Shown: piece after piece, positions 1-64,000 of the stretch
How the letters are laid out: each line of letters begins with the position of its first letter
Position numbering within the stretch: position 1 is the first letter of the stretch
IMG/VR virus record: IMGVR_UViG_3300037312_000330
Location: 128,001 to 192,000 of that record
Source: a virus
Taxonomy: Duplodnaviria > Caudoviricetes
DNA length: 64,000 nucleotides
Reading direction: 5' to 3' (one strand)
Program-made: the position numbers and the translations under genes
Notes under the pieces: model-generated
Seen by the model: only the letters and a program-made list of their open reading frames with translations
Database searches by the model: none
Told to the model about the DNA's origin: nothing

Positions 1-1515
1 CAGAACTCGCTGTATCGTGGCGCCGAGTACGGGGTAGCCGTCGAGGCGTTCCAGAAGATGCAGAAGCAGTTCCATGCTCTCAGCGTCGCTGACGAGGACA
101 ACTTTGCATGGACGAACTACAACGGCACGTTCAAGACGGCGGCTCGCATTCGCAACACGGCGATCGGCACGTTGCTGGTGGATCTGAGTGGTTCGCCGGC
201 CACTGTCGAGAGCGCGGCGAAGGCTCCGCTAGATCTAGAAGCCGCAGTGCGCAAGTACGAGGTCGTGGTGGCTCCATCCAACTATCGTCGCACCACGGCT
301 CTCGTGACGCCGGCGATGATCAAGAAGGCCAAGGAGAAGGTTGCCGAACTTGGACTGACATCGGCTCTGGAGCGTCGCTACGCCACGATCCACGACATCT
401 CGATCAACAACATCTTGTTCGCTGACCGAGCTGCACGCAAGGTCATTAACGGTGATGCGTTCGACGATCTGCTGGCTGTCACTAGCAGCCGCGTGTCGAG
501 CAAGGCGCTGGACAAGATCGAGGAAGTGCCGATCGAGAAATTCCTCAAAGACATCGTGCCGCGCATCGACAGCATGGAAGTGCTGGTCGAGAATCATCAC
601 AAGGCGAACCTTGTCAGTCTCGTGGCGCCGCAGGACGCAACTGCCAAGCCACTGTTCAAATGGGACAATCGCTTCAGTTGGTCGTACAACGGCGAAGTGG
701 CCGATGCGATCAAGGAACGTGTGAAGAAGGCTGGAGGCAATGTCGAGGGTGACTTGTGCTGCCGTCTCGCATGGTCCAATTACGACGACCTCGACTTCCA
801 TATGATCGAACCTGACGGGTACGAGATCAGCTTCCGCACTCGTGGCAGTGTCTCTCGCTGTGGGGGACAACTGGACGTAGACATGAATGCTGGTCGTGGC
901 CAGACGCGGGAGCCCGTGGAGAACATCTTCTACGGAAACCGACGCACCATGAAGGAAGGCAACTACCACCTGTTCGTGCATCAATACGCCAAGCGTGAGA
1001 CCAAGGATGTCGGCTTCACGGTGCAGTTCGACTTCCTCGGCAAAGTCACGCAATTCACATACGACAAGGCAGTGCCGGACAATGCGAAGATCACTGTGGT
1101 GAAGTTCAAGTACACTCACAAGGAAGGTATCCAGATCATCGAATCCTTGCCTGCTGGCAACGATCCGTCGGCACCTGGAAGCGTGGTTTGGGGAATTCCG
1201 ACACAGACTTACCACAAGGTCAATGTCATGATGCTGAGCCCCAACTTCTGGGATGAGAAGGAGGTGGGGAACAAGCACTACTTCTTCATGCTGGATGGAT
1301 GCAAGAACGACGGCACGGCGCGGGGCTTCTTCAACGAGTTCCTGCGCAGTGACCTCGACCAACACCGCAAGGTGATGGAAATGGTGGGTAGCAAGATGCT
1401 TCTCGAGAACGCTGACGAACAAATTAGCGGCCTCGGCTTCTCTTCTACTCTCCGCAACACCCTCGTGGCCCGGGTCAATGGCTCATTCACTCGCACGATC
1501 AAAATCGTGTTCTAA
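1..1515 (+). CDS. Conserved phage hypothetical protein with YfaP/DUF2135-like domain (5' truncated by window)
   Basis: Frame 1 open from base 1 (QNSLYRGAEYG...); motifs DDLDFHMIEPDG and GQLDVDMNAG resemble YfaP/DUF2135. Confidence 0.6.
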   Translation, partial: QNSLYRGAEYGVAVEAFQKMQKQFHALSVADEDNFAWTNYNGTFKTAARIRNTAIGTLLVDLSGSPATVESAAKAPLDLEAAVRKYEVVVAPSNYRRTTALVTPAMIKKAKEKVAELGLTSALERRYATIHDISINNILFADRAARKVINGDAFDDLLAVTSSRVSSKALDKIEEVPIEKFLKDIVPRIDSMEVLVENHHKANLVSLVAPQDATAKPLFKWDNRFSWSYNGEVADAIKERVKKAGGNVEGDLCCRLAWSNYDDLDFHMIEPDGYEISFRTRGSVSRCGGQLDVDMNAGRGQTREPVENIFYGNRRTMKEGNYHLFVHQYAKRETKDVGFTVQFDFLGKVTQFTYDKAVPDNAKITVVKFKYTHKEGIQIIESLPAGNDPSAPGSVVWGIPTQTYHKVNVMMLSPNFWDEKEVGNKHYFFMLDGCKNDGTARGFFNEFLRSDLDQHRKVMEMVGSKMLLENADEQISGLGFSSTLRNTLVARVNGSFTRTIKIVF

Positions 1516-1530
1516 CTTGAAAGGTAAACA

Positions 1531-1950
1531 ATGGACCAGAACATCAACATCTTCGAACAGGCCTCCCGTCTGGCGCTGCGTTTCGATTCCCCGAAGGGCA
1601 AGCTGTCTGTTGAGGATCTGTGGAACCTGCCGCTGCAGTCCACCAACAAGGACAAGGCCAACCTCGACGACATCGCGATCGCGCTGAACGAGCAGAACAA
1701 GACGGCCGCGCAGACCCTCTCGTTCGTCTCGCCGACGACCTCCTCGAAGGAGAACGCCGAAGTGTCGCTGAAGTTCGAGATCGTAAAGTACATCATCGGC
1801 GTCAAGGTGCGCGAGCGTGACATCGCGGCCCAGGAAAAGGAACGCGCCGAAAAGAAGCAGGAGCTGCTGGCGGCGCTGGAGCGTGCGGAGAACCGTGCGC
1901 TGGACGCCAAGTCGCCGGAAGAACTCCGCGCGATGATCGCGGCGATGTAA
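1531..1950 (+). CDS. Conserved phage hypothetical protein
   Basis: RBS AAGGT; IFEQASRLALRFDSPKGKLSVEDLWNLPL N-terminus; coiled-coil C-terminus. Confidence 0.8.
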   Translation: MDQNINIFEQASRLALRFDSPKGKLSVEDLWNLPLQSTNKDKANLDDIAIALNEQNKTAAQTLSFVSPTTSSKENAEVSLKFEIVKYIIGVKVRERDIAAQEKERAEKKQELLAALERAENRALDAKSPEELRAMIAAM

Positions 1951-1957
1951 GTCGCAT

Positions 1958-1977
1958 GGGTGGCCTTCGGGCCACCC
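1958..1977 (+). terminator. Hairpin terminator with UUCG loop
   Basis: GGGTGGCC-TTCG-GGCCACCC just after stop at 1950. Confidence 0.75.
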
Positions 1978-2175
1978 CTTCACCATGATCTTCTGGTCTG
2001 AAGAACAACAGTCATGGATGTGAGACCGGTGGAACTGCGGTAACGCTACGCCCCTGCGGTCTTGGACTGCAGTCCATCTCCACTTCAGCAACGGTGATCC
2101 AGTTCGTGAGGAGGACCTTCCTCGTCTCGAACAAGCCAAGTTGGCACTGGAAGCAGAGAGGTATAAATAGGTTGT

Positions 2176-2403
2176 ATGGACAAACCACTCCTGAGCGCTG
2201 ACAAGATTCAGCTTGCGGACATCATCAACGACTTCCGCTACAACACGAAGCCTACGGACATGAGTCCGCCGAACATGAAGCAGGAACAGTTGACAATTCG
2301 CAACTTGGCCATCATCGATCTGACAAACAAGATCGCCAGCGAGATGGCTCCGGAAGACAGAGAGAAATTCCTGGAAAGAGCACTTGCGAGGAGAGGCGAG
2401 TGA
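2176..2403 (+). CDS. Hypothetical protein
   Basis: ORF with AGGT RBS, coupled to next gene. Confidence 0.65.
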   Translation: MDKPLLSADKIQLADIINDFRYNTKPTDMSPPNMKQEQLTIRNLAIIDLTNKIASEMAPEDREKFLERALARRGE

Positions 2404-2648
2404 CACATCTAATGTCCGCCCTAGAAATGCGTTCTGCTATGCGTCTTCCAGATGGTCCGAACGCCGGGCGCGTCCGATTGTTTGCTGAAGCACAAAAGCG
2501 TGCTCTCGAGCAGAAAGTGTATGAGATGCACCTCAACTTTGCCGAGTTCGGTTACTCCTGGAACGATGTCCAATGGATCCAGGACTTAGGATTTACCCTC
2601 AACCGAAATGGCGCGTGTTTGTGGTGGGAGGTAACATGGAACGAATGA
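2400..2648 (+). CDS. Hypothetical protein
   Basis: GTGA overlap with previous gene. Confidence 0.6.
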   Translation: MTHLMSALEMRSAMRLPDGPNAGRVRLFAEAQKRALEQKVYEMHLNFAEFGYSWNDVQWIQDLGFTLNRNGACLWWEVTWNE

Positions 2649-2687
2649 CAAAGCAATGGCCATTCATCAGCACTGCCTTCCGAAAGG

Positions 2688-2939
2688 ATGAGGATGAAAG
2701 AACAGAGTGTCACTACGAACATCAAGGAATCGTACGAGCAACTGCGTGCTATGGTGGAGAGGCTCGACATCAAGATCGTGACAGCAACACAGCATCCTCG
2801 TCCGGATCCCGTGTGGCACCATCCACGTCGCACATCTCTTCGTCATGAATACGAAGCGGAGATGAGGCGTCTGTATCCCGGTTGGGAATCCCCGCCTAAC
2901 GATATCCTCATCATTGACTACATCACACTTCTACCATGA
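2688..2939 (+). CDS. Small hypothetical protein with DnaB-like motif fragments
   Basis: IVTATQ and ILIIDYI; stop overlaps next ATG. Confidence 0.5.
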   Translation: MRMKEQSVTTNIKESYEQLRAMVERLDIKIVTATQHPRPDPVWHHPRRTSLRHEYEAEMRRLYPGWESPPNDILIIDYITLLP

Positions 2940-3283
2940 GCGACAACACGTTTGAAGACCCCAAGTACTCTTGGGAGTCTGGCTATCAACCTTACTGCCT
3001 CCGCTGCAACACAATGTATCGCATGCGACGCAACGACGACGGATGGAAGTGCCAAGGACGTCGGTGTGGTCTGCAGATCACCAAGAGTGGTGAGAGTGTG
3101 CCCGACGGCAAGAAAGGCCCGATAGACAACTTCGCAGACAACATGCGTGGACGGTCGATCATCGACAGCATGATCGAGAATCGCTATTCGGAAGTTGGCC
3201 CGTCGGACGATCCGTTGGAAGAGGTCCGTCGCATTCAGGAAGCAGGTGAACTACTGCGTGGTGTCTTGTCAAAAGGAAAATGA
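2936..3283 (+). CDS. Hypothetical protein with Zn-ribbon-like CxxC/CxxxxC
   Basis: YCLRC...KCQGRRC; ATGA coupling at both ends. Confidence 0.7.
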   Translation: MSDNTFEDPKYSWESGYQPYCLRCNTMYRMRRNDDGWKCQGRRCGLQITKSGESVPDGKKGPIDNFADNMRGRSIIDSMIENRYSEVGPSDDPLEEVRRIQEAGELLRGVLSKGK

Positions 3284-3456
3284 TGGAGTTCCACGAACGA
3301 CCTGACTGGTGGTTGCACCACGCAGTGGATAGCTATCTACGCGCGGAGTTCGCAGCTACCGATGAACACGTGTCCACGGTTTGGGCACATCGCATGTGGT
3401 TCGAACTGCTGATGTGGGCAGCAGAGGAGCCAGTTGTATGGCAGGAGTGGTGGTGA
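3280..3456 (+). CDS. Trp-rich small hypothetical protein (58 aa, not in ORF track)
   Basis: MMEFHERPDWWLHH...WQEWW*; ATGA overlap upstream, TGATG overlap downstream. Confidence 0.6.
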   Translation: MMEFHERPDWWLHHAVDSYLRAEFAATDEHVSTVWAHRMWFELLMWAAEEPVVWQEWW

Positions 3457-3659
3457 TGGACAAGAAACAAGCTGAAGATGAAGCGTCTGCCGTCAGTAGG
3501 TGGCAGAAAACAGTGGGACGGGCTCTCAAGTGCGATTGGTGCAACGGCAGTGGTCGTCAATACGCGCCGATTTACGACGACCCGGCTCTGGGGTACACGG
3601 AAAACGGTCCGTGTACGTGGTGTAACGGTACTGGCAAGGACATGACGAAAGTCTTCTGA
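3456..3659 (+). CDS. Small DnaJ-type zinc-finger protein
   Basis: CDWCNGSG ... CTWCNGTG (two CxxCxGxG repeats). Confidence 0.7.
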   Translation: MDKKQAEDEASAVSRWQKTVGRALKCDWCNGSGRQYAPIYDDPALGYTENGPCTWCNGTGKDMTKVF

Positions 3660-3661
3660 TC

Positions 3662-3874
3662 ATGGAACAGGTACGAATCACAAGGCCGTGGCCTTTCAGG
3701 TCTACGGACCAGCGTCTTGCATCGCAACAACAGGCGTTCGACAACTGCACGGCGCGTGGATACCGACCAAGTTCACTTCCTCCACAGTGTGCTTATCCCT
3801 TCTGCGAACCGCCCGAGTGCTGCGGCAATCCGCCGCCACGCAGACCTGATCCCTTCGATGGGACGGAGTGCTGA
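3662..3874 (+). CDS. Pro/Cys-rich hypothetical protein
   Basis: ORF track; in operon order. Confidence 0.5.
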   Translation: MEQVRITRPWPFRSTDQRLASQQQAFDNCTARGYRPSSLPPQCAYPFCEPPECCGNPPPRRPDPFDGTEC

Positions 3875-3875
3875 C

Positions 3876-3997
3876 ATGCCTAGCAGACTGATGAGTGTCA
3901 CCAGCATTGTGATCCCAACCTAGGATACGCGGACAACGGTCCATGTCCGTGGTGTGAGGGAACTGTCGAGGATAAGACAAAGGTCTACATTTCTTAG
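3876..3997 (+). pseudogene. Frameshifted paralogue of the 3456-3659 C-terminus
   Basis: DPNLGYADNGPCPWCEGTVEDKTKVY matches DPALGYTENGPCTWCNGTGKDMTKVF; ATG at 3876 is one base out of frame. Confidence 0.45.
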
Positions 3998-4005
3998 GAG
4001 AAGAC

Positions 4006-4173
4006 ATGATTTTCAAGTTGGAAGAAAGTCCTATCACCCCCGAAAAGGTGATCGTCCCGATCGACGGTGACGGATTTGCTGTCTACGAACTGTTGGAAAA
4101 AGCTGGATTGCACAAGAACGTTCGCGTTGCGTGTTGGGACGGATACGAAGACTGTATCGTCTTCAACGACTGA
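4006..4173 (+). CDS. Small hypothetical protein (55 aa, not in ORF track)
   Basis: RBS AGGAG; MIFKLEESPITPEKVIVP...CIVFND*. Confidence 0.65.
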   Translation: MIFKLEESPITPEKVIVPIDGDGFAVYELLEKAGLHKNVRVACWDGYEDCIVFND

Positions 4174-4182
4174 GGAACTCAC

Positions 4183-4416
4183 ATGGAGCTCAACCCTGTC
4201 AAGACCGTAACGTCAAAGACCACGTACACTCACCGCATGGAGTTCGATCTGGCTACTGTATTGAAAGCGTTGGGCATCCCTGAAAATTGCTCCGACATTG
4301 TGATCGAGTTGCCTGGAACTCCATCGTCACAGGCACAGACAATCAACTTGCCTCTCAAGTTTGGCCGGATTGTGGCAACTTGGGAGACACAAGAACAGGA
4401 GACCAAGAATGGGTAA
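4183..4416 (+). CDS. Hypothetical protein
   Basis: RBS GAGGA. Confidence 0.7.
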   Translation: MELNPVKTVTSKTTYTHRMEFDLATVLKALGIPENCSDIVIELPGTPSSQAQTINLPLKFGRIVATWETQEQETKNG

Positions 4417-4708
4417 GATCGAGGACATCAACAGTTTCCGATTGAGAACCGGATGCGGTCTGCGTGAAGCCAAAGACGCCATCGACAGGTACGGTAGCTT
4501 GGAAAAGGCGCTGGCTGCCTTGCATCCTGCAGATCCTGCAGCGGAACTGGATCCGTATGCGCGCGCAGTGGCGGATCGGGAACGTTGGCACGCAAAATCA
4601 TCTGAGTATCGGAACGGGTTGATTCGTATCCTGAACAGCACAACAGATGCAGATTCAGAGATCAAGGAGCTAGCAAAAGCTGCTATCCTGCGGGGCGATT
4701 ACCTGTAA
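4409..4708 (+). CDS. Hypothetical protein with L7/L12-CTD or EF-Ts N-terminal-like helical hairpin
   Basis: INSFRLRTGCGLREAKDAID; RBS AGGAG before ATG 4409. Confidence 0.55.
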   Translation: MGKIEDINSFRLRTGCGLREAKDAIDRYGSLEKALAALHPADPAAELDPYARAVADRERWHAKSSEYRNGLIRILNSTTDADSEIKELAKAAILRGDYL

Positions 4709-4710
4709 AT
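4703..4710 (+). promoter_or_regulatory. Recurrent motif CTGTAAAT (candidate phage promoter)
   Basis: Just upstream of the topoisomerase operon; recurs upstream of other replication genes. Confidence 0.5.
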
Positions 4711-4743
4711 AATACCAATACCACCGCACAGGACAGAAAGAGA

Positions 4744-6642
4744 ATGGCGAAGAAGTACGACACCGAAGATATTGAACGGTACGCTGGCCTCAAGGGAATC
4801 CGCAAGAAACCCACTCCGTATATCGGCCCGAACGACGGCGACGGTCTATGGACTTGTATCCGAGAGCCACTCGACAACTGCGTCGACTTGATTCTCAAGG
4901 GCATTGGGAACAACTTGGCGCATCTGATGTTCGATCCTGAACCCAACGTGTACTGGATCATCGACGCTGGTCCTGGGTTCCCGGTTGGAACTAAAGTGTT
5001 CGAGAATGAACACGGCCAGAAGGAGAAGCTGAACACCTTCTACGTGGCAACCGGCCTGACGCACGCTGGTTCCAACTTCAAGGGAAACGCCACTTCACGC
5101 GGAACGCACGGCATCGGTATCAAGGCCACCAATGCGATGTCCAAGCGTTTCCAGGTGTGGACCTGCCGTGATGGTCAGTGGTGGACCATCAAGTACAAGG
5201 ACACCGTCAAGCAAGGTGAACCTGAGAAATGCAAGGCGCCGAAGCTGCCACATGGCATCAAGGTCAAGAAGGGTAGTGTCATCCGTGCGGAACCCGACTT
5301 GTCCTTGTTCACCAAGGATGCCAAGATCGATGCGTCTGCCATCCAATCGTGGTGTGAACTCACAGCCTATCTTGTTCCTGGCATCCAGGTCAAGTTCACC
5401 AACCGTAAGGGCAAGACGTTCGAGCTCCTGCACAAACGTGGCCCTATTGAGTTCATCGAGAAGCGGGTATCAGAACTCAAGTGCAACGTACAAAAGAAGA
5501 TGTTCCAACACCACAGCCAGCTTATGGATGTGGTGATCGCGTTTACGGACGCGGATGGCGATCAGATTTCTGCCTACACCAACGGCCTCCACAACAAGGA
5601 CGGCGGTGAACACGTGACGGCTGTCATGGACGGGATGTTCAAGAGCTTGAAACCGTTCTGGCCGAAGACACGCGGCAAAGACAAGAAGAAAGAAGCACCG
5701 TTCAACATGAACGACCTGCGCGATGGTCTGGTTGGTCTCGTGAATGCCAAGGTCGCGGCACCGAAGTTCAACAACCAACCCAAGGACAAGTTGGTTGACG
5801 ATCGCGTGTATCCGGAAGCTTACCCGGAGATGGCACAGGCATGGACCAAATTCTGGGAAGCGAACAAGTCACTGGCAAAGAGCATCGTGGATCGTGCCAT
5901 GGAGCTCAACAAGGCGACCACCAGCTTCAAGGCTGACAAGAAGCTGATCAAGAACGTGAACAGTGCCAGCAAGGGTCTGAAAACCAAGCTGTCTGGCATC
6001 GTAGGTAACGCTCCGGTGGAGAAGCGTGAACTCTTCATCGTAGAAGGCGATTCAGCGGCGGGCACTGCAAAGCGTGCTCGCGACAAGAGCTTCCAAGCCA
6101 TCTATGCTTTGCGCGGCAAACCATTGAACGCAATGGAAGCGCAACAGGCGAAGGTTAACAACAATGCTGAACTCGTTGGTCTGCTAGCGGCAATCGGTGT
6201 TAAGCTGGACGCCAAGGACACTGAGAAGTCGCTCAAGGCAATGCCCTACGGCAAGATCATCAAGCTTGCCGACCCGGACGTTGATGGCAAACACATCAAC
6301 GTGCTGATCGATGGCAACATCTGGAAGTATGCACCGCAGGTCATCACGAGTGGTCGCATGTACGCGGTGGTCGCTCCACTGTACAAGTGTCTGCACAAAG
6401 GCAAGACGTACTTCGGCATGACCAAGGAAGAGATCTACAAGAAGACTGGCAGTCAGAAGGTGGACATCCAGTACATCAAGGGATGGGGTGAGATCAACGA
6501 AGAAGACATGTCCGTGGCTCTCGATCCAGGTGCACGTAAGCTCATCCGAATCATGCCTCCTTCCAAGAAGGAAGCCGAGGAGTTCCAAGCTCTGCTCGGC
6601 AAGAACGTGGCGTACAGGAAGAAGTTGCTTGGCGTAGAATGA
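4744..6642 (+). CDS. gyrB: Type IIA DNA topoisomerase, ATPase/TOPRIM subunit (GyrB/ParE-like)
   Basis: GHKL motifs REPLDNCVD, DAGPG, GTHGIGIKATNAMS; TOPRIM ELFIVEGDSA, LRGKPLN, DPDVDGKHI. Confidence 0.95.
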   Translation: MAKKYDTEDIERYAGLKGIRKKPTPYIGPNDGDGLWTCIREPLDNCVDLILKGIGNNLAHLMFDPEPNVYWIIDAGPGFPVGTKVFENEHGQKEKLNTFYVATGLTHAGSNFKGNATSRGTHGIGIKATNAMSKRFQVWTCRDGQWWTIKYKDTVKQGEPEKCKAPKLPHGIKVKKGSVIRAEPDLSLFTKDAKIDASAIQSWCELTAYLVPGIQVKFTNRKGKTFELLHKRGPIEFIEKRVSELKCNVQKKMFQHHSQLMDVVIAFTDADGDQISAYTNGLHNKDGGEHVTAVMDGMFKSLKPFWPKTRGKDKKKEAPFNMNDLRDGLVGLVNAKVAAPKFNNQPKDKLVDDRVYPEAYPEMAQAWTKFWEANKSLAKSIVDRAMELNKATTSFKADKKLIKNVNSASKGLKTKLSGIVGNAPVEKRELFIVEGDSAAGTAKRARDKSFQAIYALRGKPLNAMEAQQAKVNNNAELVGLLAAIGVKLDAKDTEKSLKAMPYGKIIKLADPDVDGKHINVLIDGNIWKYAPQVITSGRMYAVVAPLYKCLHKGKTYFGMTKEEIYKKTGSQKVDIQYIKGWGEINEEDMSVALDPGARKLIRIMPPSKKEAEEFQALLGKNVAYRKKLLGVE

Positions 6643-7103
6643 TGGAAGACGAAGCCATCTGGAGGCGAAAGCTCTCAAACCTACGCAGCAATGCCACTCG
6701 ACGCGGCATTGAATACCACCTAAGCTTGAAACAGTACGTTCGTCTTGCTGAGAAAGCAGACATAACCCATTCGGATATAGGAAGGGGCGGTGGTCAATAT
6801 GTGATGGCCCGAAAGAGAGATCGGGGCTGCTATGAGATTGGCAACTGTCGTTTCATCACCAAAGAGGAGAATACTGCCGAGATGAACCTCTATGGTGGTG
6901 GTCAGCGTCGAATAGATGCCATGACTGGTCGCACAAAAGAGACTCATCCGGGTGTAGCTCGTCAGGCGATGAAGAAGACTGGTCGTAACAAACACAACGA
7001 CCCTTCAGTAGCTAGAATGGCCGAAAAGATGGCTGGCAGATCGAAGGCCACTCATGAACATCTGTTTAAGATGTCCCTCAAGAGGAGCAAAGCCTCATCA
7101 TAA
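6639..7103 (+). mobile_element. Free-standing putative homing endonuclease (HNH-like domain + NUMOD-like repeats)
   Basis: NATRRGIEYHL...YVMARKRDRGCYEIGNCRFIT..EN; three GR[TNS]K..[HD] repeats at C-terminus. Confidence 0.55.
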
Positions 7104-7106
7104 AGG

Positions 7107-7346
7107 ATGGACGGGCAAGTACGTGAAACGCAAGAAACTCTTAGGAGTGGAATGATGACGTTAGACGAACGCAAGGCGCAGCTTCTTCCTAAGCTGACAC
7201 CAGAATTCTTGGCTACTCTTGCGGAAGCAGTCCGTGTAGTAGGTTGGGAAGTGGACGCCCATGAGACAACTTCCCTAGTGAAGGTGTTGCATGACTACGT
7301 TGGATCGCCGCGTCCTGATGATCTCTCTCCATACGAGGACGAGTGA
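7107..7346 (+). CDS. Hypothetical protein
   Basis: ORF track; coupled to next gene. Confidence 0.6.
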   Translation: MDGQVRETQETLRSGMMTLDERKAQLLPKLTPEFLATLAEAVRVVGWEVDAHETTSLVKVLHDYVGSPRPDDLSPYEDE

Positions 7347-7462
7347 TGTTCGAACGCAAAGTGAAGTGGCAGTTCGTGATGCCCCTGAGTTTCACTGACA
7401 AGGAGCACACGACAATCGACCTGTACGCGTTCTCCCAAGATCTCGTCAGGAGTCTGCGGTGA
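7346..7462 (+). CDS. Small hypothetical protein (38 aa)
   Basis: TGATG and GTGA couplings on either side. Confidence 0.4.
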   Translation: MFERKVKWQFVMPLSFTDKEHTTIDLYAFSQDLVRSLR

Positions 7463-7812
7463 TCAACCACGAAGGATTCTGGTGGTCGAAAGACGAGCCA
7501 CACCTTCCAAAGCCAATCGCGCTTCCATACAAGTGGGTGGGACGCAAAGCTTTTCTGCAGTCACTACGGCGCACCGAAGCGCGTATCGATACACACAAGA
7601 TCGGCCGCGTCTCCGAGTGCAAAGGTAGTTCGTGGTGTCGCATTTGCGAAGAGAAGAACGGCAGCAAGGAATACAGTCTGTCGTTTATGGAATCGATTTG
7701 GGAGTGGCCTGCGGGCTATCTCCACTACATCAAGGCCCACAACGTGAGACCGAGCCAAGCATTCCAAGAGTTCATCATGGCAGTGGACGCTGGGTCGTCA
7801 AAGGTCAAGTAA
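7459..7812 (+). CDS. Conserved hypothetical protein
   Basis: CKGSSWCRIC...WEWPAGYLHYIKAHNVRPSQAF. Confidence 0.7.
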   Translation: MINHEGFWWSKDEPHLPKPIALPYKWVGRKAFLQSLRRTEARIDTHKIGRVSECKGSSWCRICEEKNGSKEYSLSFMESIWEWPAGYLHYIKAHNVRPSQAFQEFIMAVDAGSSKVK

Positions 7813-7994
7813 TGCAAGAACTGTCAGAAGTCCAGAAGCTGACTCTAGATTTACTGCGTTTTCAAGAAGCACACAACGATCAGCTCAGAATCGATCCAAC
7901 CCACGAAGTAGCATTAGCAATGTTGGATAGGGACATCAAGCGCGCCAAGTTGGTGCTGGAACTATCAATGGGAAAGAACTATGAGCAAAGATAA
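7812..7994 (+). CDS. Hypothetical protein
   Basis: TAATG coupling; start MQELSEV. Confidence 0.6.
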   Translation: MQELSEVQKLTLDLLRFQEAHNDQLRIDPTHEVALAMLDRDIKRAKLVLELSMGKNYEQR

Positions 7995-8274
7995 TCCTAA
8001 CGCGGTTGAAACCGAGATGGCTGAAGTGCAGATCCGCATGACCAAGGAAGAACGTGAGCTGCTGCTGTGCACGATCGCTAGTCTGGCTGAAGACTACATG
8101 GCGGCACATGGTGCTGTCTATCCAGAGGACAGACGCCCGATCTGGCACTTCATCGATCACACTGCTGTAAAGTGGGGTGTCGTGAATCCGTTCCGACTGA
8201 ATCCGGACAACGCAGGCAACAAGGAAAGCAATGCCCAAGAAGGTCAAGAACAAGGTCAAAACCAGCAAGGCTGA
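7981..8274 (+). CDS. Hypothetical protein
   Basis: ORF track. Confidence 0.6.
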   Translation: MSKDNPNAVETEMAEVQIRMTKEERELLLCTIASLAEDYMAAHGAVYPEDRRPIWHFIDHTAVKWGVVNPFRLNPDNAGNKESNAQEGQEQGQNQQG

Positions 8275-9769
8275 TCATATCGTAGAGGAGGGCCTCCTCT
8301 CGTTTGCGCGTCGCAACTATTACGAATACGGGATGAGCGTGATCGAAGACCGCGCCATCCCCGATGCGTTCGACGGGCAGCTACCAGTCACTCGTCGTGG
8401 CTTGTACTCAGCGTATGACATGGGTGTCCGTTCCAACGCCAAGTACGTGAAGGCGGCTCGCGTGGTTGGTGACACAATGGGTCGCTTCCACCCCCACGGT
8501 GATAGCTCGATCTACAGTTCGCTGGTCAACATGGCGAAGCTGAACCCGATCATCCCGTATGTGGATGGTATGGGGAATTGGGGCACGTTCTCCGAACCGC
8601 GACCGTCGGCAATGCGCTACACCGAGATGCGCCTGTCGAAATTCGCCGACGAAGTGTTGTTCAACAAGTTCTACACTCCGGTGATGTTCAACGAATGGAT
8701 GGTGCCGAATTACGACGGCTCGTTCACAGAACCGTTACGTTTGCCTGCACTCCTCCCGGTGTCGGTACTTAATGGTAAATCAGGTGTGGCTCCTGGTGCG
8801 ACAACTGACATCCCAGCGTTTACCAGCAAGTCTGTTCTCAAGACTCTGTCCAAGATCTATGGTGGTGAGGAGATCACTGCCAAGTTGCTCTACAACAATC
8901 TGGAGTTCACAACGGATCACGGCGGCGTGGAAGTGGAACCGGCAACTGCTGAAGCCAAGCAAGATCGGATGGGTGTGTTCAAGGGAACGCGAGGACGTGT
9001 GCTCTTCAAGTCCACCACTTCGTGGAACGAGCGCACCCTTACGCTGACGATCACCAAATTCGCGAACGTCGGCAGTATCCTCAGCAAACCGAAAAAGAAG
9101 AACGACGACAAGGAGAAGAAGGAAACCGGATTGCTGGATCGCTTGTTGGACATCGAAGGTGTGGCAGACGCACGCGACGATAGTACCAAGACCGATCGAC
9201 ATGCCGTCGTAAACGTGGTGCTCAAGAAGGGACTCACGCCGAAGATGCAGGCTGCAATCCTCAAGCACATCCGCAAGAAGATCCTCACAAAGCGTGAGAA
9301 TTACGTGCTGAACTTCACCGAGCGGTACGTAGACTCTGAGGGTCAGGCAGCGGCGCGCATGAAACCGATGTCCATCGTCACGTTCTTCACGGAATGGGTC
9401 AAGTGGCGCATCGAGCTGGAACGCAAGGCGTGCGCCCACTGGATGGTGGAGTGCAAAAAGCGCATCCGTTTGCTGGAGCTCATGCTGCTGGCCGTCGACA
9501 ACTTGGACATCATTTTCAAGGCACTGAAGCAGAAGTTCACGCGTGAAGAGTTGGACCATCATCTGGCGAAGAAGTTGAAGATCAAGGTCGAAGAAGCCAA
9601 TGTCATCAGCGGTATGCGTGTGTATCAGTTGCAAGCTCTCGAGAAGAGTAAACTTCTTGGGAAGAAAAAGGAAGAAGAGAAGGAATTCAAGACTCTGGAG
9701 ACTCGCCAGAAGAAGCCCTTCCCCTTCATGATCGATCAACTGAAGAGCTTTCCCTTACCCGAGGAGTGA
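8231..9769 (+). CDS. gyrA: Type IIA DNA topoisomerase, breakage-reunion subunit (GyrA/ParC-like, no CTD pinwheel)
   Basis: DRAIPDAFDG, VVGDTMGRFHPHGDSSIY, catalytic AMRYTE; only 512 aa. Confidence 0.95.
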   Translation: MPKKVKNKVKTSKADHIVEEGLLSFARRNYYEYGMSVIEDRAIPDAFDGQLPVTRRGLYSAYDMGVRSNAKYVKAARVVGDTMGRFHPHGDSSIYSSLVNMAKLNPIIPYVDGMGNWGTFSEPRPSAMRYTEMRLSKFADEVLFNKFYTPVMFNEWMVPNYDGSFTEPLRLPALLPVSVLNGKSGVAPGATTDIPAFTSKSVLKTLSKIYGGEEITAKLLYNNLEFTTDHGGVEVEPATAEAKQDRMGVFKGTRGRVLFKSTTSWNERTLTLTITKFANVGSILSKPKKKNDDKEKKETGLLDRLLDIEGVADARDDSTKTDRHAVVNVVLKKGLTPKMQAAILKHIRKKILTKRENYVLNFTERYVDSEGQAAARMKPMSIVTFFTEWVKWRIELERKACAHWMVECKKRIRLLELMLLAVDNLDIIFKALKQKFTREELDHHLAKKLKIKVEEANVISGMRVYQLQALEKSKLLGKKKEEEKEFKTLETRQKKPFPFMIDQLKSFPLPEE

Positions 9770-9972
9770 ACATGGAAATGAACATGGAAGTAGCCAAGGA
9801 CCCGCGTCTGATCGCAGTAAAGGAGCGTCACCCGACAGGGGTCACCAACTTCGCCTCCTTCGGACGTATCATCCAAGCCATGAAGGCCGCTGGTGAGATG
9901 CCCAAGGAATGGGAAGTGGTGTCTGTGGTCTTGGACATCAACGGCATCATCTTCGAGCTGAAGAACACATAG
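9766..9972 (+). CDS. Hypothetical protein
   Basis: GTGA overlap, RBS GAGGAG. Confidence 0.65.
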   Translation: MNMEMNMEVAKDPRLIAVKERHPTGVTNFASFGRIIQAMKAAGEMPKEWEVVSVVLDINGIIFELKNT

Positions 9973-9980
9973 GAGTGACA

Positions 9981-10226
9981 ATGAGAACTACCGCAGAGCG
10001 AGTGCAAGTTGCCATCTCCGAACAACTCGGTATGAACCGCGAAGAAGCAACACCAGAGAAGAAGCTGGTGGCGGACCTTGGTTGTGACTCTCTCGATCTC
10101 ATTGAGATAGTGATGGCCATGGAGGACGAGTTTGATATCGATATCTACGACCAGGGTGAGGAAGTTCAGAGGATCGTGACAGTGCAGGATGTTATCGACT
10201 ACATCACACCGCGAGTCAAGCAATAA
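9981..10226 (+). CDS. acpP: Acyl carrier protein
   Basis: RBS AGGAG; DLGCDSLDLIEIVMAMEDEFDIDI with phosphopantetheine Ser (DSL); acidic 81 aa. Confidence 0.9.
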   Translation: MRTTAERVQVAISEQLGMNREEATPEKKLVADLGCDSLDLIEIVMAMEDEFDIDIYDQGEEVQRIVTVQDVIDYITPRVKQ

Positions 10227-10239
10227 AAACAGAAGGGAC

Positions 10240-10310
10240 CCGCACACTGTAAATTGGCGCACGGCACCAAGTTGCTGTTTAGTTTGATGCCCGTGCCAAT
10301 ACAGGTGCGG
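10240..10310 (+). promoter_or_regulatory. Long imperfect hairpin in nrdA leader containing both recurrent motifs
   Basis: CCGCAC/GTGCGG, CTGTA/TACAG, GCACGG/CCGTGC pairings; CTGTAAAT 10247-10254; TTTAGTTTGAT 10278-10288. Confidence 0.5.
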
Positions 10311-10378
10311 CCGTGATTTCCCGCCCATGCGTGTGGGGAATCCTCCGTCCATTCCACCACAAAAACCCCGGATAACAA

Positions 10379-12703
10379 ATGCATGTCGTAAAACGTGACG
10401 GCTCAAAGGAGCCACTTGACTACTCCAAGTACGAGCGCCAGATCATTTGGGCTTGTCAAGGTCTCAGTGGTGTCGATGCTTCTCGACTGAAAGAACACGC
10501 GAAGCAACCGCTGTATGATGGCATCACGACCATCGCACTGAACAAGAATCTGTGCAACGCAGCTCGCGACCTCCAGACCGTGGAGGAACCGAACTGGACG
10601 TTCGTTGCTGCCCGTTTCGTGCTGCAAGACATCTACAAGGAAGTCTGCGGCCACTTCAAGTATCCTCATCTTGACTCCTATCTGAAGAAGGCTCACACAG
10701 AGGCTAACCTCAATTCAGCACTGACGCGCCATGACCTTTTCGATATCGACGAACTGAACAACGCAATCCAACAGGAGCGTGATTACAGTTTCGATTACTT
10801 GGGCATTACAACGCTTCAAGACCGCTACCTCCTCAAGGGGCACGGCAAGAAACTCATCGAGATGCCACAGCACTTCTTGATGAGAGTCGCGATGGGAGTT
10901 GCATTGGCCGAAGAGACGCGTGAAACACGAACCAAAGCTGCTCTCGATTACTACGAGACGCTTTCGCGCCTGGAATTCATGTCATCTACGCCGACGTTGT
11001 TCAACAGCGGCCTTAAGCGCTCGCAACTCAGCTCGTGCTTTGGCGCAACTCTCGGCGATGACACGGACGACATCACCGATGTGTGGAAGGAAGTTTCCAA
11101 ATACTCCAAGTTCGGCGGTGGGGTTGCAATGGACTACACGCAACTGCGTGCCAGCGGAAGTCCAATCCGATCCATGGGTGGTGAAGCTGAAGGACCGGTC
11201 CCATACATCGTGGTTGCTGATGGCATCTTCCGTGCCTTCAATCAGCAAGGTAAGCGAAAAGGAAGCGTCGCCCCGTATCTGGAAACGTGGCACGCAGACA
11301 TCTTCGAGTTCCTGGATCTGAAGGAACCCGGAGACTACCGCATCCGTGCCAACGATTCGTTCATGTCTAACTGGATTCCGGACCTGTTCATGGAGCGCGT
11401 GGAAGCCGGTGGCAAGTGGTCTCTGTTCGATCCGGCCGATGTTCCTGGTCTGCACTTCGTGTTTGGTGAAGAATTCCGACAAGCGTATACAGAAGCAGAA
11501 GCAGCAGGGAAGGCCAAGCGAGTCGTCGATGCAGAAGACCTGTGGTATCGGATGATCGAGCGCATCTGCGCGCATGGAGTCTTCTGGCACTGCTACAAAG
11601 ATCGCATGAACGAGCGCTACGCACTCAGCGCAGTTGGCTCAATCCTGTCCAGCAACTTGTGCACTGAAATCGCACTTCGTTCATCTGCGGACAGCAGCTT
11701 CGTGTGCAACTTGGGATCTGTGAATCTTTCAAAACCTGAGCACCTTGTTCGTAAGGACGCCAACGGCAAATGGATGTGGAACACAAAGCTTAGCGAGACT
11801 GTTCGACGTGCAGTGCGTTTCCTGGACAGTGTTATCGACATTGGCTTTGTTCCACATAAGAAGGGTGAGAACATGCAGAAATCAGACCGACCGATCGGTC
11901 TGGGTTGCATGGGGTGGACAGAGGCGCTGTATCAACTTGGTATCGACTACGAATCCAAGGAGCATGTTGAGTATTCGAACGAAGTCTACAAGCAAATCAG
12001 CATTGCTGCCACCTACGAATCTGCACTGTTGGCTCAAGAAAAGGGTTCGTTCCAGTTCCACGCTAAATCCACGTGGGCACAAGGCAAACTGATCCACGAT
12101 TCGGCAGACACTCCGATCATCGAAGAGTTTGGCCTCGACCTGAACTTCAACCACTGTCCGTTCGTGACCGAAGGTCAGCTTCGTATGATGGTCAAGTCAG
12201 GTATGCGCAACTCCACGTTGCTGGCGATCGCTCCGACGGCGACAATCAGCAACATCGTTGGCACGGAGGCATGCACTGAACTGCCGATCGAACGTGTATA
12301 CCGCAAAAAGAATCTGAGTGGAGTGTTCAAGGCAGTCGCCAAGACCGCGTGCAACAATCCACACGGTCTGCCAGTGAAAACTGCCTACAACGTGGACCAC
12401 ACGTGGACCATCAACGCAGCGGCTGCTCGACAGATCTGGATCGATCAGTCGCAATCGACTAACTTCTGGGTGGACAGCAACCGCTCGGATTTCGGAGATG
12501 TGGTTGACGAGCTGTATCGGACAGCGTGGAAGAAGCGTCTCAAGACAACGTACTATCTGTACGGAAATGATCCTGAAACAGAAGGAACGCAGTCCAGTCC
12601 TATGGACCACGCGCAGAATCTGCCAGAGCCGGAAATCGTGGGCGCAGTATGCACATTACGTCCTGGCGACGAAGGCTTTGATAGCTGCGAAGCTTGCCAA
12701 TAA
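10379..12703 (+). CDS. nrdA: Ribonucleotide reductase class Ia alpha subunit with ATP cone
   Basis: N-terminal VVKRDG ATP cone; TPTLFNSG, QLSSC, SSNLCTEI, CNLGSVNL, APTATIS, KTTYYL, C-terminal CEAC. Confidence 0.97.
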   Translation: MHVVKRDGSKEPLDYSKYERQIIWACQGLSGVDASRLKEHAKQPLYDGITTIALNKNLCNAARDLQTVEEPNWTFVAARFVLQDIYKEVCGHFKYPHLDSYLKKAHTEANLNSALTRHDLFDIDELNNAIQQERDYSFDYLGITTLQDRYLLKGHGKKLIEMPQHFLMRVAMGVALAEETRETRTKAALDYYETLSRLEFMSSTPTLFNSGLKRSQLSSCFGATLGDDTDDITDVWKEVSKYSKFGGGVAMDYTQLRASGSPIRSMGGEAEGPVPYIVVADGIFRAFNQQGKRKGSVAPYLETWHADIFEFLDLKEPGDYRIRANDSFMSNWIPDLFMERVEAGGKWSLFDPADVPGLHFVFGEEFRQAYTEAEAAGKAKRVVDAEDLWYRMIERICAHGVFWHCYKDRMNERYALSAVGSILSSNLCTEIALRSSADSSFVCNLGSVNLSKPEHLVRKDANGKWMWNTKLSETVRRAVRFLDSVIDIGFVPHKKGENMQKSDRPIGLGCMGWTEALYQLGIDYESKEHVEYSNEVYKQISIAATYESALLAQEKGSFQFHAKSTWAQGKLIHDSADTPIIEEFGLDLNFNHCPFVTEGQLRMMVKSGMRNSTLLAIAPTATISNIVGTEACTELPIERVYRKKNLSGVFKAVAKTACNNPHGLPVKTAYNVDHTWTINAAAARQIWIDQSQSTNFWVDSNRSDFGDVVDELYRTAWKKRLKTTYYLYGNDPETEGTQSSPMDHAQNLPEPEIVGAVCTLRPGDEGFDSCEACQ

Positions 12704-12714
12704 CTTGACTGGTC

Positions 12715-12753
12715 TTTAGTTTGATAGCCCGGTGCCAGCCTAGTTGCTGGCAC
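12715..12753 (+). promoter_or_regulatory. TAGTTTGAT motif plus strong hairpin between nrdA and nrdB
   Basis: TTTAGTTTGATAGCCCGGTGCCA nearly identical to the nrdA leader; GTGCCAGC-CTAGTT-GCTGGCAC stem. Confidence 0.5.
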
Positions 12754-12794
12754 TGCCCCAATATTTACCCTAGAGGTCCAGATGAATCCAATTC

Positions 12795-13886
12795 ATGCAA
12801 GACTTTGATTCGCAAGGATCAGATGTGCAGGCACGCATGTCTCCGGTTGAAATGGACTTTGAACTACCAGCGGTGAAGAAGCAGACGGTTGCTGATATCG
12901 TTAATGCACGTCGAATCATCGACGGACCGTCTGACAAGTTGCGCGCAGTGAGCGCTGTCAAGTATTCGTGGGCGCGTCCTATGTGGCGCACCATGATCGG
13001 GAACAAGTGGGAGGCCGATCAGGTGGCTGTCCTGCGCGACAAGGCTGAGTTCAAGTCCCTTACCAAACGGCAACAGAACGCGTTCCGCAGAGCTCTGGCT
13101 TTCCTGTCCAACCTGGACAGCATCCAGTGCGAGAATCTGATGATGAATGTGACACCATTCATCACTGATCCAAACATACAACAGTTGCTGGCCCGACAGC
13201 AGCTAGAAGAGTGGATCCACGTAGAAACGTACAGCACGATCATCGAATCGATCTTCGAAGATCCTCTGGAAATCTACGATATGTACCGGCAGAATCCGCT
13301 ACTTAGTGGGAAGAACGACTTCATTACCCGCAAGGGTGCAGAAGTGTCGTTGGAGCCGACACCACAGAACAAGGTGAAGGCGATTGTTTCCAACATGGCC
13401 CTAGAAGGTGTTTACTTCTTCAACGGCTTCAGTACATTCTTCGCCATAAATCGCGCGTCTGGTAAGATGAACGGTTCGGTAGATGGAATCAAGTACATCC
13501 AACGCGACGAGAAGACCCACCTGCTGATCTTCGCCAACATCTTCAACTCACTGCGCACTGAACGCCCTGAGCTCTTCACAAAGGAGTTGCTCGACGAGTG
13601 TGTGCAGATACTCCGAGAGGCTGCTGAACGCGAGGGTGTGTGGGGCAAGTACGTGATCGACGGTGGCATCCCAGAGCTTAACGACTCGATCATGACGGAG
13701 TACCCGAAATTCCGCGCAGAAGAGTGCGCCAAGCTGATCAATCTCAGCGTGTTTCCAAAGATCAAGAATCCAATCCCGTGGATAGACGACTACGACGGGA
13801 TGACAAAGGCAAACTTCTTCGAGTCGAAACCAACCTCGTACTCGGAGGCAAAGCCTAAATTCAGCCGCCGAACAACGGCCAAATAA
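12795..13886 (+). CDS. nrdB: Ribonucleotide reductase class Ia beta subunit
   Basis: Di-iron ligands LDSIQ, EEWIHVETY (radical Tyr), LEGVYFFNGF, RDEKTH. Confidence 0.95.
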   Translation: MQDFDSQGSDVQARMSPVEMDFELPAVKKQTVADIVNARRIIDGPSDKLRAVSAVKYSWARPMWRTMIGNKWEADQVAVLRDKAEFKSLTKRQQNAFRRALAFLSNLDSIQCENLMMNVTPFITDPNIQQLLARQQLEEWIHVETYSTIIESIFEDPLEIYDMYRQNPLLSGKNDFITRKGAEVSLEPTPQNKVKAIVSNMALEGVYFFNGFSTFFAINRASGKMNGSVDGIKYIQRDEKTHLLIFANIFNSLRTERPELFTKELLDECVQILREAAEREGVWGKYVIDGGIPELNDSIMTEYPKFRAEECAKLINLSVFPKIKNPIPWIDDYDGMTKANFFESKPTSYSEAKPKFSRRTTAK

Positions 13887-13893
13887 ACATCTA

Positions 13894-13916
13894 GCCTCCC
13901 GTGCAAATCGGGAGGC
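13894..13916 (+). terminator. Hairpin after nrdB
   Basis: GCCTCCCG-TGCAAAT-CGGGAGGC. Confidence 0.6.
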
Positions 13917-13926
13917 AATCTGAAAC

Positions 13927-14322
13927 ATGAAACTGTCCGAAGTCACATCACTTTACTCACAGTCACCGAACGAGGTCTGGTCCATTCTCCTCAAGAATGG
14001 AATGGAACTTGTTACTCAACTACGCGTCGAGCAAGTTCTGCAAGCAGAGGTCGTATCCGGGAAAGTTCCCGAAGGACCGAGGAATAGCGCGACTGTCTAC
14101 TTGTCCAAGCCATTCATTGTGCGTGCTGTCACTATTCCAATGCAGCAAGGGCAGAACATCCACATCCAGACAACTGCTCAATGTATGCCTCTGGTAATGA
14201 AAATGCAACAGCCGGAGTTGCCAATCGATCCAGAAGACATTTGGGTAATGACTACTGCAAGTAAAGCATCTAGCGACGAGTATCTCCAGCAAACATCAGG
14301 CATCCTAATCGGGAAGCATTAA
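13927..14322 (+). CDS. Hypothetical protein, possible Sm-like fold
   Basis: WSILLKNGMELVTQL resembles Sm1; C-terminal YLQQTSGI. Confidence 0.55.
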   Translation: MKLSEVTSLYSQSPNEVWSILLKNGMELVTQLRVEQVLQAEVVSGKVPEGPRNSATVYLSKPFIVRAVTIPMQQGQNIHIQTTAQCMPLVMKMQQPELPIDPEDIWVMTTASKASSDEYLQQTSGILIGKH

Positions 14323-14323
14323 C

Positions 14324-15100
14324 ATGCAAGAATTCGAAATCGCAGGAACTAAGTTCGAATTGGTGTTGGATGATGGTGTTTTCAACGCCAACCCGTCTTC
14401 GCTTCTCACGTTGCCTACTGCACTCATCTGCGGAATGAGCAGCGCCAGCTACCAATTCCCAGAAGAGAAGCAAGCGTTACTTGACGCCCTTTCACCGTTC
14501 CAAATCGTTTCCAAGTATTGGAGCACGATGGCCATCAACGAATTGGTGCTTCTAGATCCTAATGTCGAGACCATTGTGTTTGTTGGTTCCTGGTACGGTC
14601 AACAGTCGGCAATGTCATCACGCTTCGTGCGAGACTATCGTGATCACAGAATCTATCTTGTTGACAAGGATCCAGTGGCTAGTCGTATCGCACAGTATTT
14701 GATCAAACACGACAGTTATCATCGACGATGCGAACCAGTTGTGTGGATGAAAGACATCTACGATCTTAGTTCTGAATTCCCTCCGGACACGTTGTTCGTG
14801 TGGAACGGTTTGGAGCACTTTGACAACAACGACGTCGAAAAGTTTCTGGAACAAAACACAGAATCAACATTTCTGTTCCAGTCTACTTCGATGGAAGCCA
14901 AGGATCACGCCAACTTGGCGAGGGACATAGAAGATCTCCTAGCACCTCTGCCTGCTGGATGGGACGCAGGAGTGGTGTATCGTGGAGAACTCCAGTGTGA
15001 GTTGGGGTCCAGGTACATGCTCGCAGTGCGCGGTCCTGGTTGCGACGAACTGGAAGTCGAATCCGATGAGAACGACGGTCTCGATGGTCCAAACAGATGA
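14324..15100 (+). CDS. Putative SAM-dependent methyltransferase-like protein
   Basis: IVFVGSWYG (motif I-like), IYLVDKDP, KDIYDL, NGLEHF. Confidence 0.55.
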   Translation: MQEFEIAGTKFELVLDDGVFNANPSSLLTLPTALICGMSSASYQFPEEKQALLDALSPFQIVSKYWSTMAINELVLLDPNVETIVFVGSWYGQQSAMSSRFVRDYRDHRIYLVDKDPVASRIAQYLIKHDSYHRRCEPVVWMKDIYDLSSEFPPDTLFVWNGLEHFDNNDVEKFLEQNTESTFLFQSTSMEAKDHANLARDIEDLLAPLPAGWDAGVVYRGELQCELGSRYMLAVRGPGCDELEVESDENDGLDGPNR

Positions 15101-15106
15101 GGACAG

Positions 15107-15116
15107 TAATTTGATG
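15107..15116 (+). promoter_or_regulatory. TAATTTGATG motif upstream of hfq
   Basis: Same motif as in the nrd leaders and at 29641. Confidence 0.4.
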
Positions 15117-15150
15117 TGCGGCCACAAAGCGCCGTTCAACAAGGTGAGAA

Positions 15151-15408
15151 ATGTCCGAAAACAATCATCTACCGTTCATCAGGAACGAAATGCTCCAAAA
15201 GCTTCAGGACAATGGCACAGTGTCTGCCGTTTTTCTGAAGAACGGGATCCGTCTTATCGGGAAGATCATCAGATTCGACTCTGAAGACATTCACATAACT
15301 AGTCCGTCAGATCAACTAGGGATGTCAGTGTCGCGAGACGCGATTGCCACAATCGGAGCCTATCATCAAACTGCAAACAAGGAGACCTCTGGGATGAACA
15401 AACGCTGA
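15151..15408 (+). CDS. hfq: Hfq-family (Sm-like) RNA chaperone, divergent
   Basis: VFLKNGIRLIGKIIRFD...VSRDAIATI aligns with Hfq IYLVNGIKLQGQIESFD...VYKHAISTV. Confidence 0.8.
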   Translation: MSENNHLPFIRNEMLQKLQDNGTVSAVFLKNGIRLIGKIIRFDSEDIHITSPSDQLGMSVSRDAIATIGAYHQTANKETSGMNKR

Positions 15409-15460
15409 CGGACTGAACTCAATCACATCTCCCGCCAGTGAGCTCCAGATGCCTCGCCAG

Positions 15461-15484
15461 TAGGCACAAAGCTGCCTATTTTTT
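15461..15484 (+). terminator. Rho-independent terminator
   Basis: TAGGCA-CAAAGC-TGCCTA followed by T6. Confidence 0.65.
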
Positions 15485-15498
15485 AAGCAATCAGGGGC

Positions 15499-15527
15499 TT
15501 GCCAAGGCAAACGGCATATGGTACAAT
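15499..15527 (+). promoter_or_regulatory. Host sigma70-type promoter
   Basis: TTGCCA-N17-TACAAT with extended -10 TG. Confidence 0.75.
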
Positions 15528-15634
15528 AATGGTACGGTTGGGCTGAACCCGCGTACCGTAGGCACAGCCATTGCCGTAACAACCTATCCACAATGTGTCT
15601 AACCCCCAATCAATAGGAAGAAGGACTTTCAAAC

Positions 15635-16183
15635 ATGAAAGCGACTGCGAATATCTCCAAGCTCCTGAAGGAACTCGTTGGTGCCGTCAAGGCCTCGGCC
15701 AAGGAAGCGAAGCAAGCGAGCAAGCGCGCCGAAAAGGCTGAAGCACGTCTGGAGAAACTGACCTCCGACAAGCCTGCGAAGGCCAAGAAGGAAAAGGCCG
15801 GAAAGAAGTCCAAGAAGGACAAGGCTGCCAAGAAGGCCGAGAAGGCCGCAGCCAAGAAAGGTAAGAAGGACAAGAAGGCTGCGAAGAAGGAGAAGCAGAA
15901 CAAGAAGGCTGGCAAGAAGGCGGCTGACGAAGACGAAGAGGAAACGGCAGCCCCGGCCAAGAAGTCCAAGAAAGCCAAGAAGGAGAAGTCTGGCAAGAAG
16001 GACAAGAAGGCTGCGAAGAAGGCAGGCAAGAAGTCCAAGAAGGAAGGCAAGAAGAGCAAGGACGAAGGTTCCGGCTCCGAAAAGCCCGCTGGAAAGAAAG
16101 CCGCCGCCAAGAATGGCAAAGGTGGCAAGAAGGACGCCAAGGAAGGTAAGAAGGCTGAGAAGTCTTCGTGGCTGGACGCCTAA
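15635..16183 (+). CDS. Lys/Ala-rich histone H1-like DNA-binding protein
   Basis: Very high K/A content, KKAAKK repeats; own promoter and terminator. Confidence 0.75.
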   Translation: MKATANISKLLKELVGAVKASAKEAKQASKRAEKAEARLEKLTSDKPAKAKKEKAGKKSKKDKAAKKAEKAAAKKGKKDKKAAKKEKQNKKAGKKAADEDEEETAAPAKKSKKAKKEKSGKKDKKAAKKAGKKSKKEGKKSKDEGSGSEKPAGKKAAAKNGKGGKKDAKEGKKAEKSSWLDA

Positions 16184-16201
16184 CTTCTAAGGTTGAAGCA
16201 G

Positions 16202-16235
16202 TTCACCCCGGTAGGAGCAGTTCTGCCGGGGTGAA
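16202..16235 (+). terminator. Hairpin terminator
   Basis: TTCACCCCGGTAG...CTGCCGGGGTGAA. Confidence 0.7.
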
Positions 16236-16252
16236 GTCGTTTATCAATAGGG

Positions 16253-17275
16253 GTGATCAGTTTGAAACAGGTCTACAACCCGAAGCACTACGACAACTTG
16301 TTGGATCACATCAGAGCATGTGCCAGTAAGACCCAGAGGCAGGCTGTAGCCTACCTCGAAGGTAACGTCGTCGAGTACCTGAACAAGAAGATTGAGAAAG
16401 CATCAGGTGCGGAAAAGAAGTTCTTCGAGAAAACGCACAACTTGGTAACATCGTACCGCGACGGACTGCAGAACGGAGACATCGAAGTCCGAGAACTACG
16501 TGCGCTCCGTTCCGACATGGTGAAGACCAAAGCGGAGTATGAACAGAAGCTTGTGCAAGCTGCCGCGCAAGCAGAAGCGAAGCGTCGCAAGGAAGCTGAA
16601 CGAGCTGGGGTCAAGGTAGAAGTGGCCGCCCCGACTGGAAAGAAGGACGACAACTTCACAGCGCCAGATTGGTTCGACGAGTGGGTCAAGAATGGTGAAG
16701 AAGAGGGCTTCGATCACGGTGAAGACGCTGCGCGAGTGATGCGCAAGTACGCGAAGTTCCGAAAGGAGCTACCGAAACGAACGAACAAGCCTTACGTCTC
16801 AGTGCGGGTTCCGGTAGTGGCTGTTCCGAAAGCTGGCAGCATACCGAACGAAGCCAAGTTGGCACGTAGTGGTCTGTGCGAAGACACACTCTTTGGATAT
16901 CCAGTGATCAAGAATCAGGTCTTGATCGGTCTTAGCAACGAATGGCTGATGGAGAACTACAGCCAGAAGGTCAAGAACTCACAATCCTTGATGAAGGATC
17001 CAGAGAAGGACAAGGACTTCAAGCTCGATTACGCGAAGGCTCTTGACAAGATCCTCGAGGATATCAAGATCAAAACTGGACGCAGATTCTTGTTCTTGGG
17101 AAGTGTCCACGCGTTCCACAGTGTAGATTTGCATTGGGCATGGGCCATCAGTGAGATGGACATGAAACGCCTAGAGGGCACTCTGTCAGGACTGACTACC
17201 TTCTCTATCCAAGATTGGACCCTGCCGTTCCCGGACACCATCCAGAAACTGCGTCCACGCTCAGTGCGGAGATAA
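16253..17275 (+). CDS. Hypothetical protein
   Basis: 340-aa ORF, phage-like codon usage. Confidence 0.8.
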   Translation: MISLKQVYNPKHYDNLLDHIRACASKTQRQAVAYLEGNVVEYLNKKIEKASGAEKKFFEKTHNLVTSYRDGLQNGDIEVRELRALRSDMVKTKAEYEQKLVQAAAQAEAKRRKEAERAGVKVEVAAPTGKKDDNFTAPDWFDEWVKNGEEEGFDHGEDAARVMRKYAKFRKELPKRTNKPYVSVRVPVVAVPKAGSIPNEAKLARSGLCEDTLFGYPVIKNQVLIGLSNEWLMENYSQKVKNSQSLMKDPEKDKDFKLDYAKALDKILEDIKIKTGRRFLFLGSVHAFHSVDLHWAWAISEMDMKRLEGTLSGLTTFSIQDWTLPFPDTIQKLRPRSVRR

Positions 17276-17277
17276 GT

Positions 17278-17691
17278 ATGTATCAATACTTCGCAGTGCC
17301 AACGCAAGATTCGTTGGAACGTTTGAAAGAAATCTTCAGCAGCAGTCCAGTTCCGATCGACTTCGATAAGATCGTAGTTAGGCTTGGATCTTCACAGCAG
17401 CAATCGACAACTCGTCGTGCGTACAGAGCCCAGATAACTTGGTTCGGTCACCACTACAACCAGGAGTTGGAGTACACCGAATTGGTCGGTATGCTGGACA
17501 GTCCTGAGATGACGGAACGCCATGGCGAACTTGATGGTTCGTATGACGGAGACTTCGAACCCATGGTGATCTTCCAATCACCGGCGACGCCGTTGGCGCA
17601 AACGAACAAGTTCTTTCTCAACTCTGTGGCGAACACTTTGGTTTCCAGAGAGGATCCATTCACTTTTGTAGAACGTGTCCTGTCCTCTTGA
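17278..17691 (+). CDS. Hypothetical protein
   Basis: Start moved to ATG just after the previous stop. Confidence 0.7.
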   Translation: MYQYFAVPTQDSLERLKEIFSSSPVPIDFDKIVVRLGSSQQQSTTRRAYRAQITWFGHHYNQELEYTELVGMLDSPEMTERHGELDGSYDGDFEPMVIFQSPATPLAQTNKFFLNSVANTLVSREDPFTFVERVLSS

Positions 17692-17702
17692 GGAGGGGTC
17701 CA

Positions 17703-18158
17703 ATGGCGGACAAGGACATACCAATAACTAGACACATCAAACGGGAGTGCTGCTGGGTGTGTAGACGACCATTCGGTCACCAACTTTTGCATGAGGATCA
17801 TCACGTGATCCCCTGTGCATATGGTGGAGTGGATGGACCACAAGTCCGAATCTGCTCAGATCACCACACAGGTCTGCACACCATCGCGCTCCGTCTTTAT
17901 AGTGGCAAACCTTACTTCGAGCTCTTATCACCAGACGATACATACTCAAATGAACGCCTACTCTATCTGGCATCAGTAGCGTACAATGCCAGACTCGCGG
18001 TCGAAAACGACCCGAACAAGAAGCGCGTGCTTGTCCTGTCGCTAAAAGGAGACACATGGGACAAGCTAACGCAGCTTAAGACCGTGTACGGAAAGATGGG
18101 TCGGGAACGTCTCGTCGAAGTCGCCGTACAGCAACTCTTCAACAAACATTTTCGGTGA
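17703..18158 (+). CDS. HNH nuclease fused to a ribbon-helix-helix-like C-terminal domain
   Basis: CWVC...HHVIP..GG...ICSDHHTGLH; C-terminal RVLVLSL..DTWDKL...GRERLVEVAVQQLF. Confidence 0.7.
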   Translation: MADKDIPITRHIKRECCWVCRRPFGHQLLHEDHHVIPCAYGGVDGPQVRICSDHHTGLHTIALRLYSGKPYFELLSPDDTYSNERLLYLASVAYNARLAVENDPNKKRVLVLSLKGDTWDKLTQLKTVYGKMGRERLVEVAVQQLFNKHFR

Positions 18159-18186
18159 AAACCAATACCACCGCCGAGGGCAGTAA

Positions 18187-18906
18187 ATGCTTAAGAAGAA
18201 TAAGGTCATCCCGATTGCGAAGGCGTCAATCGGCTTGAAGTGTGGAGATTGTCTGCACTTCAAACGCAATGCGAAGTTTGAGAAGAAATGCTCAGAACTT
18301 GGGGTCAAGCACTTCGCGGTTGCACCAGCTTGTTATAGTCCGGACCCCTACATTCTGTCGGCGCAAGCGCCAGACACGTTGTATCGGTTAGGTCTACTGC
18401 TCACCAACTTCAGTGCCAAGGAAGCTCGCGTCTTCATGGCTATCTTGAAGCAGAGTGGTTCACTCGAGAAGCACTACAAGCTGAAGTTTGGCCAGCCTGT
18501 TTTCTTCAGGATCGGAAACGATTACCTGTCCAACTACTTCCGAGGTTTCGTCCTTGGCATCGCCGAAGAAGGTGACGCTCAGGTTTACGTAACTTCGGAC
18601 ATGGAGAAGAAGCAACGAAAACAACCAGTGATCGCAACTCTGCTGCGCGATTCCGTGTTCACGGTATCGGAGTTCAAGAAAAAGAAGCAGCAACTACTGG
18701 ACGACAACAGGAAGCAGGATCCCAATCCTCTGTTCGCTATTCAGAAGATCAAAACCAAGATGGACGAGCTCTATGTTCCTCAGTCATTAGACTCCGCACC
18801 TCCGGAGTGGTTCGACAAGGTGGAAAAGAAACGCCCGAAGTTTAAGAACCGGATCAAGGAAGAGGCTGACGGCACTCTTTCCTTCAAGATCAAACGGGCT
18901 GCCTGA
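18187..18906 (+). CDS. Hypothetical protein (N-terminal CGDCLHF Zn motif)
   Basis: 239-aa ORF. Confidence 0.8.
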   Translation: MLKKNKVIPIAKASIGLKCGDCLHFKRNAKFEKKCSELGVKHFAVAPACYSPDPYILSAQAPDTLYRLGLLLTNFSAKEARVFMAILKQSGSLEKHYKLKFGQPVFFRIGNDYLSNYFRGFVLGIAEEGDAQVYVTSDMEKKQRKQPVIATLLRDSVFTVSEFKKKKQQLLDDNRKQDPNPLFAIQKIKTKMDELYVPQSLDSAPPEWFDKVEKKRPKFKNRIKEEADGTLSFKIKRAA

Positions 18907-18939
18907 CACACACCAAGAACCAGACTGAGGAGCGAGCTG

Positions 18940-20061
18940 ATGAGCATTAACACACTGTCTTCCCTGTACGCGTTCTTCGACCCCGACTTCACTTTGCTGC
19001 CCAAGCCTGCGAAGATCGAGATCCTGTCGAGTACGCTTCTCTACGTGTTCCGGCTGTGCCCAGCCAAGGAACTAACGCAGACGATCCAAACGCATCTTGG
19101 CTGGACAGGCCAGGAAGGGATCGACTTCCGGAAGCAGTTGGCGTCTAGCGGTGACGTCAACAAGTGTATGAAGTTCTACATCTACGAAAAGGTGGTGAAT
19201 GGTGGTCAAGTCGACCACAAAAAATACAACGTAAGTGAGGCAGACGCAGACTTCATCAAGAAACTTCTGAAGCTGAAGAACGCGAATGTGCTGTACCTGA
19301 TCAAAGGGCTGCTCACGTATGGAAAGGAGGCTCCGCCTCGATGCATGGAGGAGTTCAACTCTGGCATCGTGCGGGTGTATCCAGAACTGGAGTTGTCCAC
19401 AGACAAGTACATCAGCAAGAAGTTCCGTTGGCTGGAAACAGCTGGTCAGAACGAGCGCGAGAACCTCCGCGCTGACATGATGATGTTTGCGATGTACGCA
19501 ATCTATCGCGCGTATCCTCACATCACTAACTTGCGTCACATGCGCAACATTGGTATCCGTGCGATCCACAATCGAGGCGTTAACATCCTCAAGGAGCAGA
19601 GCACACAGAAACGTAAACGCATGGTTCAGAACGAAGATGGTACCTTCAGTGGTGTGGTCCTGTCGATCGACCATCGCGGCTTCAATGCCGTGCAGACAGT
19701 CGACTATGGGACAGGCGGCAGCATCAGCGTATGCAACCACATGATGAGCGGCCTGGACGGCAAGTCCGTCGAGTACGAACGTCCAACAGATGTGGATAGG
19801 AAGCGTGACCTCAAGAGGACGGTCGAGCAACTTACGGTTCGCGTCAAGGGTGTCCAACCCAAGACGTTCATGTCGCTTCTCATGGGAGAGCACAACGTGG
19901 AGTTCTCGAAGTTTCTTGGTCAACCGAATGATGAGGCCGTAGACACCATGCCACGTGAAGAGTATGCTGAGCGTGTCAGGGAGTTCCTCAAAGTACCGGA
20001 GGAAAAGGCGCGGGCGTTTGTCAAGGCGCTTCGCAAGGAGTTGGCAGAATTCCGAAACTAA
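18940..20061 (+). CDS. Hypothetical protein, possible divergent sigma70-family factor
   Basis: ENLRADMMMFAMYAIYRAY...IRAIHNRGVNILKEQSTQKRKR resembles sigma region 2; ORF itself certain, function tentative. Confidence 0.4.
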   Translation: MSINTLSSLYAFFDPDFTLLPKPAKIEILSSTLLYVFRLCPAKELTQTIQTHLGWTGQEGIDFRKQLASSGDVNKCMKFYIYEKVVNGGQVDHKKYNVSEADADFIKKLLKLKNANVLYLIKGLLTYGKEAPPRCMEEFNSGIVRVYPELELSTDKYISKKFRWLETAGQNERENLRADMMMFAMYAIYRAYPHITNLRHMRNIGIRAIHNRGVNILKEQSTQKRKRMVQNEDGTFSGVVLSIDHRGFNAVQTVDYGTGGSISVCNHMMSGLDGKSVEYERPTDVDRKRDLKRTVEQLTVRVKGVQPKTFMSLLMGEHNVEFSKFLGQPNDEAVDTMPREEYAERVREFLKVPEEKARAFVKALRKELAEFRN

Positions 20062-20091
20062 AAACGAACTCCAAGACAACCAGAGGCTACC

Positions 20092-20280
20092 ATGCGTAGG
20101 ACCAAGTGTGACACGTGCGGAGGGTCAGGCGCTGTCGACAATGACAGCGACGAGGACCCGACACCGATGCAAGTGCAATCGACTCGACGTAGTCAGTGCC
20201 CGGATTGCCTAGGTACTGGACACGACCTGTCGCATTTCGCTGACGAGGAACGCCCTCGTCGTGTGAGAGGAGAACTATAG
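20092..20280 (+). CDS. Small DnaJ-type zinc-finger protein
   Basis: CDTCGGSG ... CPDCLGTG. Confidence 0.7.
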   Translation: MRRTKCDTCGGSGAVDNDSDEDPTPMQVQSTRRSQCPDCLGTGHDLSHFADEERPRRVRGEL

Positions 20281-20361
20281 TGGATGAACTGCAACGGAGC
20301 ATGGCTGCTCGTAGATCAGAAGCCCGATGGGGATTCCAGCCACTTTCTTGGAGAGACATAG

Positions 20362-20586
20362 ATGAAGATGTATCCGTATCAGCAGCGCGCGGCACGCTGG
20401 CTGATGGAACAACAGGATGTGTACTACACACTCCCTGTGGTGAACCCATCGGTGATTCACACCCCTCGCGAAATAGCAGTCGGTCCCCCGACTGCCGCGA
20501 TGGGAAAGGCCACCAATGGGAATCTTCAGATTCAACCGCGCCGAACGGCGCAGACAGACAGCACGGCTGAAAGCCAAGCGTCGTAA
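20362..20586 (+). CDS. Hypothetical protein
   Basis: RBS GGAG; overlaps next gene by 71 nt. Confidence 0.4.
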   Translation: MKMYPYQQRAARWLMEQQDVYYTLPVVNPSVIHTPREIAVGPPTAAMGKATNGNLQIQPRRTAQTDSTAESQAS

Positions 20587-20821
20587 CTATTGGGGATACG
20601 GCTCTACCCGTTGGGTGGATGGTCCGATGGAACCCAAGCAACTTGGTAGTGTCGTCCAGAACCCGCAGAATTGCTCGTGCATGGGATGTGGTAACGCGCG
20701 TCGCTACTTTGGCCGTCCTCTGTCAGAAGTGTGTGAACTTGTGGCTTTGGATGAACAACTGCGAGAGATCGCAGGACAAACAGAGATCGGAGTACCTCAT
20801 AGTCCGAAGATCGATTGGTAA
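20516..20821 (+). CDS. Small basic protein with CSCxxCGN motif
   Basis: RAERRRQTARLKAKRR...CSCMGCGNARRYFG. Confidence 0.7.
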   Translation: MGIFRFNRAERRRQTARLKAKRRNYWGYGSTRWVDGPMEPKQLGSVVQNPQNCSCMGCGNARRYFGRPLSEVCELVALDEQLREIAGQTEIGVPHSPKIDW

Positions 20822-20824
20822 TAC

Positions 20825-20873
20825 GGAGGTGACCATGTCAGTGCTTATTCATTAGTAACTGACAGGAGGTCAC
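20825..20873 (+). promoter_or_regulatory. Six-codon uORF inside a hairpin that sequesters the downstream RBS
   Basis: GGAGGT-GACC-ATG TCA GTG CTT ATT CAT TAG; GTGACC/GGTCAC and TGTCAGT/ACTGACA stems. Confidence 0.55.
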
Positions 20874-20875
20874 AC

Positions 20876-21046
20876 ATGATCCGAGAGAAGGGCTATTACA
20901 AGCGGTTCGTCAAGGTCGGGCCAGGAGGCATCAACTGCGGTTGCTGCTTCCCGCAGACCAATCCCGCTCGTAAGAGTCTCCTGCGCGCTCTCAAGCCGCA
21001 GGAACGACGCCACGTTCAGCGCCTCATCAAGGAGGAGCTGGAATGA
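20876..21046 (+). CDS. Small basic protein (56 aa, not in ORF track)
   Basis: Perfect GGAGGT RBS; MIREKGYYKRFVKVGPGGINCGCCFP... Confidence 0.7.
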   Translation: MIREKGYYKRFVKVGPGGINCGCCFPQTNPARKSLLRALKPQERRHVQRLIKEELE

Positions 21047-21372
21047 GCCGAACTTATCGCCGCATGCGCGGCAACCAATGGTGGCACAACAACATTGTCA
21101 AGCGTTGGACGGACGATCCGGAGTACGGTGGCCGACGCCGCACCCCTAAGGTCGAGAATTTCGAACTGACGATGGAGAAGGAGCTCGCCCGTTATCACAG
21201 CGACGCTGGATGGGCGATGAACAACCCGAGTTGGTGGGTTCTCCAAGAGATGACAGTGCCACAAAGACAAGAAGTGCGGCGACTGATTCACAAAGTGTTC
21301 CGTCTGCCGATGGAAGACGTAGCGGAACTGATGTTCCCGCTGGCGAAGAAGCCGCACGAGTACTATTGGTGA
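21043..21372 (+). CDS. Small basic Trp-rich protein
   Basis: MSRTYRR...; RBS GGAGG; ATGA coupling. Confidence 0.75.
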   Translation: MSRTYRRMRGNQWWHNNIVKRWTDDPEYGGRRRTPKVENFELTMEKELARYHSDAGWAMNNPSWWVLQEMTVPQRQEVRRLIHKVFRLPMEDVAELMFPLAKKPHEYYW

Positions 21373-21378
21373 TCATTT

Positions 21379-21401
21379 GGGAGGGCCTTCGGGCCCTTCC
21401 C
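21379..21401 (+). terminator. Hairpin terminator with UUCG loop
   Basis: GGGAGGGCC-TTCG-GGCCCTTCCC. Confidence 0.7.
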
Positions 21402-21408
21402 TCTTACA

Positions 21409-22083
21409 ATGAACGAATTCTTCACTCCAATCTTCAACTTCGATCTTCCTCTGACGGACCTCGTGTGTCTCAAGGACATAGTCTATGGTCATCTGCTTAG
21501 TCGACACGGAGACCTAATCGACTACCGTAAGTTCATGAACCAGCACGGTCCTGTGGGATACGATAGTCCTGCTCGCGACTGGTACTCGGTAGTGTTCAGC
21601 CGCAAGAATAATTTCGGCGGCTCGGAGTTCGTTGCTGACTTCATAAGCAAGGTGCAGCGTCGCATCCAAGAGTCCGGTCTACCAACGTTCGCAGGAGACT
21701 ACCTACAGATCCACGTCACCAACACACGAGGGGACAGTTCCCACGTTATCGTTCCGCCACACCGGGATGTAAATAGGATGGCAGGGCTGAACTTTTCCGT
21801 GTGGAACACATCCGGCTCCGCTACCACTTTCTGGGAGGACTTCAGAGTCAAAAGTGGGCAGATCACAGTGCAGGAGTCGCTTGCTCCGGAGTCAGAATTC
21901 CTCGTCCAGCGTGCAGCGATAGAGTATGGCCCATCGTCTGCGTACCTGATCGATGCAACCCAACTACATGGAGTGCGAACCGCTCCATCAAACGTGCCAC
22001 GATTCGTGGCCGCTTACGCATTCCGCCGCGAGGGACAAAGCGTCCCATATGCGGAACTTGCACCCTTGATCCGCTATCCTTAA
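21409..22083 (+). CDS. Putative 2OG-Fe(II) oxygenase-fold protein
   Basis: PPHRD (HxD), AGLNF, QLHGV (distal His), RFVAAY (2OG-binding Arg). Confidence 0.6.
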   Translation: MNEFFTPIFNFDLPLTDLVCLKDIVYGHLLSRHGDLIDYRKFMNQHGPVGYDSPARDWYSVVFSRKNNFGGSEFVADFISKVQRRIQESGLPTFAGDYLQIHVTNTRGDSSHVIVPPHRDVNRMAGLNFSVWNTSGSATTFWEDFRVKSGQITVQESLAPESEFLVQRAAIEYGPSSAYLIDATQLHGVRTAPSNVPRFVAAYAFRREGQSVPYAELAPLIRYP

Positions 22084-22099
22084 CCACATCTGCAACAAT

Positions 22100-22462
22100 A
22101 TGTCCAACGAACAACCGCAGTCCTTGACAATCAAACAGCAGATGGAGCGTGGGCGATGCATTGCCCGTCTCTATATAGCCGCTCAACACCTGAGCGAAAC
22201 AGCCAGCATTGCAGCCTTGGAATTGCTGGATACTGCCACTCAATGGGAACAGAGAGGATTCTACCAGGAGATGGCGAAGTCTCCGTATCCGGTCCGTTGT
22301 CGTGAGAGTCGCGGTCCGCTGGATCCAGCCCCAGCTTTCTTGCACATCATCCGGCACAAGTTCCACAGCAACGATTCGGCTGAACGCATCAAGGCCATGA
22401 CCACGCCACCGTGGTTGCGTGCGGACGAACCGCAGACGACCACTGCGGATGCCAAACTTTGA
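22100..22462 (+). CDS. Hypothetical protein
   Basis: ORF track. Confidence 0.65.
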   Translation: MSNEQPQSLTIKQQMERGRCIARLYIAAQHLSETASIAALELLDTATQWEQRGFYQEMAKSPYPVRCRESRGPLDPAPAFLHIIRHKFHSNDSAERIKAMTTPPWLRADEPQTTTADAKL

Positions 22463-22495
22463 ATCTTCTGGTTCGTGCCCTTAAGGACTGAAAAA

Positions 22496-23035
22496 ATGAA
22501 TTACGGCAACTACGACACCGAAGGAATCCTCGACAAACCGGGATTGACTGGCTACTACATGGAGAAGCTCCGCAAGGGCGAGGACTTTCGCTTCTGTGGG
22601 CAACACGCCAAACTCGCAGCTCAGAAACTGCTTGAAGCCGATCAAGCGTTTAAGCTGCGGAACTACCGCACCCTCGATCCGATGAAGACTCCCAAGTTGA
22701 CGCCTGAAGAGGAGGAGGCAGCGATCCAGAAGGCCATCGAGCGAATCCCTTCCAAATACACGCGTTCCAACGTGTTCCATGCTGTTCGCAGGCATCTGTT
22801 GCCGAGGAACGCATCTCTAGGTGAGTACGTGACGGTCCCGTACTGGTTCATGCAAGGGTGGTGTCAAGTGGGTGGGTTCGTCGTCCGTATCGTGGATAAG
22901 GAAGATGGACGTGCTCTCATCATTCGACTGCGAGACAGTTGGAACAGCTTTACCCCGGATGAAGGCAACGGCTTCGGCTGGAGGTACGTGACCCTTTGGA
23001 TGCACAATGGTAGTGCAGCGTCGGGATTCTGCTGA
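22496..23035 (+). CDS. Hypothetical protein
   Basis: RBS AAGGA before ATG 22496. Confidence 0.7.
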   Translation: MNYGNYDTEGILDKPGLTGYYMEKLRKGEDFRFCGQHAKLAAQKLLEADQAFKLRNYRTLDPMKTPKLTPEEEEAAIQKAIERIPSKYTRSNVFHAVRRHLLPRNASLGEYVTVPYWFMQGWCQVGGFVVRIVDKEDGRALIIRLRDSWNSFTPDEGNGFGWRYVTLWMHNGSAASGFC

Positions 23036-23044
23036 AAGACGAGA

Positions 23045-23251
23045 ATGACCACACTACATACCTGCATTGGTTCTATCGTTCTGGTCATAGTATTTGCTGT
23101 GACCGCTGGTCTCTTACAAGACTTCAACTTACCTAGCACATCACTGGCGTGTGTCGCTATGTCAATCATGTTTGCGTTCATCGCATTCGTATCAGCTCTC
23201 GAGCATGGAGATAGAGATAGAGATAGATTCAGTTGTATGAAGAGGAAATGA
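23045..23251 (+). CDS. Small membrane protein (2 TM)
   Basis: Two hydrophobic stretches. Confidence 0.6.
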   Translation: MTTLHTCIGSIVLVIVFAVTAGLLQDFNLPSTSLACVAMSIMFAFIAFVSALEHGDRDRDRFSCMKRK

Positions 23252-23252
23252 A

Positions 23253-24110
23253 ATGAGAATCGTTTCCAACTTCAAAGATTATTACGATGTCCTGCAGGAT
23301 CCTACTGACAAGGACCTAACATATGTCCGGATGAAGAAGCTTCTGACGCCGGAAGACCCGGTTTCAAGAGAGTTGCTTCTGTACAGATTCGAGGTTCCTG
23401 AGACATTTGAGTGGAGACACCATCGTAAGATGGGACAAGACCTAGCCGATCGTGTATCCAGAGAATGGAACGGACAGATTGTGCCGACATACGAGGATCC
23501 ACGTGTAGGTCATGGATACTATCCCAGCTACTCACGTTTCCAGTCGGTAGTGGTGTTGTTCTGTGGAAAGCTCTACACAGGCATCCGCTACAACGAACGC
23601 TGGCGCGGTCTAGCAGGTAGATCGGACGCGACTTTCTTCGCAACCACAGACGGCATGGTCAGTAAAGTCTATTGGAATGCACAGTCCTTTGCTGGTGACT
23701 TCCATCAAGTGAGTCGCAATGGTAAGCCCATTACGGATCCATCCCAACTACGTTCCGGAAACACCACGCTCTCACGACTTAACCAGCAGTCGAACAGAAC
23801 GTTGATGGATCTTCATTTCAAGACAGGGTGTCCGGTGCTCGCCCTGGAAAAGGAACCCGAACCCAAACTTGGTGCTAGTGGTCAACGTCGTCGTGAGATA
23901 GTGGCCGCTTTGAATCCGAATCTGCGCGATCTGCAGTTCTTCCGAATCGTGGATGTAAACATCGCCTTCCAGGAGCTTTCTATGTTCCTTGGTGGTGTTC
24001 TCGCCAACAACGACAGGCCTGAACCTGTGGACAACAAGTACAAGATCCTGGCACACGGATTCGATCTCAAGGAGTCCTTCCGAAAAGGACCGACGAAGGA
24101 ACACAGATGA
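23253..24110 (+). CDS. Conserved phage hypothetical protein
   Basis: MRIVSNFKDYYD N-terminus; AFQELSMFLGGVL...AHGFDLKESFRK C-terminus. Confidence 0.75.
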   Translation: MRIVSNFKDYYDVLQDPTDKDLTYVRMKKLLTPEDPVSRELLLYRFEVPETFEWRHHRKMGQDLADRVSREWNGQIVPTYEDPRVGHGYYPSYSRFQSVVVLFCGKLYTGIRYNERWRGLAGRSDATFFATTDGMVSKVYWNAQSFAGDFHQVSRNGKPITDPSQLRSGNTTLSRLNQQSNRTLMDLHFKTGCPVLALEKEPEPKLGASGQRRREIVAALNPNLRDLQFFRIVDVNIAFQELSMFLGGVLANNDRPEPVDNKYKILAHGFDLKESFRKGPTKEHR

Positions 24111-24295
24111 AAAGTCTCCTGACGTTCACCATTGTGTGCAGCGGAATGGCATTCCTCTTTGGTATGCTCGGATTCGCAGACCAAAGCAGTGCTTCTGTCA
24201 TGTTCAAAATCCTCTTTGGCGCCACTCTGGCGGTGGCATTTATCAGTGCCTTCGCTTGGATCTTTCTGGTAGTTAAGAGTGAGGAGCACAGATGA
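24107..24295 (+). CDS. Small membrane protein, DUF1328-like
   Basis: LFGMLGF...MFKILF between two TM helices. Confidence 0.55.
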   Translation: MKSLLTFTIVCSGMAFLFGMLGFADQSSASVMFKILFGATLAVAFISAFAWIFLVVKSEEHR

Positions 24296-24414
24296 AACTT
24301 CTCACAGATCTAGGGTTTGGCAAGGTCTTGGTTACTATCCAGAACGCAGATTGGGAAATCGAAGAAGCGTTGAACAACATGCGGAATAAAGCGAAAGAAG
24401 CAAATGTCAAGTAA
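24292..24414 (+). CDS. Small hypothetical protein (40 aa)
   Basis: RBS GAGGAG; ATGA coupling. Confidence 0.5.
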   Translation: MKLLTDLGFGKVLVTIQNADWEIEEALNNMRNKAKEANVK

Positions 24415-24979
24415 AGAATCTGTCTTCTTCATCACGGCGTTCGACGACTCTTGGCTGGAGCGCAAACGCGCGTTCACCGGCAAGCGACCTGGACATCCAT
24501 TCATCGAACCGGTGACTGACCGCGATGATTGCGAAGGTAAGGTACGTATTGCACGCATCCGTGACGACGGAGTGAAGCTCTACTACAATGGTCCAAACAT
24601 CGGCTCGTGGTTCCGAGCTGGTGGCAACATTATGGAACGAGAGAAAGCCGAGAAACGTCTCGAGATGCTAGAGTGGGCGGCTGGTCCTTATGGATACTAT
24701 GGTCACACCCATGATCGTTGCTTCATGATGCAGGATACACTAGAACAAGCGGTGAATTCTGTGATCAACAACTCCGGCGACATGCACGAGTTCCTATACA
24801 CTTGGATCGTGATTCAAGAATGTGGACCTAACGTCGACGGTTTCGAGAACGACGGTCAGACTTGGTTCAAATGGGAATATAGTTCCGCCTCGGAACATGC
24901 ACCATACGGAGGTCATTGGGTGCGGGCGGATCGTCCAGAAGAGACCAAACACATTCTGGCATTCACTCCTGTAGGATAA
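24404..24979 (+). CDS. Hypothetical protein
   Basis: 191-aa ORF. Confidence 0.75.
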   Translation: MSSKESVFFITAFDDSWLERKRAFTGKRPGHPFIEPVTDRDDCEGKVRIARIRDDGVKLYYNGPNIGSWFRAGGNIMEREKAEKRLEMLEWAAGPYGYYGHTHDRCFMMQDTLEQAVNSVINNSGDMHEFLYTWIVIQECGPNVDGFENDGQTWFKWEYSSASEHAPYGGHWVRADRPEETKHILAFTPVG

Positions 24980-24985
24980 TCTACG

Positions 24986-25258
24986 ATGAAGCACATTAAG
25001 TCTGCTGGATTGTTCTTCATTAAGCTGCTCGTGTACTTTGGTTTGATGGAAACATGGTGTCTGTTGTGGGTGTATTGGCCTCTGTTCAAGAGGGAACACC
25101 CGTGGAAACGGAATTGGCCCACCAGACCAATGCCGTTTATCAATTGGTGCGAGCATGCAACACCGACGCTTCTCGAACTGTCTGGTTGTCTATTCGCTTC
25201 CACTCTTAGTGTATTGATAGTTCTTGTCATTCTAACATATAGACACGCCTATGGGTGA
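24986..25258 (+). CDS. Small membrane protein
   Basis: Two hydrophobic segments. Confidence 0.6.
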   Translation: MKHIKSAGLFFIKLLVYFGLMETWCLLWVYWPLFKREHPWKRNWPTRPMPFINWCEHATPTLLELSGCLFASTLSVLIVLVILTYRHAYG

Positions 25259-25595
25259 CTGTCCTAAAACGTTGAAAGAACAGTTCGATGAGTTTATCAT
25301 CGAGTTCGATGCACAACGAGCCAAACGTGGTCTGGGGAAGATCTTGCCAACTGGACGTAGACTTCCTCGACCGTCAATCAAGGTCAAAGACTTAAGTCCC
25401 GAAGAACTTGAAGCCAAGTTGGAAGAGTATCGTTCGAAGCTGCATGGTTTCGATCGTCATTACGAACGGTCAGATGACCCATCTGTGTACCGTAGTGGAA
25501 AGAGAGCATTCGATGAGCTGATGTCTCTTAGAGCACTAGTCGACAAGGACTTTGCCATATGGGACGAGTTCTTTGAGGGTAAGAATCGTTTTTAA
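25251..25595 (+). CDS. Hypothetical protein
   Basis: ORF track. Confidence 0.7.
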   Translation: MGDCPKTLKEQFDEFIIEFDAQRAKRGLGKILPTGRRLPRPSIKVKDLSPEELEAKLEEYRSKLHGFDRHYERSDDPSVYRSGKRAFDELMSLRALVDKDFAIWDEFFEGKNRF

Positions 25596-25602
25596 GAGGA
25601 AA

Positions 25603-25857
25603 ATGAATAATATGTCTACGACGAAGAAGACTGTGTACAAACGTGTGCAACGACTTGATCCACTGACTAGCACCGTGTTGAAGGATTACGCGACTGAACA
25701 CTGCCTGACATCGGAACAAGTTCGGAGCGCTGAACACGAGCTGAAGCACCGTCAAGCCAACAAGAACGTCGTCAGTATGACGGCAGCCGAACTATATCCA
25801 CCGCGTGTCAAGAATCGCAGCAAGCGTGGCTGGACCACTCCTATCAAGAAGGGTTGA
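25603..25857 (+). CDS. Hypothetical protein
   Basis: RBS GAGGA before ATG 25603. Confidence 0.65.
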   Translation: MNNMSTTKKTVYKRVQRLDPLTSTVLKDYATEHCLTSEQVRSAEHELKHRQANKNVVSMTAAELYPPRVKNRSKRGWTTPIKKG

Positions 25858-26222
25858 ACATGCCGTGCCTAGGACCTGATACACGTGAGGAAGACTACGC
25901 ACGCTTCAACAGGGAGATCAACTTCCTGTCGCGTGCCCTCTGTGCTACCCTGACTTTCCTCGAATCGAAAGGAGAGTCAGCTACTAAGGAATATCTGAGG
26001 TGGCTTCTCAAGAAGGAGAACTGCGAAGAGCACGCCGTCACAGCAGACGAGATCGTCGACTGGTGGGAGAACCACAAGGCACAGGATCGCGAGAGACGCA
26101 AGCGTCAGGCGGCTGAAGACGAGGAGAAGCGTATCCGATCAGAAGCCCTTTCCAAATTGTCGAACAAGGAACGTGCTGCACTCGGACTACCGCTCCGCAC
26201 CAAAAAGAAAGTGCGACAATGA
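25854..26222 (+). CDS. Hypothetical protein
   Basis: ORF track; coupled. Confidence 0.7.
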   Translation: MNMPCLGPDTREEDYARFNREINFLSRALCATLTFLESKGESATKEYLRWLLKKENCEEHAVTADEIVDWWENHKAQDRERRKRQAAEDEEKRIRSEALSKLSNKERAALGLPLRTKKKVRQ

Positions 26223-26425
26223 AGCTTGTCCAAGCAAAGGTGGAGAAGAAAAGTCCACCTTACACTAAACTACGGGCACAGGAATGTGTCCAACTATCAA
26301 AATCGGAAGCCCGTAAGCTTCTTAAAGAGATCAAGCCGCATATAGCGGGACACGTAGTCGGTGAGTATCCTATTCTTGAGGAACTTGCCCGTTTGGTACA
26401 AGTTGACTTAGGACTAGTCTCATGA
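26219..26425 (+). CDS. Hypothetical protein
   Basis: ATGA coupling. Confidence 0.6.
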   Translation: MKLVQAKVEKKSPPYTKLRAQECVQLSKSEARKLLKEIKPHIAGHVVGEYPILEELARLVQVDLGLVS

Positions 26426-26521
26426 AAAACAGTGACCATGAAGGACGTACAAGAGTACCTCAAGAACAATTCGCCAAGTTGGTGCAGATGACCAATGAGG
26501 CACACGGAAGGAAGGTCTGAC

Positions 26522-26809
26522 GTGGCAGACTTCTGCAGACAATGTAGTCTAGTGCTGTTTGGCAGAGACCTTAAGGAGCTTGCGAACACTGGATGCACTG
26601 CCAAGCTCAATGACAAGAACGAGTACGATGTCCGACCTGACTGGAAGGAAGGTGAGGAGGGCAAGTATCTGGGCACCTTCACCTGCGTCTTGTGTGAAGG
26701 TTGTGGTCCAATCCAAGTCGACGCGGATGGCAACTGTGTGTCTGAGGATTGCATTGGCGATCACAGGACGTTCGTCGACTTCGAAATCAACAACGTGTCA
26801 ATTTCGTGA
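26522..26809 (+). CDS. Cys-rich hypothetical protein
   Basis: GTG start after GGAAGG; ADFCRQCS...CVLCEGCG...CVSEDC. Confidence 0.65.
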   Translation: MADFCRQCSLVLFGRDLKELANTGCTAKLNDKNEYDVRPDWKEGEEGKYLGTFTCVLCEGCGPIQVDADGNCVSEDCIGDHRTFVDFEINNVSIS

Positions 26810-26819
26810 AGGAAAGCGA

Positions 26820-27122
26820 ATGAGCAACTTTATCCCGGTTCTGAATCCAATCGAGAAGTTCGAAGCTCACGTTCACTCAGATGATAGAATGTGCTTCAGC
26901 TTCCCGGAACGACGCAACGGTTCTTGGAGCAAACAACAGCTACTTAAAATCGATGGTCACTGCTACGCTGCGGCCTACTACAACTACACATGGTCTTGGT
27001 ATATCTTCGATGTTGAATCCGGAGCAGAGGCCTTTGATCACGTATCTCCGAAGATCTTCGAGCGCCATTTTGCGCATCGCAAGATCGCTGATCTTAAGGA
27101 AGCTGCGCCTGGAGAGTGCTGA
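26820..27122 (+). CDS. Hypothetical protein
   Basis: RBS AAGGA; MSNFIPVLNP. Confidence 0.65.
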   Translation: MSNFIPVLNPIEKFEAHVHSDDRMCFSFPERRNGSWSKQQLLKIDGHCYAAAYYNYTWSWYIFDVESGAEAFDHVSPKIFERHFAHRKIADLKEAAPGEC

Positions 27123-27126
27123 ACAC

Positions 27127-27318
27127 ATGAAACTTGCATCTAACCTAAAACCTAAGTACTGCGAGACATTCATTCATCTACTCGCAGTAAACGTGGACAA
27201 CAAAGAGATCGATGAGAAACAGTTTCGACAATTCGTGCGAAACAGTTTGGAGATCTTTGAACAAGGGGAAGTCGGTGCCGCGCCAATCACCAGAGAAACT
27301 CGTCATTCCAGCCCCTAA
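27127..27318 (+). CDS. Hypothetical protein
   Basis: MKLASNLKPKYCETF... Confidence 0.55.
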   Translation: MKLASNLKPKYCETFIHLLAVNVDNKEIDEKQFRQFVRNSLEIFEQGEVGAAPITRETRHSSP

Positions 27319-27427
27319 GAAGCGACATAAGGAACTCTTCTCAGGTGCGTTCAAACCAAAGGTGGGACCTTCCGACAAGAAGGTCTTCAAGCGAAAACCA
27401 AAGCATCAAGGAAAGGAGGGACAATGA
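27275..27427 (+). CDS. Small basic protein, ArfA-like motif
   Basis: ELFSGAFKPKVGPSDKKVFKRKPKH; start uncertain. Confidence 0.45.
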   Translation: MPRQSPEKLVIPAPKKRHKELFSGAFKPKVGPSDKKVFKRKPKHQGKEGQ

Positions 27428-27663
27428 TCGTATGTCCAAGCTGTAAGTACACGCACGGTTCCGGATTCACTGGTGGTACAAACGGTGAATGGAAACAGAT
27501 CAACGGACGTCACGGTGAATTTTATAAACTCCCGGTTAAGATGGAGCAAGACGATTACGGATCACCTAATAGGACGGACATCTTAGGATGTCCAAATTGT
27601 GGTCAGATGTTCATGGAAGGGCGTTGGCCCAATGAGAAGCAATCTCAACAACCGGAATCCTGA
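27424..27663 (+). CDS. Small Zn-ribbon-like protein
   Basis: CPSC ... CPNC; RBS GGAGG. Confidence 0.65.
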   Translation: MIVCPSCKYTHGSGFTGGTNGEWKQINGRHGEFYKLPVKMEQDDYGSPNRTDILGCPNCGQMFMEGRWPNEKQSQQPES

Positions 27664-27682
27664 TCAGATCAAGGACAAAAAG

Positions 27683-27734
27683 AAAAGCCCCACTCAGCTC
27701 TTCCGCAAACACGCGGAGGCCGGGTGGGGCTTTT
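27683..27734. terminator. Bidirectional terminator between convergent operons
   Basis: AAAAGCCCCAC...GTGGGGCTTTT with inner TCCGC/GCGGA stem. Confidence 0.85.
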
Positions 27735-27757
27735 GACGTTTTGGAACCAGATTTCTA

Positions 27758-28492
27758 TCAGGCCGCAGCGACTGCTTTCTTCTTTGCTGCAAGTACCTTC
27801 TTCAGATACGCGATGATCTTTGGCTTATCCTCGTATTGCTTGCTGAGGAACGCCAGATCTACGCGCTTAAGGCTGCTTCCCAGTCGTTTGATGTCAGCCA
27901 GAATTTGCGTGTCCGTCTTCTCATCTCTAGATGCAGCCGCAACAAGATTCTGCACCTTGATGCTAGGACTACGCTTCGACGTATCTTCCTTAACTTTGGC
28001 CTTCTGTTCAGACTTCTTCTTGGCAGCTACCTTGCCCTTCTCTGTAGATATCTCGAAGAATTCTTCATCATCGTCTTCACCGACTCCAGAATTGGTTTCC
28101 TCTACGATGCCGGCCTTCTTCAGAGCCATCTTGGCCTTCTGTTCATCGTTCCTGAGTCGCACTTGTTCTTCCTTAGCCTCTTCTGTGGAAAGGAGAACTG
28201 CCGCGTACTCTGGAGTGATCAGCCTAAGGAACTTCTTACCAATAGTCTGTCGGAAGTCGGAACTATCCAGTAGTTGGCTGCGAGTTACTTGCAGCGTCAG
28301 ATCGAAAGGAATGAACGATCTCGGGATTCTGATCACATCCGAACCGTTTCCGTTCTTCTTTGCGATGCTTACCACCACTTTGCCCTCCAGAGCATCGCGA
28401 GTGTTATTCAGCACCCATACTGGACCCTTTTCCGATTGTTCCAGTTCTTCGATTGTCGTGTATTTGCGTCCACGAGAGATTTCAGTCGCCAT
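27758..28492 (-). CDS. Hypothetical protein
   Basis: 244-aa ORF ending at the bidirectional terminator. Confidence 0.8.
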   Translation of the reverse strand: MATEISRGRKYTTIEELEQSEKGPVWVLNNTRDALEGKVVVSIAKKNGNGSDVIRIPRSFIPFDLTLQVTRSQLLDSSDFRQTIGKKFLRLITPEYAAVLLSTEEAKEEQVRLRNDEQKAKMALKKAGIVEETNSGVGEDDDEEFFEISTEKGKVAAKKKSEQKAKVKEDTSKRSPSIKVQNLVAAASRDEKTDTQILADIKRLGSSLKRVDLAFLSKQYEDKPKIIAYLKKVLAAKKKAVAAA

Positions 28493-28548
28493 AGATTTTC
28501 CTAGCTGTGTTTATGGGGTTGACGCCCGTGCCGTCCGTGACCGTTGTT

Positions 28549-29007
28549 CTACAGCTTGATCGTTGCCAACTGTTCTTTGATATCAGTTAGCGTAAATGCT
28601 GAACCCGTCCTTGAAGCCCATCCGGAATATCGGTTTTCTGACCAGAATTCTGTCTGCTGATTGTCGGTCAATCCGAACACCTTCCGAAGAACCTTACTTA
28701 CGTGGCTGTCGATTCCATTTACAGTTCCAGCCTCAGTCTTGTACCTCATACGTAGGGCTGGGAACGACGATTTCACGAAATCCGCGTACCTGTCAACGGC
28801 TAGACCAATTTTAATGGCGCGCACACTTTGATTTATTGCTGTCTTTACTTTGTAGACCTTTTCACCTTTGAGTTCGGCAATAGTTCTCGGCTCTACATTG
28901 TCTTCTGTCAGTTCGGTAAATCCACATCCACCAGTCGCTGTCTTGTATTGGCACTTGGCTGGACACACGCTTACCGTTAGCTCGGCTTGAATCATGTGGC
29001 AGAACAT
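28549..29007 (-). CDS. Hypothetical protein
   Basis: In - strand operon; N-terminal Cys cluster. Confidence 0.7.
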   Translation of the reverse strand: MFCHMIQAELTVSVCPAKCQYKTATGGCGFTELTEDNVEPRTIAELKGEKVYKVKTAINQSVRAIKIGLAVDRYADFVKSSFPALRMRYKTEAGTVNGIDSHVSKVLRKVFGLTDNQQTEFWSENRYSGWASRTGSAFTLTDIKEQLATIKL

Positions 29008-29008
29008 A

Positions 29009-29605
29009 CTATCTCTTTGTCTTCCTATTGACTAGTTTTGTTTTTGATGTCTTCTCGATCTGATCCACGATTCTGATCAGATCACGTTTACGCATTGTGC
29101 CGAAATCTTTCTCTGCGAACGCCTGATGGATAGCCCACACACCGATCAGGCTTGCGTCCAGTTGGTGTGGAGCTGTCTTGCAGATCTTGTATTCCTTATC
29201 CAGCTCCCACCCCTGACGCCGTACAGCGTTCTTCCACACCGCAGCCGGGATGTAACGATCCGGCATACATAGCGACTGAAGGAGACCTAACATCATGTTC
29301 ACAGACTCAATAGTCGGACCCTTGATTCCGCGCGTCATATACCGCTCGGCAAACAGTCCGCTAATTTCCCACTTTTTGACAGTGCTATACACCCAATCCA
29401 GATACAGGTCGCGTTGTTTCTGGCGGATTTTGTGGTCCTTCAGATTGTTCATTGGACACGGGCACAGACCATTTTCCAATATCCGGACACCGATCTTGTT
29501 GCCGTTCTTCTTACCCTCGACAATCGCATAACCGTAATTGCGCGACCCCGGATCATGTGCGAAGATCCGCAGGACACCGCGCTGTGCCGGATGTTTGGTT
29601 TTCAT
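29009..29605 (-). CDS. ruvC: RuvC-like Holliday junction resolvase
   Basis: IFAHDPGSRNYGYAIV, LFAERY, HQLDAS acidic triad. Confidence 0.75.
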   Translation of the reverse strand: MKTKHPAQRGVLRIFAHDPGSRNYGYAIVEGKKNGNKIGVRILENGLCPCPMNNLKDHKIRQKQRDLYLDWVYSTVKKWEISGLFAERYMTRGIKGPTIESVNMMLGLLQSLCMPDRYIPAAVWKNAVRRQGWELDKEYKICKTAPHQLDASLIGVWAIHQAFAEKDFGTMRKRDLIRIVDQIEKTSKTKLVNRKTKR

Positions 29606-29640
29606 GATATACTTTACACGCCATGAAGGCGTCCCTTTCC

Positions 29641-29680
29641 TAATTTGATGCAGTCGCAGCGTGATCGCTGCATCAAATTA
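29641..29680. repeat. Perfect 13-bp inverted repeat in the divergent intergenic region
   Basis: TAATTTGATGCAG (29641-29653) / CTGCATCAAATTA (29668-29680). Confidence 0.9.
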
Positions 29681-29693
29681 CTCGAGTTCTCAA

Positions 29694-30032
29694 ATGTCTA
29701 TACGCAACAGAATAGTAGCGATGTCACTGTCGTGGGCCGACACACTAAGCATGGTCACCAAGATCATGAAGGCCATCGACGAGACGAACCCACGAATGGT
29801 AAAGCACAATTTACTGGATGGTGCCCATGTGTACATCTTGCAGGCAGATCCGTTCAAGAAGAACTACGTCAGGGACACACTACTCGCTTATGGTATGCAT
29901 AGCGGCAGCAAGGCGGTGCGTGACAGGGAGACGCTCTTTCAGGTGAATCCTGCGGACAAGGAGCAAAGCCTGATCTTGACGTATTACAATCTGACCGGAC
30001 GTATCGAACTCTCTATCGTGACAGGTGCATAA
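29694..30032 (+). CDS. Hypothetical protein with shared N-terminal tag (MSIRNRIVA)
   Basis: RBS GAG; first gene of the probable virion cluster. Confidence 0.7.
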   Translation: MSIRNRIVAMSLSWADTLSMVTKIMKAIDETNPRMVKHNLLDGAHVYILQADPFKKNYVRDTLLAYGMHSGSKAVRDRETLFQVNPADKEQSLILTYYNLTGRIELSIVTGA

Positions 30033-31295
30033 ATGCCATTCAAGCGCAGTTCCAATAACAGAATTCTACCGGCGAACAGTCGCAGTGTTGACGTAGCGAA
30101 GGCGATGTTGGACCGTGTGGTGCCTGTCCAGCAGCGTCGTTATGCGAATGCGTTTGAGGTCAATGGTTACGAAACGCTGCTGTATCAGAAGCTTCGACAT
30201 GGAGTTCCATGCAGTTGTCAGAATCATCGCGGAGCGGCCGCTACGATCCTAGATGAGAGTGGAAAGCTCCGTCCTGGACACATGGATGAACTGTTGACCG
30301 GTGGACTAAGCTTCCGCGTTCAACCATATGGAACTCGCGAGCCGATGCGTGGCGATCTGCGTGCCATCCGTGGTGCAGGACCAGCCGCTCACGAAGAGCA
30401 GATGTTCGACGGCGCCGAAGACGGTGTGCCGTTGGACGACTACGAGATCGAAGACGACTTTGAGAATCCGAACACTACGATCACACATGCTGATGATGGT
30501 GACGTAACAGACAATCAAGACAACGACAATGAGTTGGATGATGAGTCTGAGATCTTCGATGCTGAAGATTATGTCAACGATACCAAGTGCTGCATTTGTT
30601 TCGGGACCGGATGGGTCGGTGGATACAGTCTACTGAACGGTCTTAGAATGGTTCTAAGCACTCAGTGGGGTCCAAACAAACTGAGTATTGATGGAACGAT
30701 AGAAACAAAGCGTTCACCACATGCCTTCATGGCTACTCGCGTCGATTTCACTGCCGTCCTGCCGAAAGGTGTGGTAGGTGTTGATACGTTCCGCATTTGG
30801 AACAACGATCGGCAGACCTTCCCTAGCCAACTGTTGATAGATAACTTGCCATATTCTGTTGGTTTGCTACATGCGTTCTGCGACGGTAGGGAACACACCA
30901 TCAGCGTGCTACATGATCAACTTACATACTGGACGCATGCGGAACTACAGTTCAATCTGAGCACTCAGCGTGCGTTGTTCGAACTGCCGCGGAAAACCGA
31001 CGGGTCGAACATGCAACTTACGGAAGCAGCCGAAGACATGCAGATCAACGTGAGCCCACAAGTGCCGAACATCGAACGCGAGGACATCCTGGTTGAATGC
31101 ACGTTGGGCAAAGGTATGGTTGTTCAATCGGCTACCGACTGGAAGACAGCCAAGCGCGACATCCTAGGATGGGACGTCAACGTGCGTGTCCTGCAACCGA
31201 ACGAGATCGTGAACATGCTGCCTCGGCGCAGGTCCACACATCAGAAGTCCACATATATGGTAAGGGACAACATGGACGGAAGTAGGAGAGTCTGA
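30033..31295 (+). CDS. Hypothetical (probable virion) protein
   Basis: 420 aa; CSC and CCIC motifs; acidic insert. Confidence 0.75.
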   Translation: MPFKRSSNNRILPANSRSVDVAKAMLDRVVPVQQRRYANAFEVNGYETLLYQKLRHGVPCSCQNHRGAAATILDESGKLRPGHMDELLTGGLSFRVQPYGTREPMRGDLRAIRGAGPAAHEEQMFDGAEDGVPLDDYEIEDDFENPNTTITHADDGDVTDNQDNDNELDDESEIFDAEDYVNDTKCCICFGTGWVGGYSLLNGLRMVLSTQWGPNKLSIDGTIETKRSPHAFMATRVDFTAVLPKGVVGVDTFRIWNNDRQTFPSQLLIDNLPYSVGLLHAFCDGREHTISVLHDQLTYWTHAELQFNLSTQRALFELPRKTDGSNMQLTEAAEDMQINVSPQVPNIEREDILVECTLGKGMVVQSATDWKTAKRDILGWDVNVRVLQPNEIVNMLPRRRSTHQKSTYMVRDNMDGSRRV

Positions 31296-31870
31296 TGGTA
31301 GATCCAAAGAAAATCGGCAAATTGATCAGAATCTGGACCACTGATTCAATATATCGTTCTGCTCCAAGAACACGGCTGCTCAAGAAAAAAGTGGCGGTTC
31401 TGTTAAGTAAGGTGCCTGGACAAAAGTTCCCAAATATTGGCTTTCGACTGCTAGAGATAGACGTATCTCGTCTCAAACATTGGACAGATCTTGTCAGAAT
31501 GTTGGATGACAGCTACCCAGAATCTTTCTCGGGGTCGTTGACTGGTCTCAAGAATTACGAGCGGAATGCTAGCGGTGGACACGTGGATATAGGCAAGGCA
31601 GGTTTCCTGGCTTTCCAAATAGAAATGAAATCCAGTGATTGGCTCTTCAGTTTACGTAGTCTCTACGCACAGTTGCCAAGAGAAGAACGTGAGATTGAAG
31701 ACGATGCGGGATTCACGATAAAAGAATATCTGGAGCAAGACGAGGTCGTTGCACGACCAGGAACTCTAAGACGCAGTCTACGAGAGGGTCGCGCTAGTCT
31801 GATAGGGGCAGCCGCCCCACATTCAAAAATGACATGGTACGCAACGCCTAAGAGAATTAGGAAGATGTGA
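31295..31870 (+). CDS. Possible ADP-ribosyltransferase-fold protein
   Basis: GFRLL / ESFSGS / EQDEVVARPG in R-S-E order. Confidence 0.4.
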   Translation: MVDPKKIGKLIRIWTTDSIYRSAPRTRLLKKKVAVLLSKVPGQKFPNIGFRLLEIDVSRLKHWTDLVRMLDDSYPESFSGSLTGLKNYERNASGGHVDIGKAGFLAFQIEMKSSDWLFSLRSLYAQLPREEREIEDDAGFTIKEYLEQDEVVARPGTLRRSLREGRASLIGAAAPHSKMTWYATPKRIRKM

Positions 31871-32595
31871 TGACAATCAACAAGCGAGCACAGACATTCG
31901 ATCTATCGCAGGTGCGGCTTCAGCCGCACGGCAAGACGTCATACGACATCTTTGTAGGTAAGGAGGAAGTTGGCGGTATCGACTTCACTGTCGATTTAAA
32001 GATCACGAAATATGACTTCGTGTCCACGCTCTTCGAGGGCAATCCGTTCATCAAGAAGTTGATGGAACCTGTCCCAGAGAACTACCGCTTCAACTATTAC
32101 TATCTGGATGAGATCATCCTGTGGACACCGTATCGTGGTTCCGGTATTGGCGGAGTCGCACTGCAGAAATGGTTCTCCACGTTGAAGGCGCCTGCAGTCG
32201 TTGCGCTGTCACCAGCCAGAATCGGTAATGTTCCGTATACAGCTTTGCTCCGTTTCTACAAACGGAACGGGATGAGACTGTTCAAATTTCAAGGTGATTA
32301 CATGGCAATCACATTTATCAAACACCCAGACATGGCATCGTTCGTGGGTGACGAAGAAGCGGATACAGCCAACAATGGTGGGACACCGTTCTTCGACGAC
32401 AAATCAGCAGCCGATCGCTACAACCTGAACAAGACCAATGTGACAGCGGATAAAGATTTTCGATCCACAAACCACAGTGTACAGCCGGGATCGGTTCGCT
32501 ATCTGACATTTAAAGATTTGCGTGCCCACGCAGTCTCAGCAAATATCCGACGCATGGGACGCGTTCTTTCCTTCATAAAGGGTCAGAAGGAATGA
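31867..32595 (+). CDS. GNAT-family acetyltransferase with C-terminal extension
   Basis: LDEIILWTPYRGSGIGGVAL (motif A), LLRFYKRNGM (motif B). Confidence 0.7.
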   Translation: MMTINKRAQTFDLSQVRLQPHGKTSYDIFVGKEEVGGIDFTVDLKITKYDFVSTLFEGNPFIKKLMEPVPENYRFNYYYLDEIILWTPYRGSGIGGVALQKWFSTLKAPAVVALSPARIGNVPYTALLRFYKRNGMRLFKFQGDYMAITFIKHPDMASFVGDEEADTANNGGTPFFDDKSAADRYNLNKTNVTADKDFRSTNHSVQPGSVRYLTFKDLRAHAVSANIRRMGRVLSFIKGQKE

Positions 32596-32605
32596 TTAGT
32601 TTGAT
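32596..32605 (+). promoter_or_regulatory. TTAGTTTGAT motif
   Basis: 44 nt before the 32649 gene; same motif as the nrd leaders. Confidence 0.4.
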
Positions 32606-32648
32606 TCCATATATTGGCCCACACAGTTGGGCCTGTTGAGGATAATCT

Positions 32649-33896
32649 ATGGCAATCAAACGATTGTTTGGTGTTACAGAGATCGCGAGCACGCAGTTCC
32701 GGTCTCTTTCTGATGCGGAACGGCACCTGAAGAAAATTCAGGAAGAGATCAAGGATGCCGCCGCGATGTTGCGTAACTATGAAGCTCAATTCGCACGCGT
32801 GGAGCGCCATCCTGTCATGGCAGCCGATCTCACATTCATTATCAATAGCGGTGACGACAACAAAAAGAAGAGTGGAAAGATCGTCAGCGACCGCATCGAC
32901 AAGATTGTAATTCCAAAGCTCGATACTCTTAAGAAGAACTTCGACGTAGTGGATGCCATTTCCGAGAAGATAAAAGAACTCGAGGGAATGGAAGCGAATG
33001 TTGCTGTCAACATGAAGGGAATGCGTGGTCAACCAGAACTGCTGAAAGCCATCAAGAGCACAAAGGCAGCGGCTGACGCGCAAATGAAAGCGGCGCTTGA
33101 ATATCTTGAAACGGTGGGACAGAAGTATGCCCCAACTCCGTTCAAGGAATTCCTTAAGGCCGTAAGCGCCAAACTAAACCAAGATCTCGAGTTCGACAAG
33201 TCGATCATCAGTGTGTACGCGTGGACAGCTCCTACAGAGGAGAACACGTTCACGGTGTATATCCATCTGAAAAACTTCAAAGACGACAACGGCGACATCT
33301 ATCCAGACTTCTACATTGTCTTCACTTGTGTTCTGGCTCCGATCAGCGGAGACAAGCATCAACTGAGCATCGAATACTATGTGACAGTGATGCACGATTT
33401 TGAATCTCCTGGCAAGTTCCACCAAGGACGTCGTGTCTACAACGTCAAAGAGGCGATGGTCGAAATCGGTCACCTGCTGTCCATGGAGAACATCAGTCAC
33501 TCGATCGGTACGCTGCCACACGGTCTGTATCGTCGTGATGAAGAGTTCAAGAACGCGATGAAACAGGGTGCCGGAGCCCGTGTCGACAAGGTGGAGATCG
33601 ATCCATCGTCGTTGACATTCTGGTTCTTCAAGAACGTAAAGCAAGCGGAAGCGCAGAAGCTGATGTCTAGTATGTACGTGGACGTCAAGGCTCTAATGTC
33701 GCATATCCGTGGTGCCAGTCTGAAGATGCGGCAGGTGGAAGAAGACGGCAGACTTGGTGTCAAGTTCAGCCTAATCAATCTGGCTAAGGAAGGTCAGTTG
33801 AATGTCCAAGATCTGGATTGGCTGAAGAGCACATTCAGCCTGCGTGACGATCAAGTACGTGACATCGTTAAGGTCATCAACAAATCGTCGAGGTAA
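32649..33896 (+). CDS. Hypothetical (probable virion) protein
   Basis: 415 aa, coiled-coil N-terminal half. Confidence 0.8.
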   Translation: MAIKRLFGVTEIASTQFRSLSDAERHLKKIQEEIKDAAAMLRNYEAQFARVERHPVMAADLTFIINSGDDNKKKSGKIVSDRIDKIVIPKLDTLKKNFDVVDAISEKIKELEGMEANVAVNMKGMRGQPELLKAIKSTKAAADAQMKAALEYLETVGQKYAPTPFKEFLKAVSAKLNQDLEFDKSIISVYAWTAPTEENTFTVYIHLKNFKDDNGDIYPDFYIVFTCVLAPISGDKHQLSIEYYVTVMHDFESPGKFHQGRRVYNVKEAMVEIGHLLSMENISHSIGTLPHGLYRRDEEFKNAMKQGAGARVDKVEIDPSSLTFWFFKNVKQAEAQKLMSSMYVDVKALMSHIRGASLKMRQVEEDGRLGVKFSLINLAKEGQLNVQDLDWLKSTFSLRDDQVRDIVKVINKSSR

Positions 33897-33899
33897 GAT

Positions 33900-34145
33900 A
33901 TGCCCATCAAACATCGAGTGCAGGCTTTCGCGCCAAGTCCCGGATACGGTGGCGGTGGCGGAGAACCTTTCCACAAAGGACAGAAGGCTCGTGTACCTGA
34001 CATCGGAAAACTGAAGGGCGACACAGTAACAGTGGACTCCGAGTTGCAACCACCGGACAGACAGAACCCAGACGGTTGGTATTGGGTGAAGTTCAAGAAG
34101 GGTGGTCGTGTTAAGATGAAGGCGGGCGATCTGCGTCCGATCTAA
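33900..34145 (+). CDS. Small SH3/KOW-like protein with shared N-terminal tag (MPIKHRVQA)
   Basis: FHKGQKARV...WYWVKF...KMKAGDLRPI. Confidence 0.7.
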   Translation: MPIKHRVQAFAPSPGYGGGGGEPFHKGQKARVPDIGKLKGDTVTVDSELQPPDRQNPDGWYWVKFKKGGRVKMKAGDLRPI

Positions 34146-34146
34146 C

Positions 34147-34920
34147 ATGCCGATCCTACAACGAATACTGGCGGGCAAGTACACTTCAGACCGACTAACT
34201 CGCCAGGAAGCGAAAGACCTGATAGTCTCGCTACGCCCTTTGATACGCAAGCACTGTCAGCAGTTCGAGATCGCTGGCTCCTTCCGTCGTGGAAACACTG
34301 ACATTGGCGATCTTGACTTCGTTGTAGTCAACGCTGATACCGCTGGTCTGCTGCAAGCTCTAGTCCAATACAAGAACGCTGAGAAGGCACCCCGAGCTGG
34401 CAAGGACGTGATGACCGTCATCGTCCCATTTGGCAAGAAGAAGATTCAGGTAGAGTTTGTGAACGTGCTACCACGCGCAGTGGGCAGTGGTCTGTTGCAC
34501 AGTACCGGAAGCGGCGAGTTCAACGTTGGCCTGCGTTCGTTCGCCAAGTCTAAAGGAATGCTGCTCAATCAGCATGGTCTGTTCCGTGCAGACAATGAGC
34601 GCTTCCTTGCTGGTCGTACTGAAGAAGATGTGTTTGACAAACTGGGATTCGCGTTCATCCCGCCGAAGCAACGCAACCTCAGTTTTCTGACTCTCAAGGG
34701 CAAGTACCTTGTCGATCCGTACAAGAACAACTTCTTACTCAAGGAACCGAAAGGCGAAGGTAAGAAGTGGAAGGTCAAGTCGAAGTCTGATCCAACCAAG
34801 TTCTACTTTGTGACCTTGACTCCCAATGGTAAATGGAAGTGCACGTGTCCACAGTTCGTGTACCGCAAGCAAGAGTGTAAGCACATCCAATTCATTAAGG
34901 ACAAGAAGGGGTTGTCATGA
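34147..34920 (+). CDS. polX: Minimal family X DNA polymerase fused to a SWIM zinc finger; N-terminal tag MPILQRILA
   Basis: IAGSFRRG...GDLDFVV, HSTGSGEFNVGLR, LNQHGLF, EEDVFDKLG; C-terminal CTCPQF...CKHI. Confidence 0.85.
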   Translation: MPILQRILAGKYTSDRLTRQEAKDLIVSLRPLIRKHCQQFEIAGSFRRGNTDIGDLDFVVVNADTAGLLQALVQYKNAEKAPRAGKDVMTVIVPFGKKKIQVEFVNVLPRAVGSGLLHSTGSGEFNVGLRSFAKSKGMLLNQHGLFRADNERFLAGRTEEDVFDKLGFAFIPPKQRNLSFLTLKGKYLVDPYKNNFLLKEPKGEGKKWKVKSKSDPTKFYFVTLTPNGKWKCTCPQFVYRKQECKHIQFIKDKKGLS

Positions 34921-35123
34921 CCATCAGAGCAATAGCCCGACTGAAAGAGCTGGCTGCCGAGATTAAGCCCGAGAACAGAGGCAAATTGCACCGCCGGTTG
35001 GGGATCCCGGAAGATCAAGAGATACCAATGTCTCGCTTGCGTTCGGAACTCAAGAAGGCTAAGGACAGCGGTGACACAGAACTCGAGAAGATGGTGAACT
35101 TCGCTATCAATTTCAAGCACTAA
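34917..35123 (+). CDS. Small hypothetical protein
   Basis: GKLHRRLGIPEDQEIP; N-terminal ARLKELAA. Confidence 0.7.
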   Translation: MTIRAIARLKELAAEIKPENRGKLHRRLGIPEDQEIPMSRLRSELKKAKDSGDTELEKMVNFAINFKH

Positions 35124-35125
35124 AC

Positions 35126-35710
35126 ATGCCGCATCCATATCTATACAAGCTGGCCCACAAGCATGGCATCTCAGTGGATGAAGCTGAGAAGCGGTGGAAT
35201 AAGGCGAAGTCCAGAGCCAAAGACGAAGGTAAGGACAAGGACTGGGTTTACATTACTGGAATCTTCAAGCGCAGTATGGGCGAGGGTGCCTCGTTCGTTG
35301 GTGATGAAGAGGCCGACACATACGATCCAGTGCTTCCTCCTGGAATGCAGCCTAACGCTTCCGTAGCCAGATTGCGTGAAGTCGCCGCGATGGCCAATCA
35401 GGCGCAGGCTAAACGATTCCTGCAGGGGATTGGGCTCCAACCTACTTCTGTAGGAATGGTTGAAGAGAACTACATCAGCTACAAGATCAAGGATCCTGGT
35501 GAGAGCAAGACGGTCAACATCATCACGCAGGCGCTCGGCGTGGCGGGTGTAAAGCAAGCGAAAGATTACGGTCCTGTAGTCAATCGCGTTACCAAGACGA
35601 TCCAATGGATCTGGCGTGTGCCGAGCCGTGGGGTCATCAAGTACTTCCCTTCTACACACAAAGTCGCGTTCATGAATCAGGAACTTGACGACAAAGGAGA
35701 GACCGTATGA
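35126..35710 (+). CDS. Hypothetical (probable virion) multi-module protein
   Basis: KHGISVDEAEKRWNKAK module; ASFVGDEEADT; ARLREVAA. Confidence 0.75.
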   Translation: MPHPYLYKLAHKHGISVDEAEKRWNKAKSRAKDEGKDKDWVYITGIFKRSMGEGASFVGDEEADTYDPVLPPGMQPNASVARLREVAAMANQAQAKRFLQGIGLQPTSVGMVEENYISYKIKDPGESKTVNIITQALGVAGVKQAKDYGPVVNRVTKTIQWIWRVPSRGVIKYFPSTHKVAFMNQELDDKGETV

Positions 35711-36669
35711 AGACGAAAGCTGCGAAGCGTCTGCTGACAGCCGGTCGCTACGTTGGCACCCAGGAGTGGTTCCTTGGTATGCCAGAAGAGAAACAACGCG
35801 ATTATCTAGCGAAGAAACCTTGCTCCACGTTCAAGCCTGTCCACAAGGAAGTCCGTGAAACGAATGCGGACAGCAGCAAGAAGCAACAGACCAAGCTCCG
35901 CAAGCGTGCCGAGAAGCACCTGGACAACAAGACCGGACTGAGCACAGCAGCCGCGCCTAAGCTGGCCAAACCAGTGAAACTTGGCAAGACTGTAGACGGC
36001 AAGAACTACGTCTGGCGCGAAGAATGCATAATCAACCGACAAAAGGCAGAAGTCTACGTAGTCCGGAATAAGGCGGGTAAGGAGTTAGTTGCACTCAAGA
36101 ACTCTCGCGCAGCCTTCGAGTATCGACCTCTGGAGTCCAGCACCAGCACAGCGACAGCCCGTCTGCGTGAGATCGCCACGGGTCGTGGACCGGCGATTGG
36201 TGATCTCTGCAAGTTGAAGAAGCCGATTGGCGGATATTCGTACTTCCATTGCACTGGATTCGCCATCAATAAGAACAAGCAAGGTCTTGGTCCCATGGGT
36301 CTTGGAGACGGTCGCTTTCCGTTTGCTGGTGCCCAGATAGATGGGATCATTGGTAATCTGAAACCAACCCCATTGGCGACCAACGACTATGGACCCAAGA
36401 AGACTATCAAGCTAGAAGACATCGATACAGTGTTGGACGCACGCTCACGGCAACTCGAGATACAAGAATACCGTGACAAGCAACCGCTCGCCGTTGGATC
36501 AGTAGTCCGATTCAACGGACAGCTCTATACAGTGAAGAGCGGACCGCATTACGACACACCGAGACAGCGCAAGACAGACACGGCGTCCTGGTATGTGTGC
36601 GTAGACAAGAGTGGTGTCGAACACCAGATCAGCCGTGCTGCACTCGAATTCATGTACGGACCACGCTAA
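35707..36669 (+). CDS. Hypothetical multi-module protein
   Basis: 320 aa; internal ARLREIAT; C-terminal SH3-like segment. Confidence 0.75.
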   Translation: MKTKAAKRLLTAGRYVGTQEWFLGMPEEKQRDYLAKKPCSTFKPVHKEVRETNADSSKKQQTKLRKRAEKHLDNKTGLSTAAAPKLAKPVKLGKTVDGKNYVWREECIINRQKAEVYVVRNKAGKELVALKNSRAAFEYRPLESSTSTATARLREIATGRGPAIGDLCKLKKPIGGYSYFHCTGFAINKNKQGLGPMGLGDGRFPFAGAQIDGIIGNLKPTPLATNDYGPKKTIKLEDIDTVLDARSRQLEIQEYRDKQPLAVGSVVRFNGQLYTVKSGPHYDTPRQRKTDTASWYVCVDKSGVEHQISRAALEFMYGPR

Positions 36670-36672
36670 GAT

Positions 36673-38157
36673 ATGGACAACTCCACAACTTTGTGCGTAA
36701 AGTTCCCCGCTGACAGTAGCAACGTCACAGTCAGCTTTGCCGACGTACTTGTGGGTGGGGAGCAGATCGTAAGCGGAGTGCTTGGCACCAGCACTCCAAC
36801 CGGGTTGACAGTCAGCAGTCTGAGTTTCACGGGCACGACCATCAGCCTGAATGTCGCTGCTGGAACAGACAAGCAAAGTTACGGGGTCCAAGTCACTGCG
36901 AATACGGACGCCGGTCACGTCTACACGAAGGTGCTTGCAGTCGTGATCAACAGTGATCTGGCTGCCGACTATCAGAACACGAACGTAGACGCGTTCCAAG
37001 CTCTGGTCGGAAAACTGGAAGCCGGAACTGCTGCCCTAGGTAAAGCCGCGTTCATGTTCCCTGGAACAGTGGATACCACATCCGGTATCGTAACGTGGGA
37101 TCTGCTGGATCAGAATGGAGTAGTGCTTGCCAACGGACAGGCGTTCGACTATCAGACGATCGCAGTAGCAAGTGGCAAGCGTGCCGAGGCACAAGCTGTT
37201 ATCACGGCTCCGTCGAACACAACGCCTACACTGGACGGACAGTCGTATCAGCTCCGTTGGACACTGACTCTCAACGGACAGCAATACTTCTCGTTCGAGA
37301 GTCTGCAAATCACCGGTCCGGCCACTGTGCCGGAAGGTGTCGAAGATGTCATCGAGATGGATGACGTTACGGCGTTCACCATCTACATGGTATCTGATCA
37401 GCCGTGGGACACCGTGACCGTCGATGTTTACGATGAGAACACCAAGATCGTTGTGGATGCACCGACTGCAGCTCCAACACAAACTGCTGACGGATGGCAG
37501 TATATGTGTCAGTTCCAGCCGGATCCAAACAACCTTATGCTGGCGCGTTTGGAAAGCTACACTGTCGTTTGGAAGACTAGCAATGTCGCGCGTCCTGGCT
37601 ATGTGGAACGACAGACAGGACGTTTGTTTGTAGTCAATGCTTCTATCATGGCTGCTGTCACAGACATGCGGACCGTGATCGCCAAGGCAGAGACAACGAT
37701 TCTGGGCACCAAAGACATCCTGTTCACGGATACGCTGCTACTTGCGTATCTGCGTCGTGGTAAAGACGCCTTCAACATCGCTTACGGTATGTTCACGGCG
37801 TTCGACATGACTAACGCACAAGGGCCGGTACGCGAATACTGGATGCGCTATTCTGAGATAACTGCACTCCGGGCTCAATTCTTGGCCGAAGGCGAGAAAG
37901 TGTTCAACTTCTCAGGACAGGCTATCCAGTTGGATTCGGATCGCACCACCTACTATCAGCAGCTCGCTGACAACATCGAGCAGCGGATCTCAGAGGAATG
38001 CAAGATGATCAAGCAAAACCTGATCAAGAAGGGTATCCTGGGTGGTGACGGAAACCTGAAGGATCTGACGGCGATGCGACATGGTTCCAACGGTGCTGTT
38101 GCCATCACGATCACGCCGGCGTCTACTCTGGGATATCGCTTTGCGCGGAGATTCTAA
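36673..38157 (+). CDS. Probable virion structural protein
   Basis: 494 aa, Thr/Val-rich beta-type N-terminal domains, helical C-terminus. Confidence 0.65.
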   Translation: MDNSTTLCVKFPADSSNVTVSFADVLVGGEQIVSGVLGTSTPTGLTVSSLSFTGTTISLNVAAGTDKQSYGVQVTANTDAGHVYTKVLAVVINSDLAADYQNTNVDAFQALVGKLEAGTAALGKAAFMFPGTVDTTSGIVTWDLLDQNGVVLANGQAFDYQTIAVASGKRAEAQAVITAPSNTTPTLDGQSYQLRWTLTLNGQQYFSFESLQITGPATVPEGVEDVIEMDDVTAFTIYMVSDQPWDTVTVDVYDENTKIVVDAPTAAPTQTADGWQYMCQFQPDPNNLMLARLESYTVVWKTSNVARPGYVERQTGRLFVVNASIMAAVTDMRTVIAKAETTILGTKDILFTDTLLLAYLRRGKDAFNIAYGMFTAFDMTNAQGPVREYWMRYSEITALRAQFLAEGEKVFNFSGQAIQLDSDRTTYYQQLADNIEQRISEECKMIKQNLIKKGILGGDGNLKDLTAMRHGSNGAVAITITPASTLGYRFARRF

Positions 38158-38462
38158 TGCCAATCACACATCGCATTCAAGCTGCTGCCAAGGGTGACTT
38201 CGAGAAGAAGATCCTGGAATTTCTAGAGAACAACTTCGAAGCAATGGCTGATTCTACAGGAAAACGTGGCTTCGGCAAGTACAATAAGCGAACTCAGTTG
38301 GACTACTTGATGTCGTACGTCCAGAACGACCGCGAGTACTGGAAAGAGTTCAGTGACGAAGACCCTGAGTTTGACGCTAAGCTCACGAAATGGCTCAAGC
38401 TGGCCCCACACGCGCAGTTGGAACAGCTTCTGCCGTTCTTCAACAAACTCGACTACGATTGA
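38157..38462 (+). CDS. Hypothetical protein with shared N-terminal tag (MPITHRIQA)
   Basis: TAATG coupling. Confidence 0.75.
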   Translation: MPITHRIQAAAKGDFEKKILEFLENNFEAMADSTGKRGFGKYNKRTQLDYLMSYVQNDREYWKEFSDEDPEFDAKLTKWLKLAPHAQLEQLLPFFNKLDYD

Positions 38463-38791
38463 TGTTCTTCAAACGTAACAAGTCTGGAGTCACGAAGATC
38501 GTCCGTGATAACTATCACAAAGATAAGACACGTGTTGATCTGAAGAAAGTTGGTCTGACTATCAAGGACGATTGGTACACGCTGAAGGCCCGTGTCCTAA
38601 AACGTGATAACTACCGATGTAAACAGTGCGGAACAAAACACGGTTCTGACGATCCGAAACGTCTAGGCAAGAAGATCTGGCTAGACGCACACCACATACG
38701 AGAGTTGAGTAAGGGTGGCACGACAACTATGGCAAACCTCATCAGCCTATGTCGCTATTGTCATCTAACTCGACATTCACATCATTTCTAA
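38462..38791 (+). CDS. HNH endonuclease
   Basis: VLKRDNYRCKQCG...LDAHHI..LSKGG...NLISLCRYCHLTRH. Confidence 0.85.
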   Translation: MFFKRNKSGVTKIVRDNYHKDKTRVDLKKVGLTIKDDWYTLKARVLKRDNYRCKQCGTKHGSDDPKRLGKKIWLDAHHIRELSKGGTTTMANLISLCRYCHLTRHSHHF

Positions 38792-38806
38792 GGATAAACA
38801 CACATC

Positions 38807-39253
38807 ATGGGTGCTCGTTATTTTACCAACGCGTCTCGTCCACATATGGACAGCCACAATGGTATTCGCCTGTTCACTAATGAACCACGCATCCATGTGC
38901 TGTGGGACGGCAAAGACACCAATCGCCAGAATTCCACAATGGCGGCTGGAGTTATTTGGGTGCCGCTCATGTCGCTGATGCGTCAAGGAAATAGTCTCGG
39001 ATATGGATTCCAAGTGCAGGGTTCTGGTGTCACCAAGATTGAGGGATCGATGAGTCCTGCTCGTCAGGCTCTGTACATGAAGGACAACGATACGTATTGG
39101 AACGCCATCGTCACAGCAGAGAACGCCAATTTCCAGACGATTTCTACTGCTCCAACGGCAGGCACTGTGGTTCAAAGTCTGAATTTCTACACGCTCGCCC
39201 GAATCACGTTTAGCGTGGGTACTCCATCGTCTGTCGTAATCACCACCATCTAA
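38807..39253 (+). CDS. Probable virion protein
   Basis: 148 aa, beta-rich composition. Confidence 0.65.
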   Translation: MGARYFTNASRPHMDSHNGIRLFTNEPRIHVLWDGKDTNRQNSTMAAGVIWVPLMSLMRQGNSLGYGFQVQGSGVTKIEGSMSPARQALYMKDNDTYWNAIVTAENANFQTISTAPTAGTVVQSLNFYTLARITFSVGTPSSVVITTI

Positions 39254-39332
39254 TATCTGAGATCGTTGCTCAGTATTTTTATGTGTAACCCGTTGAGGTC
39301 GCTTATCAAACACAATCCCATGGAGATCGCAT

Positions 39333-39788
39333 ATGTCCGACCCCACGGGGATTCTCAGCGTTTCCGTTGAGGGATCCCCGTCCAATGAGGACCCTGCTGA
39401 TGATGGTGCTTCACTAGAGGCAATTATCCAGGCGTACCTCGACGTAAATCCCACCCCAAGTGACGAACAGATTCACCATCTCGCAGCAATGCTCGGAATG
39501 ACACCCGAGTCGTTCGAGGAGGTAATCTACAAGATGTTCGGTCAATACGTGTCTGACGACATGCCAGCTATCAATGATGCGCTGACAGGTCTGAGTATGC
39601 GTGACGCACCGGAGGATCCGATTGAGGAACTGCTAGTCAAGTTCTTCGTCGCGCATCCGGAACCGTCTGACGAACAGATCCACCACCTAGCTGCGCTTAT
39701 CGGGTTTACGCCCGAGACGCTTGAGGAGCGTTTGTATTCCATGCTGTCTGATCTGGAATCAATCGATCCTACCAACCCATCCATCTGA
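39333..39788 (+). CDS. Acidic protein with two internal homeodomain-like repeats
   Basis: NPTPSDEQIHHLAAMLGMTPE / HPEPSDEQIHHLAALIGFTPE. Confidence 0.75.
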   Translation: MSDPTGILSVSVEGSPSNEDPADDGASLEAIIQAYLDVNPTPSDEQIHHLAAMLGMTPESFEEVIYKMFGQYVSDDMPAINDALTGLSMRDAPEDPIEELLVKFFVAHPEPSDEQIHHLAALIGFTPETLEERLYSMLSDLESIDPTNPSI

Positions 39789-39796
39789 GGCCCATC

Positions 39797-40603
39797 ATGC
39801 AAGAATTCCGTTATTTCGATCTCGACAAAGTTGCTTCCCAGCTCAGCCGCTACACGGTCAGCGTTCACGACTACAAGATGATCAGCCCCACGGTAGCGCG
39901 CGTCATCCTGTCGTACACAGGCAGTGCTCCGACACAAGACGAAGTGCGCCAGCAAATCGCTTCTATCTTCCAGGGTAGTGCTGCTCCGATTGCCGGTTCG
40001 TTCCGCGAACTGACCCGTGCTGGCGACGTGAAGTCTGTCATCGGTTTCGTGAAGGCCAGTCGCGAAGTCAAGCCTTTCGAAGAAGCTGCCGCCAACGGTA
40101 AGGACTACAAGGTTATGGCTTCCAATCTGCTGATGCAGACAGCAGACGGCTCTATGTGGGAGATCAAGTCGGGTGCGATGGGCAAGTATCTGGCGAAGCA
40201 AAGCAACGACGATCTGCGTCAGCTCATCCATCTGGCGCAGAATACCTGCGCCGGCATTCCAAAGTTCAATCAGATCGCCTCGCTGGCGTCTGTGGCTGAA
40301 CCCAAGGAGTTTGCCGCGTTTGTCGACCTGAACGCTGAAGAAGTGCTGCATGGTTTCGTGGTGGCCTCCACCGAAGACAAGGTGACCGTCATTGCCAAGG
40401 AAACTGGCGAAGCTGTCGAAGTGGCTGCTGATCAGCTCGTTCACATCCAGGAAGTGAGCGCCAACGAGCTTGGTGACAAACAGATGGCTGCGGACATGAG
40501 CGATCCCAATGCGGTGATCGAATACTGGCGCTCCGTCTACCGCTACAGCCCGGAGTACATCCAGAAGATCATCGACATGGTTGGAATGCACTCGTACGCC
40601 TAA
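39797..40603 (+). CDS. Probable abundant virion protein
   Basis: 268 aa, strongly biased codons, followed by a strong terminator. Confidence 0.65.
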   Translation: MQEFRYFDLDKVASQLSRYTVSVHDYKMISPTVARVILSYTGSAPTQDEVRQQIASIFQGSAAPIAGSFRELTRAGDVKSVIGFVKASREVKPFEEAAANGKDYKVMASNLLMQTADGSMWEIKSGAMGKYLAKQSNDDLRQLIHLAQNTCAGIPKFNQIASLASVAEPKEFAAFVDLNAEEVLHGFVVASTEDKVTVIAKETGEAVEVAADQLVHIQEVSANELGDKQMAADMSDPNAVIEYWRSVYRYSPEYIQKIIDMVGMHSYA

Positions 40604-40612
40604 GAGCGCCCT

Positions 40613-40652
40613 AGGGAGCCCTGTCCGTGTGTACGGATACGGCTCCCTTTTT
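40613..40652 (+). terminator. Rho-independent terminator
   Basis: AGGGAGCC..TGTCCGT-GTGT-ACGGATA..GGCTCCCT-TTTT. Confidence 0.85.
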
Positions 40653-40668
40653 CGTTTAAGGAACACAT

Positions 40669-41064
40669 ATGGCAATTACTCATCGCATCGTGGCGGCACC
40701 TTCCAAGAAGGCGTACATGTCTTGGGCAGAAATGCAGAAGACCATGTCTAACGTGATGATGGAGCTGAGGGCAAACGGATTGAAGTTTGCTCCTGAGTAT
40801 GATTTCCTCAAAGCTCCTTCGTACGTTAGAAGAGGCTACTACAGCACAAAAGTCACTGCAAAGGAAGTCCAAGAAGTGTTGCGCAGGCGTGGCTTTCGGA
40901 TGGACAATCGCTTCGCTGTTCTCTACAAAAAGATTGGCTCCAAGTCTGTCGAGATCTCATTTGAAGAACGTGGACCAACTCTTCACATGGAACTCACCGT
41001 TTCTGACAACAATGGTCCTGAAGATCAAGATGTAGTAGGTCCAGGTCACAGCCACTATGACTAA
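40669..41064 (+). CDS. Hypothetical protein with shared N-terminal tag (MAITHRIVA)
   Basis: RBS AAGGA. Confidence 0.75.
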   Translation: MAITHRIVAAPSKKAYMSWAEMQKTMSNVMMELRANGLKFAPEYDFLKAPSYVRRGYYSTKVTAKEVQEVLRRRGFRMDNRFAVLYKKIGSKSVEISFEERGPTLHMELTVSDNNGPEDQDVVGPGHSHYD

Positions 41065-41066
41065 GA

Positions 41067-41228
41067 ATGATCGCCAATCGCATCACGGCTGCACGAGGCA
41101 ATTGGAATCCAGACGTCATCAAGCCGGTGAAAAGACTCCAGATAACGATACCCACGCCGGGCAAATCGATTTTGATGCTGCGTGGAAGATGCAAATGTGA
41201 GGACGTATGTCGATCAACAAGAAAGTAG
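41067..41228 (+). CDS. Small protein with tag-like N-terminus (MIANRITA); possible frameshift
   Basis: 53 aa, not in ORF track. Confidence 0.5.
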   Translation: MIANRITAARGNWNPDVIKPVKRLQITIPTPGKSILMLRGRCKCEDVCRSTRK

Positions 41229-41647
41229 AAGCAGCGGCGATAAGCGGAGCAGGAATTCTGTTCGTCCACGACGGGAAGATACTCCTGATCTACCGTAGTG
41301 CCGATGTAGTCGACCCCAATCTGTGGTGTGGTGCGGGTGGCAAGATCGAGCCCGGTGAAACACCGGAAGAGGCGGCGGTACGTGAAGCCAGCGAAGAGAT
41401 TGGCTATACAGAAGACGACACGCTGGAACTGATCCCGCTGTACGTCTACAACAGTGACAAGCTGGTGTTCCACAACTTTGTGGGTCTGTTGCCTCGCGAA
41501 CGCTTTCGCCCGACACTAAATTGGGAATCGGAGGGTTACGGCTGGTTCACTCTGGACAAGCTGCCGAACAACCTCCACTATGGATTCCAGGAGATCCTGG
41601 ACGATAAGGAAGCAAGCACCGTCCTCAAGGACGCGATGGAGAAGTAG
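41207..41647 (+). CDS. Nudix hydrolase with tag-like N-terminus (MSINKKVEA)
   Basis: Nudix box GGKIEPGETPEEAAVREASEEIG. Confidence 0.9.
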   Translation: MSINKKVEAAAISGAGILFVHDGKILLIYRSADVVDPNLWCGAGGKIEPGETPEEAAVREASEEIGYTEDDTLELIPLYVYNSDKLVFHNFVGLLPRERFRPTLNWESEGYGWFTLDKLPNNLHYGFQEILDDKEASTVLKDAMEK

Positions 41648-41875
41648 ATGCCGGTCAAAAATCGCGTAGAAGCGGTGGGCGAGTCTGACGACGAATTGAA
41701 GGAATGGGAAGCAATCGCCAAGTTCGTGAAACGGGGCAAAGGCTCGGCCGTCAAGGACAAGGGTAAGAAGGTGCTTTCTACATACGATAAGCTTCCCAAG
41801 AGCAATCCAACAGTTCATGAGATAGAAGTAAACGGGACACGTTATGCGATCGTAAGGATCGTGAGTCTGCGATAA
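41648..41875 (+). CDS. Small protein with shared N-terminal tag (MPVKNRVEA)
   Basis: Starts directly after the Nudix stop. Confidence 0.7.
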   Translation: MPVKNRVEAVGESDDELKEWEAIAKFVKRGKGSAVKDKGKKVLSTYDKLPKSNPTVHEIEVNGTRYAIVRIVSLR

Positions 41876-41899
41876 ACACTAACAACGAAGGCAACTGCA

Positions 41900-42739
41900 A
41901 TGAGAATGCGCAACGTAGGACCAAAGAACATCACGCGCTCTCTGTTGGAAGACAAGCCGCGTAAGCGCAAGAAGAAGTTGGAAGGCGACGATCTGACATT
42001 CAGGGTCCTGGCACGCAAGGACCCAGAAGACCTATCAGACGATGAACGCCGCGAGCTCAAAGATTTGCGCAAGAAGCGTAAGGAACGCAAGAAGAAGCGT
42101 GAGCTCGAAACCATGGAACAGGCTGAGCGTAACGACAGAGACTACGAAGCAGAAAAGAAAGGTCTCAAGCGCAAGGAAACAAAACTGAGCAAGAGCCGCG
42201 ATCTAGTTGTATCGGTTGGTGCAGGCAACCTGAGCACAAAGGAGCGCAAGGCACTCGAACGTCAAGCCGAGTCTTACTTCGGTGCCAACAGCGTCAAGAT
42301 CATGGACATGCTGGAGAACGGCGATGCCGACTCTGGCATCACTGTTCTCAAGAAGACACTGCTGATGACGATCATCCGCGTATTGCCGATGGCCGAAGAC
42401 ATCCTAACCAACAGCGGGACGGCAAAGGGCACCTATCAGTTCGTGACGTTGATCAGCCAGATGCGTGAACTCATGGCTGACATCCAGGCCGACAAGGACA
42501 AGCAATTCCTTGCACAGTCGATTGCTGAACAGATTATCAGACCTGCGTTCATGAACATGGCGCAAGAGATGATGATGCAACACCACACCTTCCGCAAGAA
42601 GGGTGACCTGTTCGTAGTTCCATCCAAGAATAGCTACTTCTCGGAACAACTACTGGAGTTGGGGAAGAATCTGGCTGCAATGATGCAGACAGAGTACAAG
42701 GAAGTGAGCACCAAGATCCAAGAGGCGCTCAAAAACTGA
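41900..42739 (+). CDS. Hypothetical protein, basic N-terminus and helical C-terminus
   Basis: 279-aa ORF. Confidence 0.8.
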   Translation: MRMRNVGPKNITRSLLEDKPRKRKKKLEGDDLTFRVLARKDPEDLSDDERRELKDLRKKRKERKKKRELETMEQAERNDRDYEAEKKGLKRKETKLSKSRDLVVSVGAGNLSTKERKALERQAESYFGANSVKIMDMLENGDADSGITVLKKTLLMTIIRVLPMAEDILTNSGTAKGTYQFVTLISQMRELMADIQADKDKQFLAQSIAEQIIRPAFMNMAQEMMMQHHTFRKKGDLFVVPSKNSYFSEQLLELGKNLAAMMQTEYKEVSTKIQEALKN

Positions 42740-42748
42740 GGACACATC

Positions 42749-42979
42749 ATGGAATTCATCCGTTCGTTCTACTCTGGGGTTGGCGACTTCCTAGCAGTTG
42801 GTCGCATGGCGTGGAAGCGTCTACTCCTGGTGTACGTTGTGGCAACCGTGCTTGCCTGTATCATCGGTTTCTTTATTCCGTTCGTGAACGCGCGCAACTT
42901 CGGGATTGGAACCGGTCTTGTGATCACATTCCTCCTGTGGATCCTTGGATATCTCGGGATGCGCAACAGCAACATGTAA
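42749..42979 (+). CDS. Small 2-TM membrane protein (holin-like topology)
   Basis: Two hydrophobic helices; RBS GAGGA. Confidence 0.6.
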   Translation: MEFIRSFYSGVGDFLAVGRMAWKRLLLVYVVATVLACIIGFFIPFVNARNFGIGTGLVITFLLWILGYLGMRNSNM

Positions 42980-43085
42980 CGACTGTTACTCTGTGTTACA
43001 CAATAGGCCACTCACCTGTGTTAAGCTAGGGTAGGCGCCCACACTCTCGCACCAATTCACCATATCCTCCTATCAGGAACCACGT

Positions 43086-43268
43086 ATGGCTATTAGAAAC
43101 AGGATAACTGCTAGTGCGAAGACTTTCTATCAGGCCAACTACTCTCCGGAATGTGTACTCTTAAGCAGATCCAGGATTTCGCCACAGCTTGGAACAAATG
43201 GCGTGATGACTTCCGTAATGGAAAGAATCCGCCAGCCTTTAAATATCCATAATAGAAAACGACAATGA
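43086..43268 (+). CDS. Small protein with shared N-terminal tag (MAIRNRITA); possible frameshift
   Basis: RBS AGGA. Confidence 0.55.
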   Translation: MAIRNRITASAKTFYQANYSPECVLLSRSRISPQLGTNGVMTSVMERIRQPLNIHNRKRQ

Positions 43269-43921
43269 GACCAGAACGCAGTACCAAATGCTTCTTGCTC
43301 CAGCCTAGTGGCTTGCATCAGATACGTCTGCGACGTTTCACACGTGATGGCGGAGAGTGCCAATGCCTCGGTAACTATGGATACCACGATGCCAGCTTCA
43401 TCATCGACACACCGTTCAAGTTGACTGAGGATGAGGATGTCAACAAGAACATCCATCCAGGCGAAGTCCATGCTGGCATCGCCTACGACGATCTGCGTTG
43501 GCCCACACATTGCGCATGCGGCTACGAATTCCCCGATTCTGTAGGACGTCAGTTCTTCCCGGAAGAACTCTACGGCAGGGAAGGTACTGCTGAGCTAGTT
43601 ACGCTCCGTAATGCACCGCATGGAGCAATGTGGTATGCTACGTGGATGGAGGACTACCCCGCTATGTGTGGTCCGGATGGTAAGGCTCTGGTGGTCAAGG
43701 TACATGGACGCGAATGGCTAGTGGACAGTCGCGCCAGCAACTGCACGATGCCGGACGACAACGTACATAAATGCTGGATACGACACGGATCGCCACCGAA
43801 TGTGACTGTTGACAAGCAAGGTCATACGTGCGCGGCTGGCGCAGGATCCATATGGGTAGGAATGAACAGCCCGGACGGCTGGCACGGATTCTTACGTAAT
43901 GGGTTCCTAGAGGAGTGCTAA
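43265..43921 (+). CDS. Cys/His-rich protein with DUF6527-like C-terminus
   Basis: CWIRHGSPPNVTV...GSI...WHGFLRNG. Confidence 0.6.
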   Translation: MRPERSTKCFLLQPSGLHQIRLRRFTRDGGECQCLGNYGYHDASFIIDTPFKLTEDEDVNKNIHPGEVHAGIAYDDLRWPTHCACGYEFPDSVGRQFFPEELYGREGTAELVTLRNAPHGAMWYATWMEDYPAMCGPDGKALVVKVHGREWLVDSRASNCTMPDDNVHKCWIRHGSPPNVTVDKQGHTCAAGAGSIWVGMNSPDGWHGFLRNGFLEEC

Positions 43922-43922
43922 C

Positions 43923-44696
43923 ATGCCTGTCTTGCCAACGGCTCCGCCAGAAAAACCAGATCAAGACGAGAGTCTTACCGATCTCTCGGTGATTGGAGTA
44001 CCGGCGGAGTACCGAGATCAGTTTCCCCAAGTGGTCGCCTATCCATCGAAATTCAGTGACGCTGGATTCGATGTATGGAAGGCAATGCTGAAAGACCAGC
44101 GATTCACAAATCGCATGGTCAGCATGGGTACTAAGGACATGGCTTGGCATACAGCAATCCAGGAGTTCCTGCGACTGTGTGACGAGTCGAATATTGATCC
44201 GATCATCGGTGGTGCGCCAACTGCGCCAACTGCCTACTTCCACAATCAGGTGCGCAGAGGCCGCATCTTCTTGGTGGACTACGCGAACGAGATCGGCCTG
44301 TTCAAGAGGATAAAGATCCAGTTTGCTACGCGAGACATGCGAGAGTATATCCGCACAGACAACGGGTTCACTATCTACTCGTATGCTCGCATGTTTCCCG
44401 TACTGGATCCAACGCTTCCAAATTGGCTGACGAGCTTGCCGATGCCTCGCTTCATCAAACATCAGCGTACTCGCATGGTTGCTACTGTGAGACCGGGTGT
44501 CCGGTTCTGGGTCAATTGCGAGAACCTGCATCGTGTGTATGTAGGCCAAGAAATTGACGTCCCGAACAGTACGATCGACATCCCGGGCAATCACACCCCT
44601 ACGAGAGCCGAAGTGGATGCGTATATCGACTACCAGATTTGGATGCCTCTCGTCCGTTCCATCAAGTACGACGACATACCCAATAGATTATTTTGA
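43923..44696 (+). CDS. Hypothetical protein
   Basis: 257-aa ORF. Confidence 0.75.
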   Translation: MPVLPTAPPEKPDQDESLTDLSVIGVPAEYRDQFPQVVAYPSKFSDAGFDVWKAMLKDQRFTNRMVSMGTKDMAWHTAIQEFLRLCDESNIDPIIGGAPTAPTAYFHNQVRRGRIFLVDYANEIGLFKRIKIQFATRDMREYIRTDNGFTIYSYARMFPVLDPTLPNWLTSLPMPRFIKHQRTRMVATVRPGVRFWVNCENLHRVYVGQEIDVPNSTIDIPGNHTPTRAEVDAYIDYQIWMPLVRSIKYDDIPNRLF

Positions 44697-44710
44697 TGGA
44701 AAATCATATC

Positions 44711-44718
44711 CTGTAAAT
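44711..44718 (+). promoter_or_regulatory. CTGTAAAT motif
   Basis: Intergenic, upstream of 44733 and the SNF2 gene. Confidence 0.45.
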
Positions 44719-44732
44719 AGGCATTATAACCC

Positions 44733-44975
44733 ATGATCTACAACCAGCTAGAGTCGATGAGCGATGAGGAGATCGACAGTGCGATCGTCGACATACTCGC
44801 TCAGTTTGAGGACAACGAACGCGACTTCGGTCTGGCGTCGGTGACGTACAATTCGAAGTTCTTTTCCGATCTTCCTGCTGCGTTCAAGAAACGCGCGTGT
44901 CTTGCTCTGAAGAATCATTTCACGAATCAAACGAACAACTACTGGAATGAGCAGTCCGAAAACCAATTCATATAA
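44733..44975 (+). CDS. Hypothetical protein
   Basis: ORF track. Confidence 0.6.
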   Translation: MIYNQLESMSDEEIDSAIVDILAQFEDNERDFGLASVTYNSKFFSDLPAAFKKRACLALKNHFTNQTNNYWNEQSENQFI

Positions 44976-44990
44976 ACCCCGAGGATAATA

Positions 44991-47900
44991 ATGCGACCAC
45001 TAACCAACCTTCGGCAACAGGTACAATTCAAGCTGGACAAGAAAGAGATGCGCTCCGGCTTCGTTGGCATCTTTGATCCGAAGCTGGGATCCCGCAACGT
45101 CCTGAATCAGGTATATTACTGTCTGGTGGCAGACGCCATCTGTCCGACAGTGCGCAACATCGCACCAGATGCTGATCTTGTCAAGAAGATCATGTCTCCT
45201 AGCGAGGGAGTGCCAAGCCCATTGCGAGATAAGGACCGCAAACGTGTCGTGCACTCTGTTCTGAAGAAGAACAATGCTGCTAAGCGTCTTGAGTTCCGTA
45301 CTACGCTGGGCATCGTTAGCGACAAGTACATGACCAGCTCGCTGGACATGGCTGGAGTCTTTCAAGGTCCTCTTAACATACAGGATCATGACTACCAACT
45401 GTCTGGTGACTATGCCACCAATCCGTCTATCGGCGGTGGAAAGATAATCACTGGAAAAGAAGTAGCGAGCTGGAAAAACATCCACCCGAAGGCGCGTGCG
45501 ATGTTCGAGACCTGTCTCGAGAAGATTGAAGCAACACAGTCCAACGGTCAGGTGTGGATTTGGGCAACTTGGATCATTTCCCAGAAGGAAGCCGAGTACC
45601 TGTGCAATTGCAAGTGGATGGAGTTGCGCATGAGCGACATCTATCCTACATTGATCGATTGGGTTGCTTCGATCTTTGGACGTTACACGCGTCTTCCGAA
45701 GACGATCTCCAAAGTGTCAATGATCGCGCACGAGGTCAAGGAAACTCTGGCTGCCGCGAAAGGAACGGTCAAGCCACGCGTCGGTGTTGACGGCATCGTA
45801 GCAGACATCAATGGTGGCTTCTACGTTATCCCAGAAGTTGATCAGAGTGCTCAGTATGAGCAGATGCTGATGGACTTTGGTCTCAAACCAGATGGCACCT
45901 ATTCGTGGGCACAGATCAAGAGCCTAGGAGGTCTGGGTGCTGGTGATGCCAGTCCAGTAGGTGGTGAGGATGACGACGAGGGTAACGGAGAAGGTAACGA
46001 CGATCTTCAGGAAGACAACGGAGACGAAGAGACCCTCCAGATAGACCTCAACGAAACGAAGCAGTCTGGTGGAAAGAAACTACCGGCCAACATGCCGATC
46101 TTCAGCGACTGGCTGAACGACAAGTTCGTGTATTCGAATACCGCTGGTAACTTGGCGGTCTACGATCTGTCGGACACCATGCCTGCCAAGGAGTTCCACT
46201 TCTCCGAGTGGCTGTCTACTACCATAACTGGAAATGAGCAGCGCGGATCTGGTTCTGCAGCTATCATGGCGCAGATGGTGAACGTTGCTGGACAGCTAGA
46301 CGGCACTGTATGGGATGCTCCTAAAGCCGATGATTTTGCTGGCTCTGAGATGGCGATGTCTATTCTCAGTCTGCCGAAGAATCAGGAACAACCACGTTCC
46401 TTCGCTGGTGCAATGGATATGGCGTTCCGTCTACAGACTCAGGTCTACGAAGGCGATGAAGACAAAATGCCGTATGCAGAACGCGGCACGAAGTTCTACT
46501 ACGTAAAGATCGAAGACCTTCAGCCAGAGTCGCAGTTCGATGGTTTCAAGTTCGTTGGTCGCATCCTTCTAAAAGCGGCTAAGGCCATCGAAGAGAACAT
46601 GGAGGTTCTCTACAATCGCATGTCTGTGATGTCGGCCCTCCAGTTGCTGGCCTACAGCCGTATGATCAAGCATGCTCCACACGCACATGTGATCCGCGAA
46701 CAGGACATGGCGAAGCGAGGCAAGTACATCAATCAGGCTGTAGATCCGAACTATAAGCTGAAACCTATCCCGAACATTCACGACAAGATCGTTCTGCGTC
46801 CACACCAATATAAGGTGCAGAACCTGATGCGAGAGCATCCGGAGAACGCTGCGTATCCAGTGGACGCCGGCGGTGGTAAGACGATCCTGATCCTGCTGAA
46901 CATCTTGGAAGAGATGCGAGACGGCAAGATTAAGAAGCCCATCATAGCTTGCCCAAGTACTCTGGTCGATCAGTACGTGCAGGAAGCCGTGGACCAAACG
47001 CATGGCCGAGTCAACATCATCCCTGTTACGAACCAGACAGCACGCATGCACGGTCTGGAACGTCTGCAGAAGATGATTGAGACTGCTCCGCCAAATACGA
47101 TCGTAGTCACAGACTTCGATTTCGTGAAGGGTAAGAATAAGAACGTAGCGTACGGAAACAAGTCGGTGGTCGTGTGGAACAACGCTGAATGGCTGCGTCA
47201 GTTCGAATTCGATCTGATCGCCATCGACGAAGTCCATAAGCTGAAGAACCTCGCGTCTGCACGTAGACAAGCAGTCGCGCGCCTGATGCAGGACATCCCT
47301 TATAAGCGGATCGCATCGGGAACTCTGGTAGATGATACCCTCGTCGATCTCGTGTCACAAGTAGCTTTGTTCGATCCTACGATCTTTGGATCTCAGGAGA
47401 AGTTCAAGTCTACATACGCTGCTTCTGAACGGGGTGGTAAGGTTCTGGCGTGGCGACAAGGTGCTCAGAAGGAGATCCAACAACGCATTTCCGAACATTG
47501 TATCTGGGCACAGGCGAAGCGCAAGGAATGGGCGGCTCTGCTTCCCACTCCGGTTGAGCAATTCTGGGCAGTGAACCTGACCGAAAACCAGCGACTTCTT
47601 TACGACTCGATCCTCAAGGAAACTACAGATCTGATCGAAGAGGCGATGGCCAAGAACCCGGAGCTGAAAGAGGCACTGGAGTCTGGTGATGAGACGCTGG
47701 CAGACGATCTGGAATCCATGTTGCGGCCTTACCTGTCGCGCCTGGAACGTTTCTTGTCGGCGCCTGAAGTCGACGAAGCTGCTTCTATCTTTCTCAAAAG
47801 CCCAGAAGACTTGGTTAGTCCGAAGGTGAGGAAGGTTCACGAGATATGTCGTGAACACATCGAACGGAAGATTCCTGGAAAGATCGTGATCTTCACGAAC

Positions 47901-49715
47901 TACACTGCCAGTGCAAAGGCAGTGTATGACCACGCGCCGCCGGATCTGAAGAAGTTGATGATCCACTACACGGCTGGTCGTAAGATGGAATGCCGTGCGC
48001 AGTTTGCGAAGGATGACAGGAAGCTCATCATGGTTGGTCAGTCGTCATCTATGGACACTGGCATCAACTTCCAAGTTGCAAGCCGTTTGATTCGCATGGA
48101 AACCATCTGGACTCCAGGTACTCTGGAACAAGGTAACGCGCGTATCAATCGTCCGCAGTTGAAATCTAAGGAGGCACGTACTCACGTATACTTCGATTGG
48201 TTGGCTGTAAACCGTTCGATCGACATTACAAAGATTGCACGCCTGACTGCGAAGATCATTTCGAAGGCCAAGTTCGACAACGCCAAGGAAGGAACCTACG
48301 ACAAAGTTGCCGACATGAAGGTGATCCCCATGCGGATCTCCACAATCGCGTCGAAAAACGATTTCGCAACCGACCTCAAGGATTATCTGCTAGCCTATCA
48401 GGACATGCAGAGGCTCCGAGACAAGGACTATGCTGATTACATTCGGGACAATCCCGACAAAATTGATCCAGTAGCCCAACCTCAGGGTGGAATGCTCAAG
48501 GGTTCCAAGCTGATGTCCAGAGTTCCGTATGTTCCAGGCATGACTATCTATGGTACGGAACAACTTGGGCTGGTTCGCTACGATGAATTCTGCAACATCG
48601 ACCTTGATGAACTTGAACTTGAAGACAACGAAGTTGACGAAGGCGGCAAGGACGATGAAGAGAAGGTAGCAGAAGACGACCCCAAGAAAGCAGAAAAGCT
48701 GCGTCACATCGCACAGTTGAAGCTGCGCTGGGCTGCTGAACTCGAACTGGCGATGAACATGCCGTGTCACACCGAATTCGGCGACGGAGTTATCTACGGA
48801 GCTCGCCGCAAGGTGTGGGTTCGTCTTCGCACCGGCGAAGTGCTTCGTGTTCCCAAGTTGCAGACGTTCGTCATAACACGCACGACAACTAACGCAAAGG
48901 ACATGCGTAAGGAGTTGCTGAAGGCCGTTGGCGATGTTCCTCTGACAGAACCGATCGAAGTCCCGGTAGAAGTGGGTGGTGAGACAAACAAACGCCGCAA
49001 GAAGATTGAGGACCAAGAGATCAAGAAGGGCAAACGAGGCGGAAAAATCATTGAGGAAGAACCTGAAGTCGACGAAGAGGAAGCCAAACCTCAAGCCAGC
49101 TTCCAGTTCACTGTCATCAATGACATGTTGGCGATTATGCTCGATGTTGAGAACTCCAGCGATGGAGTTGCCGAGGCGATGCAAAACTATGGCTTCAAGA
49201 TCAGCCCGGAGTATTGGTTCTGCCGCTTGAAGGGTCCGAAGATGATGCTCAAGCTGTTCAACACATTGGCGGCGAAGGGTTTTACTATCGACAAGAAGAC
49301 CAGCGACCACTTGCGTTCCATCTGGGCGTATATGGAAAAGCATGGTCGTCAGATGATCGGTCAAGTGGGGTTTGCCTCAACTCTCGACATCACGCACTTC
49401 CACAGGGAGGTCATTAAGCCAAGCTCCGATCCGAAGCACCTGAAGATCTATCCTATGGTGCAAGACGGTGTCTTGTATATGGTGGCTCCTTCTAAGGGTC
49501 AGACTGGCAACAACAAGGCTGTCCATGTACAAGTGCCGCAGATCCAGTGGAAGCGCGGTGGTGGTGCTGACGAGTTCCTGCGCTTCTGCCACAACAAGAA
49601 CGAAGCGAAGGACGTGCTGGCAAAGATCAAGGAAGATGGGTTTGAGATCCTGAATTCTGATGAACTTGGCAAGCAATGGAAGGCACTTAAGATAGGACCG
49701 CGAGTGAAATCGTAA
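44991..49715 (+). CDS. Large SNF2-family helicase/translocase
   Basis: LRPHQ (Q motif), DAGGGKT (I), IAIDEVHKLKN (II), ASGT (III), TGINFQVASRLI..ETIWTPGTLEQGNARINR (V/VI). Confidence 0.9.
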   Translation: MRPLTNLRQQVQFKLDKKEMRSGFVGIFDPKLGSRNVLNQVYYCLVADAICPTVRNIAPDADLVKKIMSPSEGVPSPLRDKDRKRVVHSVLKKNNAAKRLEFRTTLGIVSDKYMTSSLDMAGVFQGPLNIQDHDYQLSGDYATNPSIGGGKIITGKEVASWKNIHPKARAMFETCLEKIEATQSNGQVWIWATWIISQKEAEYLCNCKWMELRMSDIYPTLIDWVASIFGRYTRLPKTISKVSMIAHEVKETLAAAKGTVKPRVGVDGIVADINGGFYVIPEVDQSAQYEQMLMDFGLKPDGTYSWAQIKSLGGLGAGDASPVGGEDDDEGNGEGNDDLQEDNGDEETLQIDLNETKQSGGKKLPANMPIFSDWLNDKFVYSNTAGNLAVYDLSDTMPAKEFHFSEWLSTTITGNEQRGSGSAAIMAQMVNVAGQLDGTVWDAPKADDFAGSEMAMSILSLPKNQEQPRSFAGAMDMAFRLQTQVYEGDEDKMPYAERGTKFYYVKIEDLQPESQFDGFKFVGRILLKAAKAIEENMEVLYNRMSVMSALQLLAYSRMIKHAPHAHVIREQDMAKRGKYINQAVDPNYKLKPIPNIHDKIVLRPHQYKVQNLMREHPENAAYPVDAGGGKTILILLNILEEMRDGKIKKPIIACPSTLVDQYVQEAVDQTHGRVNIIPVTNQTARMHGLERLQKMIETAPPNTIVVTDFDFVKGKNKNVAYGNKSVVVWNNAEWLRQFEFDLIAIDEVHKLKNLASARRQAVARLMQDIPYKRIASGTLVDDTLVDLVSQVALFDPTIFGSQEKFKSTYAASERGGKVLAWRQGAQKEIQQRISEHCIWAQAKRKEWAALLPTPVEQFWAVNLTENQRLLYDSILKETTDLIEEAMAKNPELKEALESGDETLADDLESMLRPYLSRLERFLSAPEVDEAASIFLKSPEDLVSPKVRKVHEICREHIERKIPGKIVIFTNYTASAKAVYDHAPPDLKKLMIHYTAGRKMECRAQFAKDDRKLIMVGQSSSMDTGINFQVASRLIRMETIWTPGTLEQGNARINRPQLKSKEARTHVYFDWLAVNRSIDITKIARLTAKIISKAKFDNAKEGTYDKVADMKVIPMRISTIASKNDFATDLKDYLLAYQDMQRLRDKDYADYIRDNPDKIDPVAQPQGGMLKGSKLMSRVPYVPGMTIYGTEQLGLVRYDEFCNIDLDELELEDNEVDEGGKDDEEKVAEDDPKKAEKLRHIAQLKLRWAAELELAMNMPCHTEFGDGVIYGARRKVWVRLRTGEVLRVPKLQTFVITRTTTNAKDMRKELLKAVGDVPLTEPIEVPVEVGGETNKRRKKIEDQEIKKGKRGGKIIEEEPEVDEEEAKPQASFQFTVINDMLAIMLDVENSSDGVAEAMQNYGFKISPEYWFCRLKGPKMMLKLFNTLAAKGFTIDKKTSDHLRSIWAYMEKHGRQMIGQVGFASTLDITHFHREVIKPSSDPKHLKIYPMVQDGVLYMVAPSKGQTGNNKAVHVQVPQIQWKRGGGADEFLRFCHNKNEAKDVLAKIKEDGFEILNSDELGKQWKALKIGPRVKS

Positions 49716-49764
49716 GTGGGTGGGCTACGGCCCACTCTCTATTATCAACAACACAAGGCAACAT

Positions 49765-50337
49765 ATGAAATTCGAAACACAAGACGACATCCATGCTCTT
49801 CTGATCAACTATCTAGCCGGCAAGGGCTTTCTCTCTGAGAAACAAGCGGCCTCCGGATGGCATCCGGACGTTGAGAAGATCTACAAAGATTATGCACACC
49901 ATGGACTCGGAGTACCGCATCCGGTTATGGTCCCGCATGATGCATCCTTGATCCCGCAGGTGATCCTGGAAGACGCCGGTCTCGTAGGGCAGTTCGCAAA
50001 GCCGGGTGTAGCCGCTGCATCAACAATGCACTCTAGCGAAGAGCAGAATAGCACACCTGCTGAAGATGTAATTAAGGAGGATGATAACGGTGACCTATCG
50101 TTCATGCTCCAGACTGGTCTTAATCAACCGAAGGTCCCAACCGAGGGTGAGAAACTTGCTGACGTTGTGAAGACTGGCACGGAGGAAGTGGCATCCGAGC
50201 TGGAGTCTGGCGATGTAGTGACCAAGGAATCGTTGGAAACAGAGAAGAAGGTAGATGAGGAAGCAGAGTCCGATGAAGCACCTGCATCTGACGTAACTAT
50301 CGATTCTGACGACGATCTCGACTCGATCGACGCGTAA
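49765..50337 (+). CDS. Acidic hypothetical protein
   Basis: RBS AAGG; D/E-rich C-terminus. Confidence 0.75.
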   Translation: MKFETQDDIHALLINYLAGKGFLSEKQAASGWHPDVEKIYKDYAHHGLGVPHPVMVPHDASLIPQVILEDAGLVGQFAKPGVAAASTMHSSEEQNSTPAEDVIKEDDNGDLSFMLQTGLNQPKVPTEGEKLADVVKTGTEEVASELESGDVVTKESLETEKKVDEEAESDEAPASDVTIDSDDDLDSIDA

Positions 50338-50343
50338 GCCATC

Positions 50344-50526
50344 GTGATGAAGATCGTGCTCCTATGCTGCTGCGCAATGGTAGTTGGGTGCGCGGTCAAG
50401 TACGAACAATGTCGTCCATCAGCTAGCGCCGAAATCAAGCAAGACTGCACCTCCAACGGGTTGCACCCAATGGAGTGCTTGGGTCAGCTTTGGATCAAGA
50501 TAACATGTCCAACGGAAAACCTTTAG
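50344..50526 (+). CDS. Putative small lipoprotein
   Basis: MKIVLLCCCAMVVGC signal peptide/lipobox. Confidence 0.55.
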   Translation: MMKIVLLCCCAMVVGCAVKYEQCRPSASAEIKQDCTSNGLHPMECLGQLWIKITCPTENL

Positions 50527-50533
50527 CCTAACG

Positions 50534-50890
50534 ATGAAGAACATACACTTGAACATGGAAGGCGCAAGCAGTACATGCGCCACCGCAATCGCATGTAAAT
50601 GCAGAGGCCCACAAGGTGACGACCCGTGTTGCCCGTGTGAGATGATTCATGTGCAGATCATCAATGGACGCTACATGAAAATTGTTGATCTTGGTCCTGC
50701 ACCGAGTCATCTTAAGGACAGGCCACTTCCGCAACACAAATTCTGGGGAGCTGGGGAGGCCGACTGTCCGGAAGACCTGAAAGCACCGAATGGCGAGTTG
50801 GTCGACATGCGCTGCAAGATGTGCGGCGACGGATGGCGCAAAAGCGGTGACGTATGTTGGGCGGCGTTCCAAAATCGGGGGTCGAAATGA
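50534..50890 (+). CDS. Cys-rich hypothetical protein
   Basis: ACKC, CCPC, CKMC. Confidence 0.6.
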   Translation: MKNIHLNMEGASSTCATAIACKCRGPQGDDPCCPCEMIHVQIINGRYMKIVDLGPAPSHLKDRPLPQHKFWGAGEADCPEDLKAPNGELVDMRCKMCGDGWRKSGDVCWAAFQNRGSK

Positions 50891-50923
50891 GAGAAGGTTG
50901 GGACAGCTGAAGAGCTGTAAATG

Positions 50924-50955
50924 AAAGGGTCGCTCCGCAAGGATCGGCCCTTTTT
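50924..50955 (+). terminator. Rho-independent terminator
   Basis: AAAGGGTCG-CTCC-GCAA-GGAT-CGGCCCTTT-TT; CTGTAAAT directly upstream (50915-50922). Confidence 0.75.
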
Positions 50956-50973
50956 CATTTGCGGAGTCGAAAC

Positions 50974-51186
50974 GTGACCCATCCCAATAATCTAGGCATT
51001 CCAACTGATCATGGCCACCAACACACCGACGAGAACGGGATGCTTGTCAAGTGTTATCACAAGTGTCGAACGGAACTATCCAGTGCGGGGTTCTGGGTTG
51101 GAGTGACCATTAGCTTTCCGGTCGAACACTTCTTGTGGGAGAAAGTGTGGCCTCTTAAGATGATTACACATTGGCTTGGCCTATGA
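50974..51186 (+). CDS. Small hypothetical protein
   Basis: RBS GGAG; GTG start. Confidence 0.6.
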   Translation: MTHPNNLGIPTDHGHQHTDENGMLVKCYHKCRTELSSAGFWVGVTISFPVEHFLWEKVWPLKMITHWLGL

Positions 51187-51202
51187 GTCAGCAAGCACCG
51201 AG

Positions 51203-51210
51203 CTGTAAAT
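51203..51210 (+). promoter_or_regulatory. CTGTAAAT motif upstream of DNA polymerase
   Basis: Intergenic. Confidence 0.5.
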
Positions 51211-51241
51211 TGGTGTCTATAACAACCCATAGAGGTCCTCC

Positions 51242-54232
51242 GTGAGTAGCTTCCTTAGCAAGCGATACACACCGGACGTACGGACGTCCAAGAATGACTA
51301 CGGCCTCAGTTGTCCAATCGACGAAGACTGGAAATCCAAGCCGCAGCGTGTCATGCTCGTCATCGAAACTATCGACAGCCAAGACCTGAAGGAAGGTCGA
51401 CTGCTGCACGAACGAGCACGCACGGTAGTCAGCAATCTCATCCAGTATTCTTGTGTCCAGGCTAAGCGGGAATTTGGATTCAAACGCAAAGAGTGCGCGT
51501 TCGCCACTGTTAATTTCAATTCGTATAAGTTCTTCGATCAGCCCAGAGAAACGTGGCCTGGACATCGCAGAAAGATGGCGAAGCGTGTCTGGGAGATCAT
51601 AGCTGATAAGCGTCCAACTCATGTGATCGTCTTTGGCGATTGGGCCATGAAGGCGATGATGCCCGGCACCGATTGGCTTGAGAAGAAGCGCGGTTGGGTG
51701 TTTGACGTCGATGATGGACACGGACATCCTATCAAGATCTGTGGCAGTCTTGATCTTCAACCACTTTACTCTACTCGCAAAGAAGACATTACCAAGGATG
51801 ACGAGGAAGACGCTGAAGAGACAGGCGACGTCTTCGGTAAGGCGAACCTGCTGTTCTATGTCTCGCGAAACGTCATAAACGGATTGGCTGGTCGTAATCT
51901 GTACGACTTGTCTCACATCAAACCAAATCCTGTAGTAGTCGACACGATTGAGAAGTTCGACAAGCTGTTCAAGAGGCTGTGTACCGAAGAAGTGGTGGCC
52001 CTGGACACCGAGACCAGAAATGGTTCGGTGAATCACAATGCAATCCACACGATGCAGTTGGCTTTCTCAGAGAAGAAGGGCTACTTGCTGCCAATAGATC
52101 ACCCTGAGACACCCTTCTCAGAGGATGAACGCAAGTATATCAAGAAGAAGCTACGCAAGTTCTTCGGAGCGCGCCCAGGAAAATACGCCCTCAAATATCT
52201 GATCACACAGTATGGCATCTTCGACCTTCGTGTCCTTCGTGTGGAATTGGGTCTGCCGCTCATTTGGCACGCTGTGTGGGAGATCATGGCAGGGGAATGG
52301 GTGCTCGACGAGAACATCAAATATCTCGCTAGCGCACCGTTCAATACACCTCAGGGTGGTCTGGACCAGATCTTCACGAATTACGGGAATGACCATTACA
52401 AGACTGCGGCCTTCGGGAAGGGCGACCGTTCGAATCCGGAGCTTACGAAGCTCTCTAATAAGGACTTCGTCGACTATGGTGTTATGGACGTCCAGTCAAT
52501 ATTCGGCATTCACCAGAAGCAGATTGAGCGTGCGTCAAACATCCTCATAGGAGACAAGCCATTCACGAAGTTCTTCAAGAGACTGATTCTTAAACAGTTC
52601 TCGAACACAGTACACGTTCTGTCGCACATGAAGCAGAACGGCAGCACTGTGGACAAGGACTACCTGAAGCTGCTAATCTCGAAAGAGAGCCCACTTCTTG
52701 ATCTAATCAAGAAGGCACGTTCAGCTCTATACACGTTCCCGCAGGTTCAGAAGGCTAATCGTCTGCTGTTGGCTGAATCTAGTGGACAACAGTCGAACAA
52801 GGGACTGTTCAACCGAGTGCAGACAGTATTCAAGTGGAACAAGAGTCCACATCTGAAAACACTGTTCTTCGGTGTTATGCAATTGAAGCCGGTCTCGTTC
52901 AGCAAGAAGACGAAGCTGCCAAGCACAGACAAGTTCTTCATCAAGGCATACGAGGAAGAGCATGAGATTGTCAAGAAGTTTGGCGAGTACCAGAAACTCA
53001 CCAAGCTATATTCCACGTATGTGAAGGGTTGGTGGAAAGTCCTGTCGAAGAACATCGACAGTTTGGCTGACTTCAAGCTACGTCCGGACTACGGTTTCTT
53101 CACAGTCGTGACTGGCCGTCTCAACTCCATGAAGCCGAGTTTGCAGCAGGTTCCAGCACACGGCGAAGTTGCGAAGTACATCAAGCGCATGTTCATCGCA
53201 CTTGAGGGTCATCTGCTAATCAAGTTCGACTATAGCGCGCACGAGATTCGATGCTGGTCCTACGTATCTGGTGATGAGATCCTTGCCGATGCCTTCCGCA
53301 TTGGTCAGAAGCTGCGGCAGTTACTGTTCCGGGCAACAGACCCTAAGAAGATTGAAGAGATCAACACAGCCCTCAAGCGTAAGGGCGACATGCACATCTA
53401 CAATGCGTTCCACTTCTTCGGCAAGTGGATCGACAAGAAGGATCCTCTGCGTGACGCCATCAAGAAGGTTGTGTTCGGTGTTATCTACGGAAAGGGTGTG
53501 AAGACGCTGGCCCGCGACATCAAGCAATCGGAAGAGATAGCGCAGGAAATCGTTGACAAGCTGTACAAGCGATTCCCAAAGGCGGGCAAATGGCTGAAGT
53601 GGTCGATGAACCATGCACTAGACTATCTGTACACGTACAGTCCGATTGGTATGCGTCGAAATCTGTTCGGTGTCATGACCGGCATCAACAGCATCGTTGC
53701 AGCTATGAAGCGACGTGCGGCCAACAGTCCTATCCAAGGCTTTGCCTCACAGATCGGTGTCACCACTGCACGCTTGATTGTAGAGCACTTGTACGAAGTC
53801 CTGATGAAGTTTGGGTACATCGACAAGAAAACGAAGCGTATGCCTGCCGACATTACGAAGGCAGTGCACGATGCGTTGCATACGGAATCACCATATGACA
53901 TCGTTCTCATCGTGACACACGTTGTCCAGTGGGTTGCCACCTACGGCGTTACCGCGTGGTATAAGGAAAACTACGGTGCGAACTTCCTTGTTGAACCTGA
54001 GATCGAGATGGAGTTTGGGGCCAGCGAGGACAAGATGTACAAATGGGATTGGACTCCGACTCAGTTGGACAAGATCCTCAAGGACAGCCTGCAGGATCAG
54101 AATAAGCTGGGTAACTGCAAGGATACGGATCTGGCATACGCATCCATAATGTCACCGTATCGCAACAAGAAACTGAAGTCGTTCCTTGAAGTCAACTATC
54201 CGATTCTAGGTGTATCACCTAAGAAGGGTTAA
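51242..54232 (+). CDS. polA: Family A DNA polymerase with N-terminal UDG-like domain and 3'-5' exonuclease
   Basis: VALDTET (exo I), YGVMDV (exo III), TGRLNS..PSLQQVP, FDYSAHEIR (A), IKKVVFGVIYG (B), NSPIQG, VHDAL (C); RPTHVIVFG UDG-like. Confidence 0.95.
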   Translation: MSSFLSKRYTPDVRTSKNDYGLSCPIDEDWKSKPQRVMLVIETIDSQDLKEGRLLHERARTVVSNLIQYSCVQAKREFGFKRKECAFATVNFNSYKFFDQPRETWPGHRRKMAKRVWEIIADKRPTHVIVFGDWAMKAMMPGTDWLEKKRGWVFDVDDGHGHPIKICGSLDLQPLYSTRKEDITKDDEEDAEETGDVFGKANLLFYVSRNVINGLAGRNLYDLSHIKPNPVVVDTIEKFDKLFKRLCTEEVVALDTETRNGSVNHNAIHTMQLAFSEKKGYLLPIDHPETPFSEDERKYIKKKLRKFFGARPGKYALKYLITQYGIFDLRVLRVELGLPLIWHAVWEIMAGEWVLDENIKYLASAPFNTPQGGLDQIFTNYGNDHYKTAAFGKGDRSNPELTKLSNKDFVDYGVMDVQSIFGIHQKQIERASNILIGDKPFTKFFKRLILKQFSNTVHVLSHMKQNGSTVDKDYLKLLISKESPLLDLIKKARSALYTFPQVQKANRLLLAESSGQQSNKGLFNRVQTVFKWNKSPHLKTLFFGVMQLKPVSFSKKTKLPSTDKFFIKAYEEEHEIVKKFGEYQKLTKLYSTYVKGWWKVLSKNIDSLADFKLRPDYGFFTVVTGRLNSMKPSLQQVPAHGEVAKYIKRMFIALEGHLLIKFDYSAHEIRCWSYVSGDEILADAFRIGQKLRQLLFRATDPKKIEEINTALKRKGDMHIYNAFHFFGKWIDKKDPLRDAIKKVVFGVIYGKGVKTLARDIKQSEEIAQEIVDKLYKRFPKAGKWLKWSMNHALDYLYTYSPIGMRRNLFGVMTGINSIVAAMKRRAANSPIQGFASQIGVTTARLIVEHLYEVLMKFGYIDKKTKRMPADITKAVHDALHTESPYDIVLIVTHVVQWVATYGVTAWYKENYGANFLVEPEIEMEFGASEDKMYKWDWTPTQLDKILKDSLQDQNKLGNCKDTDLAYASIMSPYRNKKLKSFLEVNYPILGVSPKKG

Positions 54233-54233
54233 C

Positions 54234-54587
54234 ATGAAAGTCAATACAAAGCCCAAGTATCAGAGTGTGAGCATCACTTACGATCCGAATGGGCGCAATC
54301 CGAACGTGTTGTTCCATCTTAAAGGTGACTGGTCTGTTGAAGATACGGGTGTCCCTGGAATCGGAGCGAGCGGCAGCTTCGAGTTCGAGATGGCGCGCAA
54401 TCCGTTGAACAAACGATTCGAGAAGCCGCGTAAGCTAGAACTGAACGGCATCATCAACGACAACATTCCGGAAGAAGAACGCCACGCGCTTGCAAAGGCG
54501 ATCAAGTGCGACCTAAAGGACCACATCATTGCGATGCTGGAAACAGTCAACGGCGACATACGTCGCGCCGTACACGGAATCTGGTAA
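54234..54587 (+). CDS. Hypothetical protein
   Basis: ATG just after the polA stop. Confidence 0.7.
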   Translation: MKVNTKPKYQSVSITYDPNGRNPNVLFHLKGDWSVEDTGVPGIGASGSFEFEMARNPLNKRFEKPRKLELNGIINDNIPEEERHALAKAIKCDLKDHIIAMLETVNGDIRRAVHGIW

Positions 54588-54588
54588 C

Positions 54589-55239
54589 ATGGAACACAGA
54601 CAATGCCTTAGTCATCCTGAAATTGTGTGCAGGAATCGTGACTGCTTTCTGACAGAAAAAGGCTATTGCAACCACGATCCTCACGAGCGCATTTCCATCA
54701 CAACAGAGATCAAGGACATGTCAGACTTCCATCGGGGAGCGCGTGCCATGTTCGATGAGTGGATTTCTCGGGCAGCCGGTCGTTATCACGGCAATCCTGT
54801 TGTGCAGCGTATCATCGACCAAGAGAACGAACTGATATACGAATGGGCAGAGGATGCTCTGGAGACAATAAGTCCACAGTCGTATAAGCAGTGGAAAACG
54901 GCGATAGAGATGTATCGCCACGGAATCCAGACAGGCAAAAAACACCGTGATGCAGAACTAAAGGAAGAGAAGGAAGAACGACAGCGGCAGACTGACCTCA
55001 TCGCATACAACTCCTTCAAATGGATGTACGCAAGCATCTGTCTGCTTGTGACACTAGGTGCGTTGGTGGGAATCTACAAACGTTCAGTTCCAGGTATTGT
55101 TGGGTGTCTCTTAGCGGCTGTAGTCACAGGAGTAATCGCGTTCACCCTGCATGGAGCTTCCAGGGGATCTACAGAGGACAGCCAAAAGCCACCACGTAGA
55201 TCACCACCTGCAATGCCACCGGACACAAACAAGGAATAA
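54589..55239 (+). CDS. Hypothetical membrane protein
   Basis: Two C-terminal TM segments. Confidence 0.65.
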   Translation: MEHRQCLSHPEIVCRNRDCFLTEKGYCNHDPHERISITTEIKDMSDFHRGARAMFDEWISRAAGRYHGNPVVQRIIDQENELIYEWAEDALETISPQSYKQWKTAIEMYRHGIQTGKKHRDAELKEEKEERQRQTDLIAYNSFKWMYASICLLVTLGALVGIYKRSVPGIVGCLLAAVVTGVIAFTLHGASRGSTEDSQKPPRRSPPAMPPDTNKE

Positions 55240-55243
55240 TGCA

Positions 55244-55609
55244 ATGAAACACTACGAATGCCACATCACAACTCGTACTCCTTTTGCTGTAGCGTCCACA
55301 GAAATTGCTAAGGAACTACACTGGAAGACAAGTGAGATTGCTCGTGATCCTGTCCTTGGGAACGACACTTACTTCTACCTTACCACTCATGACACCGATC
55401 TGGGTCGTATGTTGGGGCGCATGCAGACCTGTGTAGCGAGAATGAAGGAAGCTGGCGTCGAAGTTGTTCGAGAGAAGATCGAAGAGATCATCCACGATAC
55501 CAAGCTTGGATTGAGCGTTAGTGTCAATCCTTCAAGTGTTTCTTCACGCGTCAACCCAATGGCTGCGTGGCCTTTCCCAACACGGACCGGTCCGGGCATC
55601 AGTGAATGA
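55244..55609 (+). CDS. Hypothetical protein
   Basis: MKHYECHITT...VVREKIE. Confidence 0.7.
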   Translation: MKHYECHITTRTPFAVASTEIAKELHWKTSEIARDPVLGNDTYFYLTTHDTDLGRMLGRMQTCVARMKEAGVEVVREKIEEIIHDTKLGLSVSVNPSSVSSRVNPMAAWPFPTRTGPGISE

Positions 55610-56316
55610 CAACGACTACAGAAGGTGAGATCCATGGAGGACTGCTGATCAGACTCTATGATCTTACAAAGATGGAGCCCATTACACTACCGTTTGGTGA
55701 AGAAACTAAACGTGGGAATCAAGTGCTAGCATATGATCCCGTAATACCACAAAAGCTGGATTACTGGCATAGCAGTTCCAAAGCAGAGAGATCAGAAGTC
55801 TTTGTTGCCGAGCGCAACATCTCTGTGGAAAGTCGAATGGTTGGGCAGAACGCGGAGCAGGTGTTGAGACACGCGCAACATCGCGTCATATCCATGAACG
55901 CAGGCCTGCGCAGAGAAGAACGCATGGACATGCTGGATCATGTAACTGCATCAGTATTGCCAACGCTAGTGACACCAGCCATGATCAGCATGGAAATGAT
56001 GTCTAGCCAACCGAAGTTCTTGTTGTTCTCGCGCGACATACCGATACATCTAAGCATCTTCTGTGATGACGCTTGCATGTTGCTAACATGGACGAACGAG
56101 TACGAGCTAGAACGAAGGATGCGTGATCATTACGGCAATCGATTCATCGTGTATCGGATGCCTTCCATTGTAAACGCTGCGTGTGTGATACAGACGCACT
56201 TTCTGAACAAGAAGCTGAAGCGTTGGATATATGAATCACGTGGCAATCATTTGAAACTGCTGAACATGCTAGAGGCGTTTATTTTTAGACGTTCCAAACA
56301 GGACACAGAGGATTGA
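55606..56316 (+). CDS. Hypothetical protein
   Basis: 236-aa ORF; ATGA coupling. Confidence 0.7.
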   Translation: MTTTTEGEIHGGLLIRLYDLTKMEPITLPFGEETKRGNQVLAYDPVIPQKLDYWHSSSKAERSEVFVAERNISVESRMVGQNAEQVLRHAQHRVISMNAGLRREERMDMLDHVTASVLPTLVTPAMISMEMMSSQPKFLLFSRDIPIHLSIFCDDACMLLTWTNEYELERRMRDHYGNRFIVYRMPSIVNAACVIQTHFLNKKLKRWIYESRGNHLKLLNMLEAFIFRRSKQDTED

Positions 56317-56319
56317 ATA

Positions 56320-56511
56320 ATGAGCTACAACCAACAACTGCGCAGCGTGTTCACGGATAAGGAACTGGAATTTCTGACGCGTGTGATTAGCGACGAACAA
56401 TTCGCTCCACTCACCATCGTGGACAAACGCACGCGACAATCAATCCAGGATAAACTGGCTGGCGCTCAGACGATCCGCAGTTCCAAAACAACCCCGCCGA
56501 GCAAGTTGTAA
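56320..56511 (+). CDS. Small hypothetical protein
   Basis: RBS GAGGA. Confidence 0.6.
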   Translation: MSYNQQLRSVFTDKELEFLTRVISDEQFAPLTIVDKRTRQSIQDKLAGAQTIRSSKTTPPSKL

Positions 56512-56513
56512 AT
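56506..56513 (+). promoter_or_regulatory. TTGTAAAT motif
   Basis: Upstream of the SSB-like gene. Confidence 0.45.
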
Positions 56514-56559
56514 GAATGCGTGACAGCGTCCTATTAACCCAAGAAAGGAGAACACTGCG

Positions 56560-57780
56560 TTGAAAGCAAAATTCAAGACTCAACGCACGTTCGAAGATAC
56601 GCAGAACTTCTCGAAGGAACCGAAGGCTGAAGACATCGTTGATGTGCTGAAGCTTCCTAACGACGAGTGGCTCTCTACGCGAGCAGTTGGTCCAGTGGTC
56701 GCAGTTGGCGGACATTGGGTCAATGTGGAACCTCCCAAGAAAGACTCGAAGACGAAAGCCTTCTGGGTTCCTTGCTTGGCGTTCGACCCGCGTACTGAAG
56801 AACGTGACAGCACGAAGAAGTGTCCGTGGTGTGAAGACACTAGCGGTTGGATCCGCAGTTCCCTAGATTACTGGCAGAACATGATCGTTCGCAGTCTCGA
56901 GGAACAGGCACCTGCCAAGATGCCGGAGCCTACCAAGAAGGAAGCAAAGACCGGATTCAAGGAAAAGGGCTCCAAGACCTGGACTCCATGTCGTGCATTG
57001 CGTATCACGCCCGGTTGGATGCGTGACTTCAAGAAGCAAGCGGCTCTCAATCGCCACACTAACAAGAAGACTGGTGAGAAGAAGGCGTTCCCGCTTAGCC
57101 ACGAGAAGTACGGTGTTGACCTGGAACTCCAGTACGCGCCAGAGGAAAGCGCAGCCAAGAAGTACTCTCTGATGAAGGGTGAAAAACGCACTCCTTTGTC
57201 GGAAGAGCAGCAGGAATATCTGCTGCAGAACATCGAGAAGCTGTCGAAGGTTCTGGAGATTGAGTCTTCTGAGGATCCGGAAGCCGCACTCAAGGCTGCA
57301 CTGAAGAAGTGGCAGAAAGAGTACGAAGACTGGGCCAAACGCCAGAAGAAGAAGTGGAAAAGCAAGTTCGGCGGCGATGACTCTGATTCCGATGAGGAAG
57401 AAGAGGACGACGATGAAGATGACAAACCCAAGGGTAAAGGTAAGAAGGGCAAGAAGTCCGCACCCAAGGGTAAGTCGCGTGACGAGGACGATGATGACGA
57501 CGAATCGTCTGATGACGATGACGACGACAACGAGTTCGAGTACGACAAGAAGAAGTCCAAGAAATCTAAGAAGTCCAAGGATGAAGACGAGGACGACGAA
57601 GACGACGAGGATGAGGATTCCGACGAGGATGACGACGAAGACGAGGACGATGAGCCAAAGTCTAAGAAGAAGTCCAAGAAGGATAAGAACAAGAAATCCA
57701 AGAAGTCTCGCAGCGATGACGATGATGACGATGATGACGAGGATGAAGAAGACGAAGACGATGAGGATGACGACGATTAA
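56560..57780 (+). CDS. Probable gp32-like single-stranded DNA-binding protein with long K/D/E low-complexity tail
   Basis: RBS AGGAG, TTG start; GHW...PCL...KCPWCE Zn-site-like motif; acidic tail; next to recA. Confidence 0.55.
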   Translation: MKAKFKTQRTFEDTQNFSKEPKAEDIVDVLKLPNDEWLSTRAVGPVVAVGGHWVNVEPPKKDSKTKAFWVPCLAFDPRTEERDSTKKCPWCEDTSGWIRSSLDYWQNMIVRSLEEQAPAKMPEPTKKEAKTGFKEKGSKTWTPCRALRITPGWMRDFKKQAALNRHTNKKTGEKKAFPLSHEKYGVDLELQYAPEESAAKKYSLMKGEKRTPLSEEQQEYLLQNIEKLSKVLEIESSEDPEAALKAALKKWQKEYEDWAKRQKKKWKSKFGGDDSDSDEEEEDDDEDDKPKGKGKKGKKSAPKGKSRDEDDDDDESSDDDDDDNEFEYDKKKSKKSKKSKDEDEDDEDDEDEDSDEDDDEDEDDEPKSKKKSKKDKNKKSKKSRSDDDDDDDDEDEEDEDDEDDDD

Positions 57781-57804
57781 TTAGTCGCATCGGCCCAACG
57801 GATG

Positions 57805-57812
57805 TTGTAAAT
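57805..57812 (+). promoter_or_regulatory. TTGTAAAT motif
   Basis: Intergenic, upstream of 57882. Confidence 0.45.
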
Positions 57813-57881
57813 GATATGCGTTGGGCAACCGCATCAACAACCTGAAACATCTTTTCTCAAACCAACGGAGTAGAAACTCAA

Positions 57882-58385
57882 ATGGCGAAAATGGACAAAG
57901 CAGTTGCGAAGCGCTTCGAAGAACTCGAAGAGAAGCTGGAAGACCTGAAGAAGGCTTACCAGAAGCTCGCGAAGGGTGGCGCGGCTGCCAAGGGTGGCAA
58001 GGGCAAAGCCAAGGACGAAGATGATGACTCGGACGATGATGACGAGGACTTCGATCTCGACGATGAAGACGAGGTGAAGCCGGCCAAGGGCAAGAAGGGT
58101 GGCAAGGCTGCTGCCAAGAAGACTGCCAAGAAGGGTGGAAAGAAGTCCAAGGACGAGGACGAAGACGAAGATGACGACGCCGATGAAGACGGCGACGACG
58201 ATTCGGACGACGAAGACGACGAGGACGAGAAGCCTTCCAAGAAGGGCGCCAAGGGCAAGAAGGGCGCTGCCAAGAAAGCCGGTAAGAAGGGTGGCAAGAA
58301 GTCCAAGGATGAAGACGAGGACGACGATGACGAGGACGACGAAGACGGCGACGATGATGACGACTTCGAAGATGACGACGAATGA
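57882..58385 (+). CDS. Charge-block low-complexity protein (coiled coil + alternating K-rich and D/E-rich blocks)
   Basis: RBS GGAG; internal duplication of AKGKKG.AAKK..KKGGKKSKDEDED. Confidence 0.8.
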   Translation: MAKMDKAVAKRFEELEEKLEDLKKAYQKLAKGGAAAKGGKGKAKDEDDDSDDDDEDFDLDDEDEVKPAKGKKGGKAAAKKTAKKGGKKSKDEDEDEDDDADEDGDDDSDDEDDEDEKPSKKGAKGKKGAAKKAGKKGGKKSKDEDEDDDDEDDEDGDDDDDFEDDDE

Positions 58386-58413
58386 TCGTCCTGCACTGAG
58401 CTGAAGTAAGATT

Positions 58414-58450
58414 AGGGGCTCGTCTGCAAACGCGGGCGAAGCCCCTTTCT
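58414..58450 (+). terminator. Rho-independent terminator
   Basis: AGGGGCT-CGTCTGC-AAAC-GCGGGCG-A-AGCCCCT-TTCT. Confidence 0.8.
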
Positions 58451-58482
58451 TGTTTCTGAGAACAACCAGACGTAGGAACAGC

Positions 58483-60132
58483 ATGGCAACAAAAGCTAAG
58501 GGCAAAGGCAAGACAGAGGAAAAGGCCAAGCGACGCAAGCTGCGTGAGAAGGAGAAGGCTGCTAAAGTAAAGGCCAAGATGAAGTCAGCAAAGAAGCGTG
58601 GCGGTCGAACCGAGGCCCTTGAAGAAGGGGAGGAAGTAACTCCGGCAAAAGGCAAGAAAGACAAGAAGGTAAAAGAACACGATACTGCACCAGAAGCACG
58701 CAAGCTGGCCTACGGTCGTGGCATTAAAGAGCCTGACGCCATCCCAGGCATGGACATCGACGATGTCCTGAATGGCATCGAGAAGAAGACCGGTCTTGGG
58801 TCCACTGGTCTTGGTGGAGAGTCGGACACTCGCATGTCCACTGGTCTGCTGATGTTGGACCTGATTTCCGGAGGCGGCATTGCCCCTGGATGGTACACCA
58901 CGTTCGGTGAAGAGCAATCGTGTAAGTCGACTCTGGCTATGAGCATTGCCAGTTTCTCTGTCACACAAGATGTTCCAATCATCGTCTATGCTGACTTCGA
59001 GGGTAGCACTACACCGAACTACGTGCAGAACATCCTGAACACCCAAGGTGTGAAGGCCACGGTGGAGGATGTGTTCGGAGTCAAGGATCGAATGGGCAAC
59101 TATGTCAAGCGCCCACGCATCCGTTACTTGCCGTGCGACACCGCAGAACAGTTCTTCGACTATCTTGCAATGCTGGAGCGCACGCTTCCAGACAAGATCT
59201 ACGAAAACGGCCAATGGTGGTATGTATATGAGAACACCAACGAGAACCGCAAGCGTCTCTCTCAAAGTGGTCACGAATACGACAAGAAGCGTTTCTCCAA
59301 GTACAATAAGTTCTACGTGCCTGCCAAAGACGGAAGTCTGCAGGTACTGATGATTACGGACTCCTATCCTGCGATGTTGCCGGAGCGTCTGGACGTAGAT
59401 GAACCGGGTGCAGGTCTGGCTGCCGTAGCTCGCATGTTTGCCGAGCAATTGCCTCGCGTAAAGGGTAAGCTGCGCAAGAAGCGTATCGCGGTGATTGGCG
59501 TGAACCAACTGCGTGACGTTCCGATGGCGAAATACGGCCCTCCGAAGAAGCAAGCTGCCGGTAATGCGGTGCGCTACTATTCGGACGTTCGCTTCCAGAA
59601 CACTGCGCGTGCTCTGTCAGCAATCGCCGATGCGCGTCCCACAAAGGATAGTCCTTATGAAGTAGAAGGTAGTGTAGAATACGAAGGCAAGGACTACTAT
59701 CGCTACATCGACGTTCGTGGAGAGAAGAACAAGTACAGTCAACCAAACCTGCGCTGCTGGCTGCGTCTGTGGATTGAAGATGGAAACGGACAGGCTCGTG
59801 GATTCGATCCGGTGTGGGATACCTACGAATACTTGAAGCAGACAGGCCAGATGATTGGCAGCCGCAAGAAGAAGCTCGAAATGAAGTTGGTTGGCAACGA
59901 AGCCAAGAAGCCAATTGAGTGGGAAGAATTCAAGCGCCTGATCCTTGGCGAAAAGAAAGAGATCGCTGAGATCTGCAAGAAGATCGGCATGAAGCCGTGC
60001 TTTGTGCGTAAGATCTGTTTCAAGCAAATGGAAGCTAAGAAGGGCATCGACATGTACTTCGAGCAACGCCGCAAGAAGGCGATGGCGAAGGGCAGCGACG
60101 ATGACGATGACAGCAGAGGTAGTGAAGATTGA
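58483..60132 (+). CDS. recA: RecA/UvsX-family recombinase with Lys-rich N-terminal extension
   Basis: RMSTGLLMLDLISGGGIAPG, variant Walker A GEEQSCKST, ITDS, IGVNQLR, GNAVRYYSDVR. Confidence 0.85.
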   Translation: MATKAKGKGKTEEKAKRRKLREKEKAAKVKAKMKSAKKRGGRTEALEEGEEVTPAKGKKDKKVKEHDTAPEARKLAYGRGIKEPDAIPGMDIDDVLNGIEKKTGLGSTGLGGESDTRMSTGLLMLDLISGGGIAPGWYTTFGEEQSCKSTLAMSIASFSVTQDVPIIVYADFEGSTTPNYVQNILNTQGVKATVEDVFGVKDRMGNYVKRPRIRYLPCDTAEQFFDYLAMLERTLPDKIYENGQWWYVYENTNENRKRLSQSGHEYDKKRFSKYNKFYVPAKDGSLQVLMITDSYPAMLPERLDVDEPGAGLAAVARMFAEQLPRVKGKLRKKRIAVIGVNQLRDVPMAKYGPPKKQAAGNAVRYYSDVRFQNTARALSAIADARPTKDSPYEVEGSVEYEGKDYYRYIDVRGEKNKYSQPNLRCWLRLWIEDGNGQARGFDPVWDTYEYLKQTGQMIGSRKKKLEMKLVGNEAKKPIEWEEFKRLILGEKKEIAEICKKIGMKPCFVRKICFKQMEAKKGIDMYFEQRRKKAMAKGSDDDDDSRGSED

Positions 60133-60134
60133 CG

Positions 60135-60157
60135 GAAGGGCCCTAGCGGCCCTTTCT
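60135..60157 (+). terminator. Hairpin terminator
   Basis: GAAGGGCC-CTAGC-GGCCCTTTCT. Confidence 0.7.
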
Positions 60158-60299
60158 CGTCTGTAGATTCAACGGAGAACGAACATGACAGTGGCGACAG
60201 GTGCCACACAGAAGACGGCGGGCAAGGGATGGTGGATGTACTCGGTCCAGTCACTGCATCTGTACGAGCCACACATGGCGTGGGCGAAGAAGACCTGAC

Positions 60300-60307
60300 C
60301 TGTAAAT
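60300..60307 (+). promoter_or_regulatory. CTGTAAAT motif
   Basis: Upstream of the kinase-sbcD-dnaX operon. Confidence 0.5.
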
Positions 60308-60337
60308 GGTTAGGCAACCAACAACCTAGGAGTCGGT

Positions 60338-61027
60338 ATGAACATCATGTTCCTGAACGGAGCGGGTGGCACTGGCAAGTCCAGTATCCTGCGTGAGATC
60401 GAAGCACTGCGCCAGAAGAACGGCAAACTGCTGGTGCATACTCTGTACAGCAGCACGCGCGAATCGTATGCGCAACTTGGTATCTCCAACGAGACGTCCA
60501 GTATCGACATGGATGATGAGACGCGTATTCGCCTTCAGTTGACAATCATGGACAACGAACGTGCTGCCATCCGCAAGAAGGTAGAGGAGATCCGCGGTCG
60601 AGAGGGTTACATGGGATACGATCTGCTGGTGGTTGATCGTGGTCCGATGGACCGCATGGCCTACTACCTGCTGACCATGATGCAGTGCTCCAAAGGAGCG
60701 TGCGCTCCGTTCTTCGACATGCTACGTCGCAACGCGCAGTTCATCAAAGAACTAGCCCCAGGACACGTGATCCAAATCGACTTCACCTATCCGGTGCATT
60801 GGGACACCAAGGATGGCTTCAGGCAGGAGAACGAGTTCCAAACATTGGCGCTCAGTCTCATGACCAGCAACATCCTACAGAGATACGCGGCGGGCACTGG
60901 CTATAAGACGGCGTTCTGGTACGATCACGACTTCGCAACGCACAAGGGCGCAGAGCAGAAGGCGAAGGCCATCATGGAGCGCTACACTCACCTGTGGCCG
61001 TTCGGTCCTGACTATAGCTGGGTGTGA
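60338..61027 (+). CDS. P-loop nucleotide kinase-like protein (dNMP kinase/AAA_28-like)
   Basis: FLNGAGGTGKSS; LVVDRGPMDRMAY. Confidence 0.7.
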   Translation: MNIMFLNGAGGTGKSSILREIEALRQKNGKLLVHTLYSSTRESYAQLGISNETSSIDMDDETRIRLQLTIMDNERAAIRKKVEEIRGREGYMGYDLLVVDRGPMDRMAYYLLTMMQCSKGACAPFFDMLRRNAQFIKELAPGHVIQIDFTYPVHWDTKDGFRQENEFQTLALSLMTSNILQRYAAGTGYKTAFWYDHDFATHKGAEQKAKAIMERYTHLWPFGPDYSWV

Positions 61028-61034
61028 GGAGACT

Positions 61035-62069
61035 ATCATCGAATACATTGGCATCGGTGATCTACATGGAGACAAGATGGATGGCATTGTAGCGGATGCC
61101 AATACCAAGATCATCAAGAGCGTTCGCAAGTGCTTCAAATATGCCGTAGAACGCGGTATCCGTGATGTCATCTTCTATGGGGACTTGTGCGAGAAAGCTC
61201 GAATGAGCTACGAGTTCCAGGTTGCCCTATACACGTTGCTTCTGGATACCAAGTGGCGTGATCTGCGTATGCACTTTATCCTTGGAAACCATGACTTCCA
61301 AGAGAACGGCAGTCACAGCCTTGAAGTATTGAAGGTGGTGTCAAATCTGACAACTAACCACATCCGTGTGTACACAGAGCAAACCCTTGTGAAGATCGGT
61401 GGACGCAAGTTCAACATGATGCCGCATCCTGTTCTGGATACACGTCGGGACAGTCTGAACATCGGCCACTTTGAAGTAAAGAACAGCTACAGGGACAATG
61501 GAAGACAGATCGACCACGGATTCACCACCCCTCATAAATGCTGCGTGGGTCATCTCCACACCAACCACAGAGTGCGAAGGGTACATTACAGCGGAACGCT
61601 CTATCAGACAAACTTCGGAGAGTCGTTGCCAAAGTACTTCCATCACGTCCGGTACGAAGACGATGACCCTTACGCTGCCGAAGTTGAGAACGTACCGTTT
61701 GAGCCACCTTGGAAGCTACTCAATTTGGAGGTAGAAACCGAGGAAGATCTACTTAAGATTGAGAACGATCCAGACACTCTATATAAGCTGTTCATCCACG
61801 AAGGATTGAATCTGGACATTGATGATGTTCTGCGTGAACACCCCAACGTAGTGCGGCACAATAAATTCAAGAACAAAGAGGATCTCAAGGAGCTTATAGA
61901 ACAAGAGTGGGACTTCTCCACAAACGCTTGGGCCGAGAAGGTGGATACGCGTGAGGTTCTCACCGAATACATGACCAAGAAGTCCGGTCTGAACAAGCAA
62001 GAAGTGAAGCGTGCGTTCAAACTGTTTGACCGCATTGTGAATAAACAAGTAGCTACTGTAGAGGAATGA
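61035..62069 (+). CDS. sbcD: SbcD/Mre11-like metallophosphoesterase nuclease (probable non-canonical start)
   Basis: IGIGDLH (upstream of first ATG), FYGDLCE, ILGNHD, GHFE, VGHLH...YSGT. Confidence 0.8.
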   Translation: MIEYIGIGDLHGDKMDGIVADANTKIIKSVRKCFKYAVERGIRDVIFYGDLCEKARMSYEFQVALYTLLLDTKWRDLRMHFILGNHDFQENGSHSLEVLKVVSNLTTNHIRVYTEQTLVKIGGRKFNMMPHPVLDTRRDSLNIGHFEVKNSYRDNGRQIDHGFTTPHKCCVGHLHTNHRVRRVHYSGTLYQTNFGESLPKYFHHVRYEDDDPYAAEVENVPFEPPWKLLNLEVETEEDLLKIENDPDTLYKLFIHEGLNLDIDDVLREHPNVVRHNKFKNKEDLKELIEQEWDFSTNAWAEKVDTREVLTEYMTKKSGLNKQEVKRAFKLFDRIVNKQVATVEE

Positions 62070-62380
62070 ACATGACTATCCATTGTGTTGACCCGGCTCA
62101 TATCTATGAACTCGGTGGCGGACAAACTGTGCGCTTTCTCAAGAAGGAACGTGTCTCTCCAGAGAGCACAGAGCTCCGCCTCGTGTACGACGGAACAACC
62201 AACGAGGAACTACTGGAAGTGCTGATCGATCGCACACAGACACTACAAGTCAAGTTCCCGTGCGACGAGAATCTTGCGGCCCTGACGTACATGCACAAGG
62301 CACTCGCCGCCTTCAACGAGCGCACGCGTCGACGTCAAAGCCAGAATGTCGAAGGCACGGACAATCCTCATACATCGTGA
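62066..62380 (+). CDS. Tad1-like anti-defence signal-sponge candidate
   Basis: GTTNEELLEVLIDR...Q..FPCDENLAALT...AL...N.R...R...NVEGT. Confidence 0.65.
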   Translation: MNMTIHCVDPAHIYELGGGQTVRFLKKERVSPESTELRLVYDGTTNEELLEVLIDRTQTLQVKFPCDENLAALTYMHKALAAFNERTRRRQSQNVEGTDNPHTS

Positions 62381-62784
62381 AACCGATAGAACATATCTGG
62401 AAGACAGTAGCACTGGCTGGTGTCTATTTCGAGTACCAGCCAGATTGCTTCTATGCTATTGAACTTCCACGTGGATTCCGGTCCGTATCAAAGCCAACGG
62501 TTACCGATCTAGGCCCAGAGATAGCAGCGGCATTGGAGCCTCTAATTGGTGGAGTTCTGGACAACATTACAGAGATCCAAATTCAGCAATCCATAGAGTA
62601 TGTGCTGCGGAAGTATCGTGAAGTAGATGCTATTCTAGTGTGGGCTGACGAAGAGAGGGCCAATCCAGTTCTGATCGACACCATCGTAATGCGCAATGAA
62701 GGTGGTGGACGACTACGTGTCAGACCGTACTTCGATCCGGCAGAGATTATGGACGAGGCACTTGCCAAGGCAGGAATACCATGA
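62377..62784 (+). CDS. Hypothetical protein
   Basis: GTGA coupling. Confidence 0.65.
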   Translation: MKPIEHIWKTVALAGVYFEYQPDCFYAIELPRGFRSVSKPTVTDLGPEIAAALEPLIGGVLDNITEIQIQQSIEYVLRKYREVDAILVWADEERANPVLIDTIVMRNEGGGRLRVRPYFDPAEIMDEALAKAGIP

Positions 62785-63026
62785 GTCGGATGAAACAACA
62801 TCCTTCACGTTCGCTAGGTTTGCAAAGCCTGTACGAAGAGTCCGCTATCGCTGTACATAAGAGGTTCAAGCATTGTGCAGAAGCAACCGGGCAACTTGCA
62901 GAGTGGGAAGCAGAAGACAAAAGGCTTCGAGAGAAGTTCCAACGGACGCGTGACTTCATCAAGAAATACGGACAGCACACTCTAACGACCAACGCAGATG
63001 GCTACTACGAAGAAGCAATCACCTGA
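62781..63026 (+). CDS. Hypothetical protein
   Basis: ATGA coupling. Confidence 0.6.
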   Translation: MSRMKQHPSRSLGLQSLYEESAIAVHKRFKHCAEATGQLAEWEAEDKRLREKFQRTRDFIKKYGQHTLTTNADGYYEEAIT

Positions 63027-64000
63027 AAAGAGAGAATCTGTCGCAGCCGCGCAGTTCCACAACAAACACCGACCGAAGACACTGGACAGAGTGATTGGTC
63101 AGGAGGCCGCAGTCAAACGCCTGAAGGGCATCATTGAAAGTGGCAGGATCCCAAGCACCATGTTGTTCACAGGTCCACCTAGTGCGGGCAAGACCACCTT
63201 GGCGAGAGCCTTCTCAGCGGATCTGCTGGGCGTCAAGAACCTGAAGCACCACCCAGATTGGCATGAGCTAAACGGTGCTGCAGACGGTAACATTGACAAT
63301 GTCCGTAACGTGATGCGGATGGCACGATTGCGTCCCCGGCAAGGGAAGCGTCGAATCATCATGATCGACGAATGCCACGGACTGTCCGGCGCCAGTCTAG
63401 AAGCGGTGCTAAAACCTCTGGAAGAACCGAGCCCACTAACTCTGTTCATCCTGGGCACAAGCGAGCCAGAGAAACTGAAGAGCAGTTTGAAGACGCGTGG
63501 CTCACCGTTCGCACTGAAACCGTATTCGCGAGAAGAGATCACCAAATACGCCAAGAGGATCGTCAAAGCTGAAGGCATGGACTACATGTCCGACGAGTTG
63601 ATCGCAACGGCTGTGGAGAATGCCAACGGTGAACTCCGTACTCTGTGCCAGATCCTGGAAGCAGTGGTTCAGGGAGCAGGCAACAGCAAGAAGGTGTCCA
63701 AGGAAGACATCCTGCAGTCGCTGTCAACCATCGAGACAGATGACGCCAAGGTTGCAATGAACATCCTATACGAGACGTATAGCGGCAATTTGGAAGGCAT
63801 CTATAGACACCTGCTGGACACCACCGACGGATATCGGATGGTCACACTGTTGATCGGGTTCAACACATTCCTGATCAATGCCACTGTGCTCAAGGGCGAG
63901 AAGCATCGCAGCGTTTGGTGGAACAAGAACAACAAGGACATGTGGGAAGCAGTCAAGGAGATGAATGTGGGACTACGTCAAATGGCAGAAGTGCAGAGAC
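62998..64000 (+). CDS. dnaX: Clamp-loader AAA+ ATPase, DNA polymerase III gamma/tau-like (3' truncated; not in ORF track)
   Basis: KHRPKTLDRVIGQE, LFTGPPSAGKTTLAR, IMIDECHGL, LKPLEEP, FILGTSEPEKL. Confidence 0.9.
   Translation, partial: MATTKKQSPEKRESVAAAQFHNKHRPKTLDRVIGQEAAVKRLKGIIESGRIPSTMLFTGPPSAGKTTLARAFSADLLGVKNLKHHPDWHELNGAADGNIDNVRNVMRMARLRPRQGKRRIIMIDECHGLSGASLEAVLKPLEEPSPLTLFILGTSEPEKLKSSLKTRGSPFALKPYSREEITKYAKRIVKAEGMDYMSDELIATAVENANGELRTLCQILEAVVQGAGNSKKVSKEDILQSLSTIETDDAKVAMNILYETYSGNLEGIYRHLLDTTDGYRMVTLLIGFNTFLINATVLKGEKHRSVWWNKNNKDMWEAVKEMNVGLRQMAEVQR

Follow-up and report, generated by a model that had tools for sequence, protein, structure and literature searches.

A strongly diverged Hfq-family protein of uncultured jumbo phages appears to keep the distal purine pocket while losing the canonical proximal and rim residues

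The open reading frame at positions 15151..15408 (+ strand, 85 aa) of the window, by which we mean the whole 64,000-nucleotide stretch of viral DNA analysed here, encodes a genuine, strongly diverged Sm protein of the Hfq family, and we regard both its homology and its fold as settled. In many bacteria, small-RNA regulation centres on Hfq, and phages use or exploit the Hfq of their hosts. At the level of sequence, the uridine-stacking pocket for RNA 3' ends and the arginine patch on the rim have been lost across the whole clade of related proteins, while the distal face has retained its hydrophobic purine pocket (an aromatic residue at position 25, L26, N28, G29, I30, a basic residue at 31, L32 and T61, in the numbering of E. 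coli Hfq). We propose that the protein would act as a single-face binder of purine-rich RNA and not as a matchmaker between sRNA and mRNA, a reading to which we assign a probability of about 0.5.

Membership in the Hfq family emerges most clearly once the relatives of the window protein are taken together. On its own, the protein matches the Pfam Hfq family PF17209 with 24.4 bits and an E value of 2.3e-5, under the 27-bit cut-off, and against the PDB sequences its best match is B. subtilis Hfq at E 0.045, all 26 of the 26 weak matches being Hfq; identity to canonical Hfq in a MAFFT alignment is 20-31%. When 1.84 billion representatives were searched exhaustively with phmmer, 23 matched at E<1e-3, most of them proteins of 64-90 aa. 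We built a clade profile from 21 of these, and the residue counts given throughout refer to these 21 sequences. Searched with HMMER, the profile retrieves 35 solved Hfq sequences ahead of anything else, at E values from 1e-15 to 4e-9, E. coli Hfq being among them with 1.3e-15, and PF17209 is matched by every one of the 21 members, with a best E value of 4.7e-17. Among neighbours in the ESM Atlas we find clusters of Hfq and of Hfq_1 (PF21979), some of them cyanobacterial. Hfq_1 itself is matched at E<=0.01 by four of the 21 relatives, and its score for the window protein (12.6 bits, E 0.16; cut-off 27 bits) amounts to no match. A search for the Pfam family Phage_Hfq (PF23874) found it neither in the 249-kb genome, covered in full at E<=1, nor in the window protein at E<=10; one relative in the clade matches it weakly (0.0082).

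The predicted structure points the same way. An AlphaFold2 (AF2) model computed from the 21-sequence alignment reaches a pLDDT of 81.9 and shows Sm topology, with an N-terminal helix (residues 9-21), five strands (24-29, 34-42, 46-50, 58-61 and 65-70) and then a short C-terminal tail; it supersedes a poor model from the single sequence, with pLDDT 51. In a Foldseek search of the PDB with the alignment-based model the best 50 matches are all Hfq, with target-normalised TM-scores (TMt) of 0.76-0.91 and, for most of these 50, an rmsd of 1.1-1.4 Å over 62-64 residues. A complex prediction with four copies gave a median of 0.37 against a mark of 0.42, a value that speaks neither for nor against a ring. 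Within the Sm1 core, G29, G34 and D40 are invariant in all 21 sequences (G32, G37 and D43 of the window protein) and N28 is present in 16. The Hfq-type Sm2 motif [Y/F]KHAI is absent, the window protein reading S-R-D-A-I in its place, with A58 and I59 mostly kept in the clade. The claim of the first-pass annotation that this is a phage Hfq has thus been borne out by the profile, Pfam and Foldseek matches alike, and a non-Sm fold, the outcome that it had named as speaking against its claim, did not occur.

We take Met1 as the start of the protein, and not the M14 chosen by the gene caller, because a Shine-Dalgarno-like AAGGTGA (15141..15147, + strand) lies 3 nt 5' of the ATG at 15151 and because the first 13 residues are conserved. 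The public gene call and its database copy (P0001) begin at Met14 and yield a product of 72 aa. The nearest orthologues, P0002 and P0028, keep this stretch, with MSENN(H)LPF at the N-terminus, and differ there by synonymous changes and an in-frame indel of 3 nt.

The window spans bases 128001-192000 of a 248,884-bp IMG/VR record that CheckV rates as 100% complete, and its source is therefore a jumbo phage. A search of sequencing runs for the stretch in the window found it in two rhizosphere metagenome DNA runs, with no RNA run among the listed holders. A comparison of portal proteins places phiRSL1, BcepSauron/Saruman, Motura and BCSR5 nearest among cultured phages, with 37-39% identity; Burkholderiales are the hosts of all of them. 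The clade as a whole is one of uncultured jumbo phages of soil and rhizosphere, distant kin of the phiRSL1-type phages.

How widespread are such proteins? In a profile search of 5.8 billion proteins about 14 clade members appear at E<1e-19, followed by canonical Hfq, and the JGI pipeline already labels two clade members "sRNA-binding regulator protein Hfq". The clade profile has no match in the genomes of phiRSL1, BcepSauron, Motura and BCSR5, where the positive control, the phage's own genome, gives 1.9e-31. A megablast of the region and a tblastn of the Hfq-like protein against 50,697 phage records gave no relevant match. With E. coli Hfq as the tblastn query, the same 50,697 records yielded no convincing Hfq from a cultured phage, and what it matched were bacterial contigs, Staphylococcus assemblies, one contig from a gut metagenome and two records from Acinetobacter. 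Near-exact scans for peptide words of the five closest sequences, a procedure of low sensitivity, found no relatives in the contigs of IMG/VR viral and GTDB genomes. A literature search found neither the phrase 'phage-encoded Hfq' nor a paper describing one. Phage-encoded Hfq is almost absent from the literature and the cultured phage genomes that we searched.

We now turn to the residues that bind RNA in canonical Hfq. Positions were mapped to E. coli K-12 Hfq both by MAFFT and by HMMER profile alignment, and the two agree; for the assignment to faces, the cited positions follow the literature and the remaining residues were placed by Hfq topology and not from a measured hexamer. At the proximal site, the base stacks on F42, with Q8, K56 and Q41 contacting the base and H57 the ribose, and this site has been described as common to all Hfq homologues (PMC10628458). 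In the window protein the corresponding changes are Q8 to R11, Q41 to S44, F42 to E45, Y55 to S61, K56 to R62 and H57 to D63, and on the rim R16, R17 and R19 have become Q19, D20 and G22. All the substitutions listed in the first-pass annotation were confirmed, and they turn out to be a trait of the whole clade of 21 sequences and not a peculiarity of one. Position 8 keeps its glutamine in a single sequence and is methionine in 12; position 42 is never aromatic (Glu in 11, Ser in 6), position 55 is aromatic only once, and position 57 is never histidine, being Ser in 11 and Asp in 6 (S or D in 17/21). That annotation had also scored K56 as lost, and here we differ: the position is basic in 19 of the 21 sequences (Arg in 15), including R62 of the window protein, so that the proximal loss holds across the clade for Q8, F42, Y55 and H57 but not for K56. 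We observe in passing that the original scoring was uneven, K56R having been called lost and K31R kept, when both are conservative. As for the rim, the reported loss of its arginines is confirmed for the window protein, and in the clade position 16 is basic in 12 sequences, position 17 acidic in 13 and basic in two, and position 19 basic (Lys) in six.

Since the proximal positions that have changed also show a fair degree of conservation (M8 in 12/21, E42 in 11/21, position 57 S or D in 17/21), what has happened to this face looks like remodelling as much as loss. These partly conserved new residues hint that the face may have acquired a new function rather than having none.

The distal face tells a different and more mixed story. 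In Hfq the first adenine site of this face is formed by Q52, the backbone of Q33, and L32, with Q52 bridging to the second site, which comprises T61, N28, L26, I30 and Y25 (PMC10628458). Going from E. coli to the window protein, Y25 becomes F28, N28 stays as N31, G29 as G32 and I30 as I33, K31 becomes R34, and L32 stays as L35. Across the clade, position 25 is aromatic in 19 of 21 sequences with His in the other two, L26 is found in 20, N28 in 16 and G29 in all 21, position 30 is Ile in 18 and Val in 3, position 31 is basic in 20, and position 61 carries Thr in 17 sequences and Ser in the remaining 4. Two further changes at the distal site were absent from the first-pass annotation, namely Q52 to M58 and Q33 to I36. 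Q52 is never kept: the position is hydrophobic (L, I, M or V) in all 21 sequences. Moreover, compared with canonical Hfq the β3-β4 loop has 2-6 additional residues, mostly with a conserved Gly inside it, and in 16/21 a lysine has been gained at position 27 in place of valine. In the Gram-positive proteins a single additional residue in this loop, along with small substitutions, shifts the distal motif from A-A-N to A-L (PMC10628458). The earlier statement that the distal face is kept thus stands for the hydrophobic purine pocket (Y25, L26, I30, T61, N28 and G29) but not for position 52 or for the loop. Because Q52 is lost in every sequence and the loop is longer, A-R-N specificity cannot be assumed, and with a hydrophobic residue at position 52 throughout the clade, distal binding itself may be changed or weak.

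The distribution of charge has also shifted. Net charges in the clade range from +1 to +4 at the distal positions, from 0 to +2 in the tail, from -3 to 0 in the proximal set and from -2 to +2 at the rim; the values for E. coli Hfq are +3 at the rim and -3 in the tail. The C-terminal tail of the phage proteins has 10-20 residues and a basic tip (..KR, ..RRN, ..RKGS; ..NKR in the window protein). The Sm core is about neutral, with a mean of +0.6, so the phage protein is not a strongly basic RNA binder.

What might such a protein do? [quoted passage not shown] The rim arginines catalyse the formation and exchange of base pairs (PMC3753642). Since Q8, F42, Y55 and H57 are lost, we do not expect canonical binding of sRNA U-tails by the phage protein, and since the rim arginines are lost, we expect it to be a poor annealer; with neither the U-tail site nor the rim arginines, classical sRNA-mRNA matchmaking is not expected. 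As regards the original suggestion that such a subunit could bind mRNA leaders but not sRNA tails, its second half agrees with the residues of the tail site, while distal A-R-N binding cannot simply be presumed given Q52 and the loop. In our preferred reading, the single-face binder, the protein would assemble as an Hfq-type ring, and the ring would bind single-stranded purine-rich or A-rich RNA, mainly through its distal face. Its distal specificity would probably be unlike the A-R-N preference of E. coli Hfq, with Q52 replaced and the β3-β4 loop longer. Most likely the ring would coat or hold particular mRNA segments during infection, leading to altered translation or decay, and it could also compete with host Hfq for those segments.

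If this phage had special A-rich leaders, one might hope to see them in its genome. We compared the 45-nt leaders of 288 crudely called genes with shuffled sequences, which is a weak test. Runs of three or more ARN are present in 18.4% of the leaders as against 13.8% in shuffles, and runs of four or more in 3.1% as against 2.6%; for AAN the same leaders show no excess over shuffles. In phiRSL1, which is without the Hfq-like gene, the excess is similar or larger. This crude test gives no support for special A-rich leaders in this phage.

The genomic setting of the gene is conserved. DNA is available for eight loci (the window, L002/L003, L004-6, L007, L008, L009, L010 and L014), with one more known by its gene list only, and the gene order is common to all of them as far as each contig reaches. 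It begins with topoisomerase II subunits, the large and small subunits of RNR and, in most loci, a gene of ~95-131 aa; continues with ThyX (in some loci only), a gene of 228-261 aa and the Hfq-like gene; and ends, after a spacer of 177-339 nt, with a very basic, Lys/Ala-rich gene of 135-182 aa and further shared genes. For the downstream 340-aa neighbour we found no relevant match in the 50,697 phage records. Orthologues of the Hfq-like protein share 23-60% identity among loci. Against the nearest orthologue, dN/dS is 0.29 with dS about 1; in most other pairs the synonymous sites are saturated. A dN/dS of about 0.3, together with the same position in at least eight diverged loci, indicates that the gene is under purifying selection.

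A terminator-like hairpin at 15459..15484 (+ strand), with an 8-bp stem AGUAGGCA/UGCCUAUU, a 6-nt loop and a T6 tract, lies 51 nt 3' of the stop codon of the Hfq-like gene and has a folding energy of -11.4 kcal/mol. The sequence TAGGCA..TGCCTATTTTTT is shared by the window and L004 and mostly kept in both L002 and L007, whereas L008 does not conserve it; a consensus terminator scanner did not call the hairpin. Beyond it, at 15499..15527 (+ strand), lies a sigma-70-like extended -10 promoter (TTGCCA, 17 nt, TG-n-TACAAT) that belongs to the next gene. It has 10/12 consensus matches plus the TG and occurs just once in the window, against a chance expectation of 0; its -10 block TGnTAyAAT is present in 5/5 aligned loci, and the -35 TTGCCA in the window, L002 and L004. 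Transcription of the unit that includes the Hfq-like gene probably stops at the hairpin. Because the hairpin with its T-run is followed by this conserved promoter, the Hfq-like gene appears to close a nucleotide-metabolism unit, and, as the last gene before the hairpin, its product would apparently be made together with the nucleotide-metabolism proteins of the phage.

We also considered the 131-aa product of 13927-14322 as a second Sm protein. It has an LLKNGMEL-like stretch in common with the Hfq-like protein, and in the Atlas it falls among DUF6561 clusters from phages, of which a few bear the tag Sm_like. Comparison with the Hfq clade by hhalign gives a probability of 1-7%, and there is no match in Pfam or the PDB; these results do not support the candidate, and a hetero-ring of the Hfq-like protein with the 131-aa product is likewise not supported by the profile comparison.

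The conserved gene order could point to another role for the remodelled proximal site, in which M8, E42, R56 and S/D57 would bind some other ligand and the ring would present RNA or a nucleotide to the putative enzyme encoded directly upstream. In the window this neighbour (14324..15100, + strand) is a 258-aa protein resembling class I SAM-methyltransferases. A gene of 228-261 aa stands directly 5' of the Hfq-like gene in seven of the eight loci with DNA, that is, in all those with a readable upstream flank, with gaps of 9-50 nt in four loci (the window, L008, L010 and L014), and we have seen that the changed proximal positions are not random. The 258-aa protein falls among methyltransferase clusters in the ESM Atlas, with TM-scores of 0.63-0.64 to models of RsmG/GidB-type rRNA methyltransferases, and a tblastn search of the 50,697 phage records gave only a weak match, to a 'putative methyltransferase' of Pelagibacter phage Mosig. 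However, it matches neither Pfam nor PHROG, the methyltransferase-like assignment is a structural and language-model lead only, and adjacency within a long co-directional nucleotide-metabolism operon is weak evidence for a partnership. We consider this role unlikely.

Of similarly low probability, in our view, is that the protein is a protein-binding Sm scaffold, a ring that has largely given up RNA binding and docks on a phage or host protein, as reported for cyanobacterial Hfq. The loss of the canonical proximal residues resembles cyanobacterial Hfq, to which Bøggild et al. (2009, FEBS J 276:3904), as cited in PMC6202907, ascribe altered RNA-binding properties. The near-neutral core would suit a scaffold, as would the presence of Hfq_1 clusters, some cyanobacterial, among the language-model neighbours. 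On the other hand, the clade profile lies far closer to canonical Hfq (1e-15) than to the Anabaena Hfq 3hfn (4.7e-4), and the window protein itself falls short of Hfq_1, as noted above. Moreover, the distal purine pocket and the basic residues at positions 27, 31 and 56 are conserved, which nucleic-acid binding explains more easily than a scaffold does.

Less probable again, and in our judgement doubtful indeed, is that the phage protein is a poison subunit that joins newly made host Hfq in mixed hexamers, leaves their proximal ring and rim incomplete and so cripples host sRNA regulation, a possibility raised in the first-pass annotation. Pairing of the β4 and β5' backbones does most of the work of keeping Hfq rings together, and Burkholderiales, the hosts of the closest cultured relatives, carry canonical Hfq (P0051 is the Hfq of Cupriavidus). 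By prediction the Sm core has nearly the same shape as that of Hfq, and one defective subunit would presumably break the six-fold ring of U-binding sites. Against this stands the low identity to canonical Hfq already given, and the divergence among the phages, whose proteins keep motifs of their own, does not suggest that they have been tracking a host interface. Furthermore, host Hfq is largely pre-assembled as stable rings (PMC3710371), so only new synthesis during the lytic cycle would be affected.

That the frame is a chance ORF or a decaying gene without function, as a single-sequence score under the Pfam cut-off and a single-sequence fold of low pLDDT might suggest, is very improbable given its fixed position in at least eight diverged loci, its dN/dS, the invariant G29, G34 and D40 and the confident alignment-based fold.

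Beyond the single-face binder, one may speculate further that jumbo phages keep an Hfq reduced to its mRNA-binding face as a decoy, which would sit on poly(A) tails or on mRNA sites rich in A or in purines but could not recruit sRNAs. We regard this as rather unlikely, though its consequences would be considerable. If true, host sRNA regulation and decay dependent on Hfq and RNase E would be uncoupled from transcripts during infection, and the decoy would represent a general, so far undescribed viral strategy against post-transcriptional control by the host. Judged by the residues of this clade, both the site for sRNA tails and the patch for annealing have been lost in evolution, with most of the mRNA face left in place. 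Should the protein bind RNA, it would offer a handle on distal-face-only binding in cells and on how large phages rewire RNA control; should it not, it would be a second example, after the cyanobacteria, of an Hfq ring put to another job.

How, then, does the phage protein compare with known systems? It is a phage-specific, new version of a known kind of protein and, by its residue pattern, a putative natural separation-of-function Hfq. With canonical Hfq (E. coli, P. aeruginosa, Caulobacter; PF17209) it shares the Sm fold, the Sm1 core, a basic residue at position 56 and the purine pocket on the distal side, but it is without Q8, F42, Y55, H57 and the rim arginine patch, and has a hydrophobic residue in place of Q52 and a lysine at position 27. 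The canonical tail is long with an acidic tip, whereas that of the phage proteins is 10-20 residues long with a basic one, and canonical hfq adjoins miaA/hflX, whereas the phage gene sits in a nucleotide-metabolism operon. The Gram-positive proteins (B. subtilis 3hsb/3ahu, S. aureus 1kq1, Listeria 4nl2) are the best single-sequence matches in the PDB. They likewise have an incomplete rim patch (RKEN in B. subtilis versus RRER in E. coli) and an insertion in the β3-β4 loop, the latter accompanying the change of distal motif mentioned above, but they keep the proximal pocket (Q8, F/Y42, K56, H57; PMC10628458), which the phage clade does not. Cyanobacterial Hfq (Anabaena Asl2047, 3hfn; Synechocystis Ssr3341) likewise has non-canonical residues at its RNA sites, according to the work cited in PMC6202907, and so illustrates that canonical residues of the RNA sites can be lost from an Hfq ring; it is only distantly related to the phage clade, which, unlike cyanobacterial Hfq, keeps the canonical distal NG-I-K/R-L motif. 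Finally, there are other Sm barrels encoded by phages, namely PF23874 and the 'Hfq-like domain' proteins of mycobacteriophages, and viral structures in BFVD match the model of the phage Hfq weakly, at 7-22% identity.

Immediately upstream of the Hfq-like gene lies a gene on the plus strand (14324-15100) for a methyltransferase-like protein of 258 aa, and the two genes adjoin one another in all seven of the loci whose upstream flank is readable. Searches of this protein against Pfam and PHROGs returned nothing; in the ESM Atlas its nearest structures belong to class I SAM methyltransferases, with RsmG/GidB-like models among them (TM ~0.63), and a motif-I-like VFVGSWYG followed by LVDKD can be seen in its sequence. 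The conserved gene that precedes it and follows the RNR small subunit (13927-14322, plus strand) encodes 131 aa, with a stretch, LLKNGMELV, that mimics the Sm1 strand of Hfq. Profile comparison of this protein with the Hfq clade was negative (1-7% probability), and in the ESM Atlas it falls beside DUF6561 clusters of phages, of which a small number bear an Sm_like (PF16243) label. In the public annotation this protein is called from residue 26 onward.

Among the other metagenomic Hfq-like proteins, three (P0011, P0032 and P0033; 152-156 aa) carry two tandem Hfq domains in a single chain, with partly degenerate Sm2 motifs, and would be predicted to assemble as a trimer-of-dimers ring. A sister group (P0017, P0019 and P0022; 136-197 aa) has long, low-complexity N-terminal extensions and has also lost the proximal-face residues F42, Y55 and H57 (motif IYLQNGIRIIGR...ITRSLVSSV); the DNA behind this group is one short contig of 867 bp.

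Two further genes deserve mention. In a related phage contig, the topoisomerase II (GyrB-like) gene (L009:1-1728) contains an intein (PF14890, Intein_splicing), and no intein was seen in the PHROG match of the window's own copy (4744-6642). Near the start of the window, on the plus strand (58-1515), is the gene for a functionally uncharacterised protein of 485 aa (phrog_1735), which is far more conserved than the remainder of the window, occurs in 478 phage records and shares 58% identity with proteins of Caulobacter phiCbK-type phages.

Downstream, the Hfq-like gene is separated by a conserved spacer (15409-15634) from a gene for a Lys/Ala-rich protein (15635-16183, plus strand). Within the spacer a terminator-like hairpin with T6 (15459-15484) is followed by a strong predicted sigma-70-like extended -10 promoter (15499-15527), the sole instance in the window. 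Directly after it, at the expected transcript start, sits a stable hairpin (15529-15559; part of a -17.6 kcal/mol fold), and 3' of this hairpin runs the conserved leader of the Lys/Ala-rich gene, ~100 nt in length. The Lys/Ala-rich gene itself keeps its position in all related loci (L004:1430-1939, L008:8483-8968, L009:9496-9960 and L010:9420-9827). Across loci its product has 135-182 aa, 23-39% Lys, 13-27% Ala and a net charge of +25 to +41; the helical N-terminus is conserved, as is a C-terminal S/D-W-L-D/N motif. Neither Pfam nor PHROG gave a match for this protein, which resembles histone H1/AlgP and may serve the phage in organising a nucleoid or in coating DNA.

What the first reader, a model, noticed from the sequence alone, without database searches (positions are those of the whole stretch)
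29694..43268. Shared N-terminal peptide tag on about 9 unrelated proteins: candidate capsid-cargo addressing system
N-termini: MSIRNRIVA (29694), MPIKHRVQA (33900), MPILQRILA (34147, PolX-SWIM), MPITHRIQA (38157), MAITHRIVA (40669), MIANRITA (41067), MSINKKVEA (41207, Nudix), MPVKNRVEA (41648), MAIRNRITA (43086); weaker MTINKRAQ (31870, GNAT). Consensus M-[APST]-[IV]-x-[HNQK]-[RK]-[IV]-x-A, after which the sequences are unrelated. I saw none outside this cluster. By analogy with the T4 internal-protein capsid-targeting sequence that the prohead protease removes, this may be a modular tag that loads enzymes (DNA repair polymerase, nucleotide hydrolase, acetyltransferase) into the head for injection.
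Basis: partly seen in the sequence, partly recalled or inferred. Interest (0 to 1): 0.85.

Follow-up and report, generated by a model that had tools for sequence, protein, structure and literature searches.

The report
Shared N-terminal tag on jumbo-phage proteins
About a dozen unrelated proteins of this 249-kb phage start with the same nine amino acids, and related giant phages use versions of this tag on at least 84 different protein families encoded among their virion genes, so it is most likely an address label that loads accessory enzymes into the virus particle, though packaging has not been shown.

Summary
Eight of these directly follow the start Met of + strand ORFs at 29694-43268. Codons at the conserved residues differ, so selection acts on the peptide.

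The phage is a distant relative of Ralstonia phage phiRSL1, BcepSauron and Motura. Those phages and about 25 uncultivated relatives carry the same kind of tag (consensus MK[IL][EQN]AAxRLxA) in genome-specific dialects. I found 147 tagged proteins in 84 unrelated body families, including GNAT, Nudix, PolX, SprT-like and lethal-factor-like peptidases, Zeta toxin, ribosome modulation factor and a globin. Orthologous cargo carries the dialect of its own genome.

In Motura and a 172-kb relative every tag lies inside the virion operon. In four lineages a different tagged gene follows the head protease. The neighbouring giant SNF2 helicase is a virion protein in phage PaBG. An AlphaFold model shows the tag as a free, disordered extension.

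Best reading (about 50%): a capsid- or virion-loading tag, like the T4 capsid-targeting sequence or the P1 DarB signal. Packaging, cleavage and the receptor are unproven, and the tag lacks the T4 cleavage motif. A first-stage note (e1-5363918) saw the same tag type in another genome.

The parts
29694..30032 (+). Tagged ORF, 112 aa, MSIRNRIVA; no known family
30033..31295 (+). Untagged conserved core gene (phiRSL1 ORF115-like, 420 aa). Its conserved N-terminus MP.K...NNRILPAN loosely resembles the tag.
31870..32595 (+). Weakly tagged ORF, 241 aa, MTINKRAQT; GNAT-like only by eye, no Pfam hit
32649..33896 (+). 415-aa conserved protein with a degenerate tag, MAIKRLFG. Its relatives in other genomes carry full tags (MVTKLKAAARLTAY, MEAAKRLAAS).
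33900..34145 (+). Tagged ORF, 81 aa, MPIKHRVQA
34147..34920 (+). Tagged PolX-type polymerase (palm and thumb) with a C-terminal SWIM zinc finger, MPILQRILAG. The ortholog in L003 starts MKLQALARLLSLAG.
34917..35123 (+). 68-aa ORF with the clade-type dialect, MTIRAIARLKELA
35707..36669 (+). 320-aa ORF with the clade-type dialect, MKTKAAKRLLTAG. The ortholog in L003 starts MKAESRLKVLAT.
36673..38157 (+). Head-tail connector / fibre-adaptor-like virion protein (untagged). It is the syntenic anchor of the tag cluster in all relatives.
38157..38462 (+). Tagged ORF, 101 aa, MPITHRIQA
40669..41064 (+). Tagged ORF, 131 aa, MAITHRIVA. The ortholog in L003 starts MAITNKVTA.
41067..41228 (+). Short tagged ORF, 53 aa, MIANRITAA. 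It overlaps the next gene and may be a decayed copy of the 73-74-aa MAIKNRIQA genes of L003.
41207..41647 (+). Tagged Nudix hydrolase, 146 aa, MSINKKVEA. The tag is disordered in the model and the Nudix fold starts at about residue 10-14.
41648..41875 (+). Tagged ORF, 75 aa, MPVKNRVEA. The ortholog in L003 starts MMPISNRVEA.
43086..43268 (+). Tagged ORF, 60 aa, MAIRNRITA
44991..49715 (+). 1574-aa SNF2-type helicase (untagged) that closes the cluster. Its PaBG homolog gp202 is a virion protein. It has a weak DarB-like PHROG hit.
   Evidence: PMC7412058 Table 1

Best explanation
The 9-12 N-terminal residues are an address tag. In this phage it reads M-[PAST]-I-x-[NH]-R-[IV]-x-A, and across the clade M-K-[IL]-[EQN]-A-A-x-R-L-x-A. 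One phage-encoded partner reads it during particle assembly. Small accessory enzymes that carry it are co-assembled into the prohead or virion, probably together with the giant DarB-like helicase, and reach the next host cell with the DNA. Examples here are a PolX polymerase, a Nudix hydrolase and a globin. In relatives they include GNAT and Zeta toxins, metallopeptidases and ribosome modulation factor. Shown: the tag exists, is selected as a peptide, lies outside the folded domain, is modular across at least 84 body families, evolves in concert within each genome, and is encoded within virion operons. Inferred: packaging, delivery, the identity of the receptor, and whether the head protease removes the tag.
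For: (1) Eight exact and several looser tags sit only at ORF starts, with varying codons. (2) The same kind of tag occurs in phiRSL1, BcepSauron, Motura and about 25 uncultivated relatives. There are 147 tagged proteins in 84 body clusters, 58 of them singletons. (3) Tag identity is 0.48 for unrelated proteins of one genome, 0.39 for orthologous proteins of different genomes and 0.29 for background. This points to one receptor per phage that co-evolves with its tags. (4) In Motura, 13 of 13 profile hits in 221 kb are at annotated N-termini. Twelve lie around the connector and one lies after the tail tube, all inside one co-directional block of tail fibres, connector, helicase, protease, scaffold, capsid, sheath and tube. 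In a 172-kb relative, 17 of 17 hits lie within 7.5-43 kb on one strand, including directly after the protease, after the sheath and after the tube. In phiRSL1, L052, L058 and that relative, non-homologous tagged genes fill the slot after the protease. (5) The PaBG virion proteome contains the homologous 221-kDa helicase gp202 (PMC7412058 Table 1). P1 packages the helicase-containing DarB through an N-terminal signal, and darB lies beside the portal and protease genes (PMC9024508). (6) The cargo is effector-like: GNAT 7, DUF3175 5, Nudix 3, SprT 2, lethal-factor-like peptidase 2, RMF 2, Zeta toxin 1, PolX 1. Host-directed enzymes encoded in late operons make most sense if they are packaged for the next infection. 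(7) The tag is a free extension. In the Nudix model residues 1-9 have pLDDT <50 and the body about 90. Orthologs have a linker of 0-30 residues after the tag.
Against: No proteomic or structural data place any tagged protein in a particle. The phiRSL1 virion protein list (Yamada 2010) could not be read. The tag has no Glu-terminated T4 or phiKZ-type cleavage motif, and this clade's protease specificity is unknown. In this genome the cluster lies next to DNA polymerase, SSB and UvsX genes, about 100 kb from the capsid and protease genes. Its candidate promoter motif is shared with ribonucleotide reductase genes as well as the tail sheath gene, so late timing is not established here. Scaffold N-termini do not carry the lineage tag. 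PaBG packages the helicase without having tags. A heme globin is an odd cargo for ejection. The complex prediction gave no verdict.
Confidence: 0.5

Rival explanations
1. The tag docks client enzymes onto a phage-encoded hub that acts in the infected cell and not in the particle. Candidates are the giant SNF2 helicase or a replication or anti-defence complex. The tagged proteins would then work as one cytoplasmic assembly.
For: Concerted evolution of tags within a genome implies a phage-encoded reader but does not say where it acts. In this genome the cluster adjoins the helicase and the replication genes. PolX and Nudix fit DNA and nucleotide transactions.
Against: In Motura, phiRSL1 and the 172-kb relative the tagged genes are scattered between head and tail genes, including after the sheath and tube. 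That is hard to explain for a replication hub. The helicase homolog is itself in virions in PaBG.
Confidence: 0.2
2. The tag is a degradation or chaperone signal read by a host machine, such as an N-terminal ClpXP-type degron or an Hsp70 site. It would limit the lifetime or aid the folding of potentially toxic accessory proteins.
For: It is a short N-terminal peptide with one basic residue followed by a hydrophobic one. From my own knowledge this is loosely like the ClpX N-motif 1 (polar-T/hydrophobic-hydrophobic-basic-hydrophobic, as in lambda O and Dps). Several cargo proteins are toxin-like.
Against: Host proteases are highly conserved, yet the tags form genome-specific dialects, and orthologs switch dialect between phages. 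The tag does not fit the ClpX motif in register. The virion-operon location is not explained.
Confidence: 0.12
3. The tag is mainly the recognition and cleavage site of the head maturation protease (hydrophobic-x-Ala, cut before a small residue, as in herpesvirus assemblin sites). It would mark proteins that are activated or inactivated by cleavage, and targeting would be provided elsewhere.
For: R-[LIV]-x-A followed mostly by A, S, T or G is the invariant core. Scaffold homologs keep an internal G-N-R-I-V-A motif. The capsid protein has a conserved [KR]-E-L-[VLM]-x-A site at residue 72-83, whose use would remove 20-23% of the mass. PaBG capsid protein loses about 20% on maturation.
Against: These are all short-motif resemblances. 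No N-terminal sequence data exist. PaBG has E, not A, at the aligned capsid position. This idea is compatible with the main explanation and is not exclusive of it.
Confidence: 0.1
4. There is no addressing function. The shared start would reflect a translation-initiation or N-terminal codon optimum, or a recombination scar that lets new genes be slotted in behind an existing start.
For: Lys, Ile and Ala codons after ATG are common in well-expressed genes. Different genes occupy the same slots in different phages.
Against: Codons at the invariant R, L/I and A positions vary freely in every lineage, and upstream DNA is not conserved. The invariant Arg-Leu/Ile-x-Ala has no known role in initiation. 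The tag has been retained over divergence down to 35% identity of core proteins.
Confidence: 0.05

Closest known systems
T4 capsid targeting sequence (CTS) of internal proteins IPI/IPII/IPIII and Alt (Mullaney and Black, as cited in PMC9024508)
   Same: It is an N-terminal peptide of about 10 residues shared by otherwise unrelated proteins. It is modular, and the cargo includes host-directed enzymes.
   Different: There is no L/I-x-E cleavage motif. The core is invariant Arg-Leu/Ile-x-Ala. It marks dozens of cargo families per clade, not a handful. Packaging and cleavage are not demonstrated. The phage family is unrelated to T4.
P1 Dar system: DarB N-terminal capsid-targeting signal (PMC9024508)
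   Same: A giant helicase-containing protein sits beside head genes and is found in virions (PaBG gp202 here, DarB in P1). Small accessory proteins are encoded nearby. An N-terminal signal of under 30 residues is sufficient in P1.
   Different: According to that paper the P1 Dar proteins share no consensus N-terminus. Here the small proteins share a clear consensus while the helicase itself lacks it.
Polyvalent proteins of phages and conjugative elements (Iyer et al. 2017; recalled from my own knowledge and named in scan note e1-800510)
   Same: The repertoire is the same: metallopeptidases, Zeta toxin, Nudix, SNF2 helicase and acetyltransferases, proposed to travel with the DNA.
   Different: There the domains are fused into one giant polypeptide. 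Here each domain is a separate small protein with its own tag.
Cargo-loading peptides of encapsulins and N-terminal encapsulation peptides of bacterial microcompartments (my own knowledge)
   Same: A short, often helical peptide, joined by a flexible linker, recruits unrelated enzymes into a protein shell. In encapsulins that shell has the HK97 fold.
   Different: The consensus sequences differ. Encapsulin peptides are mostly C-terminal. No shell-binding site has been identified here.

Membership tests
T4-type capsid targeting sequence | A short N-terminal peptide shared by unrelated proteins of one phage | tested here: met
   8 exact and 4-5 looser tags in this genome; 147 tagged proteins in relatives
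T4-type capsid targeting sequence | The tag ends in the prohead protease cleavage motif (L/I-x-E in T4; S/A/G-x-E in phiKZ-like phages) | tested here: not met
   The tags end in R-[LIV]-x-A with no conserved Glu. The specificity of this clade's own protease is unknown.
T4-type capsid targeting sequence | Tagged proteins are present inside the capsid and are injected | not testable with these tools
   No virion proteome of a tag-bearing phage could be read. Only the untagged helicase homolog is documented in PaBG virions.
T4-type capsid targeting sequence | The tag is sufficient to package a foreign protein | not testable with these tools
   This needs a tag-reporter fusion experiment.
T4-type capsid targeting sequence | The phage encodes a prohead protease and a scaffold core | tested here: met
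   Head maturation protease (phrog_18299), a scaffold-like acidic 525-aa protein and the major head protein were found at genome 12.6 kb and 61.9-65.2 kb.
P1 Dar-like internal antirestriction module | A giant helicase-containing protein is packaged in the head | tested here: inconclusive
   The 1574-aa protein has SNF2-related domain and Helicase_C hits (DEAD below Pfam cutoff) and a weak DarB-like PHROG hit (E 1.8e-7). Its PaBG homolog (30% identity) is a virion protein, but location in the head and an antirestriction role are unknown.
P1 Dar-like internal antirestriction module | A methyltransferase domain as in DarB | tested here: not met
   Pfam finds only the SNF2/helicase domains (SNF2-related, Helicase_C, sub-cutoff DEAD).
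ClpX N-terminal degron (N-motif 1) | polar-T/hydrophobic-hydrophobic-basic-hydrophobic within the first residues (recalled from Flynn et al. 2003) | tested here: inconclusive
   The tag has basic-hydrophobic (R-L/I), but the preceding residues (A-A-x or I-x-N/H) do not fit in register. No degradation data exist.

The most novel reading that the evidence does not exclude
The phiRSL1-like jumbo phages have a general effector-delivery system. A single phage-encoded receptor in the prohead reads a 9-12-residue N-terminal tag that co-evolves with it. Any gene that acquires the tag, including toxins, ribosome hibernation factor, repair enzymes and a globin, becomes cargo injected with the DNA. The tag would then be a sequence signature that lists the injected proteome of a whole phage clade, and a ready-made handle for packaging foreign proteins.
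Probability: 0.4. Interest if true: 0.85.

Novelty: new variant of a known kind. Interest (0 to 1): 0.7.

Why it matters
If the tag is a loading signal, it gives a simple sequence rule for predicting which proteins a whole clade of giant phages carries into the cell ahead of gene expression. This question is otherwise accessible only through virion proteomics. The predicted cargo list includes toxins, peptidases, ribosome modulation factor, a repair polymerase and Nudix enzymes. It would show how these phages take over or protect themselves in the first seconds of infection. The genome-specific dialects offer a natural experiment on tag-receptor co-evolution. A 9-12-residue tag would also be a practical tool for packaging foreign proteins in jumbo-phage heads, as the T4 and P1 signals already are. 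If it proves to be something else, such as a degron or a hub-docking peptide, it would still be an undescribed, clade-wide sorting signal on more than 80 protein families.

Tried and rejected
1. DNA-level explanations (conserved promoter, RBS, translational operator or recent duplication) are rejected. Upstream DNA is not conserved and synonymous codons vary at every conserved residue in six genomes.

2. Paralogy is rejected. Bodies fall into 84 clusters with Pfam families of unrelated folds.

3. I tested whether scaffold N-termini carry the lineage's tag. They do not (L052, L057 and L058 scaffolds start MPIAKAK, MPIKEQL and MKLKKTQ). The internal G-N-R-I-V-A of the scaffold is conserved in all lineages whatever their tag dialect, so it does not co-vary. 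The match to this phage's dialect may be chance (about 0.5 regex hits are expected in the proteome).

4. I asked whether the ORF115-like protein occurs only with tags. It does not. It is also present in the tag-poor record of L024, in L025's record (which carries only a few tags in the stretch examined), and weakly in PaBG.

5. Complex prediction with capsid protein, scaffold C-terminal half and the tagged 101-aa protein scored 0.00 with all chains poorly folded. This gives no verdict and is not evidence either way.

6. Timing from promoter motifs is inconclusive. TARTTTGAT precedes 29694 and 32649, but also ribonucleotide reductase genes and the tail sheath gene.

7. Literature: the phiRSL1 genome/proteome paper and the cryo-EM paper are not held. 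The jumbo-phage comparative review and the Matilda preprint do not mention such a tag.

8. The protein atlas gave nothing for the ORF115-like protein.

9. PaBG gp191, a processed virion protein next to the connector, has no detectable homolog in this cluster.

Full report
**What the window is.** The window is bases 128001-192000 of a single 248,884-bp phage contig. The 494-aa protein at 36673-38157 is 37-39% identical to the 'head-tail connector' proteins of Ralstonia phage phiRSL1, Burkholderia phages BcepSauron and BcepSaruman, and Achromobacter phage Motura. Its N-terminal domain matches a phage fibre-tail adaptor family (PF23148). The phage is therefore a distant member of the phiRSL1-like jumbo myoviruses. 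Its head protease lies at about genome 12.6-13.4 kb. Its scaffold-like protein, a 222-aa virion protein and the major capsid protein lie at 61.9-65.2 kb. All of these are far from the cluster. Downstream of the cluster come a 1574-aa SNF2 helicase, then DNA polymerase, SSB, UvsX-like and SbcD-like genes.

**The observation.**
- The strict pattern [APST][IV]x[HNQK][RK][IV]xA occurs 8 times in the six-frame translation of the window. Each hit immediately follows an ATG at an ORF start on the + strand.
- In the whole genome there are 12 hits. Only these 8 are N-terminal, and the other 4 are about the number chance predicts.
- Codons at the conserved positions differ from gene to gene and the upstream DNA is unrelated. 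The constraint is therefore on the peptide, not on a DNA or RNA signal.
- Looser scans add MIANRITAA (41067) and two tagged genes outside the cluster. One is a truncated globin, MAIRRILAG, beside the tRNA genes (PF01152). The other is a 267-aa orphan, MSIENRVTSA.
- The bodies are unrelated. PolX palm/thumb plus SWIM and Nudix are confirmed by Pfam, and the rest are orphans.
- Domain hits start at residues 14-18. An AlphaFold model of the Nudix protein is confident everywhere (pLDDT about 90) except residues 1-9, which are exactly the tag.
- Nudix orthologs have a linker of 0-30 residues between tag and domain.

**The tag is a property of a whole phage clade.** I fetched 35 loci centred on connector homologs from viral metagenome contigs, and also read the annotated phiRSL1, BcepSauron and Motura records.
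- Most of them show the same thing in their own dialect:
  - MKIEAAxRLxA (L012, L009, L014)
  - xFKIEAxxRIQA (L016)
  - M[EQ]IQAAxRLxA (Motura)
  - MKVKLNAAxRLAA (L035)
  - MKLNAAxRLxA (L017-L019)
  - MNFAxR[ILV]LA (L022, L038)
  - more degenerate AAxxRLxA forms in phiRSL1 and BcepSauron
- The nearest relative, L003 (connector 68% identical), uses this phage's short form MAITNRIxA on at least 9 genes, and also the long form.
- Anchored on the invariant Arg, the consensus is M-K-[IL]-[EQN]-A-A-x-R-L-x-A-[AST]. The median cargo length is 122 aa.
- In total, 147 tagged proteins fall into 84 clusters by body similarity, 58 of them singletons.
- Pfam on 115 of them finds GNAT (7), DUF3175 (5), Nudix (3), SprT-like (2), lethal-factor-like peptidase domain (2), ribosome modulation factor (2), Zeta toxin, PolX and saccharopine dehydrogenase-like enzymes.
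- Codons vary at the conserved residues in all lineages checked.
- PaBG has a connector homolog but no tags in that region.

**Concerted evolution.** Orthologous cargo wears the dialect of its genome.
- The Nudix protein starts MSINKKVEA here, MSLKKVEA in L003, MKLLALTRLLL in L010, MGLRIQAVARLRA in L019, MKINSAFRLLV in phiRSL1 and MEAAYRLL in BcepSauron.
- The PolX protein starts MPILQRILAG here and MKLQALARLLSLAG in L003.
- Over ten tag positions, identity is 0.48 between unrelated proteins of the same genome. It is 0.39 between related proteins of different genomes and 0.29 for unrelated proteins of different genomes. The Mann-Whitney p value is 4e-4, but the pairs are not independent.
- This is what one expects if all tags of a phage are read by one partner that drifts with the phage. 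It is not what one expects for a conserved host machine.

**Where the tagged genes lie.**
- In the complete Motura genome, a profile of its tag finds 13 sites in 221 kb. All 13 are at or within 7 residues of annotated gene starts. Twelve lie at 134.6-145.2 kb around the connector gene gp166. The thirteenth is gp197, immediately after the tail tube gene.
- That whole stretch is one co-directional block: tail fibres, ORF115-like, tagged genes, connector, tagged genes, SprT, HNH, helicase, head protease, scaffold, virion protein, capsid, sheath, tube, tagged gene.
- phiRSL1 has the same order.
- In a 172-kb uncultivated relative, 17 of 17 profile hits lie within 7.5-43 kb on one strand. They include genes directly after the protease, two after the sheath and one after the tube.
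- The slot just after the head protease holds a tagged gene in phiRSL1 (ORF133), L052 (two genes), L058 and that relative. Their bodies are not homologous to one another.
- The tag therefore marks a changing set of accessory genes embedded in the virion-assembly operons.
- In the present phage the block has been moved next to the replication genes, so its timing cannot be read from context. A candidate promoter motif, TARTTTGAT, precedes 29694 and 32649. It has 6 sites in the window against 0.6 expected. It also precedes ribonucleotide reductase genes and the tail sheath gene, so it does not settle the question.

**Link to virions.** The only experimental anchor I could find is the PaBG structural proteome. 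Band 1 is the 221-kDa gp202 'helicase' (PMC7412058, Table 1). It is the homolog (30% identity) of the 1574-aa protein that closes this cluster. That protein also gives a weak hit to a DarB-like PHROG. In P1, the helicase-containing DarB is packaged through an N-terminal signal of under 30 residues, and its gene lies beside the portal and protease genes. The same paper summarises the T4 capsid targeting sequence (PMC9024508). PaBG's capsid protein loses about 20% of its mass on maturation, so the clade's protease is active. A conserved [KR]-E-L-[VLM]-x-A site at residue 72-83 of the capsid proteins would fit that loss. That is an inference only.

**Most likely mechanism.** I think the tag is a virion-loading signal (about 50%). 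The tag is made as a free N-terminal peptide on small proteins that are, in the ancestral gene order, co-expressed with head and tail genes. A phage-encoded partner in the assembling particle would bind it, and the proteins would be enclosed and delivered with the DNA. This explains why host-directed enzymes (toxins, ribosome modulation factor, peptidases) are encoded in late structural operons. It also explains why the tag is modular and why it co-evolves within each genome.

The following steps are not shown:
- packaging itself
- the receptor
- whether the tag is removed

The invariant R-[LIV]-x-A followed by a small residue resembles assemblin-type sites (hydrophobic-x-Ala, cut before Ser; my own knowledge). 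It could be the cut site, but it clearly is not the T4 or phiKZ Glu-type motif. Membership of the T4 CTS family in the strict sense is therefore not met, although the logic is the same.

**Rivals.**
- A docking peptide for a cytoplasmic hub such as the helicase (about 20%).
- A host-read degron or chaperone signal (about 12%). The genome-specific dialects argue against it.
- A protease recognition site without targeting function (about 10%). This is compatible with the main idea.
- A non-functional or translational feature (about 5%). Codon variation contradicts it.

**Negative and inconclusive results.**
- The complex prediction of capsid protein, scaffold C-terminal half and a tagged protein gave no verdict.
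- Scaffold N-termini do not carry the lineage's tag.
- The conserved internal GNRIVA of the scaffold does not co-vary with dialect.
- The ORF115-like protein is not restricted to tag-bearing phages.

**Prior knowledge.** I found no description of this tag in the papers searched, including a comparative review of 224 jumbo phages and a 2026 preprint on a BcepSauron relative. Within this scan, another first-stage note (e1-5363918) reports LxA(K/A)xRL starts on unrelated proteins, including a Nudix, in another genome whose connector resembles that of L012. Follow-ups on other phage groups have described analogous but different tags.

**Verdict.** I rate this a new variant of a known kind (capsid-targeting or cargo-loading peptides). 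The function is plausible but unproven.

Noticed in passing
window 44991-49715 (+): This is a 1574-aa SNF2-type helicase, conserved and syntenic in all relatives. Its PaBG homolog gp202 is an abundant virion protein, and it gives a weak DarB-like PHROG hit. It may be a packaged, injected helicase.
   Followed up: partly
window 10280, 12717, 15107, 29641, 29672(-), 32597; 17 sites genome-wide: The motif TARTTTGAT has 6 sites in the window against 0.63 expected. It lies 30-100 nt upstream of start codons of ribonucleotide reductase genes, the tail sheath gene and two operon starts of the tag cluster. It is a candidate phage promoter or operator. At 29641-29680 two copies form a perfect palindrome between divergent genes.
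   Followed up: partly
window 4704, 44712, 50594, 50916, 56507, 57806, 60301 and others (33 genome-wide): A second recurrent motif, TGTAAAT[AG], is mostly intergenic and lies upstream of replication-type genes. It resembles the T4 late promoter TATAAATA.
   Followed up: no
genome 87162-87611 (+) = L005:663-1112: A phage-encoded truncated (bacterial-like) globin carries the tag MAIRRILAG. It lies directly after a tRNA gene, outside the cluster.
   Followed up: partly
window 38459-38791 (+): An HNH endonuclease gene is conserved at this position (phiRSL1 ORF122-like) within the cluster in nearly all relatives.
   Followed up: no
window 39333-39788 (+): A 151-aa protein has two copies of a NP.PSD.QIHHLA repeat, shared with phiRSL1 ORF125 and BcepSauron gp090. 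It is a conserved untagged core gene of the block with no known function.
   Followed up: no
genome 63649-65226 (-) = L007:3150-4727: The scaffold-like acidic 525-aa protein (mislabelled 'ATPase' in relatives) has two zinc-ribbon-like CxxC pairs at its N-terminus in this phage only. It also has an internal GNRIVA motif that is invariant across phiRSL1, BcepSauron, Motura and others.
   Followed up: partly
window 30033-31295 (+): The ORF115-like 420-aa core protein has a strongly conserved N-terminus (MP.K...NNRILPAN.R..DVA) and a CxxC motif. Its function is unknown. It is present in almost all tag-bearing relatives, but also in some without tags.
   Followed up: partly
L052:4847-6199: In the relative that also holds L012, the scaffold gene appears split into two frames. 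This is either a frameshift or a sequencing error.
   Followed up: no
genome 213415 (-), 119 aa: A zinc-ribbon protein starts MMPVQRIIPD just downstream of a TAATTTGAT motif. It may be a further degenerate tag.
   Followed up: no

Follow-up and report, generated by a model that had tools for sequence, protein, structure and literature searches.

The 64,000-nt window analysed here comes from the genome of an uncultured 249-kb soil phage, in which the peptide ASFVGDEEADT is encoded twice on the plus strand, at 32335-32367 and 35288-35320. Both copies were recovered at the positions given by the initial annotation and agree in all 11 residues. The first lies in the ORF at 31867/31870-32595 (residues 156-166 of 241), immediately 3′ of a Met codon at 32332-32334, and forms the first stretch after a GNAT fold. 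The second lies in the ORF at 35126-35710 (residues 55-65 of 194), directly after a three-helix N-terminal module. The copies are in different genes 3 kb apart, with a conserved 415-residue gene between them, and are not versions of one gene end; an origin from an endonuclease cassette was rejected on gene order, as no endonuclease gene separates the two. Contigs from two rhizosphere runs match 31800-35800 without any difference, rare variants being invisible there, and a one-off assembly slip in this interval is ruled out. The sequenced material could itself be the source of this genome, and the match is therefore no independent confirmation.

The first protein opens with a domain at 31870-32331 (residues 1-154, beginning MTINKRAQTF) that was modelled by AlphaFold with a pLDDT of about 88. 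No Pfam match was obtained for the protein, and Foldseek returned 40 PDB matches among GNAT-fold enzymes at E of 1e-3 or better, the best being the N-terminal acetyltransferases Naa60, Naa50 and NatC (E 2.7e-5). The sequence YRGSGIGG fits the R/Q-x-x-G-x-G/A acetyl-CoA loop. On the strength of the model, the protein is assigned to the GNAT fold, as had been proposed from the sequence, and is a putative acetyltransferase. The part that follows the motif (32368-32595; ANNGGTPFF ... IRRMGRVLSFIKGQKE) is fused to it in frame. A search for homologues of this C-terminal part found none; at the nucleotide positions 1240-1527 of a related contig, L005, it has a counterpart with 49% identity, which is there a separate, uncalled gene in a different frame from the acetyltransferase. 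The small gene in L005 starts MTSKRKRKRAN and this start aligns with the motif, the phage studied having MASFVGDEEADT at that position. All four acetyltransferase homologues end at ...TF[IV]K[AS](K/N), with the stop codon just before the motif position.

The second protein consists of the three-helix module (35126-35287, residues 1-54), the motif, a remaining linker at 35321-35389 (YDPVLPPGMQPNASV, then the tag-like ARLREVAA) and a conserved C-terminal core domain (35390-35710, beginning ANQAQAKRFLQ) that stands alone in the homologues P0010-P0013. The tag-like ARLREVAA (35366-35389) corresponds to the start of the short homologues. Comparison of the second protein model with the PDB by Foldseek gave no match with an E-value up to 1e-3, its ESM Atlas matches were unnamed viral clusters only, and PDB sequence searches with the neighbouring 420-, 415- and 494-residue proteins yielded nothing useful. 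The module itself, of roughly 54 residues, has no Pfam or PHROG model; at least 405 protein clusters contain it, either free-standing or joined to other proteins. Genes that bear it lie mostly among nucleotide-metabolism genes rather than head genes; in L021 it heads a head-maturation protease adjoining a gp23-like capsid gene.

The copies are identical at 27 of 33 bases, and the six differences, correctly listed in the initial annotation, are all synonymous and all at wobble positions. Differences were thus counted at 6 of 7.7 synonymous sites (pS 0.78, saturated) and at 0 of 25.3 non-synonymous sites. In simulation, six random substitutions would spare ASFVGDEEADT with a P of about 3e-5, which bears out the earlier claim that the peptide, not the DNA, has been conserved. 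At the level of the codons, this pattern indicates purifying selection on the peptide. A recent DNA repeat or duplication was rejected, since the differences are confined to wobble positions and the flanks of the copies are unrelated. Outside the motif no similarity between the two proteins was detected by BLASTP, in keeping with their description as unrelated. The predicted domain boundaries were likewise borne out, both motifs starting where the confident AlphaFold model ends. Residues 155-241 of the first protein and 54-87 of the second have pLDDT values below 50, from shallow alignments, and both sites are likely disordered. As a short peptide common to unrelated proteins and placed in likely disordered stretches, ASFVGDEEADT resembles a short linear motif, though conservation in orthologues, another mark of such motifs, was not seen in the homologues recovered. 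Since the peptide was kept while the DNA drifted, it is probably a recognition or cutting site.

A search for further copies, which the initial annotation had proposed, covered all six frames of the 248,884-bp genome and found no third copy with up to 4 substitutions allowed. In an all-against-all search of the genome for peptides with at least 7 residues in common, matches of 7 residues arose by chance about 25 times, which places the 11-mer far outside chance. Apart from ASFVGDEEADT, the matches of at least 8 residues came only from true paralogues, from exact repeats in the DNA and from a few 8-mers that coincide by chance in overlapping or opposite frames. Beyond this genome, viral contigs contained no match to a degenerate DNA pattern covering the whole motif, and the pattern for SFVGDEEAD found five in metagenome contigs. 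One of these (L013) is antisense to a DNA ligase gene and the other four lie in short stop-to-stop frames with a non-coding look, where similarity ends with the motif; all five were taken as chance. Megablast gave no cultured-phage match to 31000-37000, and scans of viral contigs for related loci found a single 72-kb relative, which is without the motif. Absence from homologues had been named beforehand as one half of what would speak against a functional site, and the motif is indeed missing from every homologue recovered (P0004, P0005, P0007-P0013 and L011) as well as from the contig scans.

In relatives, both motif boundaries coincide with separate genes or with other linkers. The sequence EEAD[TA]YDPVLP is common to the second protein and P0008, with the form KADAYDPVLP in P0007. 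Of 132 other tails that follow the module, two contain SF.{1,3}DEE, where 0.02 would be expected. Because relatives carry EEAD[TA]YDPVLP and two module proteins carry SF..DEE tails, copy 2 is probably the original; the copy in the acetyltransferase is probably a transplant at a gene fusion, a direction of transfer that is based on short matches. Apart from the motif, the linker is hypervariable across the family of the second protein. The other fusions of module and core (P0007, P0009 and L011) use linkers that differ from the motif, so the family as a whole needs no ASFVGDEEADT.

Our tentative preference, at well below even confidence, is to see in ASFVGDEEADT a linker motif that is under selection and recognised by a single common factor, most likely as a processing site. 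On this view, selection at the protein level would have maintained a short linear peptide within the flexible linkers that join modules. From the comparisons above, it would be native to the tail behind the three-helix module at the start of the protein encoded at 35126-35710, and a copy would have been placed where the gene for the acetyltransferase meets the small gene downstream of it. In the small protein, about ten residues at the start would have given way to this transplant, and with loss of the acetyltransferase stop codon a single fused frame would have resulted. Both copies are presumed to be read by the same factor, a processing protease that would cut in the acidic half of the motif, between the two glutamates of V-G-D-E-E. 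Cleavage would set free modules that are proteins of their own in relatives.

An uncut docking motif, through which one putative shared partner such as an assembly or host protein would bind the peptide and co-localise the two proteins, is possible though somewhat unlikely. The evidence from selection and from the low-confidence linkers supports docking and processing equally. Retention of 11 of 11 residues exceeds the needs of a protease P4-P1′ site and fits an extended interface, and it is nothing unusual for a short linear motif to be confined to one lineage and missing in homologues; docking gives no account, however, of the exact coincidence of both copies with sites at which the genes are separate in relatives. 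We regard it as unlikely that the motif is a functionless relic of a lost or partly copied module cassette, with selection acting only in the second protein or with the identity due to luck. A deletion between the similar ends ITFIK and ITGIFK offers a possible route to such a relic, and the stretch upstream of the motif also aligns (DYMAITFIKHPDM with DWVYITGIFKRSMGEG, 16 of 27 positions including the 11 motif residues). The motif has been seen in one genome only, and the linker, otherwise hypervariable among relatives of the second protein, is also consistent with a relic. Against this stands the P of about 3e-5 for six all-synonymous changes arising without constraint, and the synonymous sites are saturated, which means that a low-confidence linker has had long enough to accumulate replacements. 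The deletion model also predicts a homologue of the small protein that carries the three-helix module, and none was found.

That translation starts internally at Met 32332 and Met 35276, which would make the motif the N-terminal tag of two downstream proteins, is distinctly improbable. In L005, the start codon of the small gene, which is separate there, lines up with the Met before copy 1, and the other Met lies four residues ahead of copy 2. Both codons lack a Shine-Dalgarno-like sequence as well as a stop close enough for coupling, whereas 7 of 9 real starts checked have one or the other. Internal starts were rejected since a ribosome-binding site is missing at both Met codons, and reading the peptide as a tag would still not explain its role. 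A DNA, RNA or antisense-coded element, with the peptide identity as a by-product, has a negligible probability. Conservation extends to the antisense frame whose wobble positions coincide with those of the sense strand (VSASSSPTN, 10 of 12), yet every difference falls on a wobble position of the sense strand, the flanks of the copies have no similarity, and the longer antisense ORFs lie in non-conserved frames. Antisense coding was rejected because the frame is open for just 39 and 49 codons and similarity is limited to the motif.

Short peptides with comparable distribution are known from other systems. The cargo-loading peptides of encapsulins are short sequences by which cargo enzymes that are unrelated to each other dock to the shell protein. 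They resemble the motif in their size, in their position in low-confidence tails or linkers and in being common to unrelated proteins. Encapsulin peptides are usually terminal and conserved across the family, with a known binding pocket, whereas the motif is internal and missing in homologues. Internal proteins of phage T4 carry a capsid targeting sequence (Mullaney and Black 1996, as cited in PMC10052503). Like the motif, this is a sequence of ~10 residues on otherwise unrelated phage proteins that is conserved at the protein level, and it shares with the motif a variable locus; it ends in an acidic protease site, for which the acidic half of the motif is a candidate counterpart. The T4 sequence stands at the extreme N-terminus of several proteins and is kept across T4-like phages; the motif, in contrast, is internal, occurs twice and is missing in relatives. 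It is not at the N-terminus of a precursor, and in the second protein it lies behind an N-terminal module.

The T4 protease has the consensus L/I-x-E, and proteases of the phiKZ type A/S/G-x-E. The motif contains no L/I-x-E, and its V-G-D-E fits the type of phiKZ and SPN3US, although that pattern is very short. The SPN3US protease gp245 cleaves after A-X-E with a preference for V at P4, and nearly all of its known cuts release N-terminal propeptides (PMC10052503). The putative cleavage at the motif would similarly remove an N-terminal module. VGDE followed by E fits V-[A/S/G]-x-E, but [ASG]-x-E comprises only three residues and is easily matched by any acidic peptide; so short a pattern speaks neither clearly for nor clearly against a protease consensus. 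The phiKZ/SPN3US cut pattern spans three to four residues, whereas eleven are kept in the motif. The phage studied is a member of the phiRSL1/BcepSauron/Motura group; in the Matilda preprint, that group lies at a great distance from the nucleus-forming phages of the phiKZ type. No T4-type protease was matched by profile search of the genome. A prohead protease gave no match with PF03420, PF04586, PF14550 or the protease part of P0049, searches that a divergent type could escape, and no protease of the S77, S78 or XkdF type was found in the genome.

On a broader reading, which we consider speculative and rather improbable, phiRSL1-like jumbo phages would possess a modular addressing-and-processing system in which a removable three-helix module, an N-terminal tag and common linker sites such as ASFVGDEEADT would serve to load enzymes into the capsid and to free them by proteolysis. 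The N-terminal tag in question is M-P-I-x-H-R-I-x-A-A, which occurs on many enzymes, among them the acetyltransferase, NUDIX and PolX.

By itself, a motif seen at two sites of a single uncultured genome is a minor finding. The three-helix module is the more useful by-product, being a large family without a model that is found on hundreds of different phage proteins, and its role, with one example on a head-maturation protease, is directly testable. If ASFVGDEEADT is a processing or docking site, it would mark how this group of phages handles fused accessory enzymes, and its 11 residues would serve as a ready-made bait in the search for the protease or receptor.

The source of the window is a single viral contig of 248,884 bp (51% G+C), of which it forms bases 128001-192000; the closest protein similarity of the phage is to Burkholderia phages BcepSauron and BcepSaruman, Ralstonia phage phiRSL1 and Achromobacter phage Motura. 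The initial annotation reported an identical 11-residue peptide, ASFVGDEEADT, in two proteins, and both copies were found: copy 1 at 32335-32367, inside an acetyltransferase ORF (first protein, 31867/31870-32595, 241 residues counted from ATG), and copy 2 at 35288-35320, inside a second ORF (second protein, 35126-35710, 194 residues). Base comparison confirmed six differences between the two 33-base stretches, each at a third codon position and each synonymous. Synonymous sites are thus saturated (6/7.7 differ), no difference falls among 25.3 non-synonymous sites, and the probability that six random substitutions spare the peptide is ∼3e-5. The host proteins are unrelated, as had been proposed: BLASTP of the two detected no similarity beyond the motif, and the flanking DNA is unrelated. 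Contigs of two rhizosphere runs, which may be the source samples, match the 4 kb around the motifs without a single difference. Given the synonymous-only differences, their improbability, the unrelated flanks and the contig identity, the observation stands, as does the earlier interpretation that purifying selection, rather than a recent DNA copy, probably accounts for the shared peptide.

An all-against-all search for shared peptides of at least eight residues returned three large paralogues at 20-34 kb, exact DNA repeats, the motif and a few chance 8-mers located in overlapping or opposite frames; beyond a length of about seven to eight residues, chance matches cease. A 51-bp stretch is repeated exactly (window 58116-58166 and, outside the window, genome 124025-124075), within Lys/Asp/Glu-rich low-complexity ORFs (KKTAKKGGKKSKDEDED). 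The proteome search for more copies that had been suggested yielded only the two known ones, no third appearing when the whole genome was scanned in six frames with up to four substitutions tolerated. None of the homologues recovered carries the motif, an absence that the initial annotation would have counted against it together with a lack of cleavage or binding. Degenerate DNA patterns for the motif had no match in viral contigs, and five matches in metagenome contigs were judged to be chance. Evidence of selection therefore comes solely from comparing the two copies. The motif has the structure that defines a short linear motif, the conservation in orthologues that also characterizes this class being absent among the homologues recovered.

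Both copies begin about where the confident AlphaFold model ends, in agreement with the domain-boundary position first described. In the first protein, residues 9-154 are modeled confidently (pLDDT about 88) and 155 to the end fall below 50. The well-modeled segment adopts a GNAT fold, with the N-terminal acetyltransferases Naa60, Naa50 and NatC as best structural matches. In four homologues (P0004, P0005, P0017 and L011:45-389) a stop codon follows directly after ...TF[IV]K[AS], just before the motif position. In the relative L005 the acetyltransferase stop is followed by one base and a separate gene in another frame, MTSKRKRKRAN-ANNGGTPFF...IRRLGRV..KGQQE, compared with M-ASFVGDEEADT-ANNGGTPFF...IRRMGRV..KGQKE in the window. 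Since these are separate genes in L005 and a single ORF here, two genes have become one frame in this phage, and copy 1 takes up precisely the ten or so N-terminal residues of the downstream partner. In the 72-kb relative L011 the conserved pieces of the small ORF that follows the acetyltransferase gene (L011:364-627) are swapped, IRRLGRILAV standing in front of ANNRG..., relative to the order ANNGG...IRR[ML]GRV in the window (32368-32595) and L005.

The region 31295-32648 is a variable slot between genes of 420 (30033-31295) and 415 residues (32649-33896), which are adjacent in BcepSauron; its contents differ among uncultured relatives, L001 having paralogues of the acetyltransferase there, L011 a kinase-like ORF (L011:748-1329) and L006 other tagged ORFs. 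At least seven ORFs with no other relationship (starts at 29694, 31870, 33900, 34147, 38157, 40669 and 41207), among them the acetyltransferase, PolX-SWIM and NUDIX genes, begin with the tag M-[PSA]-I-x-[HNK]-R-[IV]-x-A-A, which relatives including L001 and L006 also have. Because the third codon positions of the tag vary, conservation is at the peptide level. The acetyltransferase domain (31870-32331), structurally nearest to Naa60/Naa50/NatC, stands within this cluster; a connection between that likeness and the neighbours' common tag is pure speculation.

The second protein is modeled as three helices (residues 4-50), a low-confidence stretch (54-87) holding the motif (55-65), and a confident alpha/beta domain, the conserved core of its family. 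Four homologues consist of the core alone, which in three of them is preceded directly by a tag-like [AT]RLxEV at the protein start; others have N-terminal helices, each with a different linker. Since short homologues (P0010-P0013; P0011 starts MARLFEV) start at or just before [AT]RLxEV, which lies at 35366-35389 in the window, and several free-standing N-terminal modules (P0041, P0079, P0093, P0146) finish in ARLxA-like sequences, this tag coincides with natural protein termini on either side. A search with residues 1-70 against 1.84 billion representative proteins (E 1e-3 or better) matched at least 405 protein clusters, almost always over the N-terminal 54 or so residues of proteins 54 to 931 residues long, many of them free-standing; a few multi-stretch matches are LysM-like repeats and probably unrelated. 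The consensus of this module (35126-35287; N-terminal alignment A4; P0020-P0168) is MPxPYVKKLAKKxGxSxxxAExxWxKAKxxAxxxGxxxDYAYITGIFKKMxGE; neither Pfam nor PHROGs holds a family model for it, and this genome carries one copy. Partners of known family are few, namely NUDIX (including phage Motura) and, once, an S77-type head-maturation protease (L021:7839-9803) whose gene immediately precedes a gp23-like major capsid gene; other module genes sit among nucleotide-metabolism genes.

After the third helix, [ST]-F-x-[DE]-F-[LM]...E occurs in 25/132 module tails, compared with 1.5 in shuffles. SF..DEE at the motif's offset was found in two other module proteins, ASFVLADEEVT (P0024) and SFTDEEGE (P0104), where 0.02 were expected, the pattern having been fixed after those two tails had been seen. 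Only P0008 (EG-EEADAYDPVLP) and P0007 (QKADAYDPVLP) also have the later half of the motif with the sequence after it. These SF..DEE tails, together with the EEAD[TA]YDPVLP that the closest homologues have, make copy 2 look native and the acetyltransferase copy derived.

The motif may be a site where the fused parts are cut apart, the reading that we tentatively place first. A cut site would explain why the peptide is selected, why it lies in low-confidence linkers and why it joins parts that relatives make separately. The SPN3US head protease prefers V-[A/S/G]-x-E, nearly all of its known cuts removing N-terminal propeptides (PMC10052503); VGDE|E, the putative cut position, agrees with this preference. 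Against cleavage, the three-residue pattern is weak, other module-plus-core fusions do without the motif, and no S77, S78 or XkdF-type protease was found in this genome. Among known systems, the T4 capsid targeting sequence and the propeptide sites of phiKZ-type phages come closest; since the motif, unlike these, is internal, and no matching protease gene was detected, it is not classed with them. A docking motif, which we rate slightly lower than cleavage, would account for conservation of all eleven residues at least as well as cleavage.

The sequences just upstream of the two copies align loosely (ITFIK vs ITGIFK), which would be consistent with the loss of a module by deletion at the acetyltransferase copy's locus, leaving the motif as a relic without a role of its own; however, no small-protein homologue bearing the module was found, and we consider this improbable. 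That the peptide tags internally started proteins is more doubtful still, as the internal Met ahead of copy 1 lacks a ribosome-binding site. A nucleic-acid element is extremely improbable, all six differences being silent in the sense strand; the antisense frame with common wobble positions is also conserved, but its open stretches span just 39 and 49 codons, which makes this conservation a by-product. Taken together, the motif is a genuine curiosity, solid in its statistics and neatly positioned, seen in one uncultured genome, with a probable origin and a function that we infer, and the undescribed module and the surrounding N-terminal tags are better leads than the motif itself.
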